Shown: piece after piece, positions 1 through 52,676 of the stretch
Layout: each line of letters begins with the position of its first letter
How positions within the stretch are numbered: position 1 is the stretch's first letter
DNA from: a virus
Taxonomy: Duplodnaviria > Caudoviricetes
DNA: 52,676 nt
IMG/VR virus record: IMGVR_UViG_3300043384_000025
Coordinates: 1-52,676 of that record
Reading direction: 5' to 3' (one strand)
The notes under the pieces: generated by a model
Told to the model about the DNA's origin: nothing
Database searches by the model: none
The model's input: only the letters and a program-made list of their open reading frames with translations
Position numbers and translations under genes: made by a program

Positions 1-1992
1 CTGACCGTCAGTCTTCAGGTCGCAGAAGTAGACCGCCGCGTCGACGGCGCCGTGGATCGCGCTGGACCCGCGCATGCGTTGGCCAGGGCGTCGGCCATCG
101 GTGTCGGGGTGCGACTTGGCGACGTGGTGAACGAAGAGGACTGAGCACCCGAGCACGTCGCGGATCGCGCGCAGCATGGCCATGACCGAGCCCATGGCGG
201 TCGAGTCGTTTTCGTCCGCGCCGTGCAGGTCTCGCAAGGGGTCGAGGATGAGCAGCGCGGGCGTCTGGGGCAGCGCGCGCGCCGCGCAGATCAAGTCGGC
301 GATGGACTCGGCGCTGGTGAGGTCGATCGTCTCGCGACAGATCACGTGAATCGGTGCTTGGGTGATGTCGAGTCCGCGGTTCTTGGCGAGGGCGCGAATT
401 CGCCGCTTCACGGAGCTGCGATCGTCCTCGGCGCAGAAGATCGCGACAGGCGCGGCCGCGTGTACGACGTACTCCCCGAAGACGGGCGTCGCGGTGGCGA
501 CTCCAACGCCGATCTCGAGCACAGACCACGTCTTCGCGGCCTTTGGCTCGCCCGACGCGGTCGCCACGCCCTGAGATGGCAGGAGCCCTGACACGAGCCA
601 GTCGATCCCAGGATCCTCCTCTGCGAGCAGCTCGGCGATCGAGGTGAACTTGAGGCGTCGCCGTCCGGTCGCGGCCCCCAGGCGCCCGCGGATGTCGGCG
701 AGGGCCTTGGCGAGGTCGGGGTCCTGCGGATCTCCGCGCTTGGCGCCTCGGGCATCGCCGGTGGAGCGCTGGCCTGGCGTGTGCCATGTGGCGGTCACGC
801 CAGGGTGCGCGGTCTCATCGCCATCGTCAGAGCCAGGCTCACGTCCGGTAGGCACGAGCGAGAGGTGGCCCCGTGCTGCGCGGAGCTCAAGGGGCTCGTC
901 GTCGTCGGTCACCATCGGCGGTTCCTCGCGTGGCGTAGTGCTCGAAGCGCTCGATCGGTCCGCGAGGTAGCCCTCGGTGCGCAGGTGTTCAGTGGGCGTG
1001 CGACCGCGAGCGAAGGCGTCGAGGTCGAGCGCATCGCCGGAGTGGTAGGTCCCGTCGTCCGATTTGTGGCCGCAGTCGTCGGGGTGATCGGTGTTGAAGC
1101 ACGACCACCTGGTCGCGTTGTGCTTCGAGCGGCCGAAGCACGAGCACCCGCCCTCGCCACAGCAGACGGGGCAGCACGAGCCTCCAGCGCGGCCCCAGTC
1201 GCGGGTGTGCTCCGAGTTGTAGGCGGCGAGCGCCTCGGCGAAGAGCGCGCTGGCGGCGGGGCTCGTAGTGCGCCGTGCGGGCTCTGGCGAGGCGAGGCCG
1301 AGGAAGCGGCGCAGGACGGGGATGTAAAGCGGCGGCGTGAGTTGGGGGACGACGTCCGGGGCGGCGAGGTAGCCCTCGAGCAGATCAGGCGCTCGGCGCT
1401 TCAGGAGCGTTGCGGCCGCGAGGTGGCCGGCGAGGCGCCGCAGCTCGGCGGCATCGATCCGTGTTGGTTCGGTCGGGCCTTCCTCCCAGGCGATGGGCTC
1501 GCCGCTCTTGTGGATCGACGGTGGGAAGACGGTCTGCATCCCGGTGCTGCGCAGCTCGAGCAGCGTGTGCAGCTTCGGCTTGCCTTGGGAGGTGAGATCC
1601 GCCGGGTCGGGTTCGAGGAACTTCGTGGTGACGGCGCCCTCGGCGATGAAGAGCCAGTGCGAGCGGCGCGAGCTTGGCCGGCCGAAGGTTGCGGTGACCG
1701 GCAGGACGCGCGCCACGAGCTCGCGAGCCTCGGGGGTGTCGAGGTCGAGATCCACGAGCCAGCCGCTTGGCTCGCCGAGGAGGATTCCGAGGTTGAGCGG
1801 TTGGCCGTTGAAGTAGCGCGGGAGGTCGCGCTCGCAGAGGCGGAGGGCCTGCCAGGCGTCGAGCTTGCGCCCGAGCTCGTCGACCGGGAACTTCTCGCGG
1901 AAGCCGACCGCGAGCACCACCCGCCCTGCCTTGAGGTGGCGAAGGGCCTCGGCTCGCACGTTGGCATTGGGGTCGGAGGCGGGCTCGGTCAT
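1..1992 (-). CDS. Bifunctional primase-polymerase fused to AAA_25/RepA-type helicase (partial, runs off the left edge)
   Basis: Not in the ORF track because it has no stop in the window. Manual translation from ATG 1992 gives Prim-Pol motifs (NLGILLGEPSGWLVDLDLD, SHWLF, TVFPPSIHKSG). The same frame gives Walker A GEPKAAKT, LLILDPL and VHHVAK...RMRGSSA near the left end. Confidence 0.88.
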   Translation of the reverse strand, partial: MTEPASDPNANVRAEALRHLKAGRVVLAVGFREKFPVDELGRKLDAWQALRLCERDLPRYFNGQPLNLGILLGEPSGWLVDLDLDTPEARELVARVLPVTATFGRPSSRRSHWLFIAEGAVTTKFLEPDPADLTSQGKPKLHTLLELRSTGMQTVFPPSIHKSGEPIAWEEGPTEPTRIDAAELRRLAGHLAAATLLKRRAPDLLEGYLAAPDVVPQLTPPLYIPVLRRFLGLASPEPARRTTSPAASALFAEALAAYNSEHTRDWGRAGGSCCPVCCGEGGCSCFGRSKHNATRWSCFNTDHPDDCGHKSDDGTYHSGDALDLDAFARGRTPTEHLRTEGYLADRSSASSTTPREEPPMVTDDDEPLELRAARGHLSLVPTGREPGSDDGDETAHPGVTATWHTPGQRSTGDARGAKRGDPQDPDLAKALADIRGRLGAATGRRRLKFTSIAELLAEEDPGIDWLVSGLLPSQGVATASGEPKAAKTWSVLEIGVGVATATPVFGEYVVHAAAPVAIFCAEDDRSSVKRRIRALAKNRGLDITQAPIHVICRETIDLTSAESIADLICAARALPQTPALLILDPLRDLHGADENDSTAMGSVMAMLRAIRDVLGCSVLFVHHVAKSHPDTDGRRPGQRMRGSSAIHGAVDAAVYFCDLKTDGQ

Positions 1993-2021
1993 GGAAGTCT
2001 CGGCGCGACCAGCGCGCGGGT

Positions 2022-2444
2022 TCAGCGGTGACATCGGCTGCGATGGGCGTCGGCGAGCTCGACGGCCTGGGCGACGGTGCGGGCGACGCCGTAGAACGCG
2101 CCGGAGGGTGCGACCTGGGCGGCGAAGGCGAGCTGGACGTCGCTGACGACGCCGCCGCGGGGACGCTTCACTTCCACGGCGACCAGCAAGCCGCAGAGCC
2201 TGCAAAAACCCAGAATGTCCGGGGAGCCCTCGAGGCCGAATTGCACGAGGCGGCCGCGGTAGAAGACCTGGCGGCCGTGGAGCATGCCGGCCGGGAAGGA
2301 CTGGAAGAGCGAGCCGCTGTTGTTGCGCCACACCAGGAACCCGCGCCGAGAGAGCTCGACGAGGATGCCCTTCTTGACCGCGTCCTCGGTCGTCGCGTCG
2401 GCGAAGGCTGGAGCGGCCTCGGGAGCGCTGGTGCGAGAGGTCAT
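2022..2444 (-). CDS. VRR-NUC family nuclease (resolvase-like)
   Basis: GLEGSPDILG...VAVEVKRPRGG..SDVQ motif; ATG 2444 overlaps the upstream stop. Confidence 0.8.
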   Translation of the reverse strand: MTSRTSAPEAAPAFADATTEDAVKKGILVELSRRGFLVWRNNSGSLFQSFPAGMLHGRQVFYRGRLVQFGLEGSPDILGFCRLCGLLVAVEVKRPRGGVVSDVQLAFAAQVAPSGAFYGVARTVAQAVELADAHRSRCHR

Positions 2445-2698
2445 AGGACGAGGAGACCCTTTCCGCCCGATTTGGGGACAGGGAGTTGCTCCAGGAGGAT
2501 TCGGGCTTCCGCTACGAAGTTCCAGTCTCTCGTCGCGAGCGCTGCATCCAGCGCCGATATGGCGGTATTGACCTGGACGTCGAGGGGACAGTCCCCTGGT
2601 GCCGCGAGACCGAGAGATCGATCCTGCTTGTCTCGTCTGGCGCAGGTCTCGCGGGCCTTTGCCAGCAATGCGCCAACATCGCGAACGCTGGTGCTCAT
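2441..2698 (-). CDS. Hypothetical protein
   Basis: 85 aa, 4-nt overlaps with both neighbours. Confidence 0.55.
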   Translation of the reverse strand: MSTSVRDVGALLAKARETCARRDKQDRSLGLAAPGDCPLDVQVNTAISALDAALATRDWNFVAEARILLEQLPVPKSGGKGLLVL

Positions 2699-3183
2699 GC
2701 CACACCGCCAGAGCGCTTCCCGAACTTGCGATCGCGGTAGGTCTTCAGCTCTCGGGCGTGAGCGTAGTTGCCGGCACCCATTCGCTCGTGCTCACGAATC
2801 TTCTCGGAGAGTTGCTGGTAACTCATCGATTCGATGGGGCTGACTCCGACCTCTCCATCGCGCTCTGTGGGGTAGGACTTCTGCAGGTACTTGAAACCAC
2901 CGCCGACCAGGTCCATCTGATCGGGATCCGCCTGAGCACCGCGCTGTTTCAGCGTAGAGATCGCCTTAAGCACGTAGACATGGGCCGCGGTGTGTATGGA
3001 GGTCATCGCGCGCCCCCGGAGCGGCCCGTCCTCCACCAGCGCCGGCTTCAGATTGCCGATCAATACCTGGACGATCCATGCCTTCGGGATGAAATCGACG
3101 CCAGGATTCTGCTTGATGAGCAATTCCCAGGCCTCTCGAGCCTCTCGCACCATCTGCTTCTCTGACACCATCTCTTCTCTCAT
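2695..3183 (-). CDS. Hypothetical protein
   Basis: ATG 3183 after GGAGG, coupled to the upstream stop; lower GC than flanks. Confidence 0.65.
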   Translation of the reverse strand: MREEMVSEKQMVREAREAWELLIKQNPGVDFIPKAWIVQVLIGNLKPALVEDGPLRGRAMTSIHTAAHVYVLKAISTLKQRGAQADPDQMDLVGGGFKYLQKSYPTERDGEVGVSPIESMSYQQLSEKIREHERMGAGNYAHARELKTYRDRKFGKRSGGVA

Positions 3184-3947
3184 TTGACCTCCCTTGCCTT
3201 CGCCGCGAATTCGCCCAACCACCGCACCAGAAAGAGAGCGCTATCAATGGATTCGTCGCGTTGAAACGGGAGCATCCCGCGCACGATGACGGCCGGCGCG
3301 CGCGTCCGATCCTCGAGCAGGCGGGCCAGTTCATTGATCGGCCCGAGCGTATGGATCGCCCGGTGATAATCCTCACGATTGCGCCCTTGAAGGTCGAGCC
3401 ACGGCTTGGGCTTCTTCGCCGTTCCCCGTTCGACCAAGTCTTCAATGGTCGGTGGCACCTTGGTGTCGTCGTCCACATCCGCAGCGAATTCGGCCGCCGG
3501 GATCTTCGCGACCCGGAGTGCGTCCTTCGTCTGGTCGCGCGACAGTCCGGCGGCTTTGGCGACCTGGGCGCGGGCGGAAGCAAGGTGGGGGACGGGGTCT
3601 CCACCTTGCTTGTTCGCTCCACCGCCGTACGCCTTCGCCGGGATCGACGCGAGCAGCTCGCCGCACCGGCGTATCGCCCGAGCGCGGATGCGGGTAGCAA
3701 AATACTCGAGCGACTTGTCCTCGGCTTGCCGCGCATAGCTGGCCATCGCTGCGGCCTTCTTGGCCCAGGAGGAGCACTCGTCGACCGAAGCACACTCGGC
3801 GAGCGCCGCCTTCGCTGCTTCGTACTTGGCCGGCAGTGGTGCGCTGTTGGTGTTCAGCGTGGTAGCGAGCCGCATCTCCTCGGCTTCCACTTCCGACACG
3901 GCAACAGGGCGTGAACCAGGCATGGCGCCTCCTTGGTGTTGCATCAC
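3180..3947 (-). CDS. Hypothetical phage protein (helical, possible DNA-binding)
   Basis: 255 aa coupled ORF; AAAMASYARQA...RIRARAIRRCGELL segment resembles a recurring phage helical domain. Confidence 0.65.
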   Translation of the reverse strand: MMQHQGGAMPGSRPVAVSEVEAEEMRLATTLNTNSAPLPAKYEAAKAALAECASVDECSSWAKKAAAMASYARQAEDKSLEYFATRIRARAIRRCGELLASIPAKAYGGGANKQGGDPVPHLASARAQVAKAAGLSRDQTKDALRVAKIPAAEFAADVDDDTKVPPTIEDLVERGTAKKPKPWLDLQGRNREDYHRAIHTLGPINELARLLEDRTRAPAVIVRGMLPFQRDESIDSALFLVRWLGEFAAKAREVK

Positions 3948-4507
3948 TTCGGGTGCGAGAACGTCACGACAGCGGACGGGAACGGCGCTGGGTCGAGCTT
4001 CTTGCCGGCGAGCTCGAAGCTCACCCGACCGGAGAGCAATCGGATCTCGATGCCGAGCGTCGCGGAGTCGAGCGAGATCCGAACGTCGAGCTCGTCGAGG
4101 CCGTAGTAGGCGCCGCGGAGCTGGCCGTCAGGGGTCCAGATGCTCTCGAACCAGTAGGCGGTCTCGACCCGAGCCGGTATCAGGCAGGAGATGAGCACCG
4201 GATAGGCGATGGCCGAGGCGCGAGCTTTCTTGATCCAGCGGTCGATGTGGCGCCCATACGGTGGATTGAGCCAGAACCGCTCGGCATTGAGGCACTCGGG
4301 CGACCACACCTGCGCGAGGGCGTCCTGGCCACGCGAGAGGAAGCGCCGGCACATGGCGTTCGCGCCCGAGGCCGCGAGGTCCATCTGATAGCAGCCATGG
4401 ATCGCGCTGAGGCGATCGAAGAGCACCCGCGGCGTCGACCACTCCTCTTTCTCGAGCGAGTCGGTCGCCGAGGTCATCACCAATCGCGCGTGCGACGGGG
4501 TCGTCAT
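3944..4507 (-). CDS. Phage DNA N6-adenine methyltransferase (Dam-like)
   Basis: EWSTP, MDLAAS, WLNPPYG and LIPARVET motifs. Confidence 0.85.
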   Translation of the reverse strand: MTTPSHARLVMTSATDSLEKEEWSTPRVLFDRLSAIHGCYQMDLAASGANAMCRRFLSRGQDALAQVWSPECLNAERFWLNPPYGRHIDRWIKKARASAIAYPVLISCLIPARVETAYWFESIWTPDGQLRGAYYGLDELDVRISLDSATLGIEIRLLSGRVSFELAGKKLDPAPFPSAVVTFSHPK

Positions 4508-6909
4508 GGCGCCACCTTGCGAGGCCGGGAGACGAACTCGGCTCGCCACGCCTTCGCTCCGTGGGGCCAGTGCTTGTAGCGGCTCATCCACCGGATCTCG
4601 GCCCACCCGCGCTTGTACGCGCGCTGCCGCTCGACGCCGAGGAGGTAGAAGAAGTACCCGCGAGCCTGCTCGGGCGTTGCCGGCGGCGGCTTCGCGGAGC
4701 GCTCAATGTCAGCGAGCGAGACCGCGACCCCACGCGCGTTGCGAACGAGCCGCCGCTTGACAGGGTTCACGAAGCCGCAGAGCGGGCAGGAGGCGCCGTC
4801 CGCGAGGTAGACCGCGAAGCACTTGCGACAGGTTCGTAAGGCCGCGCTCGCCTCGCCCTTGCCCTTCTCGCCGACGCCGACCCGGAAGTCACCGGCGAGG
4901 GACCAGACGCGCGGCTCGTCAGGCAAACCGTGCTGGAAGAGCACCCCGGCGTGGTCGTGGAGCCTGGCAAAGCGCTTCGTGACGGGCAGGCCGCAGGCGC
5001 AGTCCTCGTGGCGCCAGTGAGGGATCCGGCCGCAGGTGCACGGGACCGGGCGGCGACCGCGGCCGACCATCTGGATCGCGAGCGCCAGGGACAGCGTCGG
5101 CCGGGCGAGGATCACCGTCTCGATCGCCGGGAGGTCGATGCCCTCCGAGAACAGGCCCACGTTGCAGAGGACCCTGGTTGTGCCGGCGCGGAACGCCTCG
5201 AAGATGCGCTTGCGCAGCGGCCGCGGAGTCTCACCGTCGAGGTGCTGGGCCGTCACGCCGGCCGCGGCGAACTGGAGCGCCAGCTGCCGCGAGTGCGCGA
5301 CGTTCACGGCGAACACGAGCGCCCGGGTCCCGCGAGCGCGCTCCTGGTACTGCTCGACGACGTTCCCCCGGAGGCGCGAGCTGCCCATGAGGTCGGCGAG
5401 CTCGGCGCCGTCGAAGTCGCCGGCGGTCCTGCGCACGCCGCGCAGGTCCGGGGCGTCGTAGGCGAAGCCGCGCACGGGGACCAGGTGACCCGCGTCGACG
5501 AGCTCGGCAGGCTTCACGAGCTCGACGAGCTCCTCGAAGATGTCGCCGAGAGGGGCGCCGCTGAGCCGGCACGGGCTCGCGGTCGACCCGAGGATCGCGC
5601 TCGAGGGGTAGTGGTCGAGGATCTCGCGCCAGCTCGAGGCCGATGCGTGGTGGCAGTTGTGGACGAGGAAGCCGTTCACGAAGTAGGCGTGCGTCCCCGC
5701 GACCTCAAGGTTGTAGACCTTGCGGCCTGGACACATGCCTCCAAACGTTCCATCACTTCCCGGTTCGAGAACCTCAGTACGGTCCACCCGAGCCCACGCA
5801 AGAAGGTGGCCTTCTTCTCGTCCTTGGCCTTCGTCGCGATGGCGCAGTGAGAGGCGCCATCCACCTCGACCGCTGTCCTTGAGGCTGGGTGCGCGATGTC
5901 GATCTTGTAGCAGGTTGGGAACATCGACCTCCGAGGCCGCCCCGTGTTCACGGCGAACTCGGCGAACCAGCCAACCCCCAGCGATCGCAACAGCGTCAAC
6001 TGAGGAAGCGGAAGAGCTCGTCCGTTGCCGCCCTGCTGAAGAGGGCGGTGGCCGATCTCTCGAAGCCTGTCGCTCACTCTCTGGCGGACGTCCTCTAGCC
6101 TCATCGGATTGCGGGCCTTCATTCTGGCCGAGGCATAGAGACGGTTCGTTCTCGCCATGGCTGCCGAGCTGCTCCGTGCGACTACGAGTCTTTTGTGCTC
6201 CTCCGAGCAGTAGGCGCGTGCGGATCTCTTCCATAAAGACCATCGCCACCGCTGCGATGTCGTCGTCAGTTGGACGGGAGCTCCACACCAGGTGCATGCG
6301 GCTACACAGGACAGCATCGTCGACCTCCAGCGCTCTGGCCTCTCGCCAGCCGCGCGCCGTGAAGAAGGGGTGGTTCGGGGTGCAGCGGATCTCGGTGCCG
6401 TCGATCACCAGCCGCAAGAGCGCCCGCGGGGCGCTGCAGAACACTCGCAGGACCCGGCTTCGCACCATCCGGCCGGTCGCCTCGTCGAACGAGAGAACCG
6501 GATCGCCCTCTCGAAGCGATTCGATCGGCCGTCCGTCAACCAGTGATCCGGCCGGGAAGCACTCATCCACGAGTACGATGTCCGCCGGCGGCTTGTCCCG
6601 GCGGGCCAACGTCTGGACCGAGGCGACCTGGATTGGGCGCTCGGGGTGCTCTTCGACCCCGGCGAGGATCACGCCCGGCGGCTCGCCCGTCTCCTGGCCG
6701 ACGCGCTCGGCGAGGTCCTCGACGAGCTCGCGGCGGTGCGTGAGGGCGAGCCCGCGGTTCCCCTTGCGGACGGTGGACGCGAGGATGTGGGCGAGCACGG
6801 TGCCCTTGCCGGCGCCGCAGGGCGCGACGAAGACGATGCGGCGGCGGCCGGAGTTGACGAGCGACCTGCAGCGCTCGACGGTCGCGAGCTGGTAGGGTCG
6901 GAGGACCAC
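4504..6909 (-). CDS. SF2 DEAD/DEAH-box helicase with intein and C-terminal Zn finger
   Basis: LRPYQ, APCGAGKG, SVQTL, DE|CH split by the intein, TASPCR, SEGIDLP, QMVGRGRR, CxxC-CxxC. Confidence 0.92.
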   Translation of the reverse strand: MVLRPYQLATVERCRSLVNSGRRRIVFVAPCGAGKGTVLAHILASTVRKGNRGLALTHRRELVEDLAERVGQETGEPPGVILAGVEEHPERPIQVASVQTLARRDKPPADIVLVDECFPAGSLVDGRPIESLREGDPVLSFDEATGRMVRSRVLRVFCSAPRALLRLVIDGTEIRCTPNHPFFTARGWREARALEVDDAVLCSRMHLVWSSRPTDDDIAAVAMVFMEEIRTRLLLGGAQKTRSRTEQLGSHGENEPSLCLGQNEGPQSDEARGRPPESERQASRDRPPPSSAGRQRTSSSASSVDAVAIAGGWLVRRVRREHGAASEVDVPNLLQDRHRAPSLKDSGRGGWRLSLRHRDEGQGREEGHLLAWARVDRTEVLEPGSDGTFGGMCPGRKVYNLEVAGTHAYFVNGFLVHNCHHASASSWREILDHYPSSAILGSTASPCRLSGAPLGDIFEELVELVKPAELVDAGHLVPVRGFAYDAPDLRGVRRTAGDFDGAELADLMGSSRLRGNVVEQYQERARGTRALVFAVNVAHSRQLALQFAAAGVTAQHLDGETPRPLRKRIFEAFRAGTTRVLCNVGLFSEGIDLPAIETVILARPTLSLALAIQMVGRGRRPVPCTCGRIPHWRHEDCACGLPVTKRFARLHDHAGVLFQHGLPDEPRVWSLAGDFRVGVGEKGKGEASAALRTCRKCFAVYLADGASCPLCGFVNPVKRRLVRNARGVAVSLADIERSAKPPPATPEQARGYFFYLLGVERQRAYKRGWAEIRWMSRYKHWPHGAKAWRAEFVSRPRKVAP
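5656..6561 (-). mobile_element. Intein (302 aa) inserted in helicase motif II
   Basis: Begins CFPAGSLV, block B CTPNHPF, ends VYNLEVAGTHAYFVNGFLVHN followed by Cys. Splicing restores VDE-CHH. Confidence 0.93.
5676..6317 (-). CDS. Vsr/DUF559-like endonuclease nested out of frame inside the intein (putative homing endonuclease)
   Basis: 213 aa with its own GGAGG 6 nt before the ATG. N-terminal CxxC...YCS, NPM...VRQRVS DNA-binding-like segment, and YKIDIA...AVEVDGASH...DEKK..FLRGLGWTVLRFSN. Confidence 0.82.
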   Translation of the reverse strand: MLSCVAACTWCGAPVQLTTTSQRWRWSLWKRSARAYCSEEHKRLVVARSSSAAMARTNRLYASARMKARNPMRLEDVRQRVSDRLREIGHRPLQQGGNGRALPLPQLTLLRSLGVGWFAEFAVNTGRPRRSMFPTCYKIDIAHPASRTAVEVDGASHCAIATKAKDEKKATFLRGLGWTVLRFSNREVMERLEACVQAARSTTLRSRGRTPTS

Positions 6910-6922
6910 GATGGGGTCCCGT

Positions 6923-7177
6923 CTACCCGGTCGACGCGAGCACCGCGGCGATCAATCGGTGGACGCGGCCCGGGAGAACCCGTACAAGGGCGCGCAAAGT
7001 CTCGAGCGTCGGATCCGCGCGCCCCCTCTCGGCGCGGTTGACGGCTGTTCTCGAGATCGCCGCGCGCCGTGCGAGCTCGCCCTGTGACCAGCCCGCCTTA
7101 CGACGCGCGTTTCTTATGACGTCGGGGAGCCGCGGTGTCGCAACCGACTCCGGGTCTCTTCGCGAGCGCTTATGCAT
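6923..7177 (-). CDS. Cro-like XRE helix-turn-helix regulator
   Basis: IRNARRKAGWSQGELARRAAISRTAVNRAERG; divergent from the second HTH gene. Confidence 0.85.
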   Translation of the reverse strand: MHKRSRRDPESVATPRLPDVIRNARRKAGWSQGELARRAAISRTAVNRAERGRADPTLETLRALVRVLPGRVHRLIAAVLASTG

Positions 7178-7186
7178 GGGCCGAGC

Positions 7187-7204
7187 TGTATCCAACGCGG
7201 TACA
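7187..7204. promoter_or_regulatory. Putative repressor operator TGTA-N10-TACA in the cro promoter
   Basis: TGTAtccaacgcggTACA, overlapping a minus-strand TTGCGA-N18-TACAGC promoter-like pair. Same palindrome at 8293 and 23215. Confidence 0.55.
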
Positions 7205-7256
7205 ACTTTCGCAAGGCCCCTTTGGGCGCGCACGGTACAGCGCGCGAGGTACAACC

Positions 7257-7760
7257 ATGGCACGATCTCGACGGCGGAAATCGAAGGGGAGAGGTCGAGC
7301 CACCGTGACCACCAAAGTGACCAAACACCCAAGGCGGCCGCTGTCGCCGCTGGGTCTCGCTGTCCAGAAGTTGCGTCACGAGTCAGGCCTGTCACAGGAG
7401 CGGCTTGCCGCGCTCGCGCGTATCGGCAGAACCACGATCGCCAAGCTAGAGACCGGCAGGAGCCAGACCATGACGATGGAGTCGCTGCAGAAGATCGCGC
7501 CGGCCTTGGGCACGACGGTCACCTCGATCTTGGCGATGGAGCCGGCAAGCGCCCCAGAGTCAGTCCGCAAGTCCGTCAGTCGGTTCGTCAGCAGCTACCT
7601 CTTGTCCCCCTGGGCGCTGCGCGACAAGCCGACCGAAGCCGAGAAGGCGAGGCTGCGGAAGATGGTGCCCGACAGCTTGACGGCGCGCGCACCAGTCGAC
7701 CTAGAGCCGTGGGCGGTTCACCTTCTCCTGATGTGGATCCGAGAGTGGGACCCCTGCTGA
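7257..7760 (+). CDS. CI-like XRE repressor
   Basis: VQKLRHESGLSQERLAALARIGRTTIAKLETG helix-turn-helix; ATG 7257 has no obvious RBS. Confidence 0.82.
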   Translation: MARSRRRKSKGRGRATVTTKVTKHPRRPLSPLGLAVQKLRHESGLSQERLAALARIGRTTIAKLETGRSQTMTMESLQKIAPALGTTVTSILAMEPASAPESVRKSVSRFVSSYLLSPWALRDKPTEAEKARLRKMVPDSLTARAPVDLEPWAVHLLLMWIREWDPC

Positions 7761-8283
7761 CCCAGTGGTCGGACTCAGAGTCCGTGTTACAGGCTCGGTG
7801 AGTGTATCGAGTGTGTATCGGGAATGCGCAACTGTTCTCCGGCCATCCCTTGGCTTGGAGTCCGGGTGGCACACGCTGTGTGCAGAATGCGCGGCAGCCG
7901 TTACACTGGGGGCCGACCTACGCTTGGATCGGGGGCTGCCAGTGTCGTCAAAGTCAGGCTTGGTATTCTCGACGCAGAGGCTCACGGTCATCATCAGCGA
8001 GCGACTCCGCCCAGAGCAGTCGCAGATCTGGGCCGGCGGCCGCATCGTCGTCGTCGGGCCAGGCCCAAGGGCAGCGGAGCGCGCCGAGTACGCGCTGCGA
8101 ACCTGGCGGCTCTGCGAACGGGCCACCGAGCTCGATGAAGCGGCGGGTCGGAAGGCCGCGACGCTGAGTCGTTGAATAGCTGACGTTCTGTAGTTCCCCC
8201 TGGAACAACAGCCGAACCTGACCAGTCCCCACTGGCAACGGCTCCGTTGTGTCCAGCACGCCCACAAGATTTGAGCCTGGCAC

Positions 8284-8312
8284 TTGCGCGAATGTACCGC
8301 GCTAGCTACAAC
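8284..8312 (+). promoter_or_regulatory. Putative early promoter with operator
   Basis: TTGCGC-N17-TACAAC overlapping TGTAccgcgctagcTACA (8293-8310), upstream of the plus-strand operon. Confidence 0.5.
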
Positions 8313-8345
8313 GCACGCTCCACTGCATCTGCGCGGGCGGGCCCC

Positions 8346-9230
8346 ATGAGTGGCGTCCAGAGCGACTATCGAGAGCAGCCTGGCGCGCACTACTCCACGC
8401 TCAAGGAACTGGGGCGCTCCGCTCGCCACTTCGCCTGGCTCGAGGCGCACGATCGCGAGCCGACCGCCGCCCTCGGCGTCGGGATCGCGACTCACCTCGC
8501 GGTGCTCGAGCCTGAGAAGTTCGCCGAGCGCGTGGTGATCTGGGGGCGCCAACTCGGCAGGCGCTCGGGGTCGATCTGGGCGAAGTTCAAGGGCTCCGCG
8601 GATCGGCGCGACCAGATCGTCCTGACCGAGGACGAGCACGACGAGGTGCTCGCGCTTGCTCGCGCGGTTCGTTCGAGCCCCCAGGCCAGGCCGCTGCTCA
8701 CCGACCCGAGCGGCGAGGCCGAGAAGGCGATCGCCTGGGTCGACGGCGAGACGGGGATCCAGTGCAAGGCCCGTCTCGACTGGGTGTGCGGCGCGGGAAT
8801 CGCAGACCTGAAAACCACGCGCGACGCGAGCCCCGACGGCTTCGCGCGCGAGTGCGCGCGCTACGGCTACCACAGGCAGGCTGCGTTCTACGTTGACGGC
8901 TACACCGCTGCTCAATGCCCGCGCGGAGGCTTGGTGTCCGCGACCCACCGGCAGGCGGCGTTCTCGATCATCGCCGTCGAGAAGGCACCGCCGTACGTCG
9001 TCCAGGTCTACCGCGTCGCCGGCGACGTGCTCGAGCTCGGCCGCGCGGAGATGCGGAGCTACCTGCGCCAGCTCGCTCAGCTGCAACGGCTCCCGCAGGA
9101 CCAATGGCCGGGCTACGCCGACGAGCCGCTCGACCTGTACCTGCCGCGGTGGGCGATGCCGCGGGAGGACGCGCTCGGCGACCTCGGGCTCGACGCGACT
9201 GGTCTCGACGACGCCACGAAGGAGGACTGA
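8346..9230 (+). CDS. PD-(D/E)XK exonuclease (ExoVIII/DUF3799-like)
   Basis: GIATHLAVLEPEKF, CKARLDW, IADLKTT, YGYHRQAAFY, IIAVEK, WPGY. Contains solo repeat S1 in frame. Confidence 0.88.
   Translation: MSGVQSDYREQPGAHYSTLKELGRSARHFAWLEAHDREPTAALGVGIATHLAVLEPEKFAERVVIWGRQLGRRSGSIWAKFKGSADRRDQIVLTEDEHDEVLALARAVRSSPQARPLLTDPSGEAEKAIAWVDGETGIQCKARLDWVCGAGIADLKTTRDASPDGFARECARYGYHRQAAFYVDGYTAAQCPRGGLVSATHRQAAFSIIAVEKAPPYVVQVYRVAGDVLELGRAEMRSYLRQLAQLQRLPQDQWPGYADEPLDLYLPRWAMPREDALGDLGLDATGLDDATKED
8909..8944 (+). repeat. Solo CRISPR repeat S1, in frame in the exonuclease gene
   Basis: TGCTCAATGCCCGCGCGGAGGCTTGGTGTCCGCGAC, 32/36 identical to the array consensus. Confidence 0.93.
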
Positions 9231-9235
9231 AGCCC

Positions 9236-9454
9236 ATGACACAGGACGAGCGCGAGGCGATGCGAACGGTGCTGCGAGAGAACATCGGCAAACTGATTCG
9301 CGATCTGTTGGTCGCGCCGCTGGAGGACGCATGCAAGGAGCGCCCGACCTCCGAAATCGATCGTGAGCTCCTCGAGATCGGGCGCGAGGTGTTGGCCGAC
9401 CTCACAGGACAGGTCGTCGAACCCAGCCTCATCAAGGGCGGGCCACACCTATGA
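9236..9454 (+). CDS. Hypothetical protein
   Basis: GGAGG upstream, 72 aa, coupled to the next gene. Confidence 0.6.
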   Translation: MTQDEREAMRTVLRENIGKLIRDLLVAPLEDACKERPTSEIDRELLEIGREVLADLTGQVVEPSLIKGGPHL

Positions 9455-9936
9455 GCGACACCGGCCCTGGCCCCAACGAGATCGTCGATCTGCCCGTCCC
9501 AGACGACTGGACTAAGTTGTTTGAGTCCCGCTTCCTTCACGCGGCGGACCTCGGCGGTCGCGATGTCGTGCTCAAGATCGAGCGGATGGTCTTCGAGGAG
9601 ATGCCGGACCCGAAGACGCCGAAGGCACGAAAGAAGATGGGCTCGCTCGTCTTCGAGGGACGAAAGAAGATCCTCGGGCTCAACCGGACTAATGCCACGT
9701 GCCTCAAGCAGATGTTCGGCCCCAAGCTCGCGACCTGGGTCGGCAAGCGCATCGGCCTCTACCCGACCACGGTGAGGATGCCGAAGCCGGGATCTCGGGA
9801 GATGGTCGACGAGCCCTGCATCCGCGTGCGCGGCTCGCCCGACATCGAGGCGGAGATCGTCTTCGAGCTCGTCTTGCCGCAGCGCGCGCCGATGACGGTC
9901 AAGCTCCAGCGGCTCGCCGCGGAGAAGAAGCCATGA
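9451..9936 (+). CDS. Conserved phage protein, possibly ssDNA-binding or annealing partner of the exonuclease
   Basis: FLHAADLGGRDV...LGLNRTNA...WVGKRI...CIRVR; function inferred from context only. Confidence 0.65.
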   Translation: MSDTGPGPNEIVDLPVPDDWTKLFESRFLHAADLGGRDVVLKIERMVFEEMPDPKTPKARKKMGSLVFEGRKKILGLNRTNATCLKQMFGPKLATWVGKRIGLYPTTVRMPKPGSREMVDEPCIRVRGSPDIEAEIVFELVLPQRAPMTVKLQRLAAEKKP

Positions 9937-10412
9937 GCGCTCTGGGCGAGGAATTTGTGGCCGTCGCCTTCACGGGCCACCGTCCGCCCCGCCTGCCCCT
10001 CGACGCATACCCGTCGGTCTACCTGGCCACCTTGGGCTTCCTGCGCGAGCTCAAGCCAGCCTGGGCTATTTGCGGCATGGCGCGTGGCTACGACTTGCTC
10101 GCGGCCGAGGTCTGCATCGCGCTCGGGATCCCATACATCGCGGCGATCCCATACCCGGATCAAGCCGAGCGGTGGACGCCCATGGATCGAATGACCTGGG
10201 AGTTGCTGAAACACCTAGCTGGGAGGGTGATCATCCTCTCGCAGGCCTACGCGCCGCGGAACAAGTGGATGGTCGACAACTGCGACCACCTGCTGGCGTG
10301 CTGGGACGGCGCGATCGGCGGCGGCACCGCGAGCACCGTCGCCTACGCTCGGCTGCGGGGGAAGCACGTCACGGTCTTTGCGCCGGCCCGTGAATCGAGG
10401 GTGGCCGAATGA
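9933..10412 (+). CDS. SLOG family (YspA/DUF1273-like) protein
   Basis: VAFTGHRP, GMARGYD, RNKWMVDNCD, GGTASTV. Confidence 0.85.
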   Translation: MSALGEEFVAVAFTGHRPPRLPLDAYPSVYLATLGFLRELKPAWAICGMARGYDLLAAEVCIALGIPYIAAIPYPDQAERWTPMDRMTWELLKHLAGRVIILSQAYAPRNKWMVDNCDHLLACWDGAIGGGTASTVAYARLRGKHVTVFAPARESRVAE

Positions 10413-11221
10413 TCGCCCAGGACCGCGCGCTCGTCTTCTTCGACCTCGAGGCCACGGGCGTCAACCCGCTCGATGACCGGATCATCGAGGTCTGCTTCCT
10501 CCGCCGAGAGATCGACGGTCGAGAGAGCGTCTTCGCATCGCTCGTGAATCCCGGCAGGCCGATCCCTCCGGACGCGACCGACGTCAATCGAATCACCGAT
10601 GCGATGGTCGCGGGCTTCCCGACGTTCAAGGAGCTGGCGCCGCAGATCCTCGAGATGCTCGCCGACGCCGACCTGGCGGGATTCAACATCCTCGGCTTCG
10701 ACATCCCGCTACTCGCCGCCGAGATCGCGCGAGCGGGCATGCTCCCGAGCTCGCCACCCAGGCGGCGGATCCTCGACGCCTACCTGATCTTTCACCGCCG
10801 GGAGCCGCACAGCCTCTCCGGTGCCGCGCGCCTCTACTGCGGGCTCGAGCTCGGCACCGAGGCACACCGCGCCGAGGCCGACGTGCGAGCGACGGCCGCG
10901 GTGCTCGATGCCCAGGTCGAGCGCTACGCCGACCTCGGGCGGAACGTCGCCGGCGTCGCCGAGTGGCTCAAGCAGAAGGATCCCCGCTTCGTCGACAAGG
11001 ACGGGAAGTTCTGCTGGGCGAATGGCGAGGCCGTATTTGCGTTCGGCAAGCACACCGGCAAGACGCTGCGCGCGGTCGCCGCCGGGGAGCGCGACCACCT
11101 CGAGTGGATGCTGAGGGCGTCGTTCTCTCGTGAGGTCGTCGCGCTCGTCAAGAAGGCGCTAGCGGGGGAGTTCCCGGTGCGGAACGGAGTCCCGGGGCCG
11201 GAACGGGAGGCGAAGCCATGA
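10409..11221 (+). CDS. DEDDh 3'-5' exonuclease (DnaQ-like)
   Basis: FFDLEATG, AGFNILGFD, AHRAEAD, FGKHTG. Confidence 0.9.
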   Translation: MIAQDRALVFFDLEATGVNPLDDRIIEVCFLRREIDGRESVFASLVNPGRPIPPDATDVNRITDAMVAGFPTFKELAPQILEMLADADLAGFNILGFDIPLLAAEIARAGMLPSSPPRRRILDAYLIFHRREPHSLSGAARLYCGLELGTEAHRAEADVRATAAVLDAQVERYADLGRNVAGVAEWLKQKDPRFVDKDGKFCWANGEAVFAFGKHTGKTLRAVAAGERDHLEWMLRASFSREVVALVKKALAGEFPVRNGVPGPEREAKP

Positions 11222-11412
11222 CCGAGACGAAAAACGAGTGGATCATCTGCAAGGGCAATCGGGTGAAGTTGGACGAGGTCAAGATGCCTTGGCTGACCCC
11301 GACACAGAGGGCCTGGCGCTGTCCGATGTGCGGATGCGTCACCTTCGAGGATTCGGCACTGGAGGCGAAGGACGCGGCGGTCAGGGCAATCCTGTTGGGC
11401 GAGGAGGCATAG
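11218..11412 (+). CDS. Small hypothetical protein (CxxC)
   Basis: 64 aa coupled ORF filling the gap between neighbours. Confidence 0.55.
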   Translation: MTETKNEWIICKGNRVKLDEVKMPWLTPTQRAWRCPMCGCVTFEDSALEAKDAAVRAILLGEEA

Positions 11413-11414
11413 CA

Positions 11415-12782
11415 ATGGCGAAGATCATTCGGCTTGTCGGTGAGAATTTCAAACGCATCCGCGCAATCGAAATCCTCCCGACCGGCAACGTCGTCCAAAT
11501 CCGCGGAGCCAACGGCGCCGGGAAGTCGTCGGTCCTCGATGCTATCGCGGCGGCCGTCGGCGGGGAGCGGCTCTGCCCCGAGATCCCGATCAAGCGCGGC
11601 GAGGACAAGGCCTCCGTCACCGTGGAGACCGAGGACCTCACGATCACCAGGCGCTGGACCTCGAAGGGCTCTTACCTCGAGGTCGCCGCGAAGGACGGCT
11701 CGATCTTCCGGAGCCCCCAGCGCGTCCTCGATGCCCTGACCGGCTCGCTCTCATTCGATCCGCTCTCGTTTACCCGCTTCGAGCCGGCGAAGCAGCTGAA
11801 GCTCGCGAGCGAGCTCGTCGGGGTCGACCTGGCCGACCTCGATGTCGAGCGTCGCAAGGCGTACGACGAGCGCACCGTGGTCAATCGGGAGGCCGAGCGG
11901 CTCGCGGCGCAGGTGCCGTCCCCGGTCGTGGGCGAGGTGCCAGATGAGGAGGTGAGCCTCGAGAAGGTGCTCGCTGAGCTGGAGCAGGCCGAGCACCAAA
12001 AGCGCGTGCACGAGAGCAAGCGCACCGAGCTCGCGCTACTCCGAGAGGAGCACAAGGCGACCACCGCGAAGATCGCCGACCTCAAGGGCGACCTCGCCGA
12101 GGAGGAGGGTCGCCTCGCCGCGCTCGCGACGCAGGGCAAGATCCTCGCCGCCGGGCTCGTCGGCTTGAAGGACCCCGACATCGCCGCGGCGCGGGCGCGG
12201 GCTCTTGCGGTGCAGGAAACCAACGGGCGGGTGCGCCAGAAGAAGGATCGGCTCGAGCGCCAGGCCCAGGCCCAGGTGAAGAAGGCCGAGGCTCTCGCGC
12301 TCACCGCCCGCCTTTCGGCGATCGAGGAGGAGCGGGCGAAGCGGATCGCCGCGGCGAAGTTCCCCGTCGAAGGCCTCGGCCTGGGCGAGGGCGGGCTGAC
12401 GCTCAACGGGCTTCCCTTCGAGCAGGCCTCGAGCGCCGAGAAGCTCCGGGTGAGCCTCGCGATGGGGCTCGCCCTGAATCCGAAGCTCAAGATCATCCTC
12501 ATCCGCGACGGCTCGCTCCTCGACGAGACGAGCCTCGCGCTGGTCACCGAGATGGCGGCCGCCGCTGACGCGCAGGTCTGGCTCGAGATGGTGTCGACGG
12601 ATGGGGGCCCGGTCGGGATCCTGATCGAAGACGGGATGGTCGCCGGCGCCGCCGCTCCGAGCGCGAGCCCGAAGCGGAAGCGAGACGCTCCTTCGCCGGA
12701 CGCGGCGCCCGCGGCACCGGAGCCAGAGGCGCCGAGCCAGGCCGCGAGCTCGTCCACAGCTGAAGACAACTGCCCGTTCTGA
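11415..12782 (+). CDS. Rad50/SbcC-like ATPase
   Basis: GGAGG RBS; ENFKRI, GANGAGKSS, coiled coil, ASSAEK signature, ILIRDGSLLD. Confidence 0.88.
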   Translation: MAKIIRLVGENFKRIRAIEILPTGNVVQIRGANGAGKSSVLDAIAAAVGGERLCPEIPIKRGEDKASVTVETEDLTITRRWTSKGSYLEVAAKDGSIFRSPQRVLDALTGSLSFDPLSFTRFEPAKQLKLASELVGVDLADLDVERRKAYDERTVVNREAERLAAQVPSPVVGEVPDEEVSLEKVLAELEQAEHQKRVHESKRTELALLREEHKATTAKIADLKGDLAEEEGRLAALATQGKILAAGLVGLKDPDIAAARARALAVQETNGRVRQKKDRLERQAQAQVKKAEALALTARLSAIEEERAKRIAAAKFPVEGLGLGEGGLTLNGLPFEQASSAEKLRVSLAMGLALNPKLKIILIRDGSLLDETSLALVTEMAAAADAQVWLEMVSTDGGPVGILIEDGMVAGAAAPSASPKRKRDAPSPDAAPAAPEPEAPSQAASSSTAEDNCPF

Positions 12783-12799
12783 CAGCCCGGGGGCGTCCA

Positions 12800-13144
12800 A
12801 TGTCACGACGACCGGAACAGCCGGGCGCGACTCGCCCGTCGACTCCTCACCTCGATCTGCGCGCGGCCGAGTGGGCTGCACAGCTCGTCGACGAACGCGG
12901 CTGGCGACCTGACACCGCGCTGGCGCACGCGCGCGCCGCGTACTCGCTCCCGGGTGGGCGACAGGCCGGCGCCGATGCCACGCTGACCGCCGAGTTCCGC
13001 GCGGCGCTCGTGCGACAGAGTGCCGCGCGCCGTGACGCGGGGGCGATGACGCCGCCGGACGCGGGCCTCGCGATCGAGCAAGCCGGCTCGCTCGACGCGC
13101 ACTCACGGAGAAGCCGCGCAGCGAAACGAAGGGCGGCGCGATGA
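12800..13144 (+). CDS. Hypothetical protein
   Basis: Operon position; stop overlaps the next ATG. Confidence 0.5.
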   Translation: MSRRPEQPGATRPSTPHLDLRAAEWAAQLVDERGWRPDTALAHARAAYSLPGGRQAGADATLTAEFRAALVRQSAARRDAGAMTPPDAGLAIEQAGSLDAHSRRSRAAKRRAAR

Positions 13145-13401
13145 GCCACGCTCGCGAAGGGTGGCCCGAGCTCATGGACGCCAGGGCGAAGGCGCGTCGA
13201 GCCGAAACGGTGGCCGACGTCCTGAGCGCCCAGGTGCAGCGCCTGCTAGACGAGTCCGACGAGCTCGCCGCCGAGCTCCACCGCACCCGCCGCACCGCCC
13301 GCGCCCGCGTCCACCGGCTGACGGAGCGCATCCGCATGCTACGCGCGGCCTTCGATGACGTGGCAACGAAACAGCAAACCCGAGAGGAGACCGCGCCATG
13401 A
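13141..13401 (+). CDS. Hypothetical coiled-coil protein
   Basis: Coupled ORF, 86 aa. Confidence 0.6.
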   Translation: MSHAREGWPELMDARAKARRAETVADVLSAQVQRLLDESDELAAELHRTRRTARARVHRLTERIRMLRAAFDDVATKQQTREETAP

Positions 13402-13976
13402 ACCGCAAGGGCAGAGAAGTGATCGAGACGAAGACCGAGGACCTGCTCGTCGTACTCGAAGAGGACGAGATCAACGAGCGCGCACGCAAGCTCGCCGCGA
13501 AACAGGGCGAGCTCGAGCACCAAATCGATGAAGGGCGCCGCATCCAGGGCGAGCAGGCCACGAGGCGCAAGGCCATCGAGGCGGAGATCAAGGGCCTCGG
13601 CGACGCCGTCCGCGAAGGGACGGAGCTGCGCCCGGTGGTCGTCGAGATCATCGCGAACTATTCGAAGGCCACCATCCAAGAGATCCGAGAGGACACGGGG
13701 AAGGTGATCATCGAGCGGGCGATGCGGGCCGACGAGCGGCAGATCGGGATCCCCATGAACGAGATCAAGAACGAGTCCCCGAAGGCGGTCGCAAAGCGGC
13801 TCTTCGCCGATGGCGTCCGCCCCGAGGACGTCGGGATCGAGCAGAGGGTCAGCGATGCCGCGGCGGCGGCGCACGTCGAGATCGCCGCGGTGCTCGAGGC
13901 GCTGGTCGACCTCGCCGAGGAGGCGGCCGCGAGGAAGGGCAAGCGCAAGGGCGGCGATGGCGAGGCGACGCCGTGA
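13398..13976 (+). CDS. Hypothetical protein
   Basis: GAGGAG RBS, strong GC3 bias, 192 aa. Confidence 0.7.
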   Translation: MNRKGREVIETKTEDLLVVLEEDEINERARKLAAKQGELEHQIDEGRRIQGEQATRRKAIEAEIKGLGDAVREGTELRPVVVEIIANYSKATIQEIREDTGKVIIERAMRADERQIGIPMNEIKNESPKAVAKRLFADGVRPEDVGIEQRVSDAAAAAHVEIAAVLEALVDLAEEAAARKGKRKGGDGEATP

Positions 13977-14587
13977 GCGCACGCATCGGCGCATGGTCGC
14001 AGACCTACACGGGCCGCCAATACTGGCCGCAGGACCCGCGCCCCGAGGACGTTGACCCGATCGACATCGCGCACGCCCTGTCGCTGCAATGTCGTTTCGG
14101 CGGCCACTGCAAGTGGCATTACTCGGTAGCGCAGCACTCGCTTCTTGTGGCCGAACTCCTCGGCTCAATGCCCGCGCAGGGGCCTGGTACCTGCGACTGG
14201 GGCTTGCTGCACGATGCCTCCGAGGCATACATGGTCGACCTCCCGAGGCCGCTGAAGAACCACTCGGCGATGGGCCTCGAATACAAGCGGATCGAAGCAC
14301 TGAACATGAGAGCGATCTGGGCGCGCTTCGGGCTCGTCGGACCGCAACCCGAGGCTGTCGCAATCGCCGACGAAGTGGCGTTGGCGATGGAGTTTCGCGA
14401 CGTCATGGGGTTGCCTCCGGATGCGCTGAATCTCCAGCAGGCGCCGGCGTCCCCCATCATCACTCGCATGAGCCCGGAGGCTTGCGAGGCGATCTTCCTC
14501 AATACCCTCGGCGTGCTCCTCGAAGCCCGAAGGGACGAGCAGGCGGGGTGGTCTTCGGCACATCTCCTCGCGCTCGAAGAACGATGA
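13973..14587 (+). CDS. HD-domain phosphohydrolase (YfdR/YfbR-like 5'-deoxynucleotidase)
   Basis: DIAHALS..CRFGGH..YSVAQHS...LLHDASEAY..DLPRPLK. Contains solo repeat S2 in frame. Confidence 0.9.
   Translation: MSARIGAWSQTYTGRQYWPQDPRPEDVDPIDIAHALSLQCRFGGHCKWHYSVAQHSLLVAELLGSMPAQGPGTCDWGLLHDASEAYMVDLPRPLKNHSAMGLEYKRIEALNMRAIWARFGLVGPQPEAVAIADEVALAMEFRDVMGLPPDALNLQQAPASPIITRMSPEACEAIFLNTLGVLLEARRDEQAGWSSAHLLALEER
14162..14197 (+). repeat. Solo CRISPR repeat S2, in frame in the HD hydrolase gene
   Basis: GGCTCAATGCCCGCGCAGGGGCCTGGTACCTGCGAC; stem CGCAGG/CCTGCG fully compensated. Confidence 0.85.
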
Positions 14588-14712
14588 AATGCCAACCGGG
14601 CCCCTGAGCTCGGCGCGGAGCACGTGCGGTCTCCGTGGCGACAGAACAACCGCACGCTGGGCCCGCCGGCGGCCGAGTCACCGCCGGCGGGCGCCATCCA
14701 AAGGAGGTCCAA

Positions 14713-14997
14713 ATGGCAACGCTGGTCATTCACATGCTGGACGGGACGGTCGTTCGAAAAACCGTTCCGGTCGTCGAAGCTGTCGCGATACATCTACTGC
14801 GCGCCATGCTCCGGATGCCGCCCGGCGCGCGAGTCGGGCCGGTCTCGTCGAGCGAGGTCTTGCTCCTCGCCGTGCACTCCCTGACCGCGTGTCCCCAGTG
14901 CGGCGCGGACGGCTTTGGCAACCCGGGCGGATGCCAGGTGTGCGCGCTCGGGCGAAAGGTTGTCGAGACGTTCAAGAATGGGAAGGCGTCGGCATAA
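14713..14997 (+). CDS. Small Zn-finger protein upstream of cas12
   Basis: AAGGAGG RBS; CPQC...CQVC; 94 aa. Confidence 0.7.
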   Translation: MATLVIHMLDGTVVRKTVPVVEAVAIHLLRAMLRMPPGARVGPVSSSEVLLLAVHSLTACPQCGADGFGNPGGCQVCALGRKVVETFKNGKASA

Positions 14998-15005
14998 AGG
15001 CGGCC

Positions 15006-15041
15006 ATATCAATGCCCGCGCGGAGGCCTGGTATCCGCGAC
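15006..15041 (+). repeat. Solo CRISPR repeat S3 in the cas12 5' region
   Basis: ATATCAATGCCCGCGCGGAGGCCTGGTATCCGCGAC, ending 42 nt before the cas12 ATG. Confidence 0.93.
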
Positions 15042-15083
15042 TGCGCGCTCGGGACGTCGAGGATCCGAAGAGGAGGCATTGCA

Positions 15084-16790
15084 ATGATCGTCTACAAATA
15101 TCGCATCTACCCAGACGAATCCGATCCGATGCTGCGCCAGATCCTGATGAGGGGAGAACGCTTCGCGCGGGTGATGACCGAGATCCATCAGCGTTACAAA
15201 GAGGCGGCTGCCGATCGCAAGCTTGTCGCGGTCGAGCAGCGCCGGGACTTCGCCTTGCTGGCCAAGTCGAGATTCCTCGCCGAGGCTAGGGACGCCAGGG
15301 CCCATTCCGGGCTCCACGGTAGCACCTGTAGCGCGATATCTGCCGCGCGCGACCAGGCCGCGCGTACGACCTCGCGCAAGTGCCTGCTCGCCAAGAAGGG
15401 CGGGGTGTGCCGCTGCGGCGAAGAGCATGCCGAGGGTACGCGCATTTGGATGCAATTCGAGCCACGGGTGGCAATCGTGGGGTGCCCGTTCTGCGGCCGA
15501 GGCCTTCGCATGCCGATCTCCGGAGAAGGGGGCGTCATCGGCGGGCAGATTCGCCACGACCGGCGATATTGCACGACAGACGAGATCCTCGGCGGCGAGT
15601 CTAGCGCCGTGCGCATTACTGGGACGGGGCGCGACCGCGTCGTACATCGTCGCGTGGCCGCCGCCGACGGAGAACCGGTATGGCTCTCGGCGCCGATGGT
15701 CTACCATCGCCCTCTGCCTCCTGGAGAGGGGGCGCGAGATGCTAGATTCGTGCGGCGTCGCATCGGCCATCACGCCGAGTGGCACGTGCTATTAACGATC
15801 GACTCCGAGTCATCGAGGCTTCCGAGCCCGACAAAGGGGTCCGTCGGCATCGATCTCGGCTGGCGACAGATGGACACCGGCGAGCTCCGAGTCGCAGCGT
15901 GGCGTGACGACACCGGCGCAGAGGGAGAGGTCCGCATCCCGGCGCAACTCGTTCGAGACATGCGCTCTGTCGACGAATTGCAGTCGACCAGGTCGACCAA
16001 CCTGGACGCGCTCCGAGACGCCCTGGTACTCGCCCGTGAGAGCTGGCCCGCGGGACTCTCCGAGGCGACTCGCTCGCTCCATCAATGGCGGTCACCAGAT
16101 CGGTTCGTGAGGCTCATGTACCGCATTCGCCGGGAAGCGCCAGGCGTCGCCGGAGCGGGCGCACTACGCGACTGGTATCGACGCCTGGACGACACCGGCC
16201 TGGCCCACGGAGAGAGCCATCTCAGAGAATGGGCGGAGCACCAGCGGGAGCATTGCCTGCTACGGAGAAAGGAGTTCTTTCGCTTGCAGGCACGGCAGTT
16301 CGCGGCGTACCGCGAAATGCATTGCGAGGACCTCGACCTATCCAAGTTGGCCAGACTCGCGGACGACCCCGAAGAGCGCCTCGCCAGGAAGGCGAGGCAT
16401 AACCGGATGCTTGCCGCGCCGAGCTACCTGCGCGCCGACATATTGTCATGCGTCGAACGGGCCGGCGGGCTGGTGGTCAAAGTGGACCCGGCGTACACCA
16501 CGCAGAAGTGCCCGATGTGCGGCCTCGTCTCCAGGTTGGACCCGATGCCGATCATACATACCTGCCCCGAGTGCGGTGTGACGCTCGACCAAGACCTCAA
16601 GGCAGCCGAAAACATTCGGCGAGCGCCGAGGTGCTCGCCGCCGAAGGGACCCCGCTCGCAGCCGCAAGATGCCGAGGTCGCAAAGCTTTCCGCATGGGCG
16701 CGCAGAAAGGCAGCCAAGACAGCACGAGAAGCGGAGGACCGCTCGCAAGGCGACTTGCAAGTGGTCGACAACATTGACATCGCAAAGTGA
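15084..16790 (+). CDS. cas12m: Compact type V CRISPR effector, Cas12m-like (V-M/V-U1, TnpB-derived), 568 aa
   Basis: AGGAGG RBS; N-terminal VYKYRI; MVYHRPLP; RuvC-I VGIDLGWR (D257); RuvC-II CEDLDL (E415); AAPSYLR; TTQKCPMCG...CPECG; RuvC-III DQDLKAAENI (D504). Stop is 3 nt from the first repeat. Subtype assigned from remembered motifs, not from a search. Confidence 0.85.
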   Translation: MIVYKYRIYPDESDPMLRQILMRGERFARVMTEIHQRYKEAAADRKLVAVEQRRDFALLAKSRFLAEARDARAHSGLHGSTCSAISAARDQAARTTSRKCLLAKKGGVCRCGEEHAEGTRIWMQFEPRVAIVGCPFCGRGLRMPISGEGGVIGGQIRHDRRYCTTDEILGGESSAVRITGTGRDRVVHRRVAAADGEPVWLSAPMVYHRPLPPGEGARDARFVRRRIGHHAEWHVLLTIDSESSRLPSPTKGSVGIDLGWRQMDTGELRVAAWRDDTGAEGEVRIPAQLVRDMRSVDELQSTRSTNLDALRDALVLARESWPAGLSEATRSLHQWRSPDRFVRLMYRIRREAPGVAGAGALRDWYRRLDDTGLAHGESHLREWAEHQREHCLLRRKEFFRLQARQFAAYREMHCEDLDLSKLARLADDPEERLARKARHNRMLAAPSYLRADILSCVERAGGLVVKVDPAYTTQKCPMCGLVSRLDPMPIIHTCPECGVTLDQDLKAAENIRRAPRCSPPKGPRSQPQDAEVAKLSAWARRKAAKTAREAEDRSQGDLQVVDNIDIAK

Positions 16791-16793
16791 CCC

Positions 16794-17390
16794 CTCTCAA
16801 TGCCTGCGCGGAGGCTTGGTATCCGCGACCTCTCCGAGGCGGTGCGCTTCGACCCGAAGGGCTTCTCTCAATGCCTGCGCGGAGGCTTGGTATCCGCGAC
16901 GAGCTGGTCTCCGTGCATGCAGCCGTCACCACGCACTCTCAATGCCTGCGCGGAGGCTTGGTATCCGCGACGAGGCAGATCATGACTCGCATACCAGCCT
17001 ATCTCCCTCTCAATGCCTGCGCGGAGGCTTGGTATCCGCGACTTGATGCTCTCGAGCATTTCGCGCGAGGGGGCGCGCTCTCAATGCCTGCGCGGAGGCT
17101 TGGTATCCGCGACTGCCAGCTCGGGACGATGCCCGCGAAGAGGCTCGCCCGTCCCCTTTCAATGCCTGCGGAGAGGCCTTGTATCTCCGACCTCGAGCGC
17201 CCGGTCGAGCTCGGCGCGGGTGGCCGGCTTTCAATGCCTGCGGAGAGGCTTGGTGTCTCCGACCGTGGGCTCGTGCTCGTCGCGCCGCCGCAATCTCGAG
17301 CTCTCAATGCCTGCGCAGAGGCTTTGTTTCTGCGACGCGCGGATTCTCCTATTACTCTCAATGCCTGCGAAGAGGCTTTGTATCTTCGAC
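16794..17390 (+). CRISPR. CRISPR array, 9 repeats of 36 nt and 8 spacers
   Basis: Consensus CTCTCAATGCCTGCGCGGAGGCTTGGTATCCGCGAC. Starts at 16794, 16865, 16936, 17007, 17078 (identical) and 17156, 17228, 17301, 17355 (variants). Spacers are 35, 35, 35, 35, 42, 36, 37 and 18 nt. Confidence 0.97.
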
Positions 17391-17394
17391 TCGC

Positions 17395-17426
17395 GCCGCC
17401 CTCCCGCACCGGGCGGCATTCTCTTT
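17395..17426 (+). terminator. Putative terminator hairpin after the array
   Basis: GCCGCCC-N9-GGGCGGC followed by ATTCTCTTT (weak U tract). Confidence 0.45.
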
Positions 17427-17459
17427 GATATCTTCGCCGACGACCGCAGGGAGTGATAG

Positions 17460-17774
17460 ATGGACATCGAGTGCGTCATCAGAGAAGCGGTTCGTACCAG
17501 CATCCGCGAGGAGCTGCGCGCCGCCCTGGGCGAACTCAAGGCCTCGACGGCGCCAGCGGCCTACCTCACGATCCGCGAGGCCGCGGAGCTCGCCAGGGTC
17601 TCGTGCGACTCGCTCCGGAGGTGGATCGGCGCCGGCCGCCTCACCGCTCGGCGTGCCGGCAGGGAGTTGCGGATCGAGCGCTCGGCTCTCGAGGCGTTCC
17701 TCTCGGAGAACATCGCGGCCCCCAAACCGTCGCCAGATCAGTGCTTCGATCGGATGTTCGGCGGCAAGCGCTGA
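17460..17774 (+). CDS. xis: Excisionase / HTH_17 DNA-binding protein
   Basis: YLTIREAAELARVSCDSLRRWIGAGRLTARRAGRELRI; directly upstream of the integrase. Confidence 0.85.
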   Translation: MDIECVIREAVRTSIREELRAALGELKASTAPAAYLTIREAAELARVSCDSLRRWIGAGRLTARRAGRELRIERSALEAFLSENIAAPKPSPDQCFDRMFGGKR

Positions 17775-17822
17775 CAGAGGCCGGCGCGGCGGGGTAGTGT
17801 CCCACGAGCTACACAGAGGCCG

Positions 17823-17858
17823 CTCTCAATGCCTGCGAAGAGGCTTGGTATCTTCGAC
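17823..17858 (+). repeat. Solo CRISPR repeat S4, abutting the integrase RBS
   Basis: CTCTCAATGCCTGCGAAGAGGCTTGGTATCTTCGAC, then GAGGAGGCAGC-ATG. Confidence 0.95.
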
Positions 17859-17869
17859 GAGGAGGCAGC

Positions 17870-19624
17870 ATGGGGCTGTACGCGAGAGGCACGCGGCTTT
17901 GGTTTTCGTGGACCGACGCGAACGGGAAGCGGCACCGCGAGCCGAGCGACTTCGAGGTCGGCCAGGAAGCGATGGCCGCGAAGGTGCTCGCGCGCGGGCA
18001 GGCGAAGATCGCCGCCGAGAAGAAGGCGCTGGCCGGCGGGCCGCGCGTGCACACCGAGAAGACTTCGCTGACCGACTACGTGCTGGGCGCACCTGGTGGC
18101 TGGCTCGAGGTCCGCCGGGCACGCAAGCCCGGTGTCGCTGCGAGCGAGCAGAGCATGTTCGAGTGCCACATCAGCCCGTTCCTCGGCCAGATGGCGCTGG
18201 GAGAGATCCGGCCTCGGAACGCGCGCGCGTTCATCTGGCACATGCGCGAGAAGATCAGCGAGGAGACCGGCCGGACGTTCGGAGGCAGGACGATTCGATC
18301 GATCGCCGGTCTGCTCGGGGCCATCCTCGACGATGCCGCGAGCGACGAGATCATCCCGATCAGCCCGTACAAGCTCAAGCGCGGGGATCTCCCGCCGAAG
18401 ATCGACGTCGATCCTCTGTGGCGGCAGCTCGCGTTCTTCGAGCGCGAGGAGATCGAGCAGTTGATCGGCGACCCGCGGATCCCGGAGGATCGCCAGGTGG
18501 TCTACGCCCTGGGGTTCATGACCGGCATGCGGCCGGGCGAGGTCGCTGCCCTGCGATGGGAGCGCTACCTGGCGAACGAGCAGCCGCTTGGGAAGCTGGT
18601 GGTCGCGACGAGCTTCTGCGCGAAGACGCACAAGGAGAGGCCGACCACCAAGACGAGCTCGACGAAGCTCGTGCCCGTGCACGCGTCGCTCGCGTCGATC
18701 TTGGCGAAGTGGAAGCTCGGCGGGTGGGCGCGGCTCATGGGCACTGACCCGCGGCCCAGGGACCTGCTCGTGCCGTCACGGCGGCGCGGGGACTTCCGCA
18801 ACCCCAACGACATGACGAACTCGCTCGAGGTCGACCTCGATGCGCTGGGGCTGCGCCGCAGGACGGCGCGCGACTGGAGGCCGAGCTTCATGACGCTGGT
18901 GCGGGCGGACGGGGCGATCGACGAGATCGCCAGGATGATCACGCATGGGGGGCAAAAGGACACCGTCGGCGGTTACCTTCGATTCCCATGGGCGACCGTG
19001 TGCCGCGAGTTGGCGAAGTTGCGAATCGAGCTCCGGGGGGAGGGGCTCGTGCTACCTTTTCGGCAGGCGGTCGGGGGGGACGGAGTCACGATGGAGGATG
19101 GGGTCTCAATGCCCGCGGAGAGGCCTGGTATCTCCGACATATCACACGCGGGGGAATCTGAGGCATTGGCACAGCGTTGTCACAGCCCGGAAAAACAGCC
19201 CTGTTTACAGCTACCTGGGGAGGTACACGGTTTGAGCCGGAACCAAAGTGCGGGTGTGGGGCCAGGCAGACTCACGCCGGCTAACGCCGCAGAATCACAG
19301 AGTGTCGCGGCGCGGCAATCGGCGTCAAGCGGGCTCGCGCCGACTCCCGTTGTGACAATGTGCCAATCAGGCGGCCGCACCAAGCCCGCCGTCGAGCCCG
19401 TCGTCGACCCCGTCGCCGACCCGTGGGACGAAGCCGCTACACGTTTTGTAGCGGCCGTAGCGGCCGCCCGGGACCCCGTCGGCGAAGCCCTCCTCGCCGC
19501 CCAGGATGCCTGGAGCGGGGCTCGCGACCGCATCGGCCTCCGAGTGCGCCTGCTCGAGATCGACCGCCTGCTCGACCGCATGGCCCTTGCCGAGCGGCCC
19601 TTGCCGCCGGGGGGCAAGCCTTGA
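17870..19624 (+). CDS. int: Tyrosine integrase with long C-terminal extension
   Basis: TGMRPGEVAALRW, TKT, VPVH, RDWR (variant of HxxR), ITH, GGY. Confidence 0.9.
   Translation: MGLYARGTRLWFSWTDANGKRHREPSDFEVGQEAMAAKVLARGQAKIAAEKKALAGGPRVHTEKTSLTDYVLGAPGGWLEVRRARKPGVAASEQSMFECHISPFLGQMALGEIRPRNARAFIWHMREKISEETGRTFGGRTIRSIAGLLGAILDDAASDEIIPISPYKLKRGDLPPKIDVDPLWRQLAFFEREEIEQLIGDPRIPEDRQVVYALGFMTGMRPGEVAALRWERYLANEQPLGKLVVATSFCAKTHKERPTTKTSSTKLVPVHASLASILAKWKLGGWARLMGTDPRPRDLLVPSRRRGDFRNPNDMTNSLEVDLDALGLRRRTARDWRPSFMTLVRADGAIDEIARMITHGGQKDTVGGYLRFPWATVCRELAKLRIELRGEGLVLPFRQAVGGDGVTMEDGVSMPAERPGISDISHAGESEALAQRCHSPEKQPCLQLPGEVHGLSRNQSAGVGPGRLTPANAAESQSVAARQSASSGLAPTPVVTMCQSGGRTKPAVEPVVDPVADPWDEAATRFVAAVAAARDPVGEALLAAQDAWSGARDRIGLRVRLLEIDRLLDRMALAERPLPPGGKP
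19103..19138 (+). repeat. Solo CRISPR repeat S5, in frame in the integrase C-terminal extension
   Basis: GTCTCAATGCCCGCGGAGAGGCCTGGTATCTCCGAC; stem CGGAGA/TCTCCG. Confidence 0.92.
19165..19367. other. Putative attP inside the integrase gene
   Basis: Left arm-like repeats TTGGCACA and TTGTCACA (19166-19184) are inverted relative to TGTGACAA and TGTGCCAA (19351-19366); lower GC. Core not identified. Confidence 0.55.
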
Positions 19625-19629
19625 TCGCC

Positions 19630-19665
19630 CCCTCAATGCCCGCGCAGAGGCTTGGTGTCTGCGAC
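19630..19665 (+). repeat. Solo CRISPR repeat S6, just after the integrase stop
   Basis: CCCTCAATGCCCGCGCAGAGGCTTGGTGTCTGCGAC; stem CGCAGA/TCTGCG. Confidence 0.92.
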
Positions 19666-19712
19666 CTCGACCTCCTGCGCCTGCTCGAGGCCTCGCCGGC
19701 GAGCGGGCGCCC

Positions 19713-20324
19713 GTGATCGCCGCGCTCTACGTCGCCAAGGGCGGCGTGTACTACGGGCTCCCCGACGTCGATCCCTGGGACGAGGCGCGGGACGCTCGGC
19801 TCTACGCCGGCCCGTGGCCGGTGGTCGCACACCCGCCATGCGCCAGGTGGTGCGGATTGGCGGGGCTCGTTGAGGCTCGATGGGGTCACCGTCGAGGCGA
19901 AGACGGAGGATGCTTTGCTTCGGCCCTCGCCTCCGTGCGGCGGTGGGGCGGCGTGCTTGAGCATCCGGCCTATTCCGCTGCATGGGCCAAATTCCTGCTA
20001 CCGGCCCCACCCCGTCATGGCGGATGGGTGCGCGGAATCTGTGGCGGTTGGGCGGCTCATGTCGAGCAGTCCAGGTTTGGACATGTTGCCAAGAAAGCTA
20101 CGTGGCTATACGCATTCCACGTGTTTCCGCCATCAATGCCGTGGGGCTCATCGCCAGATGGTTCTTCGCTAGCTATTGTCTCGTGGTGCGGGAACCACAC
20201 TTCTAGATTCGACACTCGGCCTAGAATTGGTAAGGCTCGCGCAGCGGCGACGCCCGTCGCATTCCGCGATTTGCTTCTTTCTATCTCCAGGAGCGCCAAT
20301 GGCTCGTCCGCGAACGCTACTTGA
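19713..20324 (+). CDS. Putative DNA cytosine methyltransferase-like protein
   Basis: IAALYV...DARLYAGPWPVVAHPPCARW...GGVLEHP...KKATWLY; PC and EHP motifs resemble C5-MTase motifs IV and VI. Confidence 0.65.
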   Translation: MIAALYVAKGGVYYGLPDVDPWDEARDARLYAGPWPVVAHPPCARWCGLAGLVEARWGHRRGEDGGCFASALASVRRWGGVLEHPAYSAAWAKFLLPAPPRHGGWVRGICGGWAAHVEQSRFGHVAKKATWLYAFHVFPPSMPWGSSPDGSSLAIVSWCGNHTSRFDTRPRIGKARAAATPVAFRDLLLSISRSANGSSANAT

Positions 20325-20728
20325 TATTCGTTTTTGGCTGAAGGTCGACAAGCGTGGACCAGGCGAGTCAGCGCGCCGGCACAGGGATAACGTGGTCTCA
20401 CATCGCGCGCACGGCCCCTCAACCACTCTTCCCTTCCCGCAGAGAGGAGCGCCTAGGACTCCTCTGTGCTCCCGAAATTGGCAGGGCGAGACCGATGCCG
20501 CGGTGCGCGCGTTTCAGGGTGCCCAGAATCTCGAGGTTGACGGGAGGGTCGGGCGCGAGACCTGGCTGAAGCTGCTCGCGTAGGTCGACGGCAGGTCCCG
20601 ACGAGGGCGACGATTCGCGCCTCGGCATCGAGCTGAATCCGTCGTACCTCGACGACAGCCTCAAGCGCCTCCGTTCCGCCGCCGCCCAGCAACTCCTTCC
20701 ATTCACGCAGAGAGGAGAACCACCATGA
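20299..20728 (+). pseudogene. Mosaic of gene remnants (HNH N-terminus, PG-binding domain, MTase C-terminus)
   Basis: RFWLKVDKRGP; AAVRAFQGAQNLEVDGRVGRETW; LGIELNPSYLDDSLKRL (from 20621). Confidence 0.6.
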
Positions 20729-21294
20729 GTAGCGACCAGCCGCTTCCGACCGTCGACCCCCGTTCCCGACCGGTGACCACCGCGTTGCGCGAGCTCCTCG
20801 ACGCACGGGAGCAGCGCGGCATCGCGACTTACGGTCGCAGCCTCACGACGCATAATGGGCGCGTTTCCCCGCGCGACCTGGTCGAGGAGCTCATCGACGG
20901 GGCGCAGTACGGACTTCAGTGGGAGCTCGAGCGCACCGACATGCTCGAGGACATCGCCCGCCTGAAGCGCGCGCTCGACGCCGTGCGCAGCAACGCCGAG
21001 CAGATCAGGGACGAGGCGCGCGCGGCGGCCGAGGCGTACCTGGTGGAGCGCGCAGCCCTCAAGGAGCAGCTCGCCTGGTGCCGCGCGAGGCTCGCGCCCA
21101 GGTCGGCGGTGTCCTTCGACATCCTCGCGGCGGCGGCTGCGATGCCCGACGCCCCGCCTGTCACGCTCGGCGAGGTGCTCGGCGGGGGACTCATCCGCGA
21201 GGCCAGCGTCACCATCGACGAGAGCTTGCAGCGGCTCAAGGGGAAGATCGACGCCGCAATGGCCGCCGACGCCGACGACAAGGCGACGGAATAG
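20725..21294 (+). CDS. Hypothetical protein (possible all-alpha NTP pyrophosphatase-like N-terminus)
   Basis: AGGAG RBS; REQRGIATYG..L...NGR...EELIDGAQY. Confidence 0.65.
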   Translation: MSSDQPLPTVDPRSRPVTTALRELLDAREQRGIATYGRSLTTHNGRVSPRDLVEELIDGAQYGLQWELERTDMLEDIARLKRALDAVRSNAEQIRDEARAAAEAYLVERAALKEQLAWCRARLAPRSAVSFDILAAAAAMPDAPPVTLGEVLGGGLIREASVTIDESLQRLKGKIDAAMAADADDKATE

Positions 21295-21306
21295 CCCCGG
21301 GCCCGC

Positions 21307-21342
21307 AAAGAGGAACCCACCCAAGCTCGCGCCGGGTGGGCT
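21307..21342 (-). terminator. Intrinsic terminator between convergent operons
   Basis: CCCACCC-N11-GGGTGGG followed by TTCCTCTTT on the minus strand. Confidence 0.6.
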
Positions 21343-21378
21343 GTCGGAGATACCAAGCCTCTCCGCGGGCATCGCGCA
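21343..21378 (-). repeat. Solo CRISPR repeat S7 (minus strand, 3' UTR of the leftward operon)
   Basis: Reverse complement is TGCGCGATGCCCGCGGAGAGGCTTGGTATCTCCGAC; first 6 nt diverged, both stems intact. Confidence 0.88.
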
Positions 21379-21397
21379 GCAACTCGTTCGGAGAAGT

Positions 21398-21712
21398 CTA
21401 CTTCGCCGGATCGGCCGCCGCCACCTGTTGCGCGCCGCTGGCCCTGGGCTCGACGCCGAGCGCTTCCCGCGCACGCTGGCAGAGCACGACCGAGGAGGCG
21501 TGATCGCTGCCGGTGAGGCGCTTCCATTCCTTGGCTACCTCATCGGTCCAATACCGGCCATCGTGAAAGAGCAGCACCGCTCGGAGGGCGTCGCCCATGG
21601 CATGGACGGTGGTCTCGGCCTGCCGGGCCAACTCGATCAGCTGCTCGTTCTGCTCATGCAGTAGGCGCCAATCCCGCTCGATCGTCCGCAACCGTTCTTC
21701 GATGATGTTCAC
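21398..21712 (-). CDS. Hypothetical protein
   Basis: GTG after GGAGG, coupled to the upstream stop. Confidence 0.6.
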   Translation of the reverse strand: MNIIEERLRTIERDWRLLHEQNEQLIELARQAETTVHAMGDALRAVLLFHDGRYWTDEVAKEWKRLTGSDHASSVVLCQRAREALGVEPRASGAQQVAAADPAK

Positions 21713-22302
21713 TTGCGCCTCCAGACCGAGAGGCCGTCGTGGATCCCGGACCACGTCGGGATCCGGCGGGCGGCCAGCGTCTCGAACCGCGCCTCGAGCA
21801 GCTCGTCGAACCGAACGTCGGCGCAGCACCCGCCGACCTCGCCGACGTAGATCACTCGCTTGCCCTCGTAGACTTCGAGCGCTTCGGCCGCCCATGGCAT
21901 GGCGTACGACGGCCAGATCAGCATCAGCGTCCGCTCGGGGTACACCTTCGCCGCGGTCGCAGCGTCCATCTCGACGACCGGGTGCCACTGGCGCTCGAAC
22001 CGCACGGTGCCGATCGGCGTCCGGCTCGAGGGCACCGGGTGGAGGTCGGTGGCGATGATGTCCACGCCGAGCGCTTCCAGCTCGTACGCCCAGTAGCCTG
22101 CGCCCGCGCCTACCTCGATGATCGGCCCATACCTCGCGACAGCGAGCAGCGCGTCCTCATCGGGGATCGCGAAGCCGAAGCCGCGCACGAACCTGGACCT
22201 GAGATCGATGACCCGCTCGAGATCGAAGAGCGGGTAGCCGGACAGGAAGCCGTCTCCCGCCTTCACGCCAGCGTCTCGCAAAGCCTGCTCGTACAGGGTC
22301 AA
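21709..22302 (-). CDS. Class I SAM-dependent methyltransferase-like protein
   Basis: IIEVGAGAGYWA, DIIATD, LMLIWP, VIYVGE. Confidence 0.75.
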   Translation of the reverse strand: MTLYEQALRDAGVKAGDGFLSGYPLFDLERVIDLRSRFVRGFGFAIPDEDALLAVARYGPIIEVGAGAGYWAYELEALGVDIIATDLHPVPSSRTPIGTVRFERQWHPVVEMDAATAAKVYPERTLMLIWPSYAMPWAAEALEVYEGKRVIYVGEVGGCCADVRFDELLEARFETLAARRIPTWSGIHDGLSVWRRK

Positions 22303-23048
22303 TTGACGTCCTCCCTAGACCGCTCCGGCAACAGCCAAGCGAAGCGGCCCTTGAACTTGTCGCTCCCGCGCGGGAAAGCCTGGATGGTGGGGGCCCCGAA
22401 GGACTTTACTTCCCCCTCGCCCCGCCGGCGCCGCTCGTAGGGCAGGACGATCACACGCGCCCCATCCGAGTGCTCCATCTCGGAGATGATCGCCTCGGTG
22501 GCGAGAGGGTCGTCCTCGAGCTTCCTCGCGTGGTCCTTGCGCTGCTCCCCGTCCGCCAGGTTGAGATGCCAGGCGTCGGCCTGCTTCACGTAGGCGACCG
22601 CGCCGCTCCGGCGCAGCATCGCCCGTATCTGGATCGCAACGAGGTCCATGGGCGTCAAATTCTGACTCTCGCAAACGGCCTGAACGAACGTCTCGTTCAT
22701 TCGCTCCAGCGAGTAGCCAGGATGCTGGCGCGCGGCGGCCGCAGCAACCTCGAACCCGGCGCGGCCTTCATCGTCGAGCATGTTGTCACGAATGATGCCA
22801 GCGAGCGCATCCGGGTGGTAGTTGATTGGCAGGCACATTATGACGAGACCGCCGTCCGTCGGCGCCCGCCCGGGTTGCTGGAGCGGACGAAGCTTGCCGC
22901 GAAAGTCGGGCGGGACAAGATCGAAGTAAGTCAGCATCCAAACCAATGTCGCCAGGAATCCATCTTCGCGGAGGACGCGCTTGCTCGCCTCGAAGATCGA
23001 GTCGTGCCACTCTGTGAGGAACTCCTCGCCCAGCTCGTGGCGGCTCAC
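22299..23048 (-). CDS. Hypothetical protein
   Basis: 249 aa coupled ORF with globular composition. Confidence 0.7.
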   Translation of the reverse strand: MSRHELGEEFLTEWHDSIFEASKRVLREDGFLATLVWMLTYFDLVPPDFRGKLRPLQQPGRAPTDGGLVIMCLPINYHPDALAGIIRDNMLDDEGRAGFEVAAAAARQHPGYSLERMNETFVQAVCESQNLTPMDLVAIQIRAMLRRSGAVAYVKQADAWHLNLADGEQRKDHARKLEDDPLATEAIISEMEHSDGARVIVLPYERRRRGEGEVKSFGAPTIQAFPRGSDKFKGRFAWLLPERSREDVN

Positions 23049-23203
23049 GGGAGCGCTCCGGGCCGCTCGCAGTCGGCCGCGCTGTCAACCGGGAAGGAGG
23101 GCCAGGGCTCGATCGGCTCGGGCGCCTGCGGGGGTCCCTCCTGCGTCGCGACCTGCGCGGCGTCCGGGACGTCCCAGCCGGTCTGCGGTGGCGGTAGACA
23201 CAT
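23045..23203 (-). CDS. Small Pro-rich hypothetical protein
   Basis: AAGGAG RBS, 52 aa, stop overlaps the next GTG; below the ORF track cutoff. Confidence 0.4.
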   Translation of the reverse strand: MCLPPPQTGWDVPDAAQVATQEGPPQAPEPIEPWPSFPVDSAADCERPGALP

Positions 23204-23214
23204 GGGTCACTCCT

Positions 23215-23260
23215 TGTATCTCGCGGGCTACACATAAGGGCGCGCGAGGGCGACTGTCAA
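23215..23260 (-). promoter_or_regulatory. Putative promoter with operator
   Basis: Perfect TTGACA (23260-23255), TATGTA -10-like box, and TGTAtctcgcgggcTACA at 23215-23232. Confidence 0.55.
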
Positions 23261-23265
23261 GCCGG

Positions 23266-23748
23266 TCAGTATTCCTCGGGCAGTAGGATCGTCGTGGCCG
23301 AGCGATCGGCCTCGGTGATGACCCAGACCCAATTCGCGCCATTGAGCTTGTAGCAGCTGAAGACCCTGAGGCCGGCGACCACGTGGTCTTCGTCGTCCTC
23401 AACGTGGTCCTCGAAGGGCTTCTCACCCTCGTCGCCACTCACGTGGCGGTCGATGAGCCTCGCCGAGGAGAGGCCCAGGCGCTCGAGGAGCGCGAGCGCT
23501 CCGGGCGTGATCAGGAGACGGCCCAGCTCGAACAGCGGTTCCTTCGGCACCACCGTCAGGGCGGGCCTCGGCCGAGCGGCATCAAGCTCGTTCTCGTAGG
23601 ACACCCAGAGCGCGTCTTCGAGCGCGAGCTGGGCTTTGGTCGGGTCGGTTGTTGGCTCGGCGGACAGCATGCTTCCAAGTAGCGTCGAAATCAGCTCGTG
23701 GTCGGACATGTGGTTGTTCCTCTGCACGCTTACGATTGGCGTGTTCAT
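23266..23748 (-). CDS. Conserved plasmid/phage-related protein
   Basis: FELGRLLITPGA...RHVSGD...WVITEADRSATTILLPEEY, a recognisable mobile-element family of unknown function. Confidence 0.75.
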   Translation of the reverse strand: MNTPIVSVQRNNHMSDHELISTLLGSMLSAEPTTDPTKAQLALEDALWVSYENELDAARPRPALTVVPKEPLFELGRLLITPGALALLERLGLSSARLIDRHVSGDEGEKPFEDHVEDDEDHVVAGLRVFSCYKLNGANWVWVITEADRSATTILLPEEY

Positions 23749-24274
23749 ATGGGGTTACGGCATCTTGGTGGGGAAGTAGCGAGCCATCTGGCGAGTCAAA
23801 GACCTCTCAGCAAGCGCGAGCATGGCCGCCGCCAACGCGGTGCCTTCGCTCACCACCGGTGCGCGCCGCTCTTCGGCCATGCACAGCTCTGCGAGGCTTG
23901 AGAAGAATTCGGTCTCGGTCATGATGTCCTCGACTCCTTGATTCGTGGTGTGATTCTCGGTTTGCGTCGTCGACTTCATGTATTCTGGGAGTAGCAGCCG
24001 GCGTGCCATTCTAGCCGCAGCGTTAATACAGGCGCTTGGCCGATCGGCCGGTGAGTCGGAGTTGCCTTTGTGGTCAGAGTTGACTTTGGTGCGCAAGCGT
24101 ACGCGCTCGCACGTGAATCGCCGTCTGGCGGCAAATCACCAGGTCGCCGATGACCGAAACCGCCTCGAAGGGGCGCCGCGTAAGCGCCTGATTATCGGTT
24201 GCTATAGTCATGGCACGCCACCTGCTACTGTCTCTAGTCAGCAGGCAACGCCAACCAAACTAAGGTGACACGCC

Positions 24275-24583
24275 ATGACCGACCGCGAAATCCGCCGCCT
24301 CGCCAACGCCTCTCGCAGCAATCTCGCCGTGCACGTCATCCCCGGCTGCCGCTCGCCGAAAGAGGTGGGGCACTCCTGGTACTACGAGACAAAGGGCGGC
24401 ACGGAGATCCGCCACCCGAGCGCCTACGGCAAGTACGGATGGAGCAACATGGTGTACCGCTCCAGCACGCGGCGGATCGAAGTCGGCGCCGCTTGGCTGC
24501 GCGCCCAGGTCCAGGCCAAGCGCATCGCCGCGATCTCGTGCGCTCGCCTGGCGATCTGCGAGTCAGAGGAGGGCGGCCTGTAG
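24275..24583 (+). CDS. Hypothetical protein
   Basis: AAGGT RBS, 102 aa, GC3 bias. Confidence 0.6.
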   Translation: MTDREIRRLANASRSNLAVHVIPGCRSPKEVGHSWYYETKGGTEIRHPSAYGKYGWSNMVYRSSTRRIEVGAAWLRAQVQAKRIAAISCARLAICESEEGGL

Positions 24584-24863
24584 GTCGAGCGCTTCGAGTA
24601 GCGGCGGAGCTCGCGAGCTCCGCCGCCTGGCACCTGCTGGATCGGCGACGGGCACACCGAGCACTGCCGAGACGCCGCAAGCGAATTCACGACCGACGAG
24701 GAGTAGGAGCCGACGCCCGGCGGTCACCGCACGAGGAGCACCGCTGTCGCCCGGCTGGCGGAGTCGCTGCGCGCGGTAAGCGGATCGGTAAAGCTCGACG
24801 CCAGAGACCTGGTGTCCGCAATAGAGCGGCTGATCGCGGCCAAGTAGGCCCAAGGAGGATGTG

Positions 24864-25079
24864 ATGGCCACAGAAAAAACAATCATCGGATACGACGTGT
24901 CCAGCAGCGCGATGACACCGGCAGCGCTCTGCGCGCAGTGCGCCGACGACGAGGGTGACCGCAGAGGCACCCCGATTCGCGATGGCGACGAATGGGGAGC
25001 CCTCTCGGCGCCCCGGTGTGTTTCCTGTGGAGTGGAGCTCGAAGGCCTGACGATCGTGCGCCCACGGTCGAGCAGGTGA
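24864..25079 (+). CDS. Small Zn-finger hypothetical protein
   Basis: AAGGAGG RBS; CAQC...CVSC. Confidence 0.6.
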   Translation: MATEKTIIGYDVSSSAMTPAALCAQCADDEGDRRGTPIRDGDEWGALSAPRCVSCGVELEGLTIVRPRSSR

Positions 25080-25083
25080 CGGA

Positions 25084-25380
25084 GTGAGCCCAAAGATGCA
25101 GAGGTCGATCGACAAGGAGCTAGGCATTATCGTCGGGGGAGTGAGCCCTGCGCTGCAGAGGTCGGTCGACCAGGTCGCGCTCGCCCTCAAGCGCGCCGCC
25201 GAGGAGCATGCTCGCCCCAACGCCTTTAGTTGTCGCGAGCTGGTGGAGTACGGGGCGCCAGGGCCGATGATGACGGGACGCATCGGGAAGCGCGCCCGCC
25301 ACCACGTCTGGGTGGCACTCGGCGGGCGAGTTGGCTGGGGCTCGTGCCCGGTCTACGCGGAAGGGCGTTGGTATGTCTGA
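25084..25380 (+). CDS. Hypothetical protein
   Basis: Operon position, 98 aa. Confidence 0.5.
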   Translation: MSPKMQRSIDKELGIIVGGVSPALQRSVDQVALALKRAAEEHARPNAFSCRELVEYGAPGPMMTGRIGKRARHHVWVALGGRVGWGSCPVYAEGRWYV

Positions 25381-25419
25381 GTGTCCCTGGTACGGCCCCG
25401 CCTTCGAAGGACAACAGCG

Positions 25420-25728
25420 ATGAACAACGCCGACCCCAGAAAGCGATGCTCCTTCCCCGGCTGTGGCCGCCAGGTGCGCTACGCGGGCCTCTGCACGGGG
25501 CACGTCACGCAACGGGATCGCGATCCGCTGCGGCCGCTGCGCCCTCTGCTCGGGCCCAATGGCCTGATCGGCGAGGGGCCCAAGAAGCTGCTCGGCGTGC
25601 GGGTCTCCGACACGTGCCTGGCCGAGTTGGACCTGGACGAGACGTCGAAGAGCCGCACGGCCACCGCCGCGCTCGTGCTCGAGGACTGGGCAGTCGAGCG
25701 GCGGCGCAAGCGGGAGGCGGGGCGATGA
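25420..25728 (+). CDS. Zn-finger plus RHH-like putative DNA-binding protein
   Basis: CSFPGC...GLCTGH; LGVRVSDTCLAEL...ALVLEDWA. Confidence 0.65.
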   Translation: MNNADPRKRCSFPGCGRQVRYAGLCTGHVTQRDRDPLRPLRPLLGPNGLIGEGPKKLLGVRVSDTCLAELDLDETSKSRTATAALVLEDWAVERRRKREAGR

Positions 25729-26063
25729 CCAGCGAGGCCTGCAGCGGCCCCCAGTGCAGTCGCCCGGCGCGGGTGCGCGGGTACTGCCTGGCGCACTACC
25801 GGCAGCTACTTCGCAGGCGCAAAGGCAAGCGCGCCCCGAAGCTTGTCCCGCTGCGAGCCCAGCGACTGGGGGATGCTCGCCTGGTGCAGCTCTCGGTGAA
25901 GGTCACCCGAGCCTGCGTGGCCGAGCTCGACGACGTGCAGCCGGAGCGCAGCGGCACCGCGAGGCTCGTGCTCGAGGCGTGGGCGATGCGCCGCCGGGCG
26001 GAGCGCGAAGCGGAGCTCCTCGCCGCCCCGGACCCAGGGCCGCTGCTCCGGTCGCGCCGGTAG
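25725..26063 (+). CDS. Zn-finger plus RHH-like protein, paralog of the upstream gene
   Basis: CSGPQC...GYCLAH; LSVKVTRACVAEL...RLVLEAWA. Confidence 0.65.
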   Translation: MTSEACSGPQCSRPARVRGYCLAHYRQLLRRRKGKRAPKLVPLRAQRLGDARLVQLSVKVTRACVAELDDVQPERSGTARLVLEAWAMRRRAEREAELLAAPDPGPLLRSRR

Positions 26064-26072
26064 AAACGGCGA

Positions 26073-26109
26073 AGAGCCCGCTCCCTCACGCGAGGGGGCG
26101 GGCTCTCTT
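26073..26109. terminator. Strong hairpin between convergent accessory and late operons
   Basis: AGAGCCCGCTCCCTC-ACGC-GAGGGGGCGGGCTCT, a 15-bp stem with one G-U pair. Confidence 0.7.
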
Positions 26110-26140
26110 GGAGAGGCGAGATGGATGTCGAGGCCGACCG

Positions 26141-28192
26141 CTAGCGTTGCCTGATGGGACTCACGCGCTTCGATTCCGATCGAAGCGAGATCCTCGAGCC
26201 GGAGCGCAGCGAATACGTCGGTTGGCCGCGCAGGTGGCGCATGGCATTCACCTCCCGCAGCGAGGGTGCGACGGCCACGACGAGCACTGCGGCCGACGGC
26301 GCCGGCGCGCTAGGAGGGTTCGAGGGGGCGCCGGCAGTGTGAGCGGCCGCGCTCACGCCGCCGCTCATGGCAATCCGGGTCGTCAGCGCGAGAGCCGCCT
26401 GAGAGCTGGACATCGCGCCCAGGGACGTCATTGCGCTTGTTTGCCCGGTCAGGTCTGCCGCGGCAACGCACACAGCGGTCGCGGCACCCGCGAGCGAGAT
26501 CGCCGTCGAGAGAGTCCCGGCGATAGCGCTCGGCCGGCTCGACTCGAGCGAGATCGCCGTGGTGAGGGAGGCCGAAGCGGAGCTCTGCGCGACGACCCCG
26601 CCGGCCAGGTGGATCTCGGTGACGAGCGAGGCCGTCGCGGCGCTGGACGCGGTCGTGGTGCCAGTGAGCGGGATCGCCGTGCTGAGCGAGGCACCCGGCG
26701 ATGCTGCGGCGAAGACTGCGTCCGCGAGCGGGAGAGCCGTGGTGAGCGATGCCGCGGCGGAGCTCGACTCCAACACCGCGCCGGCGAGCGGGATCGCGGT
26801 GGTGAGGGCGGCGCCGGTCGAGGTTTGCGCGACCGCGGTGCCGACGACGGGGATCGCCGTGGTGAGCACCGCCACGGCCAAGCTCGGGACGGCAACCGAC
26901 GCGGCGAGTTGGACCGACGTGGTGAGCGCGGCCAACGCGGAGCTCGGTGCCGTGACAACGCCCACGAGCGAGACGGCTGTGCTCAGCGCCGCGCCTGACG
27001 TGGCTTGTACGGTCGCAGCGCCCGCGACCGGAATCCCCGTGCTCAGCGCGGCCGACGCGCTCGCTTGCGCGGCATCCGCACCGCCGAACCGGATCGCCGT
27101 GGATAGCGCAGCCGCGGCGGAGCTCGTCGCCACGACCGCGGCGGCGATGGGGATCGCCGTGCTCAGCGCACAGGCCGCGGAGCTTGGCGCAACGACCCCG
27201 ACCGCCAGCTGAACCGCCGTGGAGAGCGCGCCACCTGCCACAGCCGAGGTCGCGGCCGAGCCAACCAGGGCGGCCGGGACCGAGAGCGCCGCCGACGCGA
27301 CGCCCGACGAAGCGGCCCCGCCCGCGAACCGGATCGCGGTGACGAGACTGGCGGCCGCCGAAGCAGGTGCGACCACCGCGCCCGCGAGCGCGACGGCCGT
27401 GCTCAGGGTGCCACCCGGCGAGCTCGACGCGGCGACTACGTCCGCAAGCGGGATCGCCGTGCTCAGTGCGCCGTGGGACGAGGCCTGCGCCGCGACGCCG
27501 CCGGCGACGGGAATCGATGTGGTGAGCGCGGCCGTCGCCGAAGCTTGTGAGGTCGCCGCGCCCGCGAGTTGGATCGCAGTGGTGAGGGCCGCGCCTGCAC
27601 CCGCCGAGGCGACGATCGCGCCGGCCAAGGCAGCGGGTACCGACAGCGCGCCAGCGGGTGACCCTTGCGCCGCCGCGGTTCCGGCGAGTTGGATCGCCGT
27701 CGAGAGGCCCGCGGCTGCGGTGCTCGGCGCCGTCGCCGCGCCGGCGAGCGGGATCCCGGTCGAGAGCGCGCCGCTCGCCGTGGCTGTGGTGGCAGGCGCG
27801 CCTGCGAGCTGGATCGCCGTCCCGAGCGCGCCTGACGTGGCGGACGACGCGGTGCTCGCCCCGACGAGTTGGACGGCTGTCGACAGCGCCGCCGCTGGGG
27901 TGCTCGTGCCGGCCGCGGCGCCGGCGAGCGCGATCTGGGTCGTGAGCGCCGCGCCAGCCTGGGCGAGCGCCACCGCGGGGCCCACCAGTGCGACCGAGGT
28001 AGAGAGCGCGCCCGCGACCGAGCAGGCGGTCGCGGCGCCCCCGGCGAGCGAGGTGTCCGCCGACGCCGACTGATTGCGGTCGGCTGCGCTGGTCCACGGC
28101 GCCGACGACGGCACCATTAGGGCCCGTTGCTGCCCGAACGGCGTCGCATTGGCGACCGCGTTGAGCGCTACCGTGGAGTGCAGCCAGACCAT
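26141..28192 (-). CDS. Ala/Thr/Ser-rich tandem-repeat protein (fibre-like)
   Basis: About 25 units of about 22 aa (LSTAIPLAGAAxAxSSAxAA). Confidence 0.75.
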   Translation of the reverse strand: MVWLHSTVALNAVANATPFGQQRALMVPSSAPWTSAADRNQSASADTSLAGGAATACSVAGALSTSVALVGPAVALAQAGAALTTQIALAGAAAGTSTPAAALSTAVQLVGASTASSATSGALGTAIQLAGAPATTATASGALSTGIPLAGAATAPSTAAAGLSTAIQLAGTAAAQGSPAGALSVPAALAGAIVASAGAGAALTTAIQLAGAATSQASATAALTTSIPVAGGVAAQASSHGALSTAIPLADVVAASSSPGGTLSTAVALAGAVVAPASAAASLVTAIRFAGGAASSGVASAALSVPAALVGSAATSAVAGGALSTAVQLAVGVVAPSSAACALSTAIPIAAAVVATSSAAAALSTAIRFGGADAAQASASAALSTGIPVAGAATVQATSGAALSTAVSLVGVVTAPSSALAALTTSVQLAASVAVPSLAVAVLTTAIPVVGTAVAQTSTGAALTTAIPLAGAVLESSSAAASLTTALPLADAVFAAASPGASLSTAIPLTGTTTASSAATASLVTEIHLAGGVVAQSSASASLTTAISLESSRPSAIAGTLSTAISLAGAATAVCVAAADLTGQTSAMTSLGAMSSSQAALALTTRIAMSGGVSAAAHTAGAPSNPPSAPAPSAAVLVVAVAPSLREVNAMRHLRGQPTYSLRSGSRISLRSESKRVSPIRQR

Positions 28193-28198
28193 CTCGGC

Positions 28199-28648
28199 CT
28201 ATTCGCCCCAGACGACGTAGCCGTTGAGGACTGACCCGGCGGATGCACCTTCGTTCCAGACGACGAGCCAATCCGTCGGGGTGGCGGAGCGCACGAAGAG
28301 CCCCTCGGGCCACACCCAGATCAGCGAAGCGCCGATCGTCGCGGGCAGCATGAAGCGGCGCATTCGGCTCGCCGCGGTCACGGTGGGCAGCGTCGTCCAC
28401 GCGGTGTCGACGAGGGAGGTGCCCGCGGCCGCCGCCTGATTCTGCGCCTGGCCGACAGAGCTCGAGGCCGAGGCCGCGTAACCCGCGGCCGTGTTTCGAA
28501 GCAAGCTGATCGGCGAGGCCGTCGCCGCATTGCACGACAGCCCCATCTCGATGATCTTGGACATGCGCGTCGGCGCGCGAAACGCGAAGTAAGCCGCGCC
28601 CGCGGCCGCTGCCGCGCTCTGAAAGCCAATCTCGTAGTTTGTCGCCAT
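28199..28648 (-). CDS. Hypothetical virion-associated protein
   Basis: MATNYEIG... beta-rich ORF in the late operon. Confidence 0.65.
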   Translation of the reverse strand: MATNYEIGFQSAAAAAGAAYFAFRAPTRMSKIIEMGLSCNAATASPISLLRNTAAGYAASASSSVGQAQNQAAAAGTSLVDTAWTTLPTVTAASRMRRFMLPATIGASLIWVWPEGLFVRSATPTDWLVVWNEGASAGSVLNGYVVWGE

Positions 28649-28653
28649 TGCGG

Positions 28654-29097
28654 TCAGTCGAGCGAGAACGTCAGGGTGCCGATGCCGAACGAAGGCGCGG
28701 GGTCGCCGTTGTTCACGGTCTTCGGCTGCGTGAGCGCGGTCGTGGGCACGATCAGATTGCCGCCGCTCGCCGCATCGAGGATCGCGAAGTGCGTGATGGC
28801 GCCCCAGGCCGCGCTGGGCGTCGGGAACGTGATCGTACCGTTGTTGCTCGTCGCGCCGCCGGTCCCCGTGCTCGCCGTGGTCGATCCGGCGCTCTGCGTG
28901 CCGGCCCACCCGGCGAGCGTCTTCGGAATGAGGACGCGCGCATAGCTGCCGCCGCTGACCTCGGTGCCGCCGCCCGCGTCAGTGCCCGCCGCCGTGAAGA
29001 GCGCGGCGTACAGCGCGACCGGCGCAGTGAAGGTCTGCCCGCGGAAGATTGCATCGATGAGCATGTTCTCAACGTAGTCGCTGAAACCACCGGCCAT
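28654..29097 (-). CDS. Conserved virion structural protein (tail-fibre associated)
   Basis: SDYVEN...LYAALFTA...GGTEVSGGSYARV...ITFPTPSAAWGAITHFAILDAASGGNL. Confidence 0.75.
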   Translation of the reverse strand: MAGGFSDYVENMLIDAIFRGQTFTAPVALYAALFTAAGTDAGGGTEVSGGSYARVLIPKTLAGWAGTQSAGSTTASTGTGGATSNNGTITFPTPSAAWGAITHFAILDAASGGNLIVPTTALTQPKTVNNGDPAPSFGIGTLTFSLD

Positions 29098-29366
29098 GGT
29101 GCTGCTCCTCTGGGGCTTTCGCCCCGGTTTACCTGCTCCCCAGCAGTTCTCCGATTGCCAGGAACTCGCCGAACTCGTAGTCGATGTCGAAGAACCATTC
29201 GGTGTCGAAGGGCCACCAATGGCTCTCCGACCACCAATGCCCCGAGGCGCAGAAGTACACGAGCACGCGCGGGCAATCGGCACCGACGAGGCGGCCCAGC
29301 TCGCCCAGGGTCCACCCTTCGGGCTCGCCGCACCGCGGGCATCTCTCGGCGTTCACCGAGCCCGAC

Positions 29367-29960
29367 CTAGAACTGGTGCAAAGCGCGCCAGGCTCGCGCG
29401 CGGTCCAGCGGAGTGACGGGGTCGGCGACGGGGCTGGGCGGGGCCTCGGACAGTAGTCCCTGCGCGGTGCTGGCCTTCGGCGAACTCCACGCGATGTACG
29501 TGTCCACCGCGCATTTTGCGACAGGGCCGAACTTGAGCAGGACCGCGTCGAGCAGCCCGAGGTAGTTCCCGGATTCGACGGCCGACGTGACCTCCAGGAA
29601 TGCGTCCACGGCCTGGAGGCCACAGGCCTTGACCTCCATGGGGACCACCACGACGGCCTTCGAGAATAGAGCACACGCCGTGAGCCCCCCGAGGAGCGGC
29701 AGCGTCAGCACGCCCACGACGAGCACCTTCGCGACGGTGCGCATCCCCGGGCTCGCGAGCCCCAGCACGGTGCCCAGCGCACTGACGACGGCGAATGCCA
29801 CGACAAAGCCGTGCACGTTGGGGTATTGCAGGACGAGCGCGCCGAGCACGGCAGCGATTGCCATGTAGCCGAGCGCCAACCTCGGCATCCATGCCGGCGG
29901 GAGCCAGGGGGTGCCGGTAGGCGAAACGGGAAGGGTCACGGGGGTCTGGTCATCTGCCAT
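29367..29960 (-). CDS. Membrane protein of the lysis module (holin-like)
   Basis: Three hydrophobic helices and a possible lipobox LTAC; adjacent to the endolysin. Confidence 0.65.
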   Translation of the reverse strand: MADDQTPVTLPVSPTGTPWLPPAWMPRLALGYMAIAAVLGALVLQYPNVHGFVVAFAVVSALGTVLGLASPGMRTVAKVLVVGVLTLPLLGGLTACALFSKAVVVVPMEVKACGLQAVDAFLEVTSAVESGNYLGLLDAVLLKFGPVAKCAVDTYIAWSSPKASTAQGLLSEAPPSPVADPVTPLDRARAWRALHQF

Positions 29961-29976
29961 TCGGAGGTCTCCTCAA

Positions 29977-30513
29977 TCAATGCAATGGGGGTACGTGCAG
30001 CACGTCCAGCGCCCTCGCGTAGTAGGCGTCGCGCTGCGCCTTGCCGTTCAACCCGCCGTTGATGCGGCGGGTGATGCGGTCGAAGTCGTTCGCATCGGCC
30101 AGGGCGTTGAGCCCGCGCGTGCGCCAATACCAGCCGGCCACGCGGAACCCGACCTCCCGCTCGGCGGCGAGCTCCGGCTGCGTCTCCAGGTTCACGCCCA
30201 GGGCGTCGCCGGCGGCGCGGTAGTTTGCGCGGCCCGTGAGCTGGATCGGCCCGCGGCCCTTGAACTTGGGGCCGTCGCCTGGGAAGACGTTGCCCAGGTC
30301 CCTGCGCCCCTCGTAGGCCGCGCCGCTCGCGCCCTCGACCCAGGCGCGCAGCTCGCGCGACTCGTGCGCCAGCTGCGCGAGGAAGGCCGCTGCTCGCCGC
30401 GGGGTCGCGATGCTCGCCTCGATCATGGCCTCCGCGAGGAGTGGCAGGTAGAGCCCCGCCTTCTCGAGCGACAGGGTGGGCATGATCTCGCACAGCTGTC
30501 CGAGGCTCAGCAT
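29977..30513 (-). CDS. Endolysin, glycoside hydrolase family 19
   Basis: FLAQLAHES, FKGRGPIQLTGRANY, ITRRINGGLNG. Confidence 0.93.
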   Translation of the reverse strand: MLSLGQLCEIMPTLSLEKAGLYLPLLAEAMIEASIATPRRAAAFLAQLAHESRELRAWVEGASGAAYEGRRDLGNVFPGDGPKFKGRGPIQLTGRANYRAAGDALGVNLETQPELAAEREVGFRVAGWYWRTRGLNALADANDFDRITRRINGGLNGKAQRDAYYARALDVLHVPPLH

Positions 30514-30520
30514 GGCGCGC

Positions 30521-30796
30521 TCAGCATGGCGGTTCCTTCTCGGGCACTGGGCGAGGCCGGTGCCGGTGCAATACGCAGAATTGGTTGCGGCGCACGAATG
30601 CGGTCGCGAGCCGAGCGCCCGCGTCAATCATGTCCCCCTCATAGTCGCCAGCCGAGACCATGGGGGGCTCGCTACGCATGAGGAGCTCGGCCTGTACCTC
30701 GACCGCCGTGAGGTAGGCCTTCAGCGTCTGGCGGACCGACGGTGCCAGCGCTGCGCCAGGGGCCCCGCGTCTCCTGGTCGCGTGCCTCCTGCTCAT
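30521..30796 (-). CDS. Hypothetical protein
   Basis: Coupled ORF in the lysis region. Confidence 0.45.
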   Translation of the reverse strand: MSRRHATRRRGAPGAALAPSVRQTLKAYLTAVEVQAELLMRSEPPMVSAGDYEGDMIDAGARLATAFVRRNQFCVLHRHRPRPVPEKEPPC

Positions 30797-31212
30797 CGCT
30801 TCCCTTTCTGCTGCTGTACGGCTTCGGCGTAGTCCTTCATCGCCTTGGTGTTTTCCTTGATCGCGTCTTTCATGGCGTCCAAGGATGCCTTCATCATCTC
30901 GCTCGTCTTGTCGCTCGTCTTCTCGGACGAGGTAATCATCCGTTCAGTCAGCCTCTCGTAGGCCGCCCGCTGCTCCTTGGACTGCTCGGCGGCGTTCTTG
31001 GCCTGCCAGACGATCAGCGTCCCGAAGCCGCCGAGAGCCACGCAAAGAGCGATGACCGCCCGGAGACCGGCGTCCGCGCGTGAGTAGTCCCGGGCGCGCT
31101 TGCCCGGCTTCTCGAGCATCGGCCCCAGGAACCGCTCGGCGAGCCGACCCGCGAGACCGAGCTTCGGGGAATGCGCCGGCTCGGGCTCCGGCGGCTTGAT
31201 CTCATCGGCCAC
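30793..31212 (-). CDS. Single-TM coiled-coil protein (holin or spanin-like)
   Basis: TM AVIALCVALGGFGTLIVW followed by a coiled coil. Confidence 0.65.
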   Translation of the reverse strand: MADEIKPPEPEPAHSPKLGLAGRLAERFLGPMLEKPGKRARDYSRADAGLRAVIALCVALGGFGTLIVWQAKNAAEQSKEQRAAYERLTERMITSSEKTSDKTSEMMKASLDAMKDAIKENTKAMKDYAEAVQQQKGKR

Positions 31213-31534
31213 GGCGAGCCTCCGCCTCTCGCGCCCACGCCTTCATCGCGTCTATCCACTCCTGCTGGGCCACGTAGTCGGGTGCCGACAAGCACTCCCA
31301 GAACTGCTCCGGGCATCCCTTCGGCCGTCGCGTCACCACCTCCGGCTGGACCGGCGCAGGGCGGAGCCGTGGGACTGGCGGCGGATGGCGCGCTGCCGTC
31401 GGAGCCCAGCATTCGGCCGGCGCCGCGGGCTCTGGGACTGGGCACGTCGGCGGCGGACACGTGTTGGGCGCCTGGTGCGCGCAGGCCGAGAGGAGCAGCA
31501 CGGCGAGCGAGACGATGTGAGCAGCCGAGGTCAA
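31202..31534 (-). CDS. Pro-rich lipoprotein (o-spanin-like)
   Basis: Lipobox VLLLSAC, Pro-rich mature part; TTG start overlaps the upstream TGA. Confidence 0.6.
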   Translation of the reverse strand: MTSAAHIVSLAVLLLSACAHQAPNTCPPPTCPVPEPAAPAECWAPTAARHPPPVPRLRPAPVQPEVVTRRPKGCPEQFWECLSAPDYVAQQEWIDAMKAWAREAEARRGR

Positions 31535-31625
31535 TAGGAGATGGCCGGCGGGATCCACGGGGTGCCGGTCGGGGAGACTGCGGGGGTCGATTCGGTCTTC
31601 GATTCGTCGGACATTTGCGAGTCTC

Positions 31626-32723
31626 CTAGTTCGGCACATCCGCTGTAGTCCTGGCAGACTCCACCCAGTGGAGATCGTCCCACATTTCGAAAGAAATAGT
31701 CCTGCTGTATCCACTGGCAGGATTGGTCCATGCGGCCATCCTATACACCGAATCCCACGTCACGACCCCCAAGGCGCTTCCTGTGGTGTTTGAGATCGTC
31801 ACCGAAAAACGGCGCACCCCCGGCATTCTGCTAGGCGCGCCTACGGTGAAATCATGCGCGCTGCCGGGAGCAATCCAGAATACACTTCCTCGCGTCAAGT
31901 CAGGCGTCGCCAGATATCCATACGCGATTACGTCTGTCCAAGGCTCTGCATACGGCGCGTCCGGAGCGAGCAAGCCTAGCCTGGCAAACGCTATTTTGGT
32001 GAGCTTGGACAGTTCTGCATCGACTAGAAGCGGGTCCTGCGACGTGATGTTCAGGGACGACAGAAGCACCTCGTAGATCGTTCCCGCGAAACCCGCTATG
32101 TCGTCGTAGTGACATCCCACCTTCAGTACTGAATCTGTGGGTAATACCAGGGCGCCCACGGCTGAGACCATTGGCCCCCCATTGACTTTTACGGCATTCT
32201 GCACTGTCCAAGACCCCCATGATCCCATACACGCGAATGCCACTACGTTTGGAACGCCAGCGACCAAGGGCTCAGAGAACGCCGCTCCAGGGGCGTACCA
32301 TCGGACCTGCCGGTTTTCGTTGGCAACCAACTCCCACCCTGAGCTGGGCGACATATTCGATAGAAACATTGATACAAAAGGATGCACGTCGGCTGCCACT
32401 GGCGTCGCTACTACCACCCCCAGGAAATCCACCACGTCCGCCACGTCCACTCCAGTGCCCAGCTCGATGTGGTTGGCGCCAGAGAATAGCCGTGCACCGG
32501 CTGGCATGCGACCTTGAGGAGGCGAATAGGTGGGCCCTACTCCGACCGTCCTCCATTCGTTTCCCGCCAAATCGATGAGCGACCCGTTGCGCCAAATCAA
32601 ATGAATGAGCGTGGAGGCGTCGTCGGGAAGCAGCGGCTCCCCCATTGCGTACGAGTCCCCCGGGGCAGACCGACCTGGGCCGTACCCTGACGGAGGCGGC
32701 CGGTTACTGAATACCGTGCTCAT
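31626..32723 (-). CDS. LamG/ConA-like receptor-binding or tail fibre protein
   Basis: Beta-sandwich pattern ending LKVG...FAGTIYEV; markedly lower GC. Confidence 0.65.
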   Translation of the reverse strand: MSTVFSNRPPPSGYGPGRSAPGDSYAMGEPLLPDDASTLIHLIWRNGSLIDLAGNEWRTVGVGPTYSPPQGRMPAGARLFSGANHIELGTGVDVADVVDFLGVVVATPVAADVHPFVSMFLSNMSPSSGWELVANENRQVRWYAPGAAFSEPLVAGVPNVVAFACMGSWGSWTVQNAVKVNGGPMVSAVGALVLPTDSVLKVGCHYDDIAGFAGTIYEVLLSSLNITSQDPLLVDAELSKLTKIAFARLGLLAPDAPYAEPWTDVIAYGYLATPDLTRGSVFWIAPGSAHDFTVGAPSRMPGVRRFSVTISNTTGSALGVVTWDSVYRMAAWTNPASGYSRTISFEMWDDLHWVESARTTADVPN

Positions 32724-32724
32724 C

Positions 32725-33063
32725 TCAAATCCCCTTCCCGCTGACGATCACGGTCAGCGCGCCGGTGCCGCTGGTCTTCGTGTAGACCACTCGCAGGTAC
32801 GGCGCAGATGTCAGATTCAGGTCGAGCATGATGGTCCCGGCAGTGCCAGCGATCGAAGGGGCACCGCTCGTATCGAGCGCCGACCAACCGCTTCGGTCAT
32901 TGCTCACTTGGGCCGCGTACACCCCGACCGCATTGCCGGTCCAGGTCAGTTGGACCGCAACATTGTCGATCTGCTCAATAGCGACGACGCTGGAAACGAG
33001 CTCGGTCAGCGACATGTCGCCGGCCGAGATACATCTGATGGGGACCATCGCAAAACGACTCAT
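32725..33063 (-). CDS. Small beta-rich virion protein
   Basis: VQLTWTG...QVSND...W...PYLRVVYT. Confidence 0.6.
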   Translation of the reverse strand: MSRFAMVPIRCISAGDMSLTELVSSVVAIEQIDNVAVQLTWTGNAVGVYAAQVSNDRSGWSALDTSGAPSIAGTAGTIMLDLNLTSAPYLRVVYTKTSGTGALTVIVSGKGI

Positions 33064-33260
33064 TGGCGGTGCTCCTCTGCATGGTGCTCGACCTGCTCGA
33101 CAGCGCGGCCATACCACCCGTCGCGTTTCTTCACGGCATCGTCGAAGGCGCCCAGGCATGCCAGTAGATACGCGGCCAGGACGAAGTCGGGCGTGTTGGA
33201 CCCGTTCTCGGCTGAGAACCTGTTGAGCGCGGCTCTGATCTCATCTTCCAGACGTCCCAT
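33060..33260 (-). CDS. Small conserved phage protein
   Basis: GAGGAG RBS; LNRFSAENGSNTPDFVLAAYL...RDGWYG. Confidence 0.65.
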   Translation of the reverse strand: MGRLEDEIRAALNRFSAENGSNTPDFVLAAYLLACLGAFDDAVKKRDGWYGRAVEQVEHHAEEHRQ

Positions 33261-33418
33261 CGGGTCTCCTCGGCCAGCGTGCGGTGTCGTTGTCACCTGA
33301 GGTGTGTCGGACCACTTGGCGGCGGTTGACCCACCGCGGGGCCTCGGCGGACGCGGTGTTGGGACTTGGCATGGGGATGGCAGTGTCATTGGCTCGAGGC
33401 GCTTCGAGGAGACCGACG

Positions 33419-34027
33419 ATGCTGACTGCAACGCTGTGCGCCACGCTCCTGGGGCTGTCGACGGGCCAGACGGCGGAGTACACCAGGCAGGAACGGATTG
33501 AGTGCCCGGTCATCGATGTGGCCGAAAGGCACCGCTTCTATCCGAATGCCTCGTCGACTGCGCCCCGCTACCAGGAGCAGATCGCTAGATGCCTCACCAA
33601 GTGGCACGAGCGGGAGGTGATGTTGGCCGCAGCGAAGCAGGCCAAGAAGGAGCAGGCGCAGGCCATGAGGCGCTCCCTGGAGGATAGGGACGCTGCAGAG
33701 GCGCAAGCGAGGGAGGAGCAGGCGCAACGCAGACAGCGCGAGGATGAGGATCGCCGTGCCAGCGAGGCACGCGAGGCGGAACTTCGAAACGACCCCAAAT
33801 GGCGTCAGGCCGATCTCTCCAGAACCAGGTGCGCGTTCATCGTCGAACGCCGGGATGCCGTGAAGGAGATCGCGACCCAGAAGAAGTACTCGCGCTTGGG
33901 CGGCGTGATCGATCTGGGGTCGCTTGACCAGCAGCAACAAATCGTTCGTCGGGCCGACGAGCAGATCGCCGAGGCCAAGTCAGGCCTGGCGGAGATCGGG
34001 CTGCCGGCGATTGCCTGCGACAAGTAG
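33419..34027 (+). CDS. Secreted coiled-coil protein (moron-like, opposite strand)
   Basis: GAGGAG RBS, signal-peptide-like N-terminus, four Cys in the mature part. Confidence 0.65.
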   Translation: MLTATLCATLLGLSTGQTAEYTRQERIECPVIDVAERHRFYPNASSTAPRYQEQIARCLTKWHEREVMLAAAKQAKKEQAQAMRRSLEDRDAAEAQAREEQAQRRQREDEDRRASEAREAELRNDPKWRQADLSRTRCAFIVERRDAVKEIATQKKYSRLGGVIDLGSLDQQQQIVRRADEQIAEAKSGLAEIGLPAIACDK

Positions 34028-34095
34028 CCTCCTGTCGGCGGCAGCATGGCATGCGACAGACACCCCTCAAGGCTCGCCGCCAACATCCTGTCGCG

Positions 34096-34938
34096 TCACA
34101 CGAGCGCGAAGGCCGCCGCGAAGTACGCGATCGAGCTGCCCGCGGTGCCGCTGTATGAGGCCTCGAAGGAATACGTGTGCGCCGCATTGCTCGGCGTGTG
34201 AATGAAGTGGGGCTGATCTGCGAGTGTGAATGGCGCCGCCGCCGAGTTGTACCATTGCCAGCGGGCGATCTCGGTGCCGTCCATCATCAGTCGGATATCC
34301 AGCGTAGCGCCAGAGGCGATCGCAATTGAGGCGGCGTGTGCGCCATCCGGTTGCATCGAGCAAGACACGGGTCGCCCATTTGTCGCGAAGCTGCCTGAGG
34401 TCAAATTGGTGATCGCCGTCATCGACCCTGACCCTGTCGGAATGAAGATGTCGCACGACGCGCTTATGATCGCCGAGGGCACCGCGTGGTTCGTGGCCCA
34501 GTTCTGCGTCACTACGTCCTGGGCCTCGCCGTTCCTCGGGTCGGCCACGCCTCCGATCGGGAAGCCGTTGACGTGCACCTCGCCCGGCATGGCTTCGATG
34601 GACGCGCTGCCGGCGCTCGACAACTCCGCGTTGTGTCCGGCGACCGCCTCAATGCGAATGCCGTGCACTAGATTGCGGATGAACAGCAGCCCCGCCACGT
34701 CCTTCGTCAGCGTTTGGTCGCCCGAGCGCATGAACTTCAGCGGGTTCGCGTCGGTGAAGTCGTTCTCAACGCCGATGTCGGCCGCCTTGTCCTGCAGCCG
34801 GGCCAAGATGTCCGCTAGCTTCTTGAGTGGCGTGTTGACGCTCGCGGCAACAGGCGCGTCGGTTCCGACCGGGCACGAGATGACGGGGACTTCGCGGGCG
34901 GTGATTCCGGCGGGGTTCCCAGTGTAGTCGGATGGCAT
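34096..34938 (-). CDS. Tail fibre protein
   Basis: Follows baseplate genes; SVNTPLKKLAD N-terminus, GVADP...DVVT motif, beta-rich C-terminus. Confidence 0.7.
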   Translation of the reverse strand: MPSDYTGNPAGITAREVPVISCPVGTDAPVAASVNTPLKKLADILARLQDKAADIGVENDFTDANPLKFMRSGDQTLTKDVAGLLFIRNLVHGIRIEAVAGHNAELSSAGSASIEAMPGEVHVNGFPIGGVADPRNGEAQDVVTQNWATNHAVPSAIISASCDIFIPTGSGSMTAITNLTSGSFATNGRPVSCSMQPDGAHAASIAIASGATLDIRLMMDGTEIARWQWYNSAAAPFTLADQPHFIHTPSNAAHTYSFEASYSGTAGSSIAYFAAAFALV

Positions 34939-34948
34939 TGCGCTCCTC

Positions 34949-35650
34949 TCAGGGCGTGAAGTGCAGCACGGTGGCACCACTCCAGGTGCCGCCCTGGTTG
35001 TCCCACTCGCGCGGCGTCACGCCGTCGTCGAGCACGATCGGCCAATCCCAGAGCCGTCCCGCGTCCAGGACGGCGATGTCCGAGCACGTCGCGTGCGCGC
35101 TCTTCCATCGGCGCACCGTGCGGCGAAGGAGCTCGACGCGCGGGTCGCTGTCGCTCGGGTCCACGCCCCACGGGTTCGCCGGAAGGAACACGACGAACTT
35201 CGACCAGAAGAACGAGGCGCCGCAGGCCCAACTCTCGGCCGGCAGGACCGTCGTCACGAGCGCGCCGCCGGAGCCGAGCGAGAACGCGAGGCCATTCGCG
35301 ATGGCGACGATCGCGGTCGTGTAGCCCAGGTCGCGCAGGGCCGTGAGCAGCCCGAGCGCCGTCCCACCGAAGCGCCAGAGGTTCCAGGCGTCGACGAGGC
35401 GAGCGGCGTACGTCCTGTCCGTGTCCCCGGGTGCGCGCTCGAGCACGCGCTCGTCGCCCAGGCCGGCGAGACCGTCGCTGGGGGCGCGGCTCGCGAACCG
35501 GAGCTTCACGGCGGCCTTGAGGCGCTCGAGGGTCGCATCCTTGAGCGCGCCCATGCCACCGAGCCACGCGGCACCCTTCGGCTTGAGCAACCACGCCGGG
35601 CTGTTCTCGCCGCTCTGCAGGAGCTCCTTGTAGGTCGCGAAGTCGCTCAC
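34949..35650 (-). CDS. Baseplate/tail protein (gpI-like)
   Basis: LGDERVLERAPGDTDRTYAARL...VRRWKSAH; follows gpJ. Confidence 0.7.
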   Translation of the reverse strand: MSDFATYKELLQSGENSPAWLLKPKGAAWLGGMGALKDATLERLKAAVKLRFASRAPSDGLAGLGDERVLERAPGDTDRTYAARLVDAWNLWRFGGTALGLLTALRDLGYTTAIVAIANGLAFSLGSGGALVTTVLPAESWACGASFFWSKFVVFLPANPWGVDPSDSDPRVELLRRTVRRWKSAHATCSDIAVLDAGRLWDWPIVLDDGVTPREWDNQGGTWSGATVLHFTP

Positions 35651-35652
35651 AG

Positions 35653-37371
35653 CTACGTCTCCACCCAGTTCACGCCGGTGAGGTCGAAGAGCGGCGTCGC
35701 CGTCGAGCCCAGCGTCACGTCGGCCCCGGGCGCGCTCAAGGCCACGTCGACGACGAGCGCCTGGTTGCTCCCGCCGGTGAAGCAGCCGACGAGCACGTCG
35801 AGCGAGACGATCCCGACGCCGCCGACGAGGTTGCCTCCGATCGGCGTCGCCGCCTGATACTCCGCGAGCGCCTTGAGCGCGGTGGCCTGGGCGCGCCCGA
35901 GCTGGCCCGCCTTCACGTAGATGGCCCCGACGAGCGCCACCACCGTGCTCGTGGCCGACTGGACGAGCAGCGTGCACGTGAGGCCCACAAGCGGCTGGAG
36001 GTACGCGTCGACGGCCGCGACGACGTCGGAGGAGACCGCACCGCCCGGGCCGCCGAGCCAGACCTCGATTCGGCCGGCCACGGTGGGCGAGGCACGCGAC
36101 AGGACCTTCGTGACCTGGGCGCTTGCCTGCTGGGCCCAGGCCTCGTACGCCGCATTCGGCTCGCCGACCCCGAGCGTCGCCCACTTCTTCCGGCAGCGAG
36201 CCTTGACGGAGTCGTCGCTCTCGCGGTCGACGCCGGTTTGGGAGAGCCACGAGACGGAGGCGTTGAAGTGGAAGCTATCCGCGACCTGGTACGTCCCGGC
36301 GGCGAACGTGAGCACGAGCCCGGTCGCGCCGATGGTGTAGCCGCCGCCGCCTGGCACGGTGACGCCGGTGGTCCACGTCGTGCCGGAGTTGAGCGTGAAC
36401 TTGAAGACCGCGGCGCCGAGCGCGCCGCCGGTGGTGATGACGACCTGCACGTCGTAGTCGCCGCCGAGCGTGCCCGAGATCGCCGCGGTGACGTCGGGCG
36501 CGCCGGAGCGGCTCTTCGTGACGGCGGAGACGCGCGACGGGTTCGCGATCGTGACACCGGGGATCGGGGTGAGGAGCGCGGTGATCCCGCCGTTGCCGAG
36601 GTTCCACGCGGCGCCCGGGTTCTCAGCCTGGAAGGTCAGCGGGAGCGAGCCGTTCAGCGGCAGCGTCCCGCCGCCGAGGTTGCTGAACTGGAGCGCACCG
36701 CCGCCGCTGGGCCCGGCCCACAGCTGCCCTGGCTGGATCGTGACCGGCCCGGCGCCTGCGGTGTCGGTCAGCACGCACCGGCCCTGGGCGAAGATCGGAT
36801 CGTGGCGCGGCTCGTCGAAGACGTCCTTGGCGTGGAGGTCGACCCAGCCGCCGGCCGCGTCCTTCAGGTACGCGCCCTGGGCGATGGCCGCGATCGACTC
36901 GTCTGCGTCGGCGGCCGCACCGGTCTCGAGGTCCATGAGCCGCTTCGGGACCGTCTCGTCCTGCCAGGCGGACGCGTCGAAGACCGGCGTCGCGACCTGG
37001 AAGGCGTACGTGTCGCCCTCGGCGAACGATGGCGCACCGTCGCCAGCGACGAAGACCACGCGCGCGCCGGTCGTGCCGATGGCGACCGCGCCTGCGGGGA
37101 TCGTGGCCGGAGGAGCGAAGTTCACGCCGCCGTCGAGGCTGAGCTCGTAGGCCGAGGTCCCGTCGTTCGGCTCGCCGCCGGTGGAGATCGCGATCACGAT
37201 CGCAGCCGTCGCCTGCGCGACGCCGGAGAGGAGGAGGCTGCCGGTCCCATCCCCGAGACCGGTCAGCCCTCCGTCCTGCGTGACGATGCCGATCCCCTGG
37301 AGGCCACGGATCCGGTCGGCGAGGATCGCGTCCTGCGTCCGTGGCGTCGTGAGGTCGGCGTAGGTCTTCAT
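35653..37371 (-). CDS. Baseplate J-like protein with inserted beta domains
   Basis: AENPGAAWN, GVDRESDDSVKAR, AYEAWA. Confidence 0.82.
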   Translation of the reverse strand: MKTYADLTTPRTQDAILADRIRGLQGIGIVTQDGGLTGLGDGTGSLLLSGVAQATAAIVIAISTGGEPNDGTSAYELSLDGGVNFAPPATIPAGAVAIGTTGARVVFVAGDGAPSFAEGDTYAFQVATPVFDASAWQDETVPKRLMDLETGAAADADESIAAIAQGAYLKDAAGGWVDLHAKDVFDEPRHDPIFAQGRCVLTDTAGAGPVTIQPGQLWAGPSGGGALQFSNLGGGTLPLNGSLPLTFQAENPGAAWNLGNGGITALLTPIPGVTIANPSRVSAVTKSRSGAPDVTAAISGTLGGDYDVQVVITTGGALGAAVFKFTLNSGTTWTTGVTVPGGGGYTIGATGLVLTFAAGTYQVADSFHFNASVSWLSQTGVDRESDDSVKARCRKKWATLGVGEPNAAYEAWAQQASAQVTKVLSRASPTVAGRIEVWLGGPGGAVSSDVVAAVDAYLQPLVGLTCTLLVQSATSTVVALVGAIYVKAGQLGRAQATALKALAEYQAATPIGGNLVGGVGIVSLDVLVGCFTGGSNQALVVDVALSAPGADVTLGSTATPLFDLTGVNWVET

Positions 37372-37381
37372 GGTGACGCGG

Positions 37382-38494
37382 TCAGGCCTCGGTGAGGAGT
37401 TGGACGCCAAGCTTCGTGACGCTCAGGGTCTTCTTGAAGGGCCCCTCGGCGAGGGGCAGATAGATGGCCACGAGGAGCTCGGAGCGCGAGGGCTGCGTGA
37501 CCTGGACGGTCGCATCCTGGACCCGCTCATCGGCGAGGCAGCGCGACTTGATCGTTTCCTCGAGATTGTAGAGGTCCGCGCCGCTGAGCTCGGCGTTGAG
37601 GTAGCTTCGGATGTCCACGCCGATCTGCGCGTCCTCGAGCGAGCGAGCGATGGCCTGGATCACGGCTTCGGCGCCGCCGATGCGCGTGCTCCAGTCGAGG
37701 TCAGGATAGCTGTTGAAGTCGGTCCCGTAGTCGGTCGTCGGCACGGGCGCCGCGCGCCTGGGGCGGGTGCCAGTGCGACCAACCGGTGGAGATGGTGCCG
37801 GGTGCGTCGGCGGGCCTGCGGCAGCGCTTGCGGCGATGGCCTCGGGCGCCAGGGCGACGTCGTGCACTTCGAGGCTTCCGATCGTGCAGTCCACCCGCCC
37901 ACCGCATGGCCCGTATTGCGAGTAATCCGTGAACGCCCCGCCGAGCATCCAATCGCCGTGGCCGCTGTAATCGATGGATCCGCAATCGTCGCCGCTGCGT
38001 TCCACGCCGTTGACGTACACGGATATATGGCCATTATTGACCGCGACTGAATAGAGCACCCACTCGTGCAGCGGCACGTTGACGGTCAGCTGGTTGCCGG
38101 CAACATGAACAATCAGTGACACGCTTGTGGGATCTATTCCGGGGCTACCTTCGCCAACCTCCAGAGCAAGTGTGTAAAACACGTCCCACTGTGACAAAGG
38201 GCGCTGCCCGTTCGCCTTCAGGACCAGGTACTTCTGCCCAGGATAAAGCGACTCAATTCGGACCCACAATTGGATCGTCAACAAAGCCGGTTCTATCGTG
38301 GCGTCGCCGATCAGCGTGTAGCTGGCCCCGGCGCCGGTCTGCGGCGTGCCGGGCGCGATGTGCAGGCCTTCCGCGTCCCGCACCGGCTCCTGCGTCCCGT
38401 ATTCCGTCGTCACGTCCCAGGCGCCGCCGGCCGTCCCGGTGTTCGCGTATGGCGCGTGTGCCTCCTGGAAGAGCACGTTGAACAGAGCGGCCAT
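37382..38494 (-). CDS. LamG domain fused to gp25/gpW-like baseplate wedge domain
   Basis: TIQLWVR...ISVYVNG...LGG...IGSLEVHDVAL, Pro-rich linker, then YGTD...CLADERVQDATV. Confidence 0.7.
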   Translation of the reverse strand: MAALFNVLFQEAHAPYANTGTAGGAWDVTTEYGTQEPVRDAEGLHIAPGTPQTGAGASYTLIGDATIEPALLTIQLWVRIESLYPGQKYLVLKANGQRPLSQWDVFYTLALEVGEGSPGIDPTSVSLIVHVAGNQLTVNVPLHEWVLYSVAVNNGHISVYVNGVERSGDDCGSIDYSGHGDWMLGGAFTDYSQYGPCGGRVDCTIGSLEVHDVALAPEAIAASAAAGPPTHPAPSPPVGRTGTRPRRAAPVPTTDYGTDFNSYPDLDWSTRIGGAEAVIQAIARSLEDAQIGVDIRSYLNAELSGADLYNLEETIKSRCLADERVQDATVQVTQPSRSELLVAIYLPLAEGPFKKTLSVTKLGVQLLTEA

Positions 38495-38496
38495 GG

Positions 38497-38712
38497 CTAG
38501 GTGATCGTCCCCGTGACAGCCCCGCCGGTCGCGGACGAGCCGACCACGACCGCCGACGTCGTCATGTGAGCCACGAACGCGCCCGCCATCGCATCGGTGA
38601 GGGCCCTGAGCCACGCATCCTGTTCTTCGGAGAGCGGCGAGCTTAACCCGGAATTCGGATTTGCCTTCCACCTTGCCAAGGCGTCGGCGGAAAGGACCGC
38701 TGCGTTCATCAT
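38497..38712 (-). CDS. Small baseplate spike-tip-like protein
   Basis: Follows the hub/spike gene; ends GAVTGTIT. Confidence 0.55.
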   Translation of the reverse strand: MMNAAVLSADALARWKANPNSGLSSPLSEEQDAWLRALTDAMAGAFVAHMTTSAVVVGSSATGGAVTGTIT

Positions 38713-39869
38713 CAGGCCGCCCTCCCCTTGACCACGAGTCCTTTGCAGATCACCGGGTACGGCCCCGCGGTGTCGCCCTGGAGCGCCACCGCCAGAGCCG
38801 CACCGTCGCCGCCAAGCTTGATCGCGCCGCCCGCGCCGACGTCGAGGCTCACGGTCCCGCCGGCGCCGGCGATGACCCTGATTAGGCCGGCCGCTCCCGC
38901 GGTGATCGTGAGCTCCTGGAGCGAGCCGGGATCGAAGAGCCCAGCCGCAGGCCTCCCTGGGTCGCCGTCCTCGAAGCGCACCAAGACGAACGCGCCCGCG
39001 ACGACCTTCACCTGGACGCCCGGCAGCCCGTTGCGGATCGGCACCCGCGTCAGGCCGGGTAACCGCGGGCTCTGCGGCACGAGCTCGAGCGTGCCGTCCG
39101 AGTTCTGCTTGACGACCTTCGCGCGAACCTCAGAGAAGAAGTCGTACGGCGCCGCGACCCGCTCGACGATCGCCCGAAGCGCGCGGGTCTGGCGGTCCTC
39201 GGAGGCCGGGCCGGCGTCGTCGCGGTCGTAGAACACGACGGTCCGCACCTCGCCGTCGCTGAACTGGTGCTCCACCGCGGACACCTTGCGGCCGGCGATC
39301 ACCGTGCCAGGGAGCAGCGTCGGCGCCTCGACACCCCAGGTCTCCGAGCTCGCGTGCGGGTCCTGCGCGATCGACTCGCCGGGGGCCTGCACTTCGCCCC
39401 ACCCCTCAAGGCCAACCCAGATCGATCCGTCGGGGAGCGCGCGCCAGAGGACCCCCAGGCGGTCGCAGAGCATCGCGAGCGCGTCGCCGACGGCGGCCTC
39501 GATCTGGCAATAGTCGAGCTGTCGCGCGAGCACCGCGGCGTTTGAGCTCGCTGCCAGCCGCTCGCCGCCCGCGGAGAGGATGTCCGTGAGAATCTGCTTC
39601 ACCGAGATCGCCCTGTAGAACTTCGGCGCCACCGTGCGCGTGAGCCCGCCGGCGCCACCAATCACCCTGAGCACCGCGCTCTCCATGAAGACGCCGCTGC
39701 GCGCCGCAGTGCCCACGAGCTCGAGCGCCCCGTCGCCGAGGGACAACGTCACCGCGCCCTCGATCGCCGCGCCCTGGTCGAGGGACAAGTCGGCGATCCA
39801 GAGGCCGACGCGCTGTAAGCGCACGGTGCCCCGGATGACCGGGACGTTGTTGATCTCGGCGACGCTCAA
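38712..39869 (-). CDS. Baseplate hub/spike protein (gpD plus gpV-like)
   Basis: C-terminal OB-fold-like VLVRFEDGDPGRP and beta-repeat tail; synteny. Confidence 0.7.
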   Translation of the reverse strand: MSVAEINNVPVIRGTVRLQRVGLWIADLSLDQGAAIEGAVTLSLGDGALELVGTAARSGVFMESAVLRVIGGAGGLTRTVAPKFYRAISVKQILTDILSAGGERLAASSNAAVLARQLDYCQIEAAVGDALAMLCDRLGVLWRALPDGSIWVGLEGWGEVQAPGESIAQDPHASSETWGVEAPTLLPGTVIAGRKVSAVEHQFSDGEVRTVVFYDRDDAGPASEDRQTRALRAIVERVAAPYDFFSEVRAKVVKQNSDGTLELVPQSPRLPGLTRVPIRNGLPGVQVKVVAGAFVLVRFEDGDPGRPAAGLFDPGSLQELTITAGAAGLIRVIAGAGGTVSLDVGAGGAIKLGGDGAALAVALQGDTAGPYPVICKGLVVKGRAA

Positions 39870-40444
39870 TCGGGCCCCGTGTTCGTCTTGCTCGGCGCGT
39901 TCGTCTTGCCGACGGCCTTCGGCGCGTAGCCGTTGCCGCCCTTCTCGAAGTTCTTGACGTCCTTCTTCGGCGTGCCGCTGCCGGCGGTCTTCGTTGGCGC
40001 CCTGAGCTCGAGCGCCTCGAGCTCGACCTCGAAGGTCCCGACGACGCTACCGGGATGGGGCACGCCGACACGGGTGAAGTAGACGCTCCGGATCCCCAAG
40101 GAATTGAGGGCCGGATGGGAGATGGGCAACGCCTGGAGCTGGCCGGTCGGAAGAAGCGCCTGGAGTGTGGCGCGCGCTTTGACGAAGGAGTCCCATTCCG
40201 ATTGCGAGGTGAGCACCAAGGTGATCGTGAATTGGGCGAGCTCGCGTCCGAGATCCGTGAAGGTCGCGCCGTCCTTGCCTGGGCACTTCTTGATGTCGAT
40301 CCGGTGCTCGAGTCCCTTGCCATGCACGCGGGCGAGGCCGGGCAATGGCTGGGGCGGCAACGGGCCGAGGCCGACGCTCACGGTGTCCCATTCGCTGAGC
40401 TTGTCGAGCGGCTCGTCGCTCGCGGTACCCCAGACGGCGCCCAT
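39866..40444 (-). CDS. Tail tube initiator-like protein
   Basis: Directly after the tape measure gene; ISHPAL..LGI motif. Confidence 0.6.
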   Translation of the reverse strand: MGAVWGTASDEPLDKLSEWDTVSVGLGPLPPQPLPGLARVHGKGLEHRIDIKKCPGKDGATFTDLGRELAQFTITLVLTSQSEWDSFVKARATLQALLPTGQLQALPISHPALNSLGIRSVYFTRVGVPHPGSVVGTFEVELEALELRAPTKTAGSGTPKKDVKNFEKGGNGYAPKAVGKTNAPSKTNTGPD

Positions 40445-40446
40445 GG

Positions 40447-42180
40447 CTACCGGATCCCGCCGCCGGCCATCGCGAGATTCTCGATCGTGGCGAGCTGCGC
40501 GCCTTGCTGGGCGCCTTGCTTTGCGGCCTGCCGGACGACTTGCGGATCCGCCGGGCCATTGAATGTCATCGTCTGCTCGATCGTCGGGCTGTAGACGGGG
40601 CTGTTCTGCTGGCCAGCGAGGGCCGCCGCGGTCGTGGAGGGCACCGGCAGCGGAAGCCGCACCGTATCCTCACCGGCCGTCGCCCGGTCCATGGCAAGAC
40701 GCGCCTGGAATTGCTGCTCGACGTCCTCCGGCGCAAGCCACAGCCCGGTCACAGGGTCGGTCACATGGACGCCGGTTTCGACCTGGGCCTTCCCAGCCGC
40801 CATGCGGTAGGCGAACTTCCCGACCTGGTCGAGGCCTTCGCCGCCGAGCTCGGCGAGCTTGCCCACGAGCCCCAAGAGCTTCGCGGCGCCGCGCACCGAC
40901 TTCCCGATCGAGTCGCCGAGCTTCTCGAATTCCTCGGACAGGAGCTTCGCCTTGGCCGCGTCCATCGGCCCACTGCTCAGCGCGGCGAGCGCGGGATCAA
41001 GGTTCTTGAAGAGACCCTTTGCGAGGCCGCCGGCGGCGTAGCCGAGGCCGTCGATCGCGCCGGCAATGCTCTTGACCATGCCCTCGACGCCGGGCAATCC
41101 GTCGGGCCCCGAGAGGTCGCCGAAGACGCCGGTCATCAGATGATCGAAGGCCGAGCCAATCGATTCCTTGAGCGCTTTGCCGCTCGCGCTCGTCGAGTCC
41201 ATCGCGCCGTTCATGTTGCGCAGGAACCCGATCCACTTCCCGAAGCCCTTCGTGTCCCAGAGGTTCGCGAAGTTTTCCTCCCAACTCTCCTTGATCTTCC
41301 CGAGCAGCCGATCGGAACTCTCGCCGACGGCGGTCTCACCGGCGCTGCCGAGCATGCCGCCGGATCTCTTGTAATTCACGCCGCCCACGATGGCCCAGAG
41401 CCCTTCGTTCGCGTTGATATCGCCGGCCTTGACCATCTCCCTTGCCCGGCCGGCCGTGACGTGGAGGTCTTTCGCGAGGACCTCGTAGACAGACGCGGAG
41501 TCGACACCGACGTCGCGCAGGGCCCGCATGGTCTTCTCGGACAGCTTGCCGTCCGCGTTGATCCTGCGCAGGGCGCCGACGGCTTTGTCGATCGACTCCT
41601 CGCTCGCGCCGGTTGCGGCCGCGGCATCGCCGATCGCGCGAAGGTAGGTCGGCACGTCCTCGGCCGCGAAACCGCCGGCGAGGAGCTTGCGGCCGAGGGA
41701 CGTCGCCTGGGAGCCGCTGAAGACGCTCTTGTGCGCGGCGCCCTCGAGATCCTCCATGAGCTTCTTGGCCTTCTCCTCGTCGCCGATCATCGTGCGGAAG
41801 GACAGGAAGTCGCGTTGCTTCCCGCCAGCGAGGGCGATCGACTCCTTGCCCCAGTCGTAGATGTGCTCGGCCACGACCTTCGCCGCCTCGGCGAGCTCCT
41901 TGACCAGGTGCACCCCGTGGTCGAGTCGCTCGACCCAGCGCCCCGCGTGCTCCTCCTGCCTCTCGGTCTGGACCGCGATCTGCGTTTCAATCTTCGCGAG
42001 GCCCAGTGAATTGATCCGCGACGCGAGCCGCTTCTGCATCGCAGGGTCGGATGCCTCCTTCTCGGCCTTCGCGAGGCCCTTCATGCGCTGCTCGAGCTGC
42101 TCGAGGCGCTTCTCGGCCTTCTCGGCCGGGCCGCTCATCTTGTCCTCGAGCGAGAGGAGCCACTCCATGCCCTTCGCCAC
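40447..42180 (-). CDS. Tail tape measure protein
   Basis: LEDKMSGPA N-terminus, LRAIGDAAAA repeat, helical Ala/Gly-rich; synteny. Confidence 0.88.
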   Translation of the reverse strand: MAKGMEWLLSLEDKMSGPAEKAEKRLEQLEQRMKGLAKAEKEASDPAMQKRLASRINSLGLAKIETQIAVQTERQEEHAGRWVERLDHGVHLVKELAEAAKVVAEHIYDWGKESIALAGGKQRDFLSFRTMIGDEEKAKKLMEDLEGAAHKSVFSGSQATSLGRKLLAGGFAAEDVPTYLRAIGDAAAATGASEESIDKAVGALRRINADGKLSEKTMRALRDVGVDSASVYEVLAKDLHVTAGRAREMVKAGDINANEGLWAIVGGVNYKRSGGMLGSAGETAVGESSDRLLGKIKESWEENFANLWDTKGFGKWIGFLRNMNGAMDSTSASGKALKESIGSAFDHLMTGVFGDLSGPDGLPGVEGMVKSIAGAIDGLGYAAGGLAKGLFKNLDPALAALSSGPMDAAKAKLLSEEFEKLGDSIGKSVRGAAKLLGLVGKLAELGGEGLDQVGKFAYRMAAGKAQVETGVHVTDPVTGLWLAPEDVEQQFQARLAMDRATAGEDTVRLPLPVPSTTAAALAGQQNSPVYSPTIEQTMTFNGPADPQVVRQAAKQGAQQGAQLATIENLAMAGGGIR

Positions 42181-42183
42181 AAG

Positions 42184-42342
42184 TCACCCCTTGGCGCCCC
42201 AGACGGCGCGGAACAACAAGAGCCCCTCGGCCAAGAGGAGCGCGCCGGTATGCGCCTCGTCGCTCTCGCCGCGGGCTGCAAAGCTCTCCAGGCAGTCGGC
42301 CGCGTAATCGACATCCACGTGGGCGCGGCTCAGGTTTTTTTT
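42184..42342 (-). other. Programmed -1 frameshift site and gpGT-like extension
   Basis: GTA AAA AAA ACC TGA (A8 run 42342-42335). The -1 frame is open for 50 codons to TGA at 42184, just before the tape measure start. Confidence 0.8.
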
Positions 42343-42686
42343 ACCGTCGCGTCCTCAGCCCCGGAGACCTTGTCCCAGAGAGCCGCGCCGAAAGAATCGG
42401 CGAGCGCCGGCATTCGATTGAGGGTCGCCTCGAAGGTCTTCGGGTCCGGGTACACGAGGCACGCGACGAAGAGGCTCTCGAGGGAGCCCGCCCTGCGCGC
42501 GGGGTTCGAGTCGTAGCGCTCTGCCCGGAACTTGCGGTAGAGCGGGCGGGTCGGCGCACGGCAGACGACGCTGATCCCCGCGTCCTTCGCCTCGAGCAGA
42601 TATGCATCGCCGAACTTCGCCTTCGCCTCGTCGAGGGCCTGGCGCAGCTCCTCGGACGTGACCTCGCCTTCTTGCAGAATATCCAT
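42330..42686 (-). CDS. Tail assembly chaperone (gpG-like)
   Basis: Between tube and tape measure genes; GAGGAGG RBS; ends at the slippery site. Confidence 0.8.
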   Translation of the reverse strand: MDILQEGEVTSEELRQALDEAKAKFGDAYLLEAKDAGISVVCRAPTRPLYRKFRAERYDSNPARRAGSLESLFVACLVYPDPKTFEATLNRMPALADSFGAALWDKVSGAEDATVKKT

Positions 42687-42794
42687 CGCTTCCTCCTCGT
42701 GCGTGCTTGAATGAATCGAATGGCCCGCGTCCCGCCCGTGATACACGGGGGCGGCGCGCGGGCCTTAGGACCTCGGGACTATGCAGCGAAGGCG

Positions 42795-43307
42795 CTAGAT
42801 CGTGACGCCGAGCGAGAGCGAGACGCCGCCCGCGCTGTCGGAGCCGAGCCCGTCGAGGAAGTTCCCGTTGTTGTCCCCTTCGAGAATTTGCATGATGTCG
42901 AGCGGGAGCTTCACTGTGAGCCCCTCGGGCCCCTGGGAATGCGAATGCTCGGTCCCCTTGAGACGGCAGCCCTTCAGTTGGTCGGTGTACGTGAATGGGT
43001 TGTCCACCAGGTTCACGCCGTCCTCGTTCGAGTAGCTCACGGCGATGTCGAATTGGCGCTTCAAATACCCGTCGCCGAGCATCGTCAGGAGCGCCCGGTA
43101 GTCGTCCATCGCCAACTCGAGGTCGCCTTCCTGATCGGCCTCTCCGGAGGTCAGCCCGAGCACGCGCATGGATGTCCCGCGGACCTTGCCACGCTGAACG
43201 CTGGTCTTGTAGTTGATCGACTTGACGGCCGAGAAATGTTGCCCGTCGATCGACAGCTCGATCTCAGCCCAGCCCCAGGCGATGCCATTGACCAAAGGGT
43301 TGTCCAT
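42795..43307 (-). CDS. Tail tube protein
   Basis: NGIAWGWAEIEL...INY...RG; follows the sheath gene. Confidence 0.8.
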   Translation of the reverse strand: MDNPLVNGIAWGWAEIELSIDGQHFSAVKSINYKTSVQRGKVRGTSMRVLGLTSGEADQEGDLELAMDDYRALLTMLGDGYLKRQFDIAVSYSNEDGVNLVDNPFTYTDQLKGCRLKGTEHSHSQGPEGLTVKLPLDIMQILEGDNNGNFLDGLGSDSAGGVSLSLGVTI

Positions 43308-43328
43308 TGTCGATCTCCCGCGCCGTCG

Positions 43329-45038
43329 CTACAGCTGCGGCACGTAGTGAAGAGTTGTGGTGATCGTCTTCGCGACCCCGAGCGGCTGCAGAGCGATGTC
43401 GGTCGTAAGATCGTGCGTCACGCTGATCTTCTCGGTGCGATCGATTCGCATGCGCAGCGCGTTGACTTGCCGGCCGTCGCTGCCGTTCAGGAGCGCCGCC
43501 TCGAGTTGGGAGCCGACCTTGGTCTCGATCGTGCGAGCCTCCGTTTCAGCGATCTCGCCGGTCTTCTTCAGCCGCAGGTCCGTGTTCAGGTACGGGATCA
43601 TCGCCGCGCGGTTGACGGTGCACGCGCGGTCCATGATCGCCCGGTACTGCGAGAGCGAGTAGTCGGAGCCCGCCGGCGCCATCATGTCGCCGTTCGTGTC
43701 GCTCGCGGCGTAGAAGCCCGGGAAGCCGACGATGGTTCTCAGCGTCGCGATCCGCCCGGCGCCGAAGCCCGGGGTCGCGGCCTCGTCGCGGTAGAGCGCC
43801 GAGATGCCCTTGAGCGAACCCAGCTTCACCTTGCCCAGGTCCTCGTGGATCTTGAGCTTGCCTCGCCATGCCGCGAGCGGCCAGGCGTCGGGGCGCTTCG
43901 CGATCCCGCGGCCGGCTTGCGAGGTCGATGAGGCGAGGTCGCAGTATCCGCCCGCGTACATGACCCGCGTGCTCGCGAGGGCCGCGGTCGCCTTGAGCAA
44001 GAGAGCGTCGCTCGCGTCGGGCAGCTCGAGGACCGCGCCGACGTAGCGAAAGGACTCCTCGGCGGCCGAGAGCTTCGCGGCGACGGCCGCGAAGAGAGCG
44101 CCGATCCCGCCGTAGGTGCCGAACGAGTAGGTGTCGCTGATGACGTACGTCCCGGCGGCGAAGTTGAGGGTGAGCCCGGTGCCGGTGATCACGTAGGTCG
44201 GCGTGCCCGAGCTCGTCGTCTGCTCGGCGCCGTAGGTCACGCCGTTGTCGATCGACACCTCAAACTTGGCCGTGCCGAGCGTGCCGCCCAAGGTCATCTT
44301 CACGATCGCGTCGACGAATGCGGTCGGCGTCCCGGTGAGAGTGATCGCCGGCGCGCTGGGATTGCTCTTCGTGACCGCGCTCGAGCTGGGCGCTGGGGCG
44401 CCGACGACGTGCACCCAGCCCCAGGTCCTCGGGTCGGCCATGAGCGCGGTGAGCGCGTCGGTGATGTCGGAGAGCGTCGCGGCCGGCGCGGTGCAAGTGA
44501 AGGTGTACGTGTCATCCGCGACGAAGGTCCCCTCGGCGAAGGTGAGCACGATCCCGGTGCCAAGGATCTCGTAGCTCCCGGAGGTCGGTAGCGCGATCTC
44601 GGGCGAGGGCGTCGTCCCGCCATCGAGAGAGAAGGTGAAGGCCGCAGTCCCGGCCGCGAGGCTTGCGCCGGCGCGGGTGATCGTGACGATCACGTTGTAG
44701 CCGTCGAGCGGGTGCTTCGAGGAGGTCGTGATTGTGAGGACCGAGGTGCCCGTCCCGGTATGCGTCACGGCGCCGGCGGTGCCGACGACCGAGGTAGCCG
44801 CGGGGCACGTGATGATCTCGCCGCCGGCAACCGCTCGGTGGTACGCGCAGGCCTCGACGAGCGGGCCGTGCCCAAGGGCATCGAGCATCGCCTGCAGGTT
44901 GGGGCCGGCCCATGCGCTCACGGCCTTCGCAGCACCAGCGGAGCAGACGCCGATCTTCGCGAAGACCGAGGAGGTCGACGCGGGGACCGAGGCCATCCCG
45001 TAGTCCTGGACGCTTTGCCTCACTTCGGGAAGGGCCAT
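43329..45038 (-). CDS. Tail sheath protein (DUF2586-like)
   Basis: 569 aa; LGHGPL, TLRTIVGFPGFY, SDYSLSQYRAIMDRAC, PLGVAKTI. Confidence 0.85.
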   Translation of the reverse strand: MALPEVRQSVQDYGMASVPASTSSVFAKIGVCSAGAAKAVSAWAGPNLQAMLDALGHGPLVEACAYHRAVAGGEIITCPAATSVVGTAGAVTHTGTGTSVLTITTSSKHPLDGYNVIVTITRAGASLAAGTAAFTFSLDGGTTPSPEIALPTSGSYEILGTGIVLTFAEGTFVADDTYTFTCTAPAATLSDITDALTALMADPRTWGWVHVVGAPAPSSSAVTKSNPSAPAITLTGTPTAFVDAIVKMTLGGTLGTAKFEVSIDNGVTYGAEQTTSSGTPTYVITGTGLTLNFAAGTYVISDTYSFGTYGGIGALFAAVAAKLSAAEESFRYVGAVLELPDASDALLLKATAALASTRVMYAGGYCDLASSTSQAGRGIAKRPDAWPLAAWRGKLKIHEDLGKVKLGSLKGISALYRDEAATPGFGAGRIATLRTIVGFPGFYAASDTNGDMMAPAGSDYSLSQYRAIMDRACTVNRAAMIPYLNTDLRLKKTGEIAETEARTIETKVGSQLEAALLNGSDGRQVNALRMRIDRTEKISVTHDLTTDIALQPLGVAKTITTTLHYVPQL

Positions 45039-45093
45039 TGCGAGCTCCTGTGCGGGCGTAGTGCGACGCTAGGTGGACGGGGCAGCCTCGGCT

Positions 45094-45366
45094 CTACCTG
45101 AGCGGCGCGCCGGTCGCGCGGGCCACCGCGTCGTCGTATTCGGCCTCGGAAAGCTCCTTGCCGACGGGCCATCCCTCGTGAGCCTTCGCCGCGGCGAAGC
45201 GCCAGTCTGGCATTACCGCTGATTTCTGGCCGGCGCGGTTCTGGGCGCGCGTGTGCTTCTTCTCGGCGCCCCATTCCTCGGCGGTCTTCTTCGCGACCAC
45301 TGGAGTGGGATCCGCCGCCGGCGTCGCGGCGCGAGGTGTGGGGAGAAAGATCTTGTCGTCGGTCAT
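45094..45366 (-). CDS. Small hypothetical protein
   Basis: WPVGKELSEAEYDDAV; sits just before the sheath gene. Confidence 0.6.
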   Translation of the reverse strand: MTDDKIFLPTPRAATPAADPTPVVAKKTAEEWGAEKKHTRAQNRAGQKSAVMPDWRFAAAKAHEGWPVGKELSEAEYDDAVARATGAPLR

Positions 45367-45371
45367 CGGGG

Positions 45372-45953
45372 TCACCCTGTCACGATCGATGTCGTGGTCG
45401 TCACGGTCGTGGCCGTGCCGGTGAGAGGCGCCTCGACCAGGACGGGCACCTTGAGCGCAAAGCGAATCACGCACACCATTCCCAGGCTCGTGATCTGCCC
45501 GGGCGTCATCCACTCCGAGCTGGTGAGCTCGAGCGCCTCGCCCTCGCCGAACCGCGCGCGCAATTCCTGATCGAGCGCGACGACGAGCTCGCGCACGAGC
45601 TCTTCGGTCCCGGCAAAGTCGAGCAGCGGGTCGGCCGGGTCCGGAGGAATGATCGGCCCCCAGACCGCGCACTCGAGGCCTGCGACCCGCGTCTTGAGCG
45701 CGCGCCGCTTCTCGCCGATCCGCATCGGGGCGTCGAACCGATCGAAGGTGGGCACGAAGACGAGCCGCGGAGGTGCGTCGTTCTGGTTGATGTACATCTC
45801 GCCGACAAAGAATGGGATCGGCAAGACGTAGCCAAGAGGCGCGACATAGCCGCTGTGGCCCGGCGCAATGTAGTCGCGGTCGCCGACCTCCGGAGGAGTA
45901 CCGCGCGTGCGGTTCAGTCGGTGGACGACGGCCTTGATAATGTCGGACACCAT
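45372..45953 (-). CDS. Tail terminator-like protein
   Basis: Synteny between neck and sheath genes. Confidence 0.55.
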   Translation of the reverse strand: MVSDIIKAVVHRLNRTRGTPPEVGDRDYIAPGHSGYVAPLGYVLPIPFFVGEMYINQNDAPPRLVFVPTFDRFDAPMRIGEKRRALKTRVAGLECAVWGPIIPPDPADPLLDFAGTEELVRELVVALDQELRARFGEGEALELTSSEWMTPGQITSLGMVCVIRFALKVPVLVEAPLTGTATTVTTTTSIVTG

Positions 45954-45956
45954 CGG

Positions 45957-46514
45957 TCATTCCAAGCCGAAGCGCCTCGACCCGAGCGCCTCGATCTCGT
46001 CCTCGATTGCCTTCGCCCAGCGTGGCGGGATCTCCCGCGTGCCCTTCGGCAGCATCGGGTTCGGGTGGATGCGGACCTCGAACTTGCTGCGCCACTTGCC
46101 GTCGGGCGCCTTGAAGGTCATCGGCCAGCGATCCCCGAAGACGCCCCGGCTCGCCGCCTCCCGAGCGCGCTTGCCTTTGGTCGCGCGAATGCGCCCGCCG
46201 TACGCCTGGACCGTCGCCAGGGTGTGCCGGCCGAAGTCCTGGCCGTCGACCGTGATCGAGAATCCGATCGGCGAGCGGTTGAGCTTCATCGACCGGAAGA
46301 GCGAGCCCGTCTTGAAGAGCGTGATCGGCCTGCCCTTGGCCCCAGTCCAGCGCTCCCCGTACGGCGAGGTCCCAGAGCGCCAGCCCTCCACGGCCTCGCG
46401 GAAGACAGCCTCGCCGGCGACATCCCGCGCTTCAGCTGCGAACTTCCCCTTCGCGATCTCGCGGACCTTCGCCCAGCGGGAGTGCAACTCGTCGATCGGC
46501 CCCGTGAACGCCAC
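45957..46514 (-). CDS. Virion morphogenesis protein (Mu gpG-like)
   Basis: SPYGERW, LFKTGSLFRS, QAYGG, IHPNPMLP. Confidence 0.75.
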   Translation of the reverse strand: MAFTGPIDELHSRWAKVREIAKGKFAAEARDVAGEAVFREAVEGWRSGTSPYGERWTGAKGRPITLFKTGSLFRSMKLNRSPIGFSITVDGQDFGRHTLATVQAYGGRIRATKGKRAREAASRGVFGDRWPMTFKAPDGKWRSKFEVRIHPNPMLPKGTREIPPRWAKAIEDEIEALGSRRFGLE

Positions 46515-46517
46515 GGC

Positions 46518-46913
46518 TCACCACCCGCGCTGCGGCTTGCTCGAGACCGTCGAGACCGACACGGCCGAGGGCGAGGAGTCGGTGACGCCGGCGGGCTTGA
46601 CGTGCCCTTGCGAGACCTGCTCGAGCCATCGAATCGCCGCGTCGTGCGAGGCCAGCATCGCGTCATTGCTCCCGGCCTGCGGCGCGAACCCGCGAGCCTT
46701 GAGGAGGTCGTACGCCGTGATCTGGCAGACCGCACGCTTGAGGTCGTCGCCCCAGGCCAGCAATGGCGTCCGGAACGCGGCGCCCATGTAGCCCTCGGCC
46801 GTCGAACTCACGGCGTCGAGCGCGCCCTGCTGAGCGTCGTTCGAGATCCCAGTGAGCGCGTTCGCCGAGATGGCCAAGCGCACGAGGTCCGCGGGTACGG
46901 CGTAGCGGGCCAT
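46518..46913 (-). CDS. Head-tail connector (Mu gp36/DUF1320-like)
   Basis: YAVPADL...LKRAVCQITAYDL...AIRWLEQVSQG. Confidence 0.82.
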   Translation of the reverse strand: MARYAVPADLVRLAISANALTGISNDAQQGALDAVSSTAEGYMGAAFRTPLLAWGDDLKRAVCQITAYDLLKARGFAPQAGSNDAMLASHDAAIRWLEQVSQGHVKPAGVTDSSPSAVSVSTVSSKPQRGW

Positions 46914-47498
46914 CTATCTCCCAACCTCGAACTTCTTGCGGATCGCCCCGGCGCGCGTCTCGCCGGCTTTGCGATCGGTCAGGATTTTTTCGGCCTCGCG
47001 GAGCACACGATCCTCGCTGCGATCTGCGGCGATCGCCTTGATGACATCGCTCTCGGCGATGGCATTGGAGATCGTCCCCTCGAGAATTTGCAGCCTGCCG
47101 TCGCGCTTGATCGCTGCGAGCTCGGGCTCGGTGACCTCCGCGAAGGTCGGCTCGCCGGCCTGCCAGTAGTGCCCGCCGCGGAAGTGGCCAGGGGGGGCGA
47201 GCGATATCGCGGTGACTCGCACGAGCTTCGTGGCCTCGGCGGGAGTGCTGTCAGCGGGGACGGAGTCGAGTACCGTCAGGCGCCCTGCCGCTGTCCCCGC
47301 GTATACCCGGATCTCGTCCGCCTGCTCTGGCGTCACGTCCGCAATGGACACCTTGCCGCGGCCTGGGAACCGGAATCCGGCGAGTTCGTGCCCAACCTGG
47401 GCCATTGACCTGACCGCGATCTTGACTCGCTCTTGGGTCTTCGCCCTGGCATCGGTGGGCTGCTCGGGTACTTTCGTCTTCGCGACTGGTTGATCCAT
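46914..47498 (-). CDS. Hypothetical protein after the capsid gene (HI1506-like, two internal repeats)
   Basis: GHFRGGHYW...ELAAIKRDGRLQI. Confidence 0.6.
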   Translation of the reverse strand: MDQPVAKTKVPEQPTDARAKTQERVKIAVRSMAQVGHELAGFRFPGRGKVSIADVTPEQADEIRVYAGTAAGRLTVLDSVPADSTPAEATKLVRVTAISLAPPGHFRGGHYWQAGEPTFAEVTEPELAAIKRDGRLQILEGTISNAIAESDVIKAIAADRSEDRVLREAEKILTDRKAGETRAGAIRKKFEVGR

Positions 47499-47639
47499 GG
47501 ATGCTGCCTCCTCGATCTGTATTCGCGCCTCTGAATAAAGCGGCGACCGAGCTTGGCAGCCCGGCCGCCGCCCCGTCGCGTCGGGCCACTCGAGGAGGCG
47601 CGTGTCGCCGACCCGATCAGGCCTGTGCTGCTGTCCGGA

Positions 47640-48653
47640 CTACGTCGCCTTGCACTTCGCGATCAGCGGCCACATGGAGTATCCGGCCGCGCCACGGGCG
47701 CGGACGCCCCAGAGCAGTTCGTCGTGTTTGAACACGTGCTCGTCGGTCGGGCTCGTGAGCACCGCGAACTCGGGCGGGTCCCTGATCTGCCAGACGAACG
47801 GCTTCACCGCGCGCTTCGTGCACATGACGTAGTAGCTCGTCGCGTCGCCGCGCAAGTATGGGTTGACGATCAGGTCCATCGACCCGCGCATGACGTTCGA
47901 CTGCCCGGCGGCCCCGTGGAGTTGGGGGTTATTCGCCGAGGCCGCGAGCGCGATGTCCGCGCCGATCACCTCGGCCTGGAGGAGCCGCGCGGCGGTCCAC
48001 TTCAGCTGCGGCGGGACCATGACGGCGTCGGGCATGATCTCGAGCGGCTGACCGTCGGCGCCGACGAGCGACATCATGTACGAGGTCACCGCCTCCAGGC
48101 TCGGCGAAGAGAGCGGCAGCGCGCCGGGGTAGTTCCCCGAGGCGGTCGAAGTAAACAGGTTCGCCTGCGTCGTGTCCGTGTTCCCGCCGCCGATCTGCTG
48201 GCTCGGGTCGTCGGGGTTGATGGGGTGGTCGGTGTCGAAATAGTACTGATTGTCGAACACCACCGCCGCCTCGCCAGCCTGGACGGCGTTCGCGATGATC
48301 CTGTCGGGCCACACCTTCGCCTGGCGCGCGACCTCCTGGACGAGCGTGCTGAGCACGCCCAGCTTGTCGTCGTCGACGTCCGTGCGCTTGACGCCGACCG
48401 TGAGCTCGAAGAGGTCGTTGGTGATCGTCTGCAGGCGGATTGCCGCGTTGTTGATGACGCGTTCTCCCTGCCACTTGCGCATCGCCGGCAGGCGGTCGAG
48501 CCACGGGTAGTCTTGCTCACGCGTGTCGCTCGTGAGCTCGCTCGCGATCAGTCCCCAATAGTTCTGGGTCGCCTCCAGCACCTGGCGGAAGATCATGTTC
48601 CAACTGATCGTGGCGGCGTTCCACTTCGCGGCAGTGGGGGCGTTCACTGGCAT
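47640..48653 (-). CDS. Major capsid protein (Mu gpT-like)
   Basis: YPWL..LPAMRKWQGER, FELTVGVKR.DVDDD, YFDTDHP, KPFVWQ.R, GVRARGAAGY. Confidence 0.93.
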   Translation of the reverse strand: MPVNAPTAAKWNAATISWNMIFRQVLEATQNYWGLIASELTSDTREQDYPWLDRLPAMRKWQGERVINNAAIRLQTITNDLFELTVGVKRTDVDDDKLGVLSTLVQEVARQAKVWPDRIIANAVQAGEAAVVFDNQYYFDTDHPINPDDPSQQIGGGNTDTTQANLFTSTASGNYPGALPLSSPSLEAVTSYMMSLVGADGQPLEIMPDAVMVPPQLKWTAARLLQAEVIGADIALAASANNPQLHGAAGQSNVMRGSMDLIVNPYLRGDATSYYVMCTKRAVKPFVWQIRDPPEFAVLTSPTDEHVFKHDELLWGVRARGAAGYSMWPLIAKCKAT

Positions 48654-48743
48654 ACGAGCTCCTCGCCCTCGGTCGAGGGCTTGCTGTTGAGCCCTCGTGG
48701 CGAGGGGCTTTGCGGCGGCGTGAAGGTGGCTTGCTGCTGGGCG

Positions 48744-49583
48744 CTACACTCCGGTCGACGGGATCGGGCCGGTCGGTCGCAGCAACACCTGGAAGGCGTT
48801 GTTCGTCGACCCGAGCGTGAGCGCGACACCGATCGGAGTCGACGCATTGCTCGTTGAATTCGACGGCGCGGTGAATGCCACGGCCGCCTTGAGTTGCCCG
48901 TTGGCGGTGCTTGCCACGACGACCCCGGGATTGATCGAGCCCGAGGCGTACGCGGTCGACTTGCCGGAGACGCGGATTTTCGCGACGGCGCCGGCCACCG
49001 GGGTGTTTTGCAAGATCCCGACTGCCGGATCGCCAGCGACCGCGGTCTTTGCCTTGCCGACGCCGGAGTCGTTGTAGACGGTGATCGCGACGAACGGCGT
49101 CAGAGCGAAGTTGTCGGCAGCGATCAAGTCGATCATCGTCGAGTCGCCCTGGTCGCCGATCGTGTCGAACATCACCTGGACCCAGACGCCGTCGGTCTCG
49201 ACCGAAATCACGGTGCCGGCTCTCGGTCGAGTGCCGTTGCTGTCGGTTCGCGCGACGGTCTGATCGTCGACGGCGAAGCAGGCATAGCCCTCATCCGCCG
49301 AGGTGAGTGCATCGGTGGTCGCGCTGTTCGCGTACTTGAAGACGCCCTGGCGAACGCGCGCGGTGATCGCCCCGGCAATGCCCGCGGAGTTGTCCGCCTC
49401 GGCTTCGCAGCGCCCGAGGATCTTCTTCGCGGTGGCGCCGGCCGGCACCAGGTTGCCCGAGACGTTGAGGCCTAGGAGCGCCCCGGTGTAGAGGTGCGTG
49501 CTGGCCGCGACCGGCTTCTCGAGGAACGTCGGGTGCGGGTCATTCCCCATCATCTTCGTGCTGCGGTTTGCGCTAAGAGCCAT
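48744..49583 (-). CDS. Capsid decoration/cement protein (two tandem domains)
   Basis: DNSAG.AG...VRQGVF...AVDDQTV, plus a second similar domain. Confidence 0.72.
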   Translation of the reverse strand: MALSANRSTKMMGNDPHPTFLEKPVAASTHLYTGALLGLNVSGNLVPAGATAKKILGRCEAEADNSAGIAGAITARVRQGVFKYANSATTDALTSADEGYACFAVDDQTVARTDSNGTRPRAGTVISVETDGVWVQVMFDTIGDQGDSTMIDLIAADNFALTPFVAITVYNDSGVGKAKTAVAGDPAVGILQNTPVAGAVAKIRVSGKSTAYASGSINPGVVVASTANGQLKAAVAFTAPSNSTSNASTPIGVALTLGSTNNAFQVLLRPTGPIPSTGV

Positions 49584-49694
49584 AGGTGTCTCCTTGCGAG
49601 CCGCTCGCTCATTGCGAGTTGCTCGCTTGCGGGTCGCTCGCCCGACGGGTTCGCCGCTGGCCCCAGCGGCATCACGACTGGTTGAAGGGCGGTT

Positions 49695-51038
49695 CTACGC
49701 GGTGCCGACGGCTGCCTTCTTCTTGAGGTACTCGTCGTACGCCGCGGAGCCGCCGTGCTTCATGATCTGAAAGCCCTCGAAGCTGACCCTTGCCTTCAGC
49801 GCCTGCGCCTTCTCGACCTCGGTGAGCTCCGGCAACTGGTCGGGCTTCTCCTCGGTGGGCCTGGCACCCTCGCCGGTCTTCGCGACGACCGGGGGCCCCA
49901 GGCACTCGAGGAACGCCTTGAGCTGGGTGGGATCCTTGGCGAACTGCGGTGCATCGGCCTTCAGGAACTCCGCGCGCTTCGCCGGCGTGAGGCGCCCCGC
50001 CTTCGAGGCCTCGTCGAGCAGCGCGGTGATCTCGCTCTGGCGCTGCGCGGCGCGCACCTTCTCGAGCTCGGCGGCGAGCTCGTCGGTCCTGGCCGCCTTC
50101 TCCTTGAGACCGGCGACGTGCGCAACGGCCTCGCCGACGGTGGCCTTCCCGGTGAGAGCCATGATGTCGACGGCCACCTTCGACGAGGCATCGAGTTGCG
50201 CGGTCACGGCGGTGAGCCTCGAGGCCGCATCGCTCGCGGTGCGCTCCAGGGCGGCCATTGCTTTCTCTTCGGCTGGGGTCATTGTCTGCTCCTTCGGTGG
50301 CTGCTCCTGGGGTGACGGTGATGGAGGCGGTTGCTGTGGTGCCGCTGGCACCTTCGCGCATGGCAGCGGAAGAGGCGTCAGGAGCTTTGCGAGCTCGGGC
50401 GGCGGGTGCGCGAAGAGCGCCGAGGCGACGGCGCGGAAGCGGGCTTCTTCGTGCTCGTCGCCGTCATCCTTCTCGTCGCCGTCTTCGTCTTCGTCGTCTT
50501 CGCGACCGGCGATTGCGTCGGCGAAACCTTTCGCGATCGAGTCCTTGGCGTTGAGCCAGGTTTCCGCATCCATCATCCTTTCGACCTCGACCTTCGCGAG
50601 GCCGGTGCGCCCGGCGTAGCAGTCGATCATTTCCGACTTCATCGCCTTGAGACGGGCGGCGGCCTGTTGCATCTGCTCGGCCGTCCCGATCGCGTATGCG
50701 CGCGGGCCATGGATCATGAACATCGCGTGCGGGGCGATCGTGATCTTGTCGCCGGCCATCGCGACCATCGAGGCGATGCTTGCCGCGAGCCCGTCGACGT
50801 GGACGTGCCGCTCGCCCGCCGACCAGGTCTTGAGCGCCGAATGAATCGCCACGCCCTCGAAGACATCGCCACCCGGCGAATGCACGTGAACGTCGAGGGC
50901 CTGGGCACCCTGGTCCTTGAGCTCGTCGAGCTTTGCGACGACGTCCTTCGCATAGATGCCGTCCCAGCCACCGATTGCATCGTAGAGGTGGAGCTTCCCT
51001 CGCATCGAGCCGTTCTCGAGCTCGACCCGTGCGCTCAT
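49695..51038 (-). CDS. ClpP-like head maturation protease with scaffold
   Basis: HSPGGDV, DGLAASIAS, FMIHGP, ETWLNA, GFAD, then a coiled-coil tail. Start could be 51098. Confidence 0.9.
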   Translation of the reverse strand: MSARVELENGSMRGKLHLYDAIGGWDGIYAKDVVAKLDELKDQGAQALDVHVHSPGGDVFEGVAIHSALKTWSAGERHVHVDGLAASIASMVAMAGDKITIAPHAMFMIHGPRAYAIGTAEQMQQAAARLKAMKSEMIDCYAGRTGLAKVEVERMMDAETWLNAKDSIAKGFADAIAGREDDEDEDGDEKDDGDEHEEARFRAVASALFAHPPPELAKLLTPLPLPCAKVPAAPQQPPPSPSPQEQPPKEQTMTPAEEKAMAALERTASDAASRLTAVTAQLDASSKVAVDIMALTGKATVGEAVAHVAGLKEKAARTDELAAELEKVRAAQRQSEITALLDEASKAGRLTPAKRAEFLKADAPQFAKDPTQLKAFLECLGPPVVAKTGEGARPTEEKPDQLPELTEVEKAQALKARVSFEGFQIMKHGGSAAYDEYLKKKAAVGTA

Positions 51039-51069
51039 TCTCGGCGCCTCGGTGCCGCCGAGATCGAGG

Positions 51070-52676
51070 CTATTTCGGATCGCTTTCGGAGTTGGCATCG
51101 GTGCTCTCTTCGGGCTCTGGCTTCTTTTCGGGCGTGCTGGGCTTCTTCTCCTCGACGTCGGCATTCTCCTCAGGCTCCTTGTCGCCGAGGCCGCCGGGCT
51201 TGCTTTCTCCGTTTTCCGCCACCGGCGCTGCTGACGCGTAGACGTCCCCATCCGGCCGCGGCGGCAACCCGAGCCGCGCGCGCGCTTCGTTCTTCGTCAC
51301 CACCCCGAACTTGAAATGGTATTCGTACAGCTGCCCGCGCTCGGTCAGATCGACGACGGCCTGGAGCGGGATCTTGAAGATCTTCGCGACGCCGTCGAGG
51401 TCTACCGGGAGCCCCGAGTCTTTGAGCTTCTTGAGCGCCTCGCCGAGTTTGTTCCAGGTATCGGCGGTGATCCCGCGCTGCTCTTCGACCTTCGTCGACC
51501 AGCGCACCCGCGGGGCGAGCTCTGCGCGGCCGAGGTTGTAGACCGCCCACGGAATGACGACCTGCTCGCTCAGGCAATCGCCGAGGCTCTTCGAATCGGC
51601 CTCCACGCGATCAAGGCGGATCCGGTCGTGGACGTTCGCCGCGGCGTAGGAGCCGCCGCCCTTGATCGACGTCGTGAGGTTCTGCCCGAGGAGGTCGATC
51701 GCGATGCACTCGTCGGCCTTTTCGAGGAGCTTCTGAAAGCCCTCCCAACTCTGGCTCTGCGCCTCCATCAGCGCGAGGTCGAAGCCCTTGCCATTCTCGT
51801 CGACTGCGAGCCGGACGAGGCCTTCGGAGCCGAGCGTCTCGAGGTCGGCGAGGAATGCTTCCTTGTCCTCCGGCGGCAGGCCGGCGGGTACCGTCGCCTT
51901 CTTGATCGGCAGCCCGTGAACTTCGGAGAATCGAGCCCAGTCGCGCAGCGCCCAGCGACGCACCAGGTACATCAGCGCGAGCGAGCGGACGTGCCCGCCC
52001 ATCCAGCCGCGCGCGTAACCGTCGGGGCAGTAGAGGACCCAGTGCCCGTCCCCGGGGGTGATCTCGATGGGGCCATCCATCGTGATCATCCAGAAGGTGC
52101 GGGTGTCCCAACGCCAGTAGAGGAAGCGCGGATCCCACGTTTTGAAGCGCGGCGTCCATGCCCCGGGGCTTGCCGTATCCCAGAGCAGCTCGCCGACAGC
52201 GACGCGAAGCTCGAGGCCCCACTTCAGGAACTTCTTGATCTCCGCGTCCGCGAACCAGGTCGGCCACTCGGCTCGGACGCGGGTCGCGTAGTCCTCGGCC
52301 TTGGCGTCGGTCGAACGAATCTCCGTCTCGAGCGGCAAACCGAAGAGCGCGTCGACCCGGGTTTGCTCGACGCCGTGGATCCGGTCGTCCGCGCCGAACG
52401 CGTCGACGAGCTGCGCAGCCTGCCAGAATTGCCCGAGCTCGAGCGAGGTGAGCGCGGCGCGGACGGAGCCAACCTCATCGAAGATCGTCGACCCGAGGAT
52501 CGGCAGGTCCCGAGCGTGATTCGTCGACGGCTGTGCGGCGAGCTTGGCTTTCCTCCAGAGGTAGTCGTGGTCGTCACGCTCGGCGGCGTTGCCTGCGCGC
52601 TCGAGCGACGCCACGGGGCCGGGATCTTCAACGCGCCCCGTGATGCCAAGGAACGTCTTGAGGTTGGTGAAGAGGC
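51070..52676 (-). CDS. Portal protein (Mu gp29/DUF935-like), start probably just beyond the right edge
   Basis: DWARFSEVHGLP, LLGQNLT, GSYAAANVH. The frame stays open upstream of 52614 (LFTNLKTFLG...). Confidence 0.9.
   Translation of the reverse strand, partial: LFTNLKTFLGITGRVEDPGPVASLERAGNAAERDDHDYLWRKAKLAAQPSTNHARDLPILGSTIFDEVGSVRAALTSLELGQFWQAAQLVDAFGADDRIHGVEQTRVDALFGLPLETEIRSTDAKAEDYATRVRAEWPTWFADAEIKKFLKWGLELRVAVGELLWDTASPGAWTPRFKTWDPRFLYWRWDTRTFWMITMDGPIEITPGDGHWVLYCPDGYARGWMGGHVRSLALMYLVRRWALRDWARFSEVHGLPIKKATVPAGLPPEDKEAFLADLETLGSEGLVRLAVDENGKGFDLALMEAQSQSWEGFQKLLEKADECIAIDLLGQNLTTSIKGGGSYAAANVHDRIRLDRVEADSKSLGDCLSEQVVIPWAVYNLGRAELAPRVRWSTKVEEQRGITADTWNKLGEALKKLKDSGLPVDLDGVAKIFKIPLQAVVDLTERGQLYEYHFKFGVVTKNEARARLGLPPRPDGDVYASAAPVAENGESKPGGLGDKEPEENADVEEKKPSTPEKKPEPEESTDANSESDPK

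Follow-up and report, generated by a model that had tools for sequence, protein, structure and literature searches.

Arrays and separate small RNA genes are the settings in which CRISPR repeats are expected. The DNA analysed here, termed the window (the whole 52,676-nucleotide stretch of virus record IMGVR_UViG_3300043384_000025), raises the question of what intact CRISPR repeats are doing singly, outside any array, in the genes and leaders of a phage that also carries an array and an effector gene. The original prediction held that array and solitary copies share one pseudoknot, maintained by compensatory changes and selected as a folded RNA, and suggested checks by covariation in repeats from other loci and by comparison with published Cas12m crRNAs.

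The cas12m locus and its array

The window has the appearance of a temperate tailed phage. Its array begins 4 nt after the stop codon of the effector gene, and the following features surround this junction:

15084 to 16790, + strand: cas12m effector gene, 568 aa, with RuvC-like residues D257, E415 and D504 and Cas12m homology
16794 to 17390, + strand: CRISPR array of nine 36-nt repeats (R1 to R9), found by pattern scan and covariance model
17129 to 17145, + strand: truncated repeat remnant in 'spacer 5' (17114–17155), 5' half only, 8.8 bits
17395 to 17426 (approximate ends), + strand: G+C-rich hairpin and T-rich run right after R9, read from the sequence
17460 to 17774, + strand: excisionase-type HTH gene between R9 and S_17823 (Pfam HTH_17, 2.1e-11; TIGR01764, 9.9e-12)
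17870 to 19624, + strand: integrase ORF (PHROG 1 integrase, 3.2e-26, residues 7–359)

By homology, the product of 15084–16790 is a Cas12m homolog and the predicted effector cognate to the repeats. In phmmer searches of PDB chains it matches Cas12m 23vw_A (E = 1.9e-33), UnCas12m4a (23vu_A, 2.7e-23) and Cas12m2 (8hhl/8hio, about 4.7e-14), the alignments with solved Cas12m chains covering only the C-terminal ~330 residues with modest scores. The product also matches Pfam Cas12f1-like_TNB (3.6e-15) and NCBIfam guided_TnpB (1.3e-15, below the cut-off of that family), and it shares 25–36% identity with Cas12m genes in the fetched metagenome loci; a search of the protein against viral contigs gave no match. 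Cas1 (PF01867) has no match in the 52.7-kb record, which is rated about 80% complete; the control search gave matches in 7 of 14 genomes. Judged on Cas1 only, an adaptation module appears to be absent, an absence that the incomplete record leaves unproven. Furthermore, the window contains no tRNA gene as a hint to attP, no transposase is found among the 26 window proteins scanned (a part of its proteins), Pfam gives nothing above cut-off for 10 neighbouring small proteins, and a promoter and terminator scan of 8000–22000 yields matches at chance level.

The nine array units are found at 16794–17390, where the original prediction had placed them. The repeats start at 16794, 16865, 16936, 17007, 17078, 17156, 17228, 17301 and 17355, the last ending at 17390; the period over the first five is 71 nt, and the spacers measure 35, 35, 35, 35, 42, 36, 37 and 18 nt. 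The longest of these, spacer 5, holds the truncated remnant, which has C at position 12, as in the solitary copies; decay without compensation therefore also happens in the window. This remnant is missing from the original prediction. The hairpin behind R9 is likely the array terminator, by its sequence, and was not listed by the simple terminator scan.

The window contains exactly 16 intact 36-nt repeats, nine in the array and seven solitary (S1 to S7, hereafter solos). In the pattern scan 15 of them fit the degenerate pattern exactly and one fits with 2 mismatches, against a chance expectation of 0.06 copies, and the count of 16 is reached by 0 of 100 shuffles. An unfiltered search with a covariance model of the repeats of relatives likewise returns exactly 16 matches, at 45.7–53.1 bits; the 17th of the 87 matches listed scores 13.8 bits, so the scores are bimodal and half-decayed solos are not seen. 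R1–R5 are identical, and outside R1–R5 any two copies share at most 24 identical aligned bases; this agrees with, but does not demonstrate, the suggestion in the original prediction that diversification might limit recombination between dispersed copies. Solos differ from one another at 4–10 of 36 positions, and position 12 is T in 9/9 array repeats and C in 6/7 solos.

Fold and covariation of the repeat

The predicted pairing of positions 14–19 with 29–34 is borne out in all 16 copies, with compensatory changes at three pairs, and the five stem variants fall to the copies exactly as listed: CGCGGA/TCCGCG in R1–R5, S1 and S3; CGGAGA/TCTCCG in R6, R7, S5 and S7; CGCAGA/TCTGCG in R8 and S6; CGAAGA/TCTTCG in R9 and S4; and CGCAGG/CCTGCG in S2. 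The array itself thus contains four stem alleles. The segments GCC (9–11) and GGC (20–22), proposed as a crossing stem, are invariant in 16/16 copies, and other variation falls in columns 1–4, 6, 12, 23, 25 and 28, again in agreement with the prediction. For pair counts the 16 copies reduce to 12 distinct sequences, in which 108/108 cells are standard pairs, with 0 G-U and 0 mismatches. Two-sided changes are limited to pairs 16:32 (CG 6, GC 4, AU 2), 17:31 (AU 9, GC 3) and 19:29 (AU 11, GC 1). The percentage paired, the cells with two-sided change and the covariation score are each reached by 0 of 500 shuffles, and slid controls are 30–55% paired; two weaker measures are not above shuffles, namely pairs with two-sided change (30/500) and further pair types (435/500).

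A wider alignment comprises 150 distinct repeats, 2 from the window and 148 from array contexts elsewhere; copies with a neighbour within 250 nt were admitted (264 of 320 fuzzy matches), and 56 isolated copies were dropped. Of the single pattern matches in genome and metagenome contigs, many have just 1–4 of the 6 stem positions paired and probably arose by chance; they were left out of the alignment. In this alignment 97.6% of cells pair and two-sided changes occur in 8 of 9 pairs, including all 6 pairs of helix 14–19/29–34. The crossing stem, invariant in the window, also covaries here, with two-sided changes at 10:21 (3 cells) and 11:20 (7 cells) and 99.3% of cells paired. G-U is tolerated in 8 to 13 cells per pair at 15:33, 17:31, 18:30 and 19:29. 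A7:U24 pairs in 148/150 rows, and 13:35 (G13·A35) is non-standard in 146/150. None of the 500 shuffles reaches any of the five measures. Covariation of both helices in the repeats of other loci supports the proposal that one folded RNA is maintained across array variants and solos alike. Each of the window's stem types is found elsewhere as the standard repeat of an array; the window variants may hence have been imported by recombination and not have arisen in place.

On this pairing, each copy can fold into a Cas12m crRNA handle. A 3-bp stem (9–11/20–22) together with A7-U24 would be crossed by the 6-bp helix 14–19/29–34, the latter closed by the non-canonical G13·A35 and followed by C36. This layout agrees with MmCas12m2, in whose crRNA a 6-bp 'PK' helix is closed by G·A, followed by C(-1) and stacked on the stem, according to the accessible part of that report (Omura 2023, PMC10442227). 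A 36-nt repeat-derived scaffold is described for both MmCas12m2 (PDB 8HHL/8HHM/8HIO; Omura 2023, PMC10442227) and GoCas12m (Bigelyte 2024, PMC11013384), to which the window repeat corresponds through covariation and not through a solved structure. [quoted passage not shown] The loop between helix strands is 1 nt longer in the window repeat than in MmCas12m2, as derived from the numbering in the accessible text of PMC10442227, and the four stem alleles in one array also set the window apart from the MmCas12m2/GoCas12m scaffold. The pseudoknot was already published in 2023 and 2024, and hence is no discovery; the fold only confirms the structures published for Cas12m, to which the repeats add natural covariation in the two helices.

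Solitary repeats in genes and leaders

Novelty lies in the solos, seven repeats that stand singly among the genes and gene leaders of the phage itself, an unusual arrangement. Intact repeats outside the array are not mentioned for MmCas12m2 or GoCas12m in the accessible portions of those two reports, whose supplementary repeat and locus lists may bear on the point. The seven copies and one guide are located as follows:

8909 to 8944, + strand: S_8909, in frame within an exonuclease VIII-like gene (8346–9230), from homolog comparison
8945 to 8964, + strand: 20-nt guide of S_8909, 18 of 20 bases matching 8870–8889
14162 to 14197, + strand: S_14162, in frame within an HD phosphohydrolase gene (13973–14587), from homolog comparison
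15006 to 15041, + strand: S_15006, in the cas12m leader, the cas12m ATG about 42–43 nt downstream
17823 to 17858, + strand: S_17823, abutting the integrase Shine-Dalgarno GAGGAGG, ATG at +12, from the sequence
19103 to 19138, + strand: S_19103, within the integrase ORF (17870–19624), in its 3' part and in frame, from comparison with relatives
19630 to 19665, + strand: S_19630, downstream of the integrase ORF stop (19624) and ahead of the next gene (GTG 19713), from the sequence
21343 to 21378, − strand: S_21378(−), flanked by the end of a minus-strand gene and by a hairpin with a T run, from the sequence

Three solos are in frame in genes, three lie in 5' leaders and one precedes a terminator; the hairpin and T run beside the last are common to the convergent gene. 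All seven follow the local coding direction, an outcome of 1 in 128 by simple arithmetic if orientation were random. The repeat is open, with no stop codon, in all three sense frames, and as seen in the alignments S_8909, S_14162 and S_19103 are in-frame insertions in real genes. In the case of S_8909, comparison with 82–85% identical homologs reveals an extra AQCPRGGLVSA and an altered downstream stretch; the repeat is missing from 11 exonuclease homologs, among them P0005, in which another insert, of 7 aa, occupies this site. The loop of the HD hydrolase at S_14162 is 5–6 aa shorter in 9/9 homologs.

Of 25 isolated copies, 6 lie within 25 nt of a Shine-Dalgarno core and a start codon, a situation found at 5.6% of background positions (binomial p = 0.002). 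The leader arrangement of S_17823 recurs in the loci L035, L041, L054, L023 and L047, in the last before its cas12m.

Guides and self-matches

The segment 8870–8889, matched by the S_8909 guide, encodes the conserved YHRQAAFY motif of the same exonuclease gene; both differences are synonymous, and CTA precedes this upstream copy. The guide of S_14162 encodes the invariant WGLLHDA motif, that of S_17823 is the ribosome-binding site plus start codon, and S_19103 carries a foreign guide of ~20 nt. From these sequences we infer that S_8909 and S_19103 each arrived with a foreign ~20-nt guide, as a true spacer. For S_15006, the first 12 bases of the guide recur at 14941–14952, 101 nt upstream, a match whose closeness alone is striking and which is not significant genome-wide (P = 0.067), and 13 of its first 15 bases equal the start of spacer 5. 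The S_17823 guide has a 13-nt prefix match (genome-wide P = 0.03 per guide). A PAM hint of 'T at -2' comes from three self-matches only, two of which (12 and 13 nt) are not significant genome-wide.

A self-match with at most 2 mismatches exists for the S_8909 guide only. Non-self matches with at most 4 mismatches number 10, against 2.4 ± 1.7 for mononucleotide-shuffled guides, a weak control that supports no conclusion. Neither the array spacers nor the S_19103 guide has a protospacer in the phage collection or the 150 fetched loci, and against those 150 loci spacers and solo guides give only 12–18-nt matches apart from repeats. The whole array, compared in distant mode with 50,697 phage records, gave one 31-nt match (E = 0.2), which was taken as chance.

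Turnover of solos among relatives

The evidence from relatives consists of contig joints summarised in tables (runs X3 and X4), and at this level close relatives are shown to differ by gains and losses of solos. For several joints only one of the two flanks is at the same locus, and these might be chimeras made in assembly at the repeat. S_14162 is present in the 98%-like contig of run X3. The relative of run X4 is 15 nt shorter at S_14162 and 25 nt shorter over 8362–9405, the S_8909 region. S_19103 is absent in both relatives, with 88 nt replaced by 40 in X3 and 78 nt skipped in X4, and the frame is kept in both. S_19630 is absent in the X4 relative, where a joint runs from 19528 to 19665 with 23 other letters between. 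The X3 relative has an extra solo between 14698 and 14765. A solo at a site that is empty in the window occurs in L035, which is 85% identical over a stretch of 659 nt and 79% over one of 398 nt; the 33-nt core of S_17823 is identical to the solo of L035. An alignment of the exonuclease against viral contigs, with 80 loci kept and a best identity of 41%, contained no real repeat. Fuzzy repeat matches in two of the loci, L080 and L081, lack the GAC end and were rejected.

Possible roles of the solos

The 36-nt units are probably phage-borne type V-M (Cas12m) repeats, the solos being one-repeat guide units or Cas12m binding sites in mRNAs, as fold, contexts and cognate gene suggest. For type V crRNAs the 5' repeat alone suffices. 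Cas12m would bind every transcribed copy and cut ~30 nt upstream of the repeat 3' end, so that each solo would serve as a one-repeat guide unit; the phage mRNA would be processed into an extra crRNA with the next 17–20 nt as guide, which for S_14162 would be the gene's own conserved motif and for S_17823 the ribosome-binding site and start codon. If the solos are functional, it is a tentative proposition, somewhat short of an even chance, that the main use of the guides is to direct Cas12m to alleles without the repeat in related phages that compete with this one; the carrier's allele would be safe because, as proposed, the repeat replaces the PAM. A role mainly in cis, by binding or processing that controls the carrier mRNA (cas12m autoregulation, integrase translation), is held to be just as possible, and the smaller remaining share falls to both roles together. 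A cut inside the exonuclease, HD or integrase mRNA would destroy the message, an unexplained cost that counts against the guide or binding reading.

The layout matters in that repeats stand in frame in exonuclease, hydrolase and integrase genes and directly at ribosome-binding sites, and in that solos come and go among near-identical phages. If Cas12m processes these mRNAs, the phage messages would form a second, fast-changing guide library; alternatively, a CRISPR effector would serve as a post-transcriptional regulator. Either, if true, would widen the known repertoire of CRISPR systems on mobile elements and offer compact natural designs with guide and protein on one transcript.

It is on balance unlikely that the solos act in cis alone, as places where Cas12m binds or processes the mRNA, without ever supplying guides. 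Cas12m on a leader handle would hold the next 17–20 nt, with ribosome-binding site and start codon, and so repress translation, giving autogenous cas12m control and an integrase lock, while in-gene copies would mark mRNAs for cleavage. The abutment of S_17823 on the integrase Shine-Dalgarno, the enrichment and recurrence of this arrangement elsewhere and the position of S_15006 in the cas12m leader are in its favour, as are the standalone repeats that precede cas12a in ~49–56% of V-A loci according to the accessible text of 10.1101/2023.03.03.530964. However, regulatory sites should stay put, yet S_19103 and S_19630 are missing in relatives, and other sites are occupied; the foreign ~20-nt guides with which S_8909 and S_19103 seem to have come would be needless for mere binding, and only 6/25 isolated copies adjoin a start site. 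Distinctly unlikely is a homing-like, RNA-guided marker-exclusion drive, in which Cas12m phages would spread a crRNA-sized module, the repeat plus ~20 nt, through transcribed genes of their own genomes. Conserved sequence, coding or at start sites, would thereby become a guide against the rivals' repeat-less allele, with the carrier's own allele shielded by replacement of the PAM with the repeat; when phages infect together, the allele with the repeat would prevail or pass to the rival by copying, the action being by DNA binding and not cleavage. The solos might also be non-functional scars or recent copies scattered by repeat recombination, with stems intact through recency and not selection, which we regard as quite improbable. 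In favour of scars, the window stem types are all standard in some other array; every variant in the array is matched almost exactly by one of the solos, with a single difference between R9 and S_17823; S_15006 and the 15 nt after it are similar to R5 and the 15 nt that follow it; the truncated remnant exists, and turnover is fast. Against scars, the solos differ at 4–10 of 36 positions from each other and the array with no paired position broken, and C12 in the solos against T12 in the array implies that most are not fresh copies of the present array; co-orientation of 7/7 with transcription, frame retention in the three in-gene copies and the bimodal scores also speak against them. Fast turnover is also compatible with neutral scars.

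Still less probable, and very much so, is a function as Racr-like RNA decoys that soak up the Cas12m of a host, plasmid or rival phage targeting the carrier. It is established that viruses can carry lone repeat units which imitate host repeats and inhibit Cas proteins (accessible parts of PMC10651486 and PMC11656645), and the solos are unlike the phage's own array at position 12; decoys would, however, also poison the phage's own cognate Cas12m and array, and the Racrs known from these partial sources are separate small RNA genes in cas-less viruses, whereas here three copies are in frame within genes. A Racr would be a solitary repeat in a virus without the cognate effector, and this genome has its own cas12m and array. 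The pairing could lastly act as a DNA hairpin for recombination or transposition, for example as a relic of an IS200/IS605 end, and not as RNA. Cas12 systems derive from IS200/IS605 and Cas12m descends from TnpB, the guided_TnpB match and the apparent mobility of the units being in keeping with such a relic. This reading is scarcely credible: the crossing stem covaries too and G-U pairs are tolerated, which points to RNA, a DNA site needs no strict co-orientation with transcription, and the 26 window proteins scanned include no transposase.

Comparison with other solitary-repeat and phage-borne systems

With these alternatives weighed, the solos as one-repeat guide units or Cas12m binding sites can be set beside related systems. 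In TnpB/IS200-IS605 elements the omega-RNA has a fixed scaffold with the adjoining DNA as guide and recognises the allele without the element. In contrast, no transposon ends or TnpA are seen in the window, its unit is 36 nt and not ~150 nt, and its effector is a Cas12m with an array.

Viral mini-arrays, as summarised in the accessible part of a review (PMC11656645), are minimal repeat-plus-spacer units whose spacers are mostly directed against related viruses, in inter-virus competition; the 18/20 match of the S_8909 guide to a motif of its own gene family recalls such targets. Mini-arrays of that description rely on host Cas proteins and are separate non-coding loci (PMC11656645), whereas the window has its own effector and one-repeat units, 3/7 of them in frame in genes; the solos are thus not stand-alone non-coding mini-arrays using host Cas. 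In the crlRNA/CreR type, in the accessible text of 10.1101/2023.03.03.530964, a repeat copy stands just upstream of the effector, as do S_15006 and the solo in L047, and the 12-base upstream recurrence of the S_15006 guide, not significant genome-wide, recalls its regulation by partial complementarity. S_15006 differs in being in the leader and in sense, with no separate mini-array, and most solos are far from cas12m.

The Myxophage MV-1, as described in the accessible part of 10.64898/2026.09.14.751636, has like the window a phage Cas12m with a D-E-D RuvC and an adjacent array. That text, in the part available, does not use 'solitary', 'pseudoknot', 'degenerate repeat' or 'secondary structure'. 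MV-1 has eight spacers, as has the window array, no cas1/2/4 and no protospacers found (10.64898/2026.09.14.751636). MvCas12m is 610 aa long against 568 aa in the window, and the spacing to the third catalytic residue is 92 against 89, while the first two RuvC residues are 158 apart in both proteins.

Phage context and Cas12m locus

The window (52,676 bases, 67.6% G+C, a whole virus record) is read from its gene content as a putative temperate tailed phage. It carries replication and recombination genes (a helicase, the exonuclease VIII-like gene 8346-9230 and a DNA polymerase exonuclease subunit), and a minus-strand block of protease, major head, sheath, tape-measure and baseplate genes. The features around the Cas12m locus are as follows.

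15084-16790: cas12m, encoding a 568-aa product that matches solved Cas12m chains
16794-17390 (+): array, repeats R1-R9
17460-17774: excisionase-type gene
17870-19624: integrase

The 568-aa protein matches the Cas12m chains 23vw_A (E=1.9e-33) and 23vu_A (2.7e-23), and Cas12m2 in 8hhl/8hio (~4.7e-14), with the RuvC positions D257, E415 and D504 retained. Only 4 nt separate the cas12m stop codon from the array, and no Cas1 was found in a search of the 52,676-nt record.

Repeat copies and their fold

A degenerate pattern of the 36-nt repeat finds 16 copies in the window versus 0.06 expected. A covariance model, trained on repeats of relatives and run on the window without filters, returns 16 matches at 45.7-53.1 bits, with all others at or below 13.8 bits. 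These sixteen copies are intact Cas12m handles. The five stem variants of the original prediction, and their assignment to nine array units and seven isolated copies (solos), hold exactly. In the helix formed by repeat positions 14-19 and 29-34, all 108 pair cells of the 12 distinct window sequences are standard (no G-U pairs, no mismatches), with two-sided changes at pairs 16:32, 17:31 and 19:29. None of 500 shuffles equals these sequences in pairing, in the number of cells with two-sided changes or in covariation score. On two coarser measures the sequences are unexceptional (30/500 and 435/500 shuffles reach them), and slid controls are 30-55% paired. In addition, the 42-nt 'spacer 5' holds the 5' half of a repeat (17129-17145), which the original prediction had overlooked.

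The same pattern, run over three public collections, yielded 70 loci. A fuzzy search (up to 4 mismatches, pairing ignored at positions 16-19 and 28-33) gave 320 copies. Because selection by structure was to be avoided, the 264 copies with a neighbor within 250 nt were kept, including 148 distinct non-window units, and 56 isolated copies were dropped. In the resulting 150-row alignment (148 non-window and 2 window units), 97.6% of cells are paired and all six pairs of the helix covary, as expected of the folded RNA proposed originally. The proposed GCC/GGC crossing stem (9-11/20-22) is invariant in the window; across the 150 rows, two-sided changes occur in 3 cells at 10:21 and in 7 cells at 11:20, with 99.3% of the stem's cells paired. 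The fuzzy search penalized double changes in this stem, so its bias runs against such changes, not for them. None of 500 shuffles reaches any measure, and slid controls are 34-50% paired. Among the flanking pairs, A7:U24 is paired in 148/150 rows, 8:23 is mostly unpaired, and the non-standard 13:35 (consensus G.A) is conserved in 146/150.

A comparison with published Cas12m crRNA structures, as originally suggested, finds the same layout in MmCas12m2. There, G(-23).A(-2) is followed by six Watson-Crick pairs, termed 'PK', stacked on the stem (Omura 2023, PMC10442227); a second report gives Cas12m repeats two predicted stems and describes a triplex-pseudoknot core (Bigelyte 2024, PMC11013384). 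Since these layouts match, the pseudoknot is a confirmation of published work and not a discovery: the repeat fold is real and already known.

In this family, a single array commonly holds variant repeats with intact stems (loci L036, L043, L061/L067 and L070). In L070 (2899-3640, +), compensation at 19:29 is stepwise, with G-C in repeats 1-2, G.U in repeat 3 and A-U from repeat 4. Two very long degenerate Cas12m arrays were also observed, with stems mostly still paired. The array at L067:514-7084 (-), overlapping L061, has ~70 model matches across 6.5 kb, with scores grading from 48 to 27 bits and start-to-start distances of ~46-75 nt with some long gaps; that at L043:1-2044 (+) has ~35 matches in 2 kb, with 'spacers' down to ~10 nt. 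In L062, cas12m lies between two arrays, 518-917 and 2763-3374 (-), and likewise in L069; the crossing-stem alleles of the paired arrays differ (GCC/GGC versus GCT/AGC) with an identical 6-bp helix.

Solo repeats in leaders and genes

V-M systems borne by phages or prophages are already in print: a review covers them (PMC11656645), and a myxophage with Cas12m and eight spacers is the subject of a preprint of September 2026 (bioRxiv 10.64898/2026.09.14.751636), whose text lacks the terms 'solitary', 'pseudoknot', 'degenerate repeat' and 'secondary structure'. A search of the accessible literature yielded no account of Cas12m repeats scattered through genes; supplements may list such repeats. 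Phage-borne V-M and the repeat pseudoknot are known, and the solos in genes and leaders are the unusual part. The seven solos, named by position, are as follows.

S_8909 (+): in frame in the exonuclease gene 8346-9230, compared with homologs
S_14162 (+): in frame in the HD hydrolase gene, replacing a variable loop
S_15006 (+): ends 42 nt upstream of the cas12m ATG
S_17823 (+): 3' end exactly at the integrase GAGGAGG, ATG at +12
S_19103 (+): in frame in the integrase ORF, ~20 nt of foreign sequence downstream
S_19630 (+): ends 47 nt upstream of the next gene's GTG
S_21378 (-): minus strand, with a stop codon on one side and a hairpin plus T run on the other

All seven are co-directional with the local genes. 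Three (S_17823, S_15006 and S_19630) lie in leaders. Six of 25 isolated copies (the 7 of the window and 18 at other loci) are within 25 nt of both a Shine-Dalgarno core and a start codon, compared with 5.6% for background positions (p=0.002); in locus L047, one such copy lies upstream of cas12m.

Three further solos (S_8909, S_14162 and S_19103) are in frame within real genes, and the repeat is devoid of stop codons in all three sense frames. In the case of S_8909, the window exonuclease carries an extra AQCPRGGLVSA relative to 82-85%-identical homologs, corresponding to a 33-nt repeat core, and the nine residues SHRGLMPAF that follow in the homologs are THRQAAF in the window. The insert is absent from nine more distant homologs. 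P0005 (an 81% identical homolog on a 61-kb contig) has seven other residues, RIDRAVE, inserted at exactly this loop, an indel hot spot. The S_8909 guide, the new 20 nt directly 3' of the solo, agrees at 18/20 bases with a motif of the same gene that encodes YHRQAAFY and lies 75 nt upstream; both differences are synonymous and CTA precedes the upstream copy. In the HD hydrolase, the invariant WGLLHDA motif lies directly 3' of the S_14162 repeat. The residue before W is leucine in 8/9 homologs (methionine in P0147), which implies YTN at that place in the repeat-less allele.

Downstream of S_19103, a lower-G+C stretch of the integrase ORF (19139-19357) is open in the integrase frame and contains the inverted motifs TTGTCACA and TGTGACAA. 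It could serve in regulation or as an attachment region. A search of the window for tRNA genes gave none.

Gain and loss among relatives

The seven intact solo handles, sense-oriented in phage transcription units, turn over among relatives. At a site that is empty in the window, L035, a 1.2-kb metagenome contig (85% identity to window 46578-47230 and 79% to 47522-47915), has a solo lying 3 nt upstream of the Shine-Dalgarno sequence of the gene following the major head gene. Its core is identical to that of S_17823, and GAGGAGG(C/A)AGCA follows both. Relatives' contigs in two other sequencing runs, X3 and X4, lack the S_19103 block with the frame kept (88 nt replaced by 40 in X3, 78 nt skipped in X4). 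Between 14698 and 14765, where no repeat exists in the window, the X3 relative has one, and S_14162 is retained in the 98%-like contig of X3. In the X4 relative S_19630 is missing, and the stretches spanning S_8909 and S_14162 are shorter by 25 and 15 nt, respectively. Other repeat-edge joints, which have a same-locus flank on one side only, could be artefacts of assembly.

The S_17823 guide opens with 13 nt identical to window 47501-47513 (-). There the gene that follows the major head gene has its start region, and L035 bears the same repeat allele at this very site; by chance, a 13-nt prefix match has a genome-wide probability of ~0.03.

Possible roles of the solos

In the most likely scheme, Cas12m would bind and process every solo, and phage mRNAs would thereby give extra crRNAs or themselves be controlled. 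Two roles each account for part of the data. Targeting of competitors would explain the foreign guides of S_8909 and S_19103, the position of the S_14162 guide on an invariant motif that is accompanied, in repeat-less alleles, by a PAM-like triplet containing T, and the fast turnover; viral mini-arrays, treated in the same review (PMC11656645), provide a precedent. No targets of spacers or guides were found in the phage collection and the fetched loci. Control in cis would explain the solos at start sites and ahead of cas12m, with a precedent in standalone repeats upstream of cas12a (10.1101/2023.03.03.530964). It is also possible that the solos are neutral scars, but this fits poorly with copy pairs that differ at 4-10 positions yet contain no broken pairs, with the strict orientation, and with a solo-specific C at position 12.

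Self-likenesses of spacers and guides

Array spacer 1 starts with 12 nt (16830-16841) that are identical to cas12m 16056-16067 in the same reading frame (LSEA); the match may be accidental, or the spacer may derive from the cas12m of a rival. The starts of spacer 5 (17114-17128) and of the S_15006 guide (15042-15056) are alike at 13/15 bases, and a third, 12-nt copy lies at 14941-14952, 101 nt upstream of that guide. Apparently a repeat and ~15 nt were copied together, which leaves similar units on both sides of cas12m. A G+C-rich stretch contains two tandem arrays of a 60-nt unit, at 26666-26886 (3.7 copies) and 27095-27229 (2.2 copies), with 68-70% matches.
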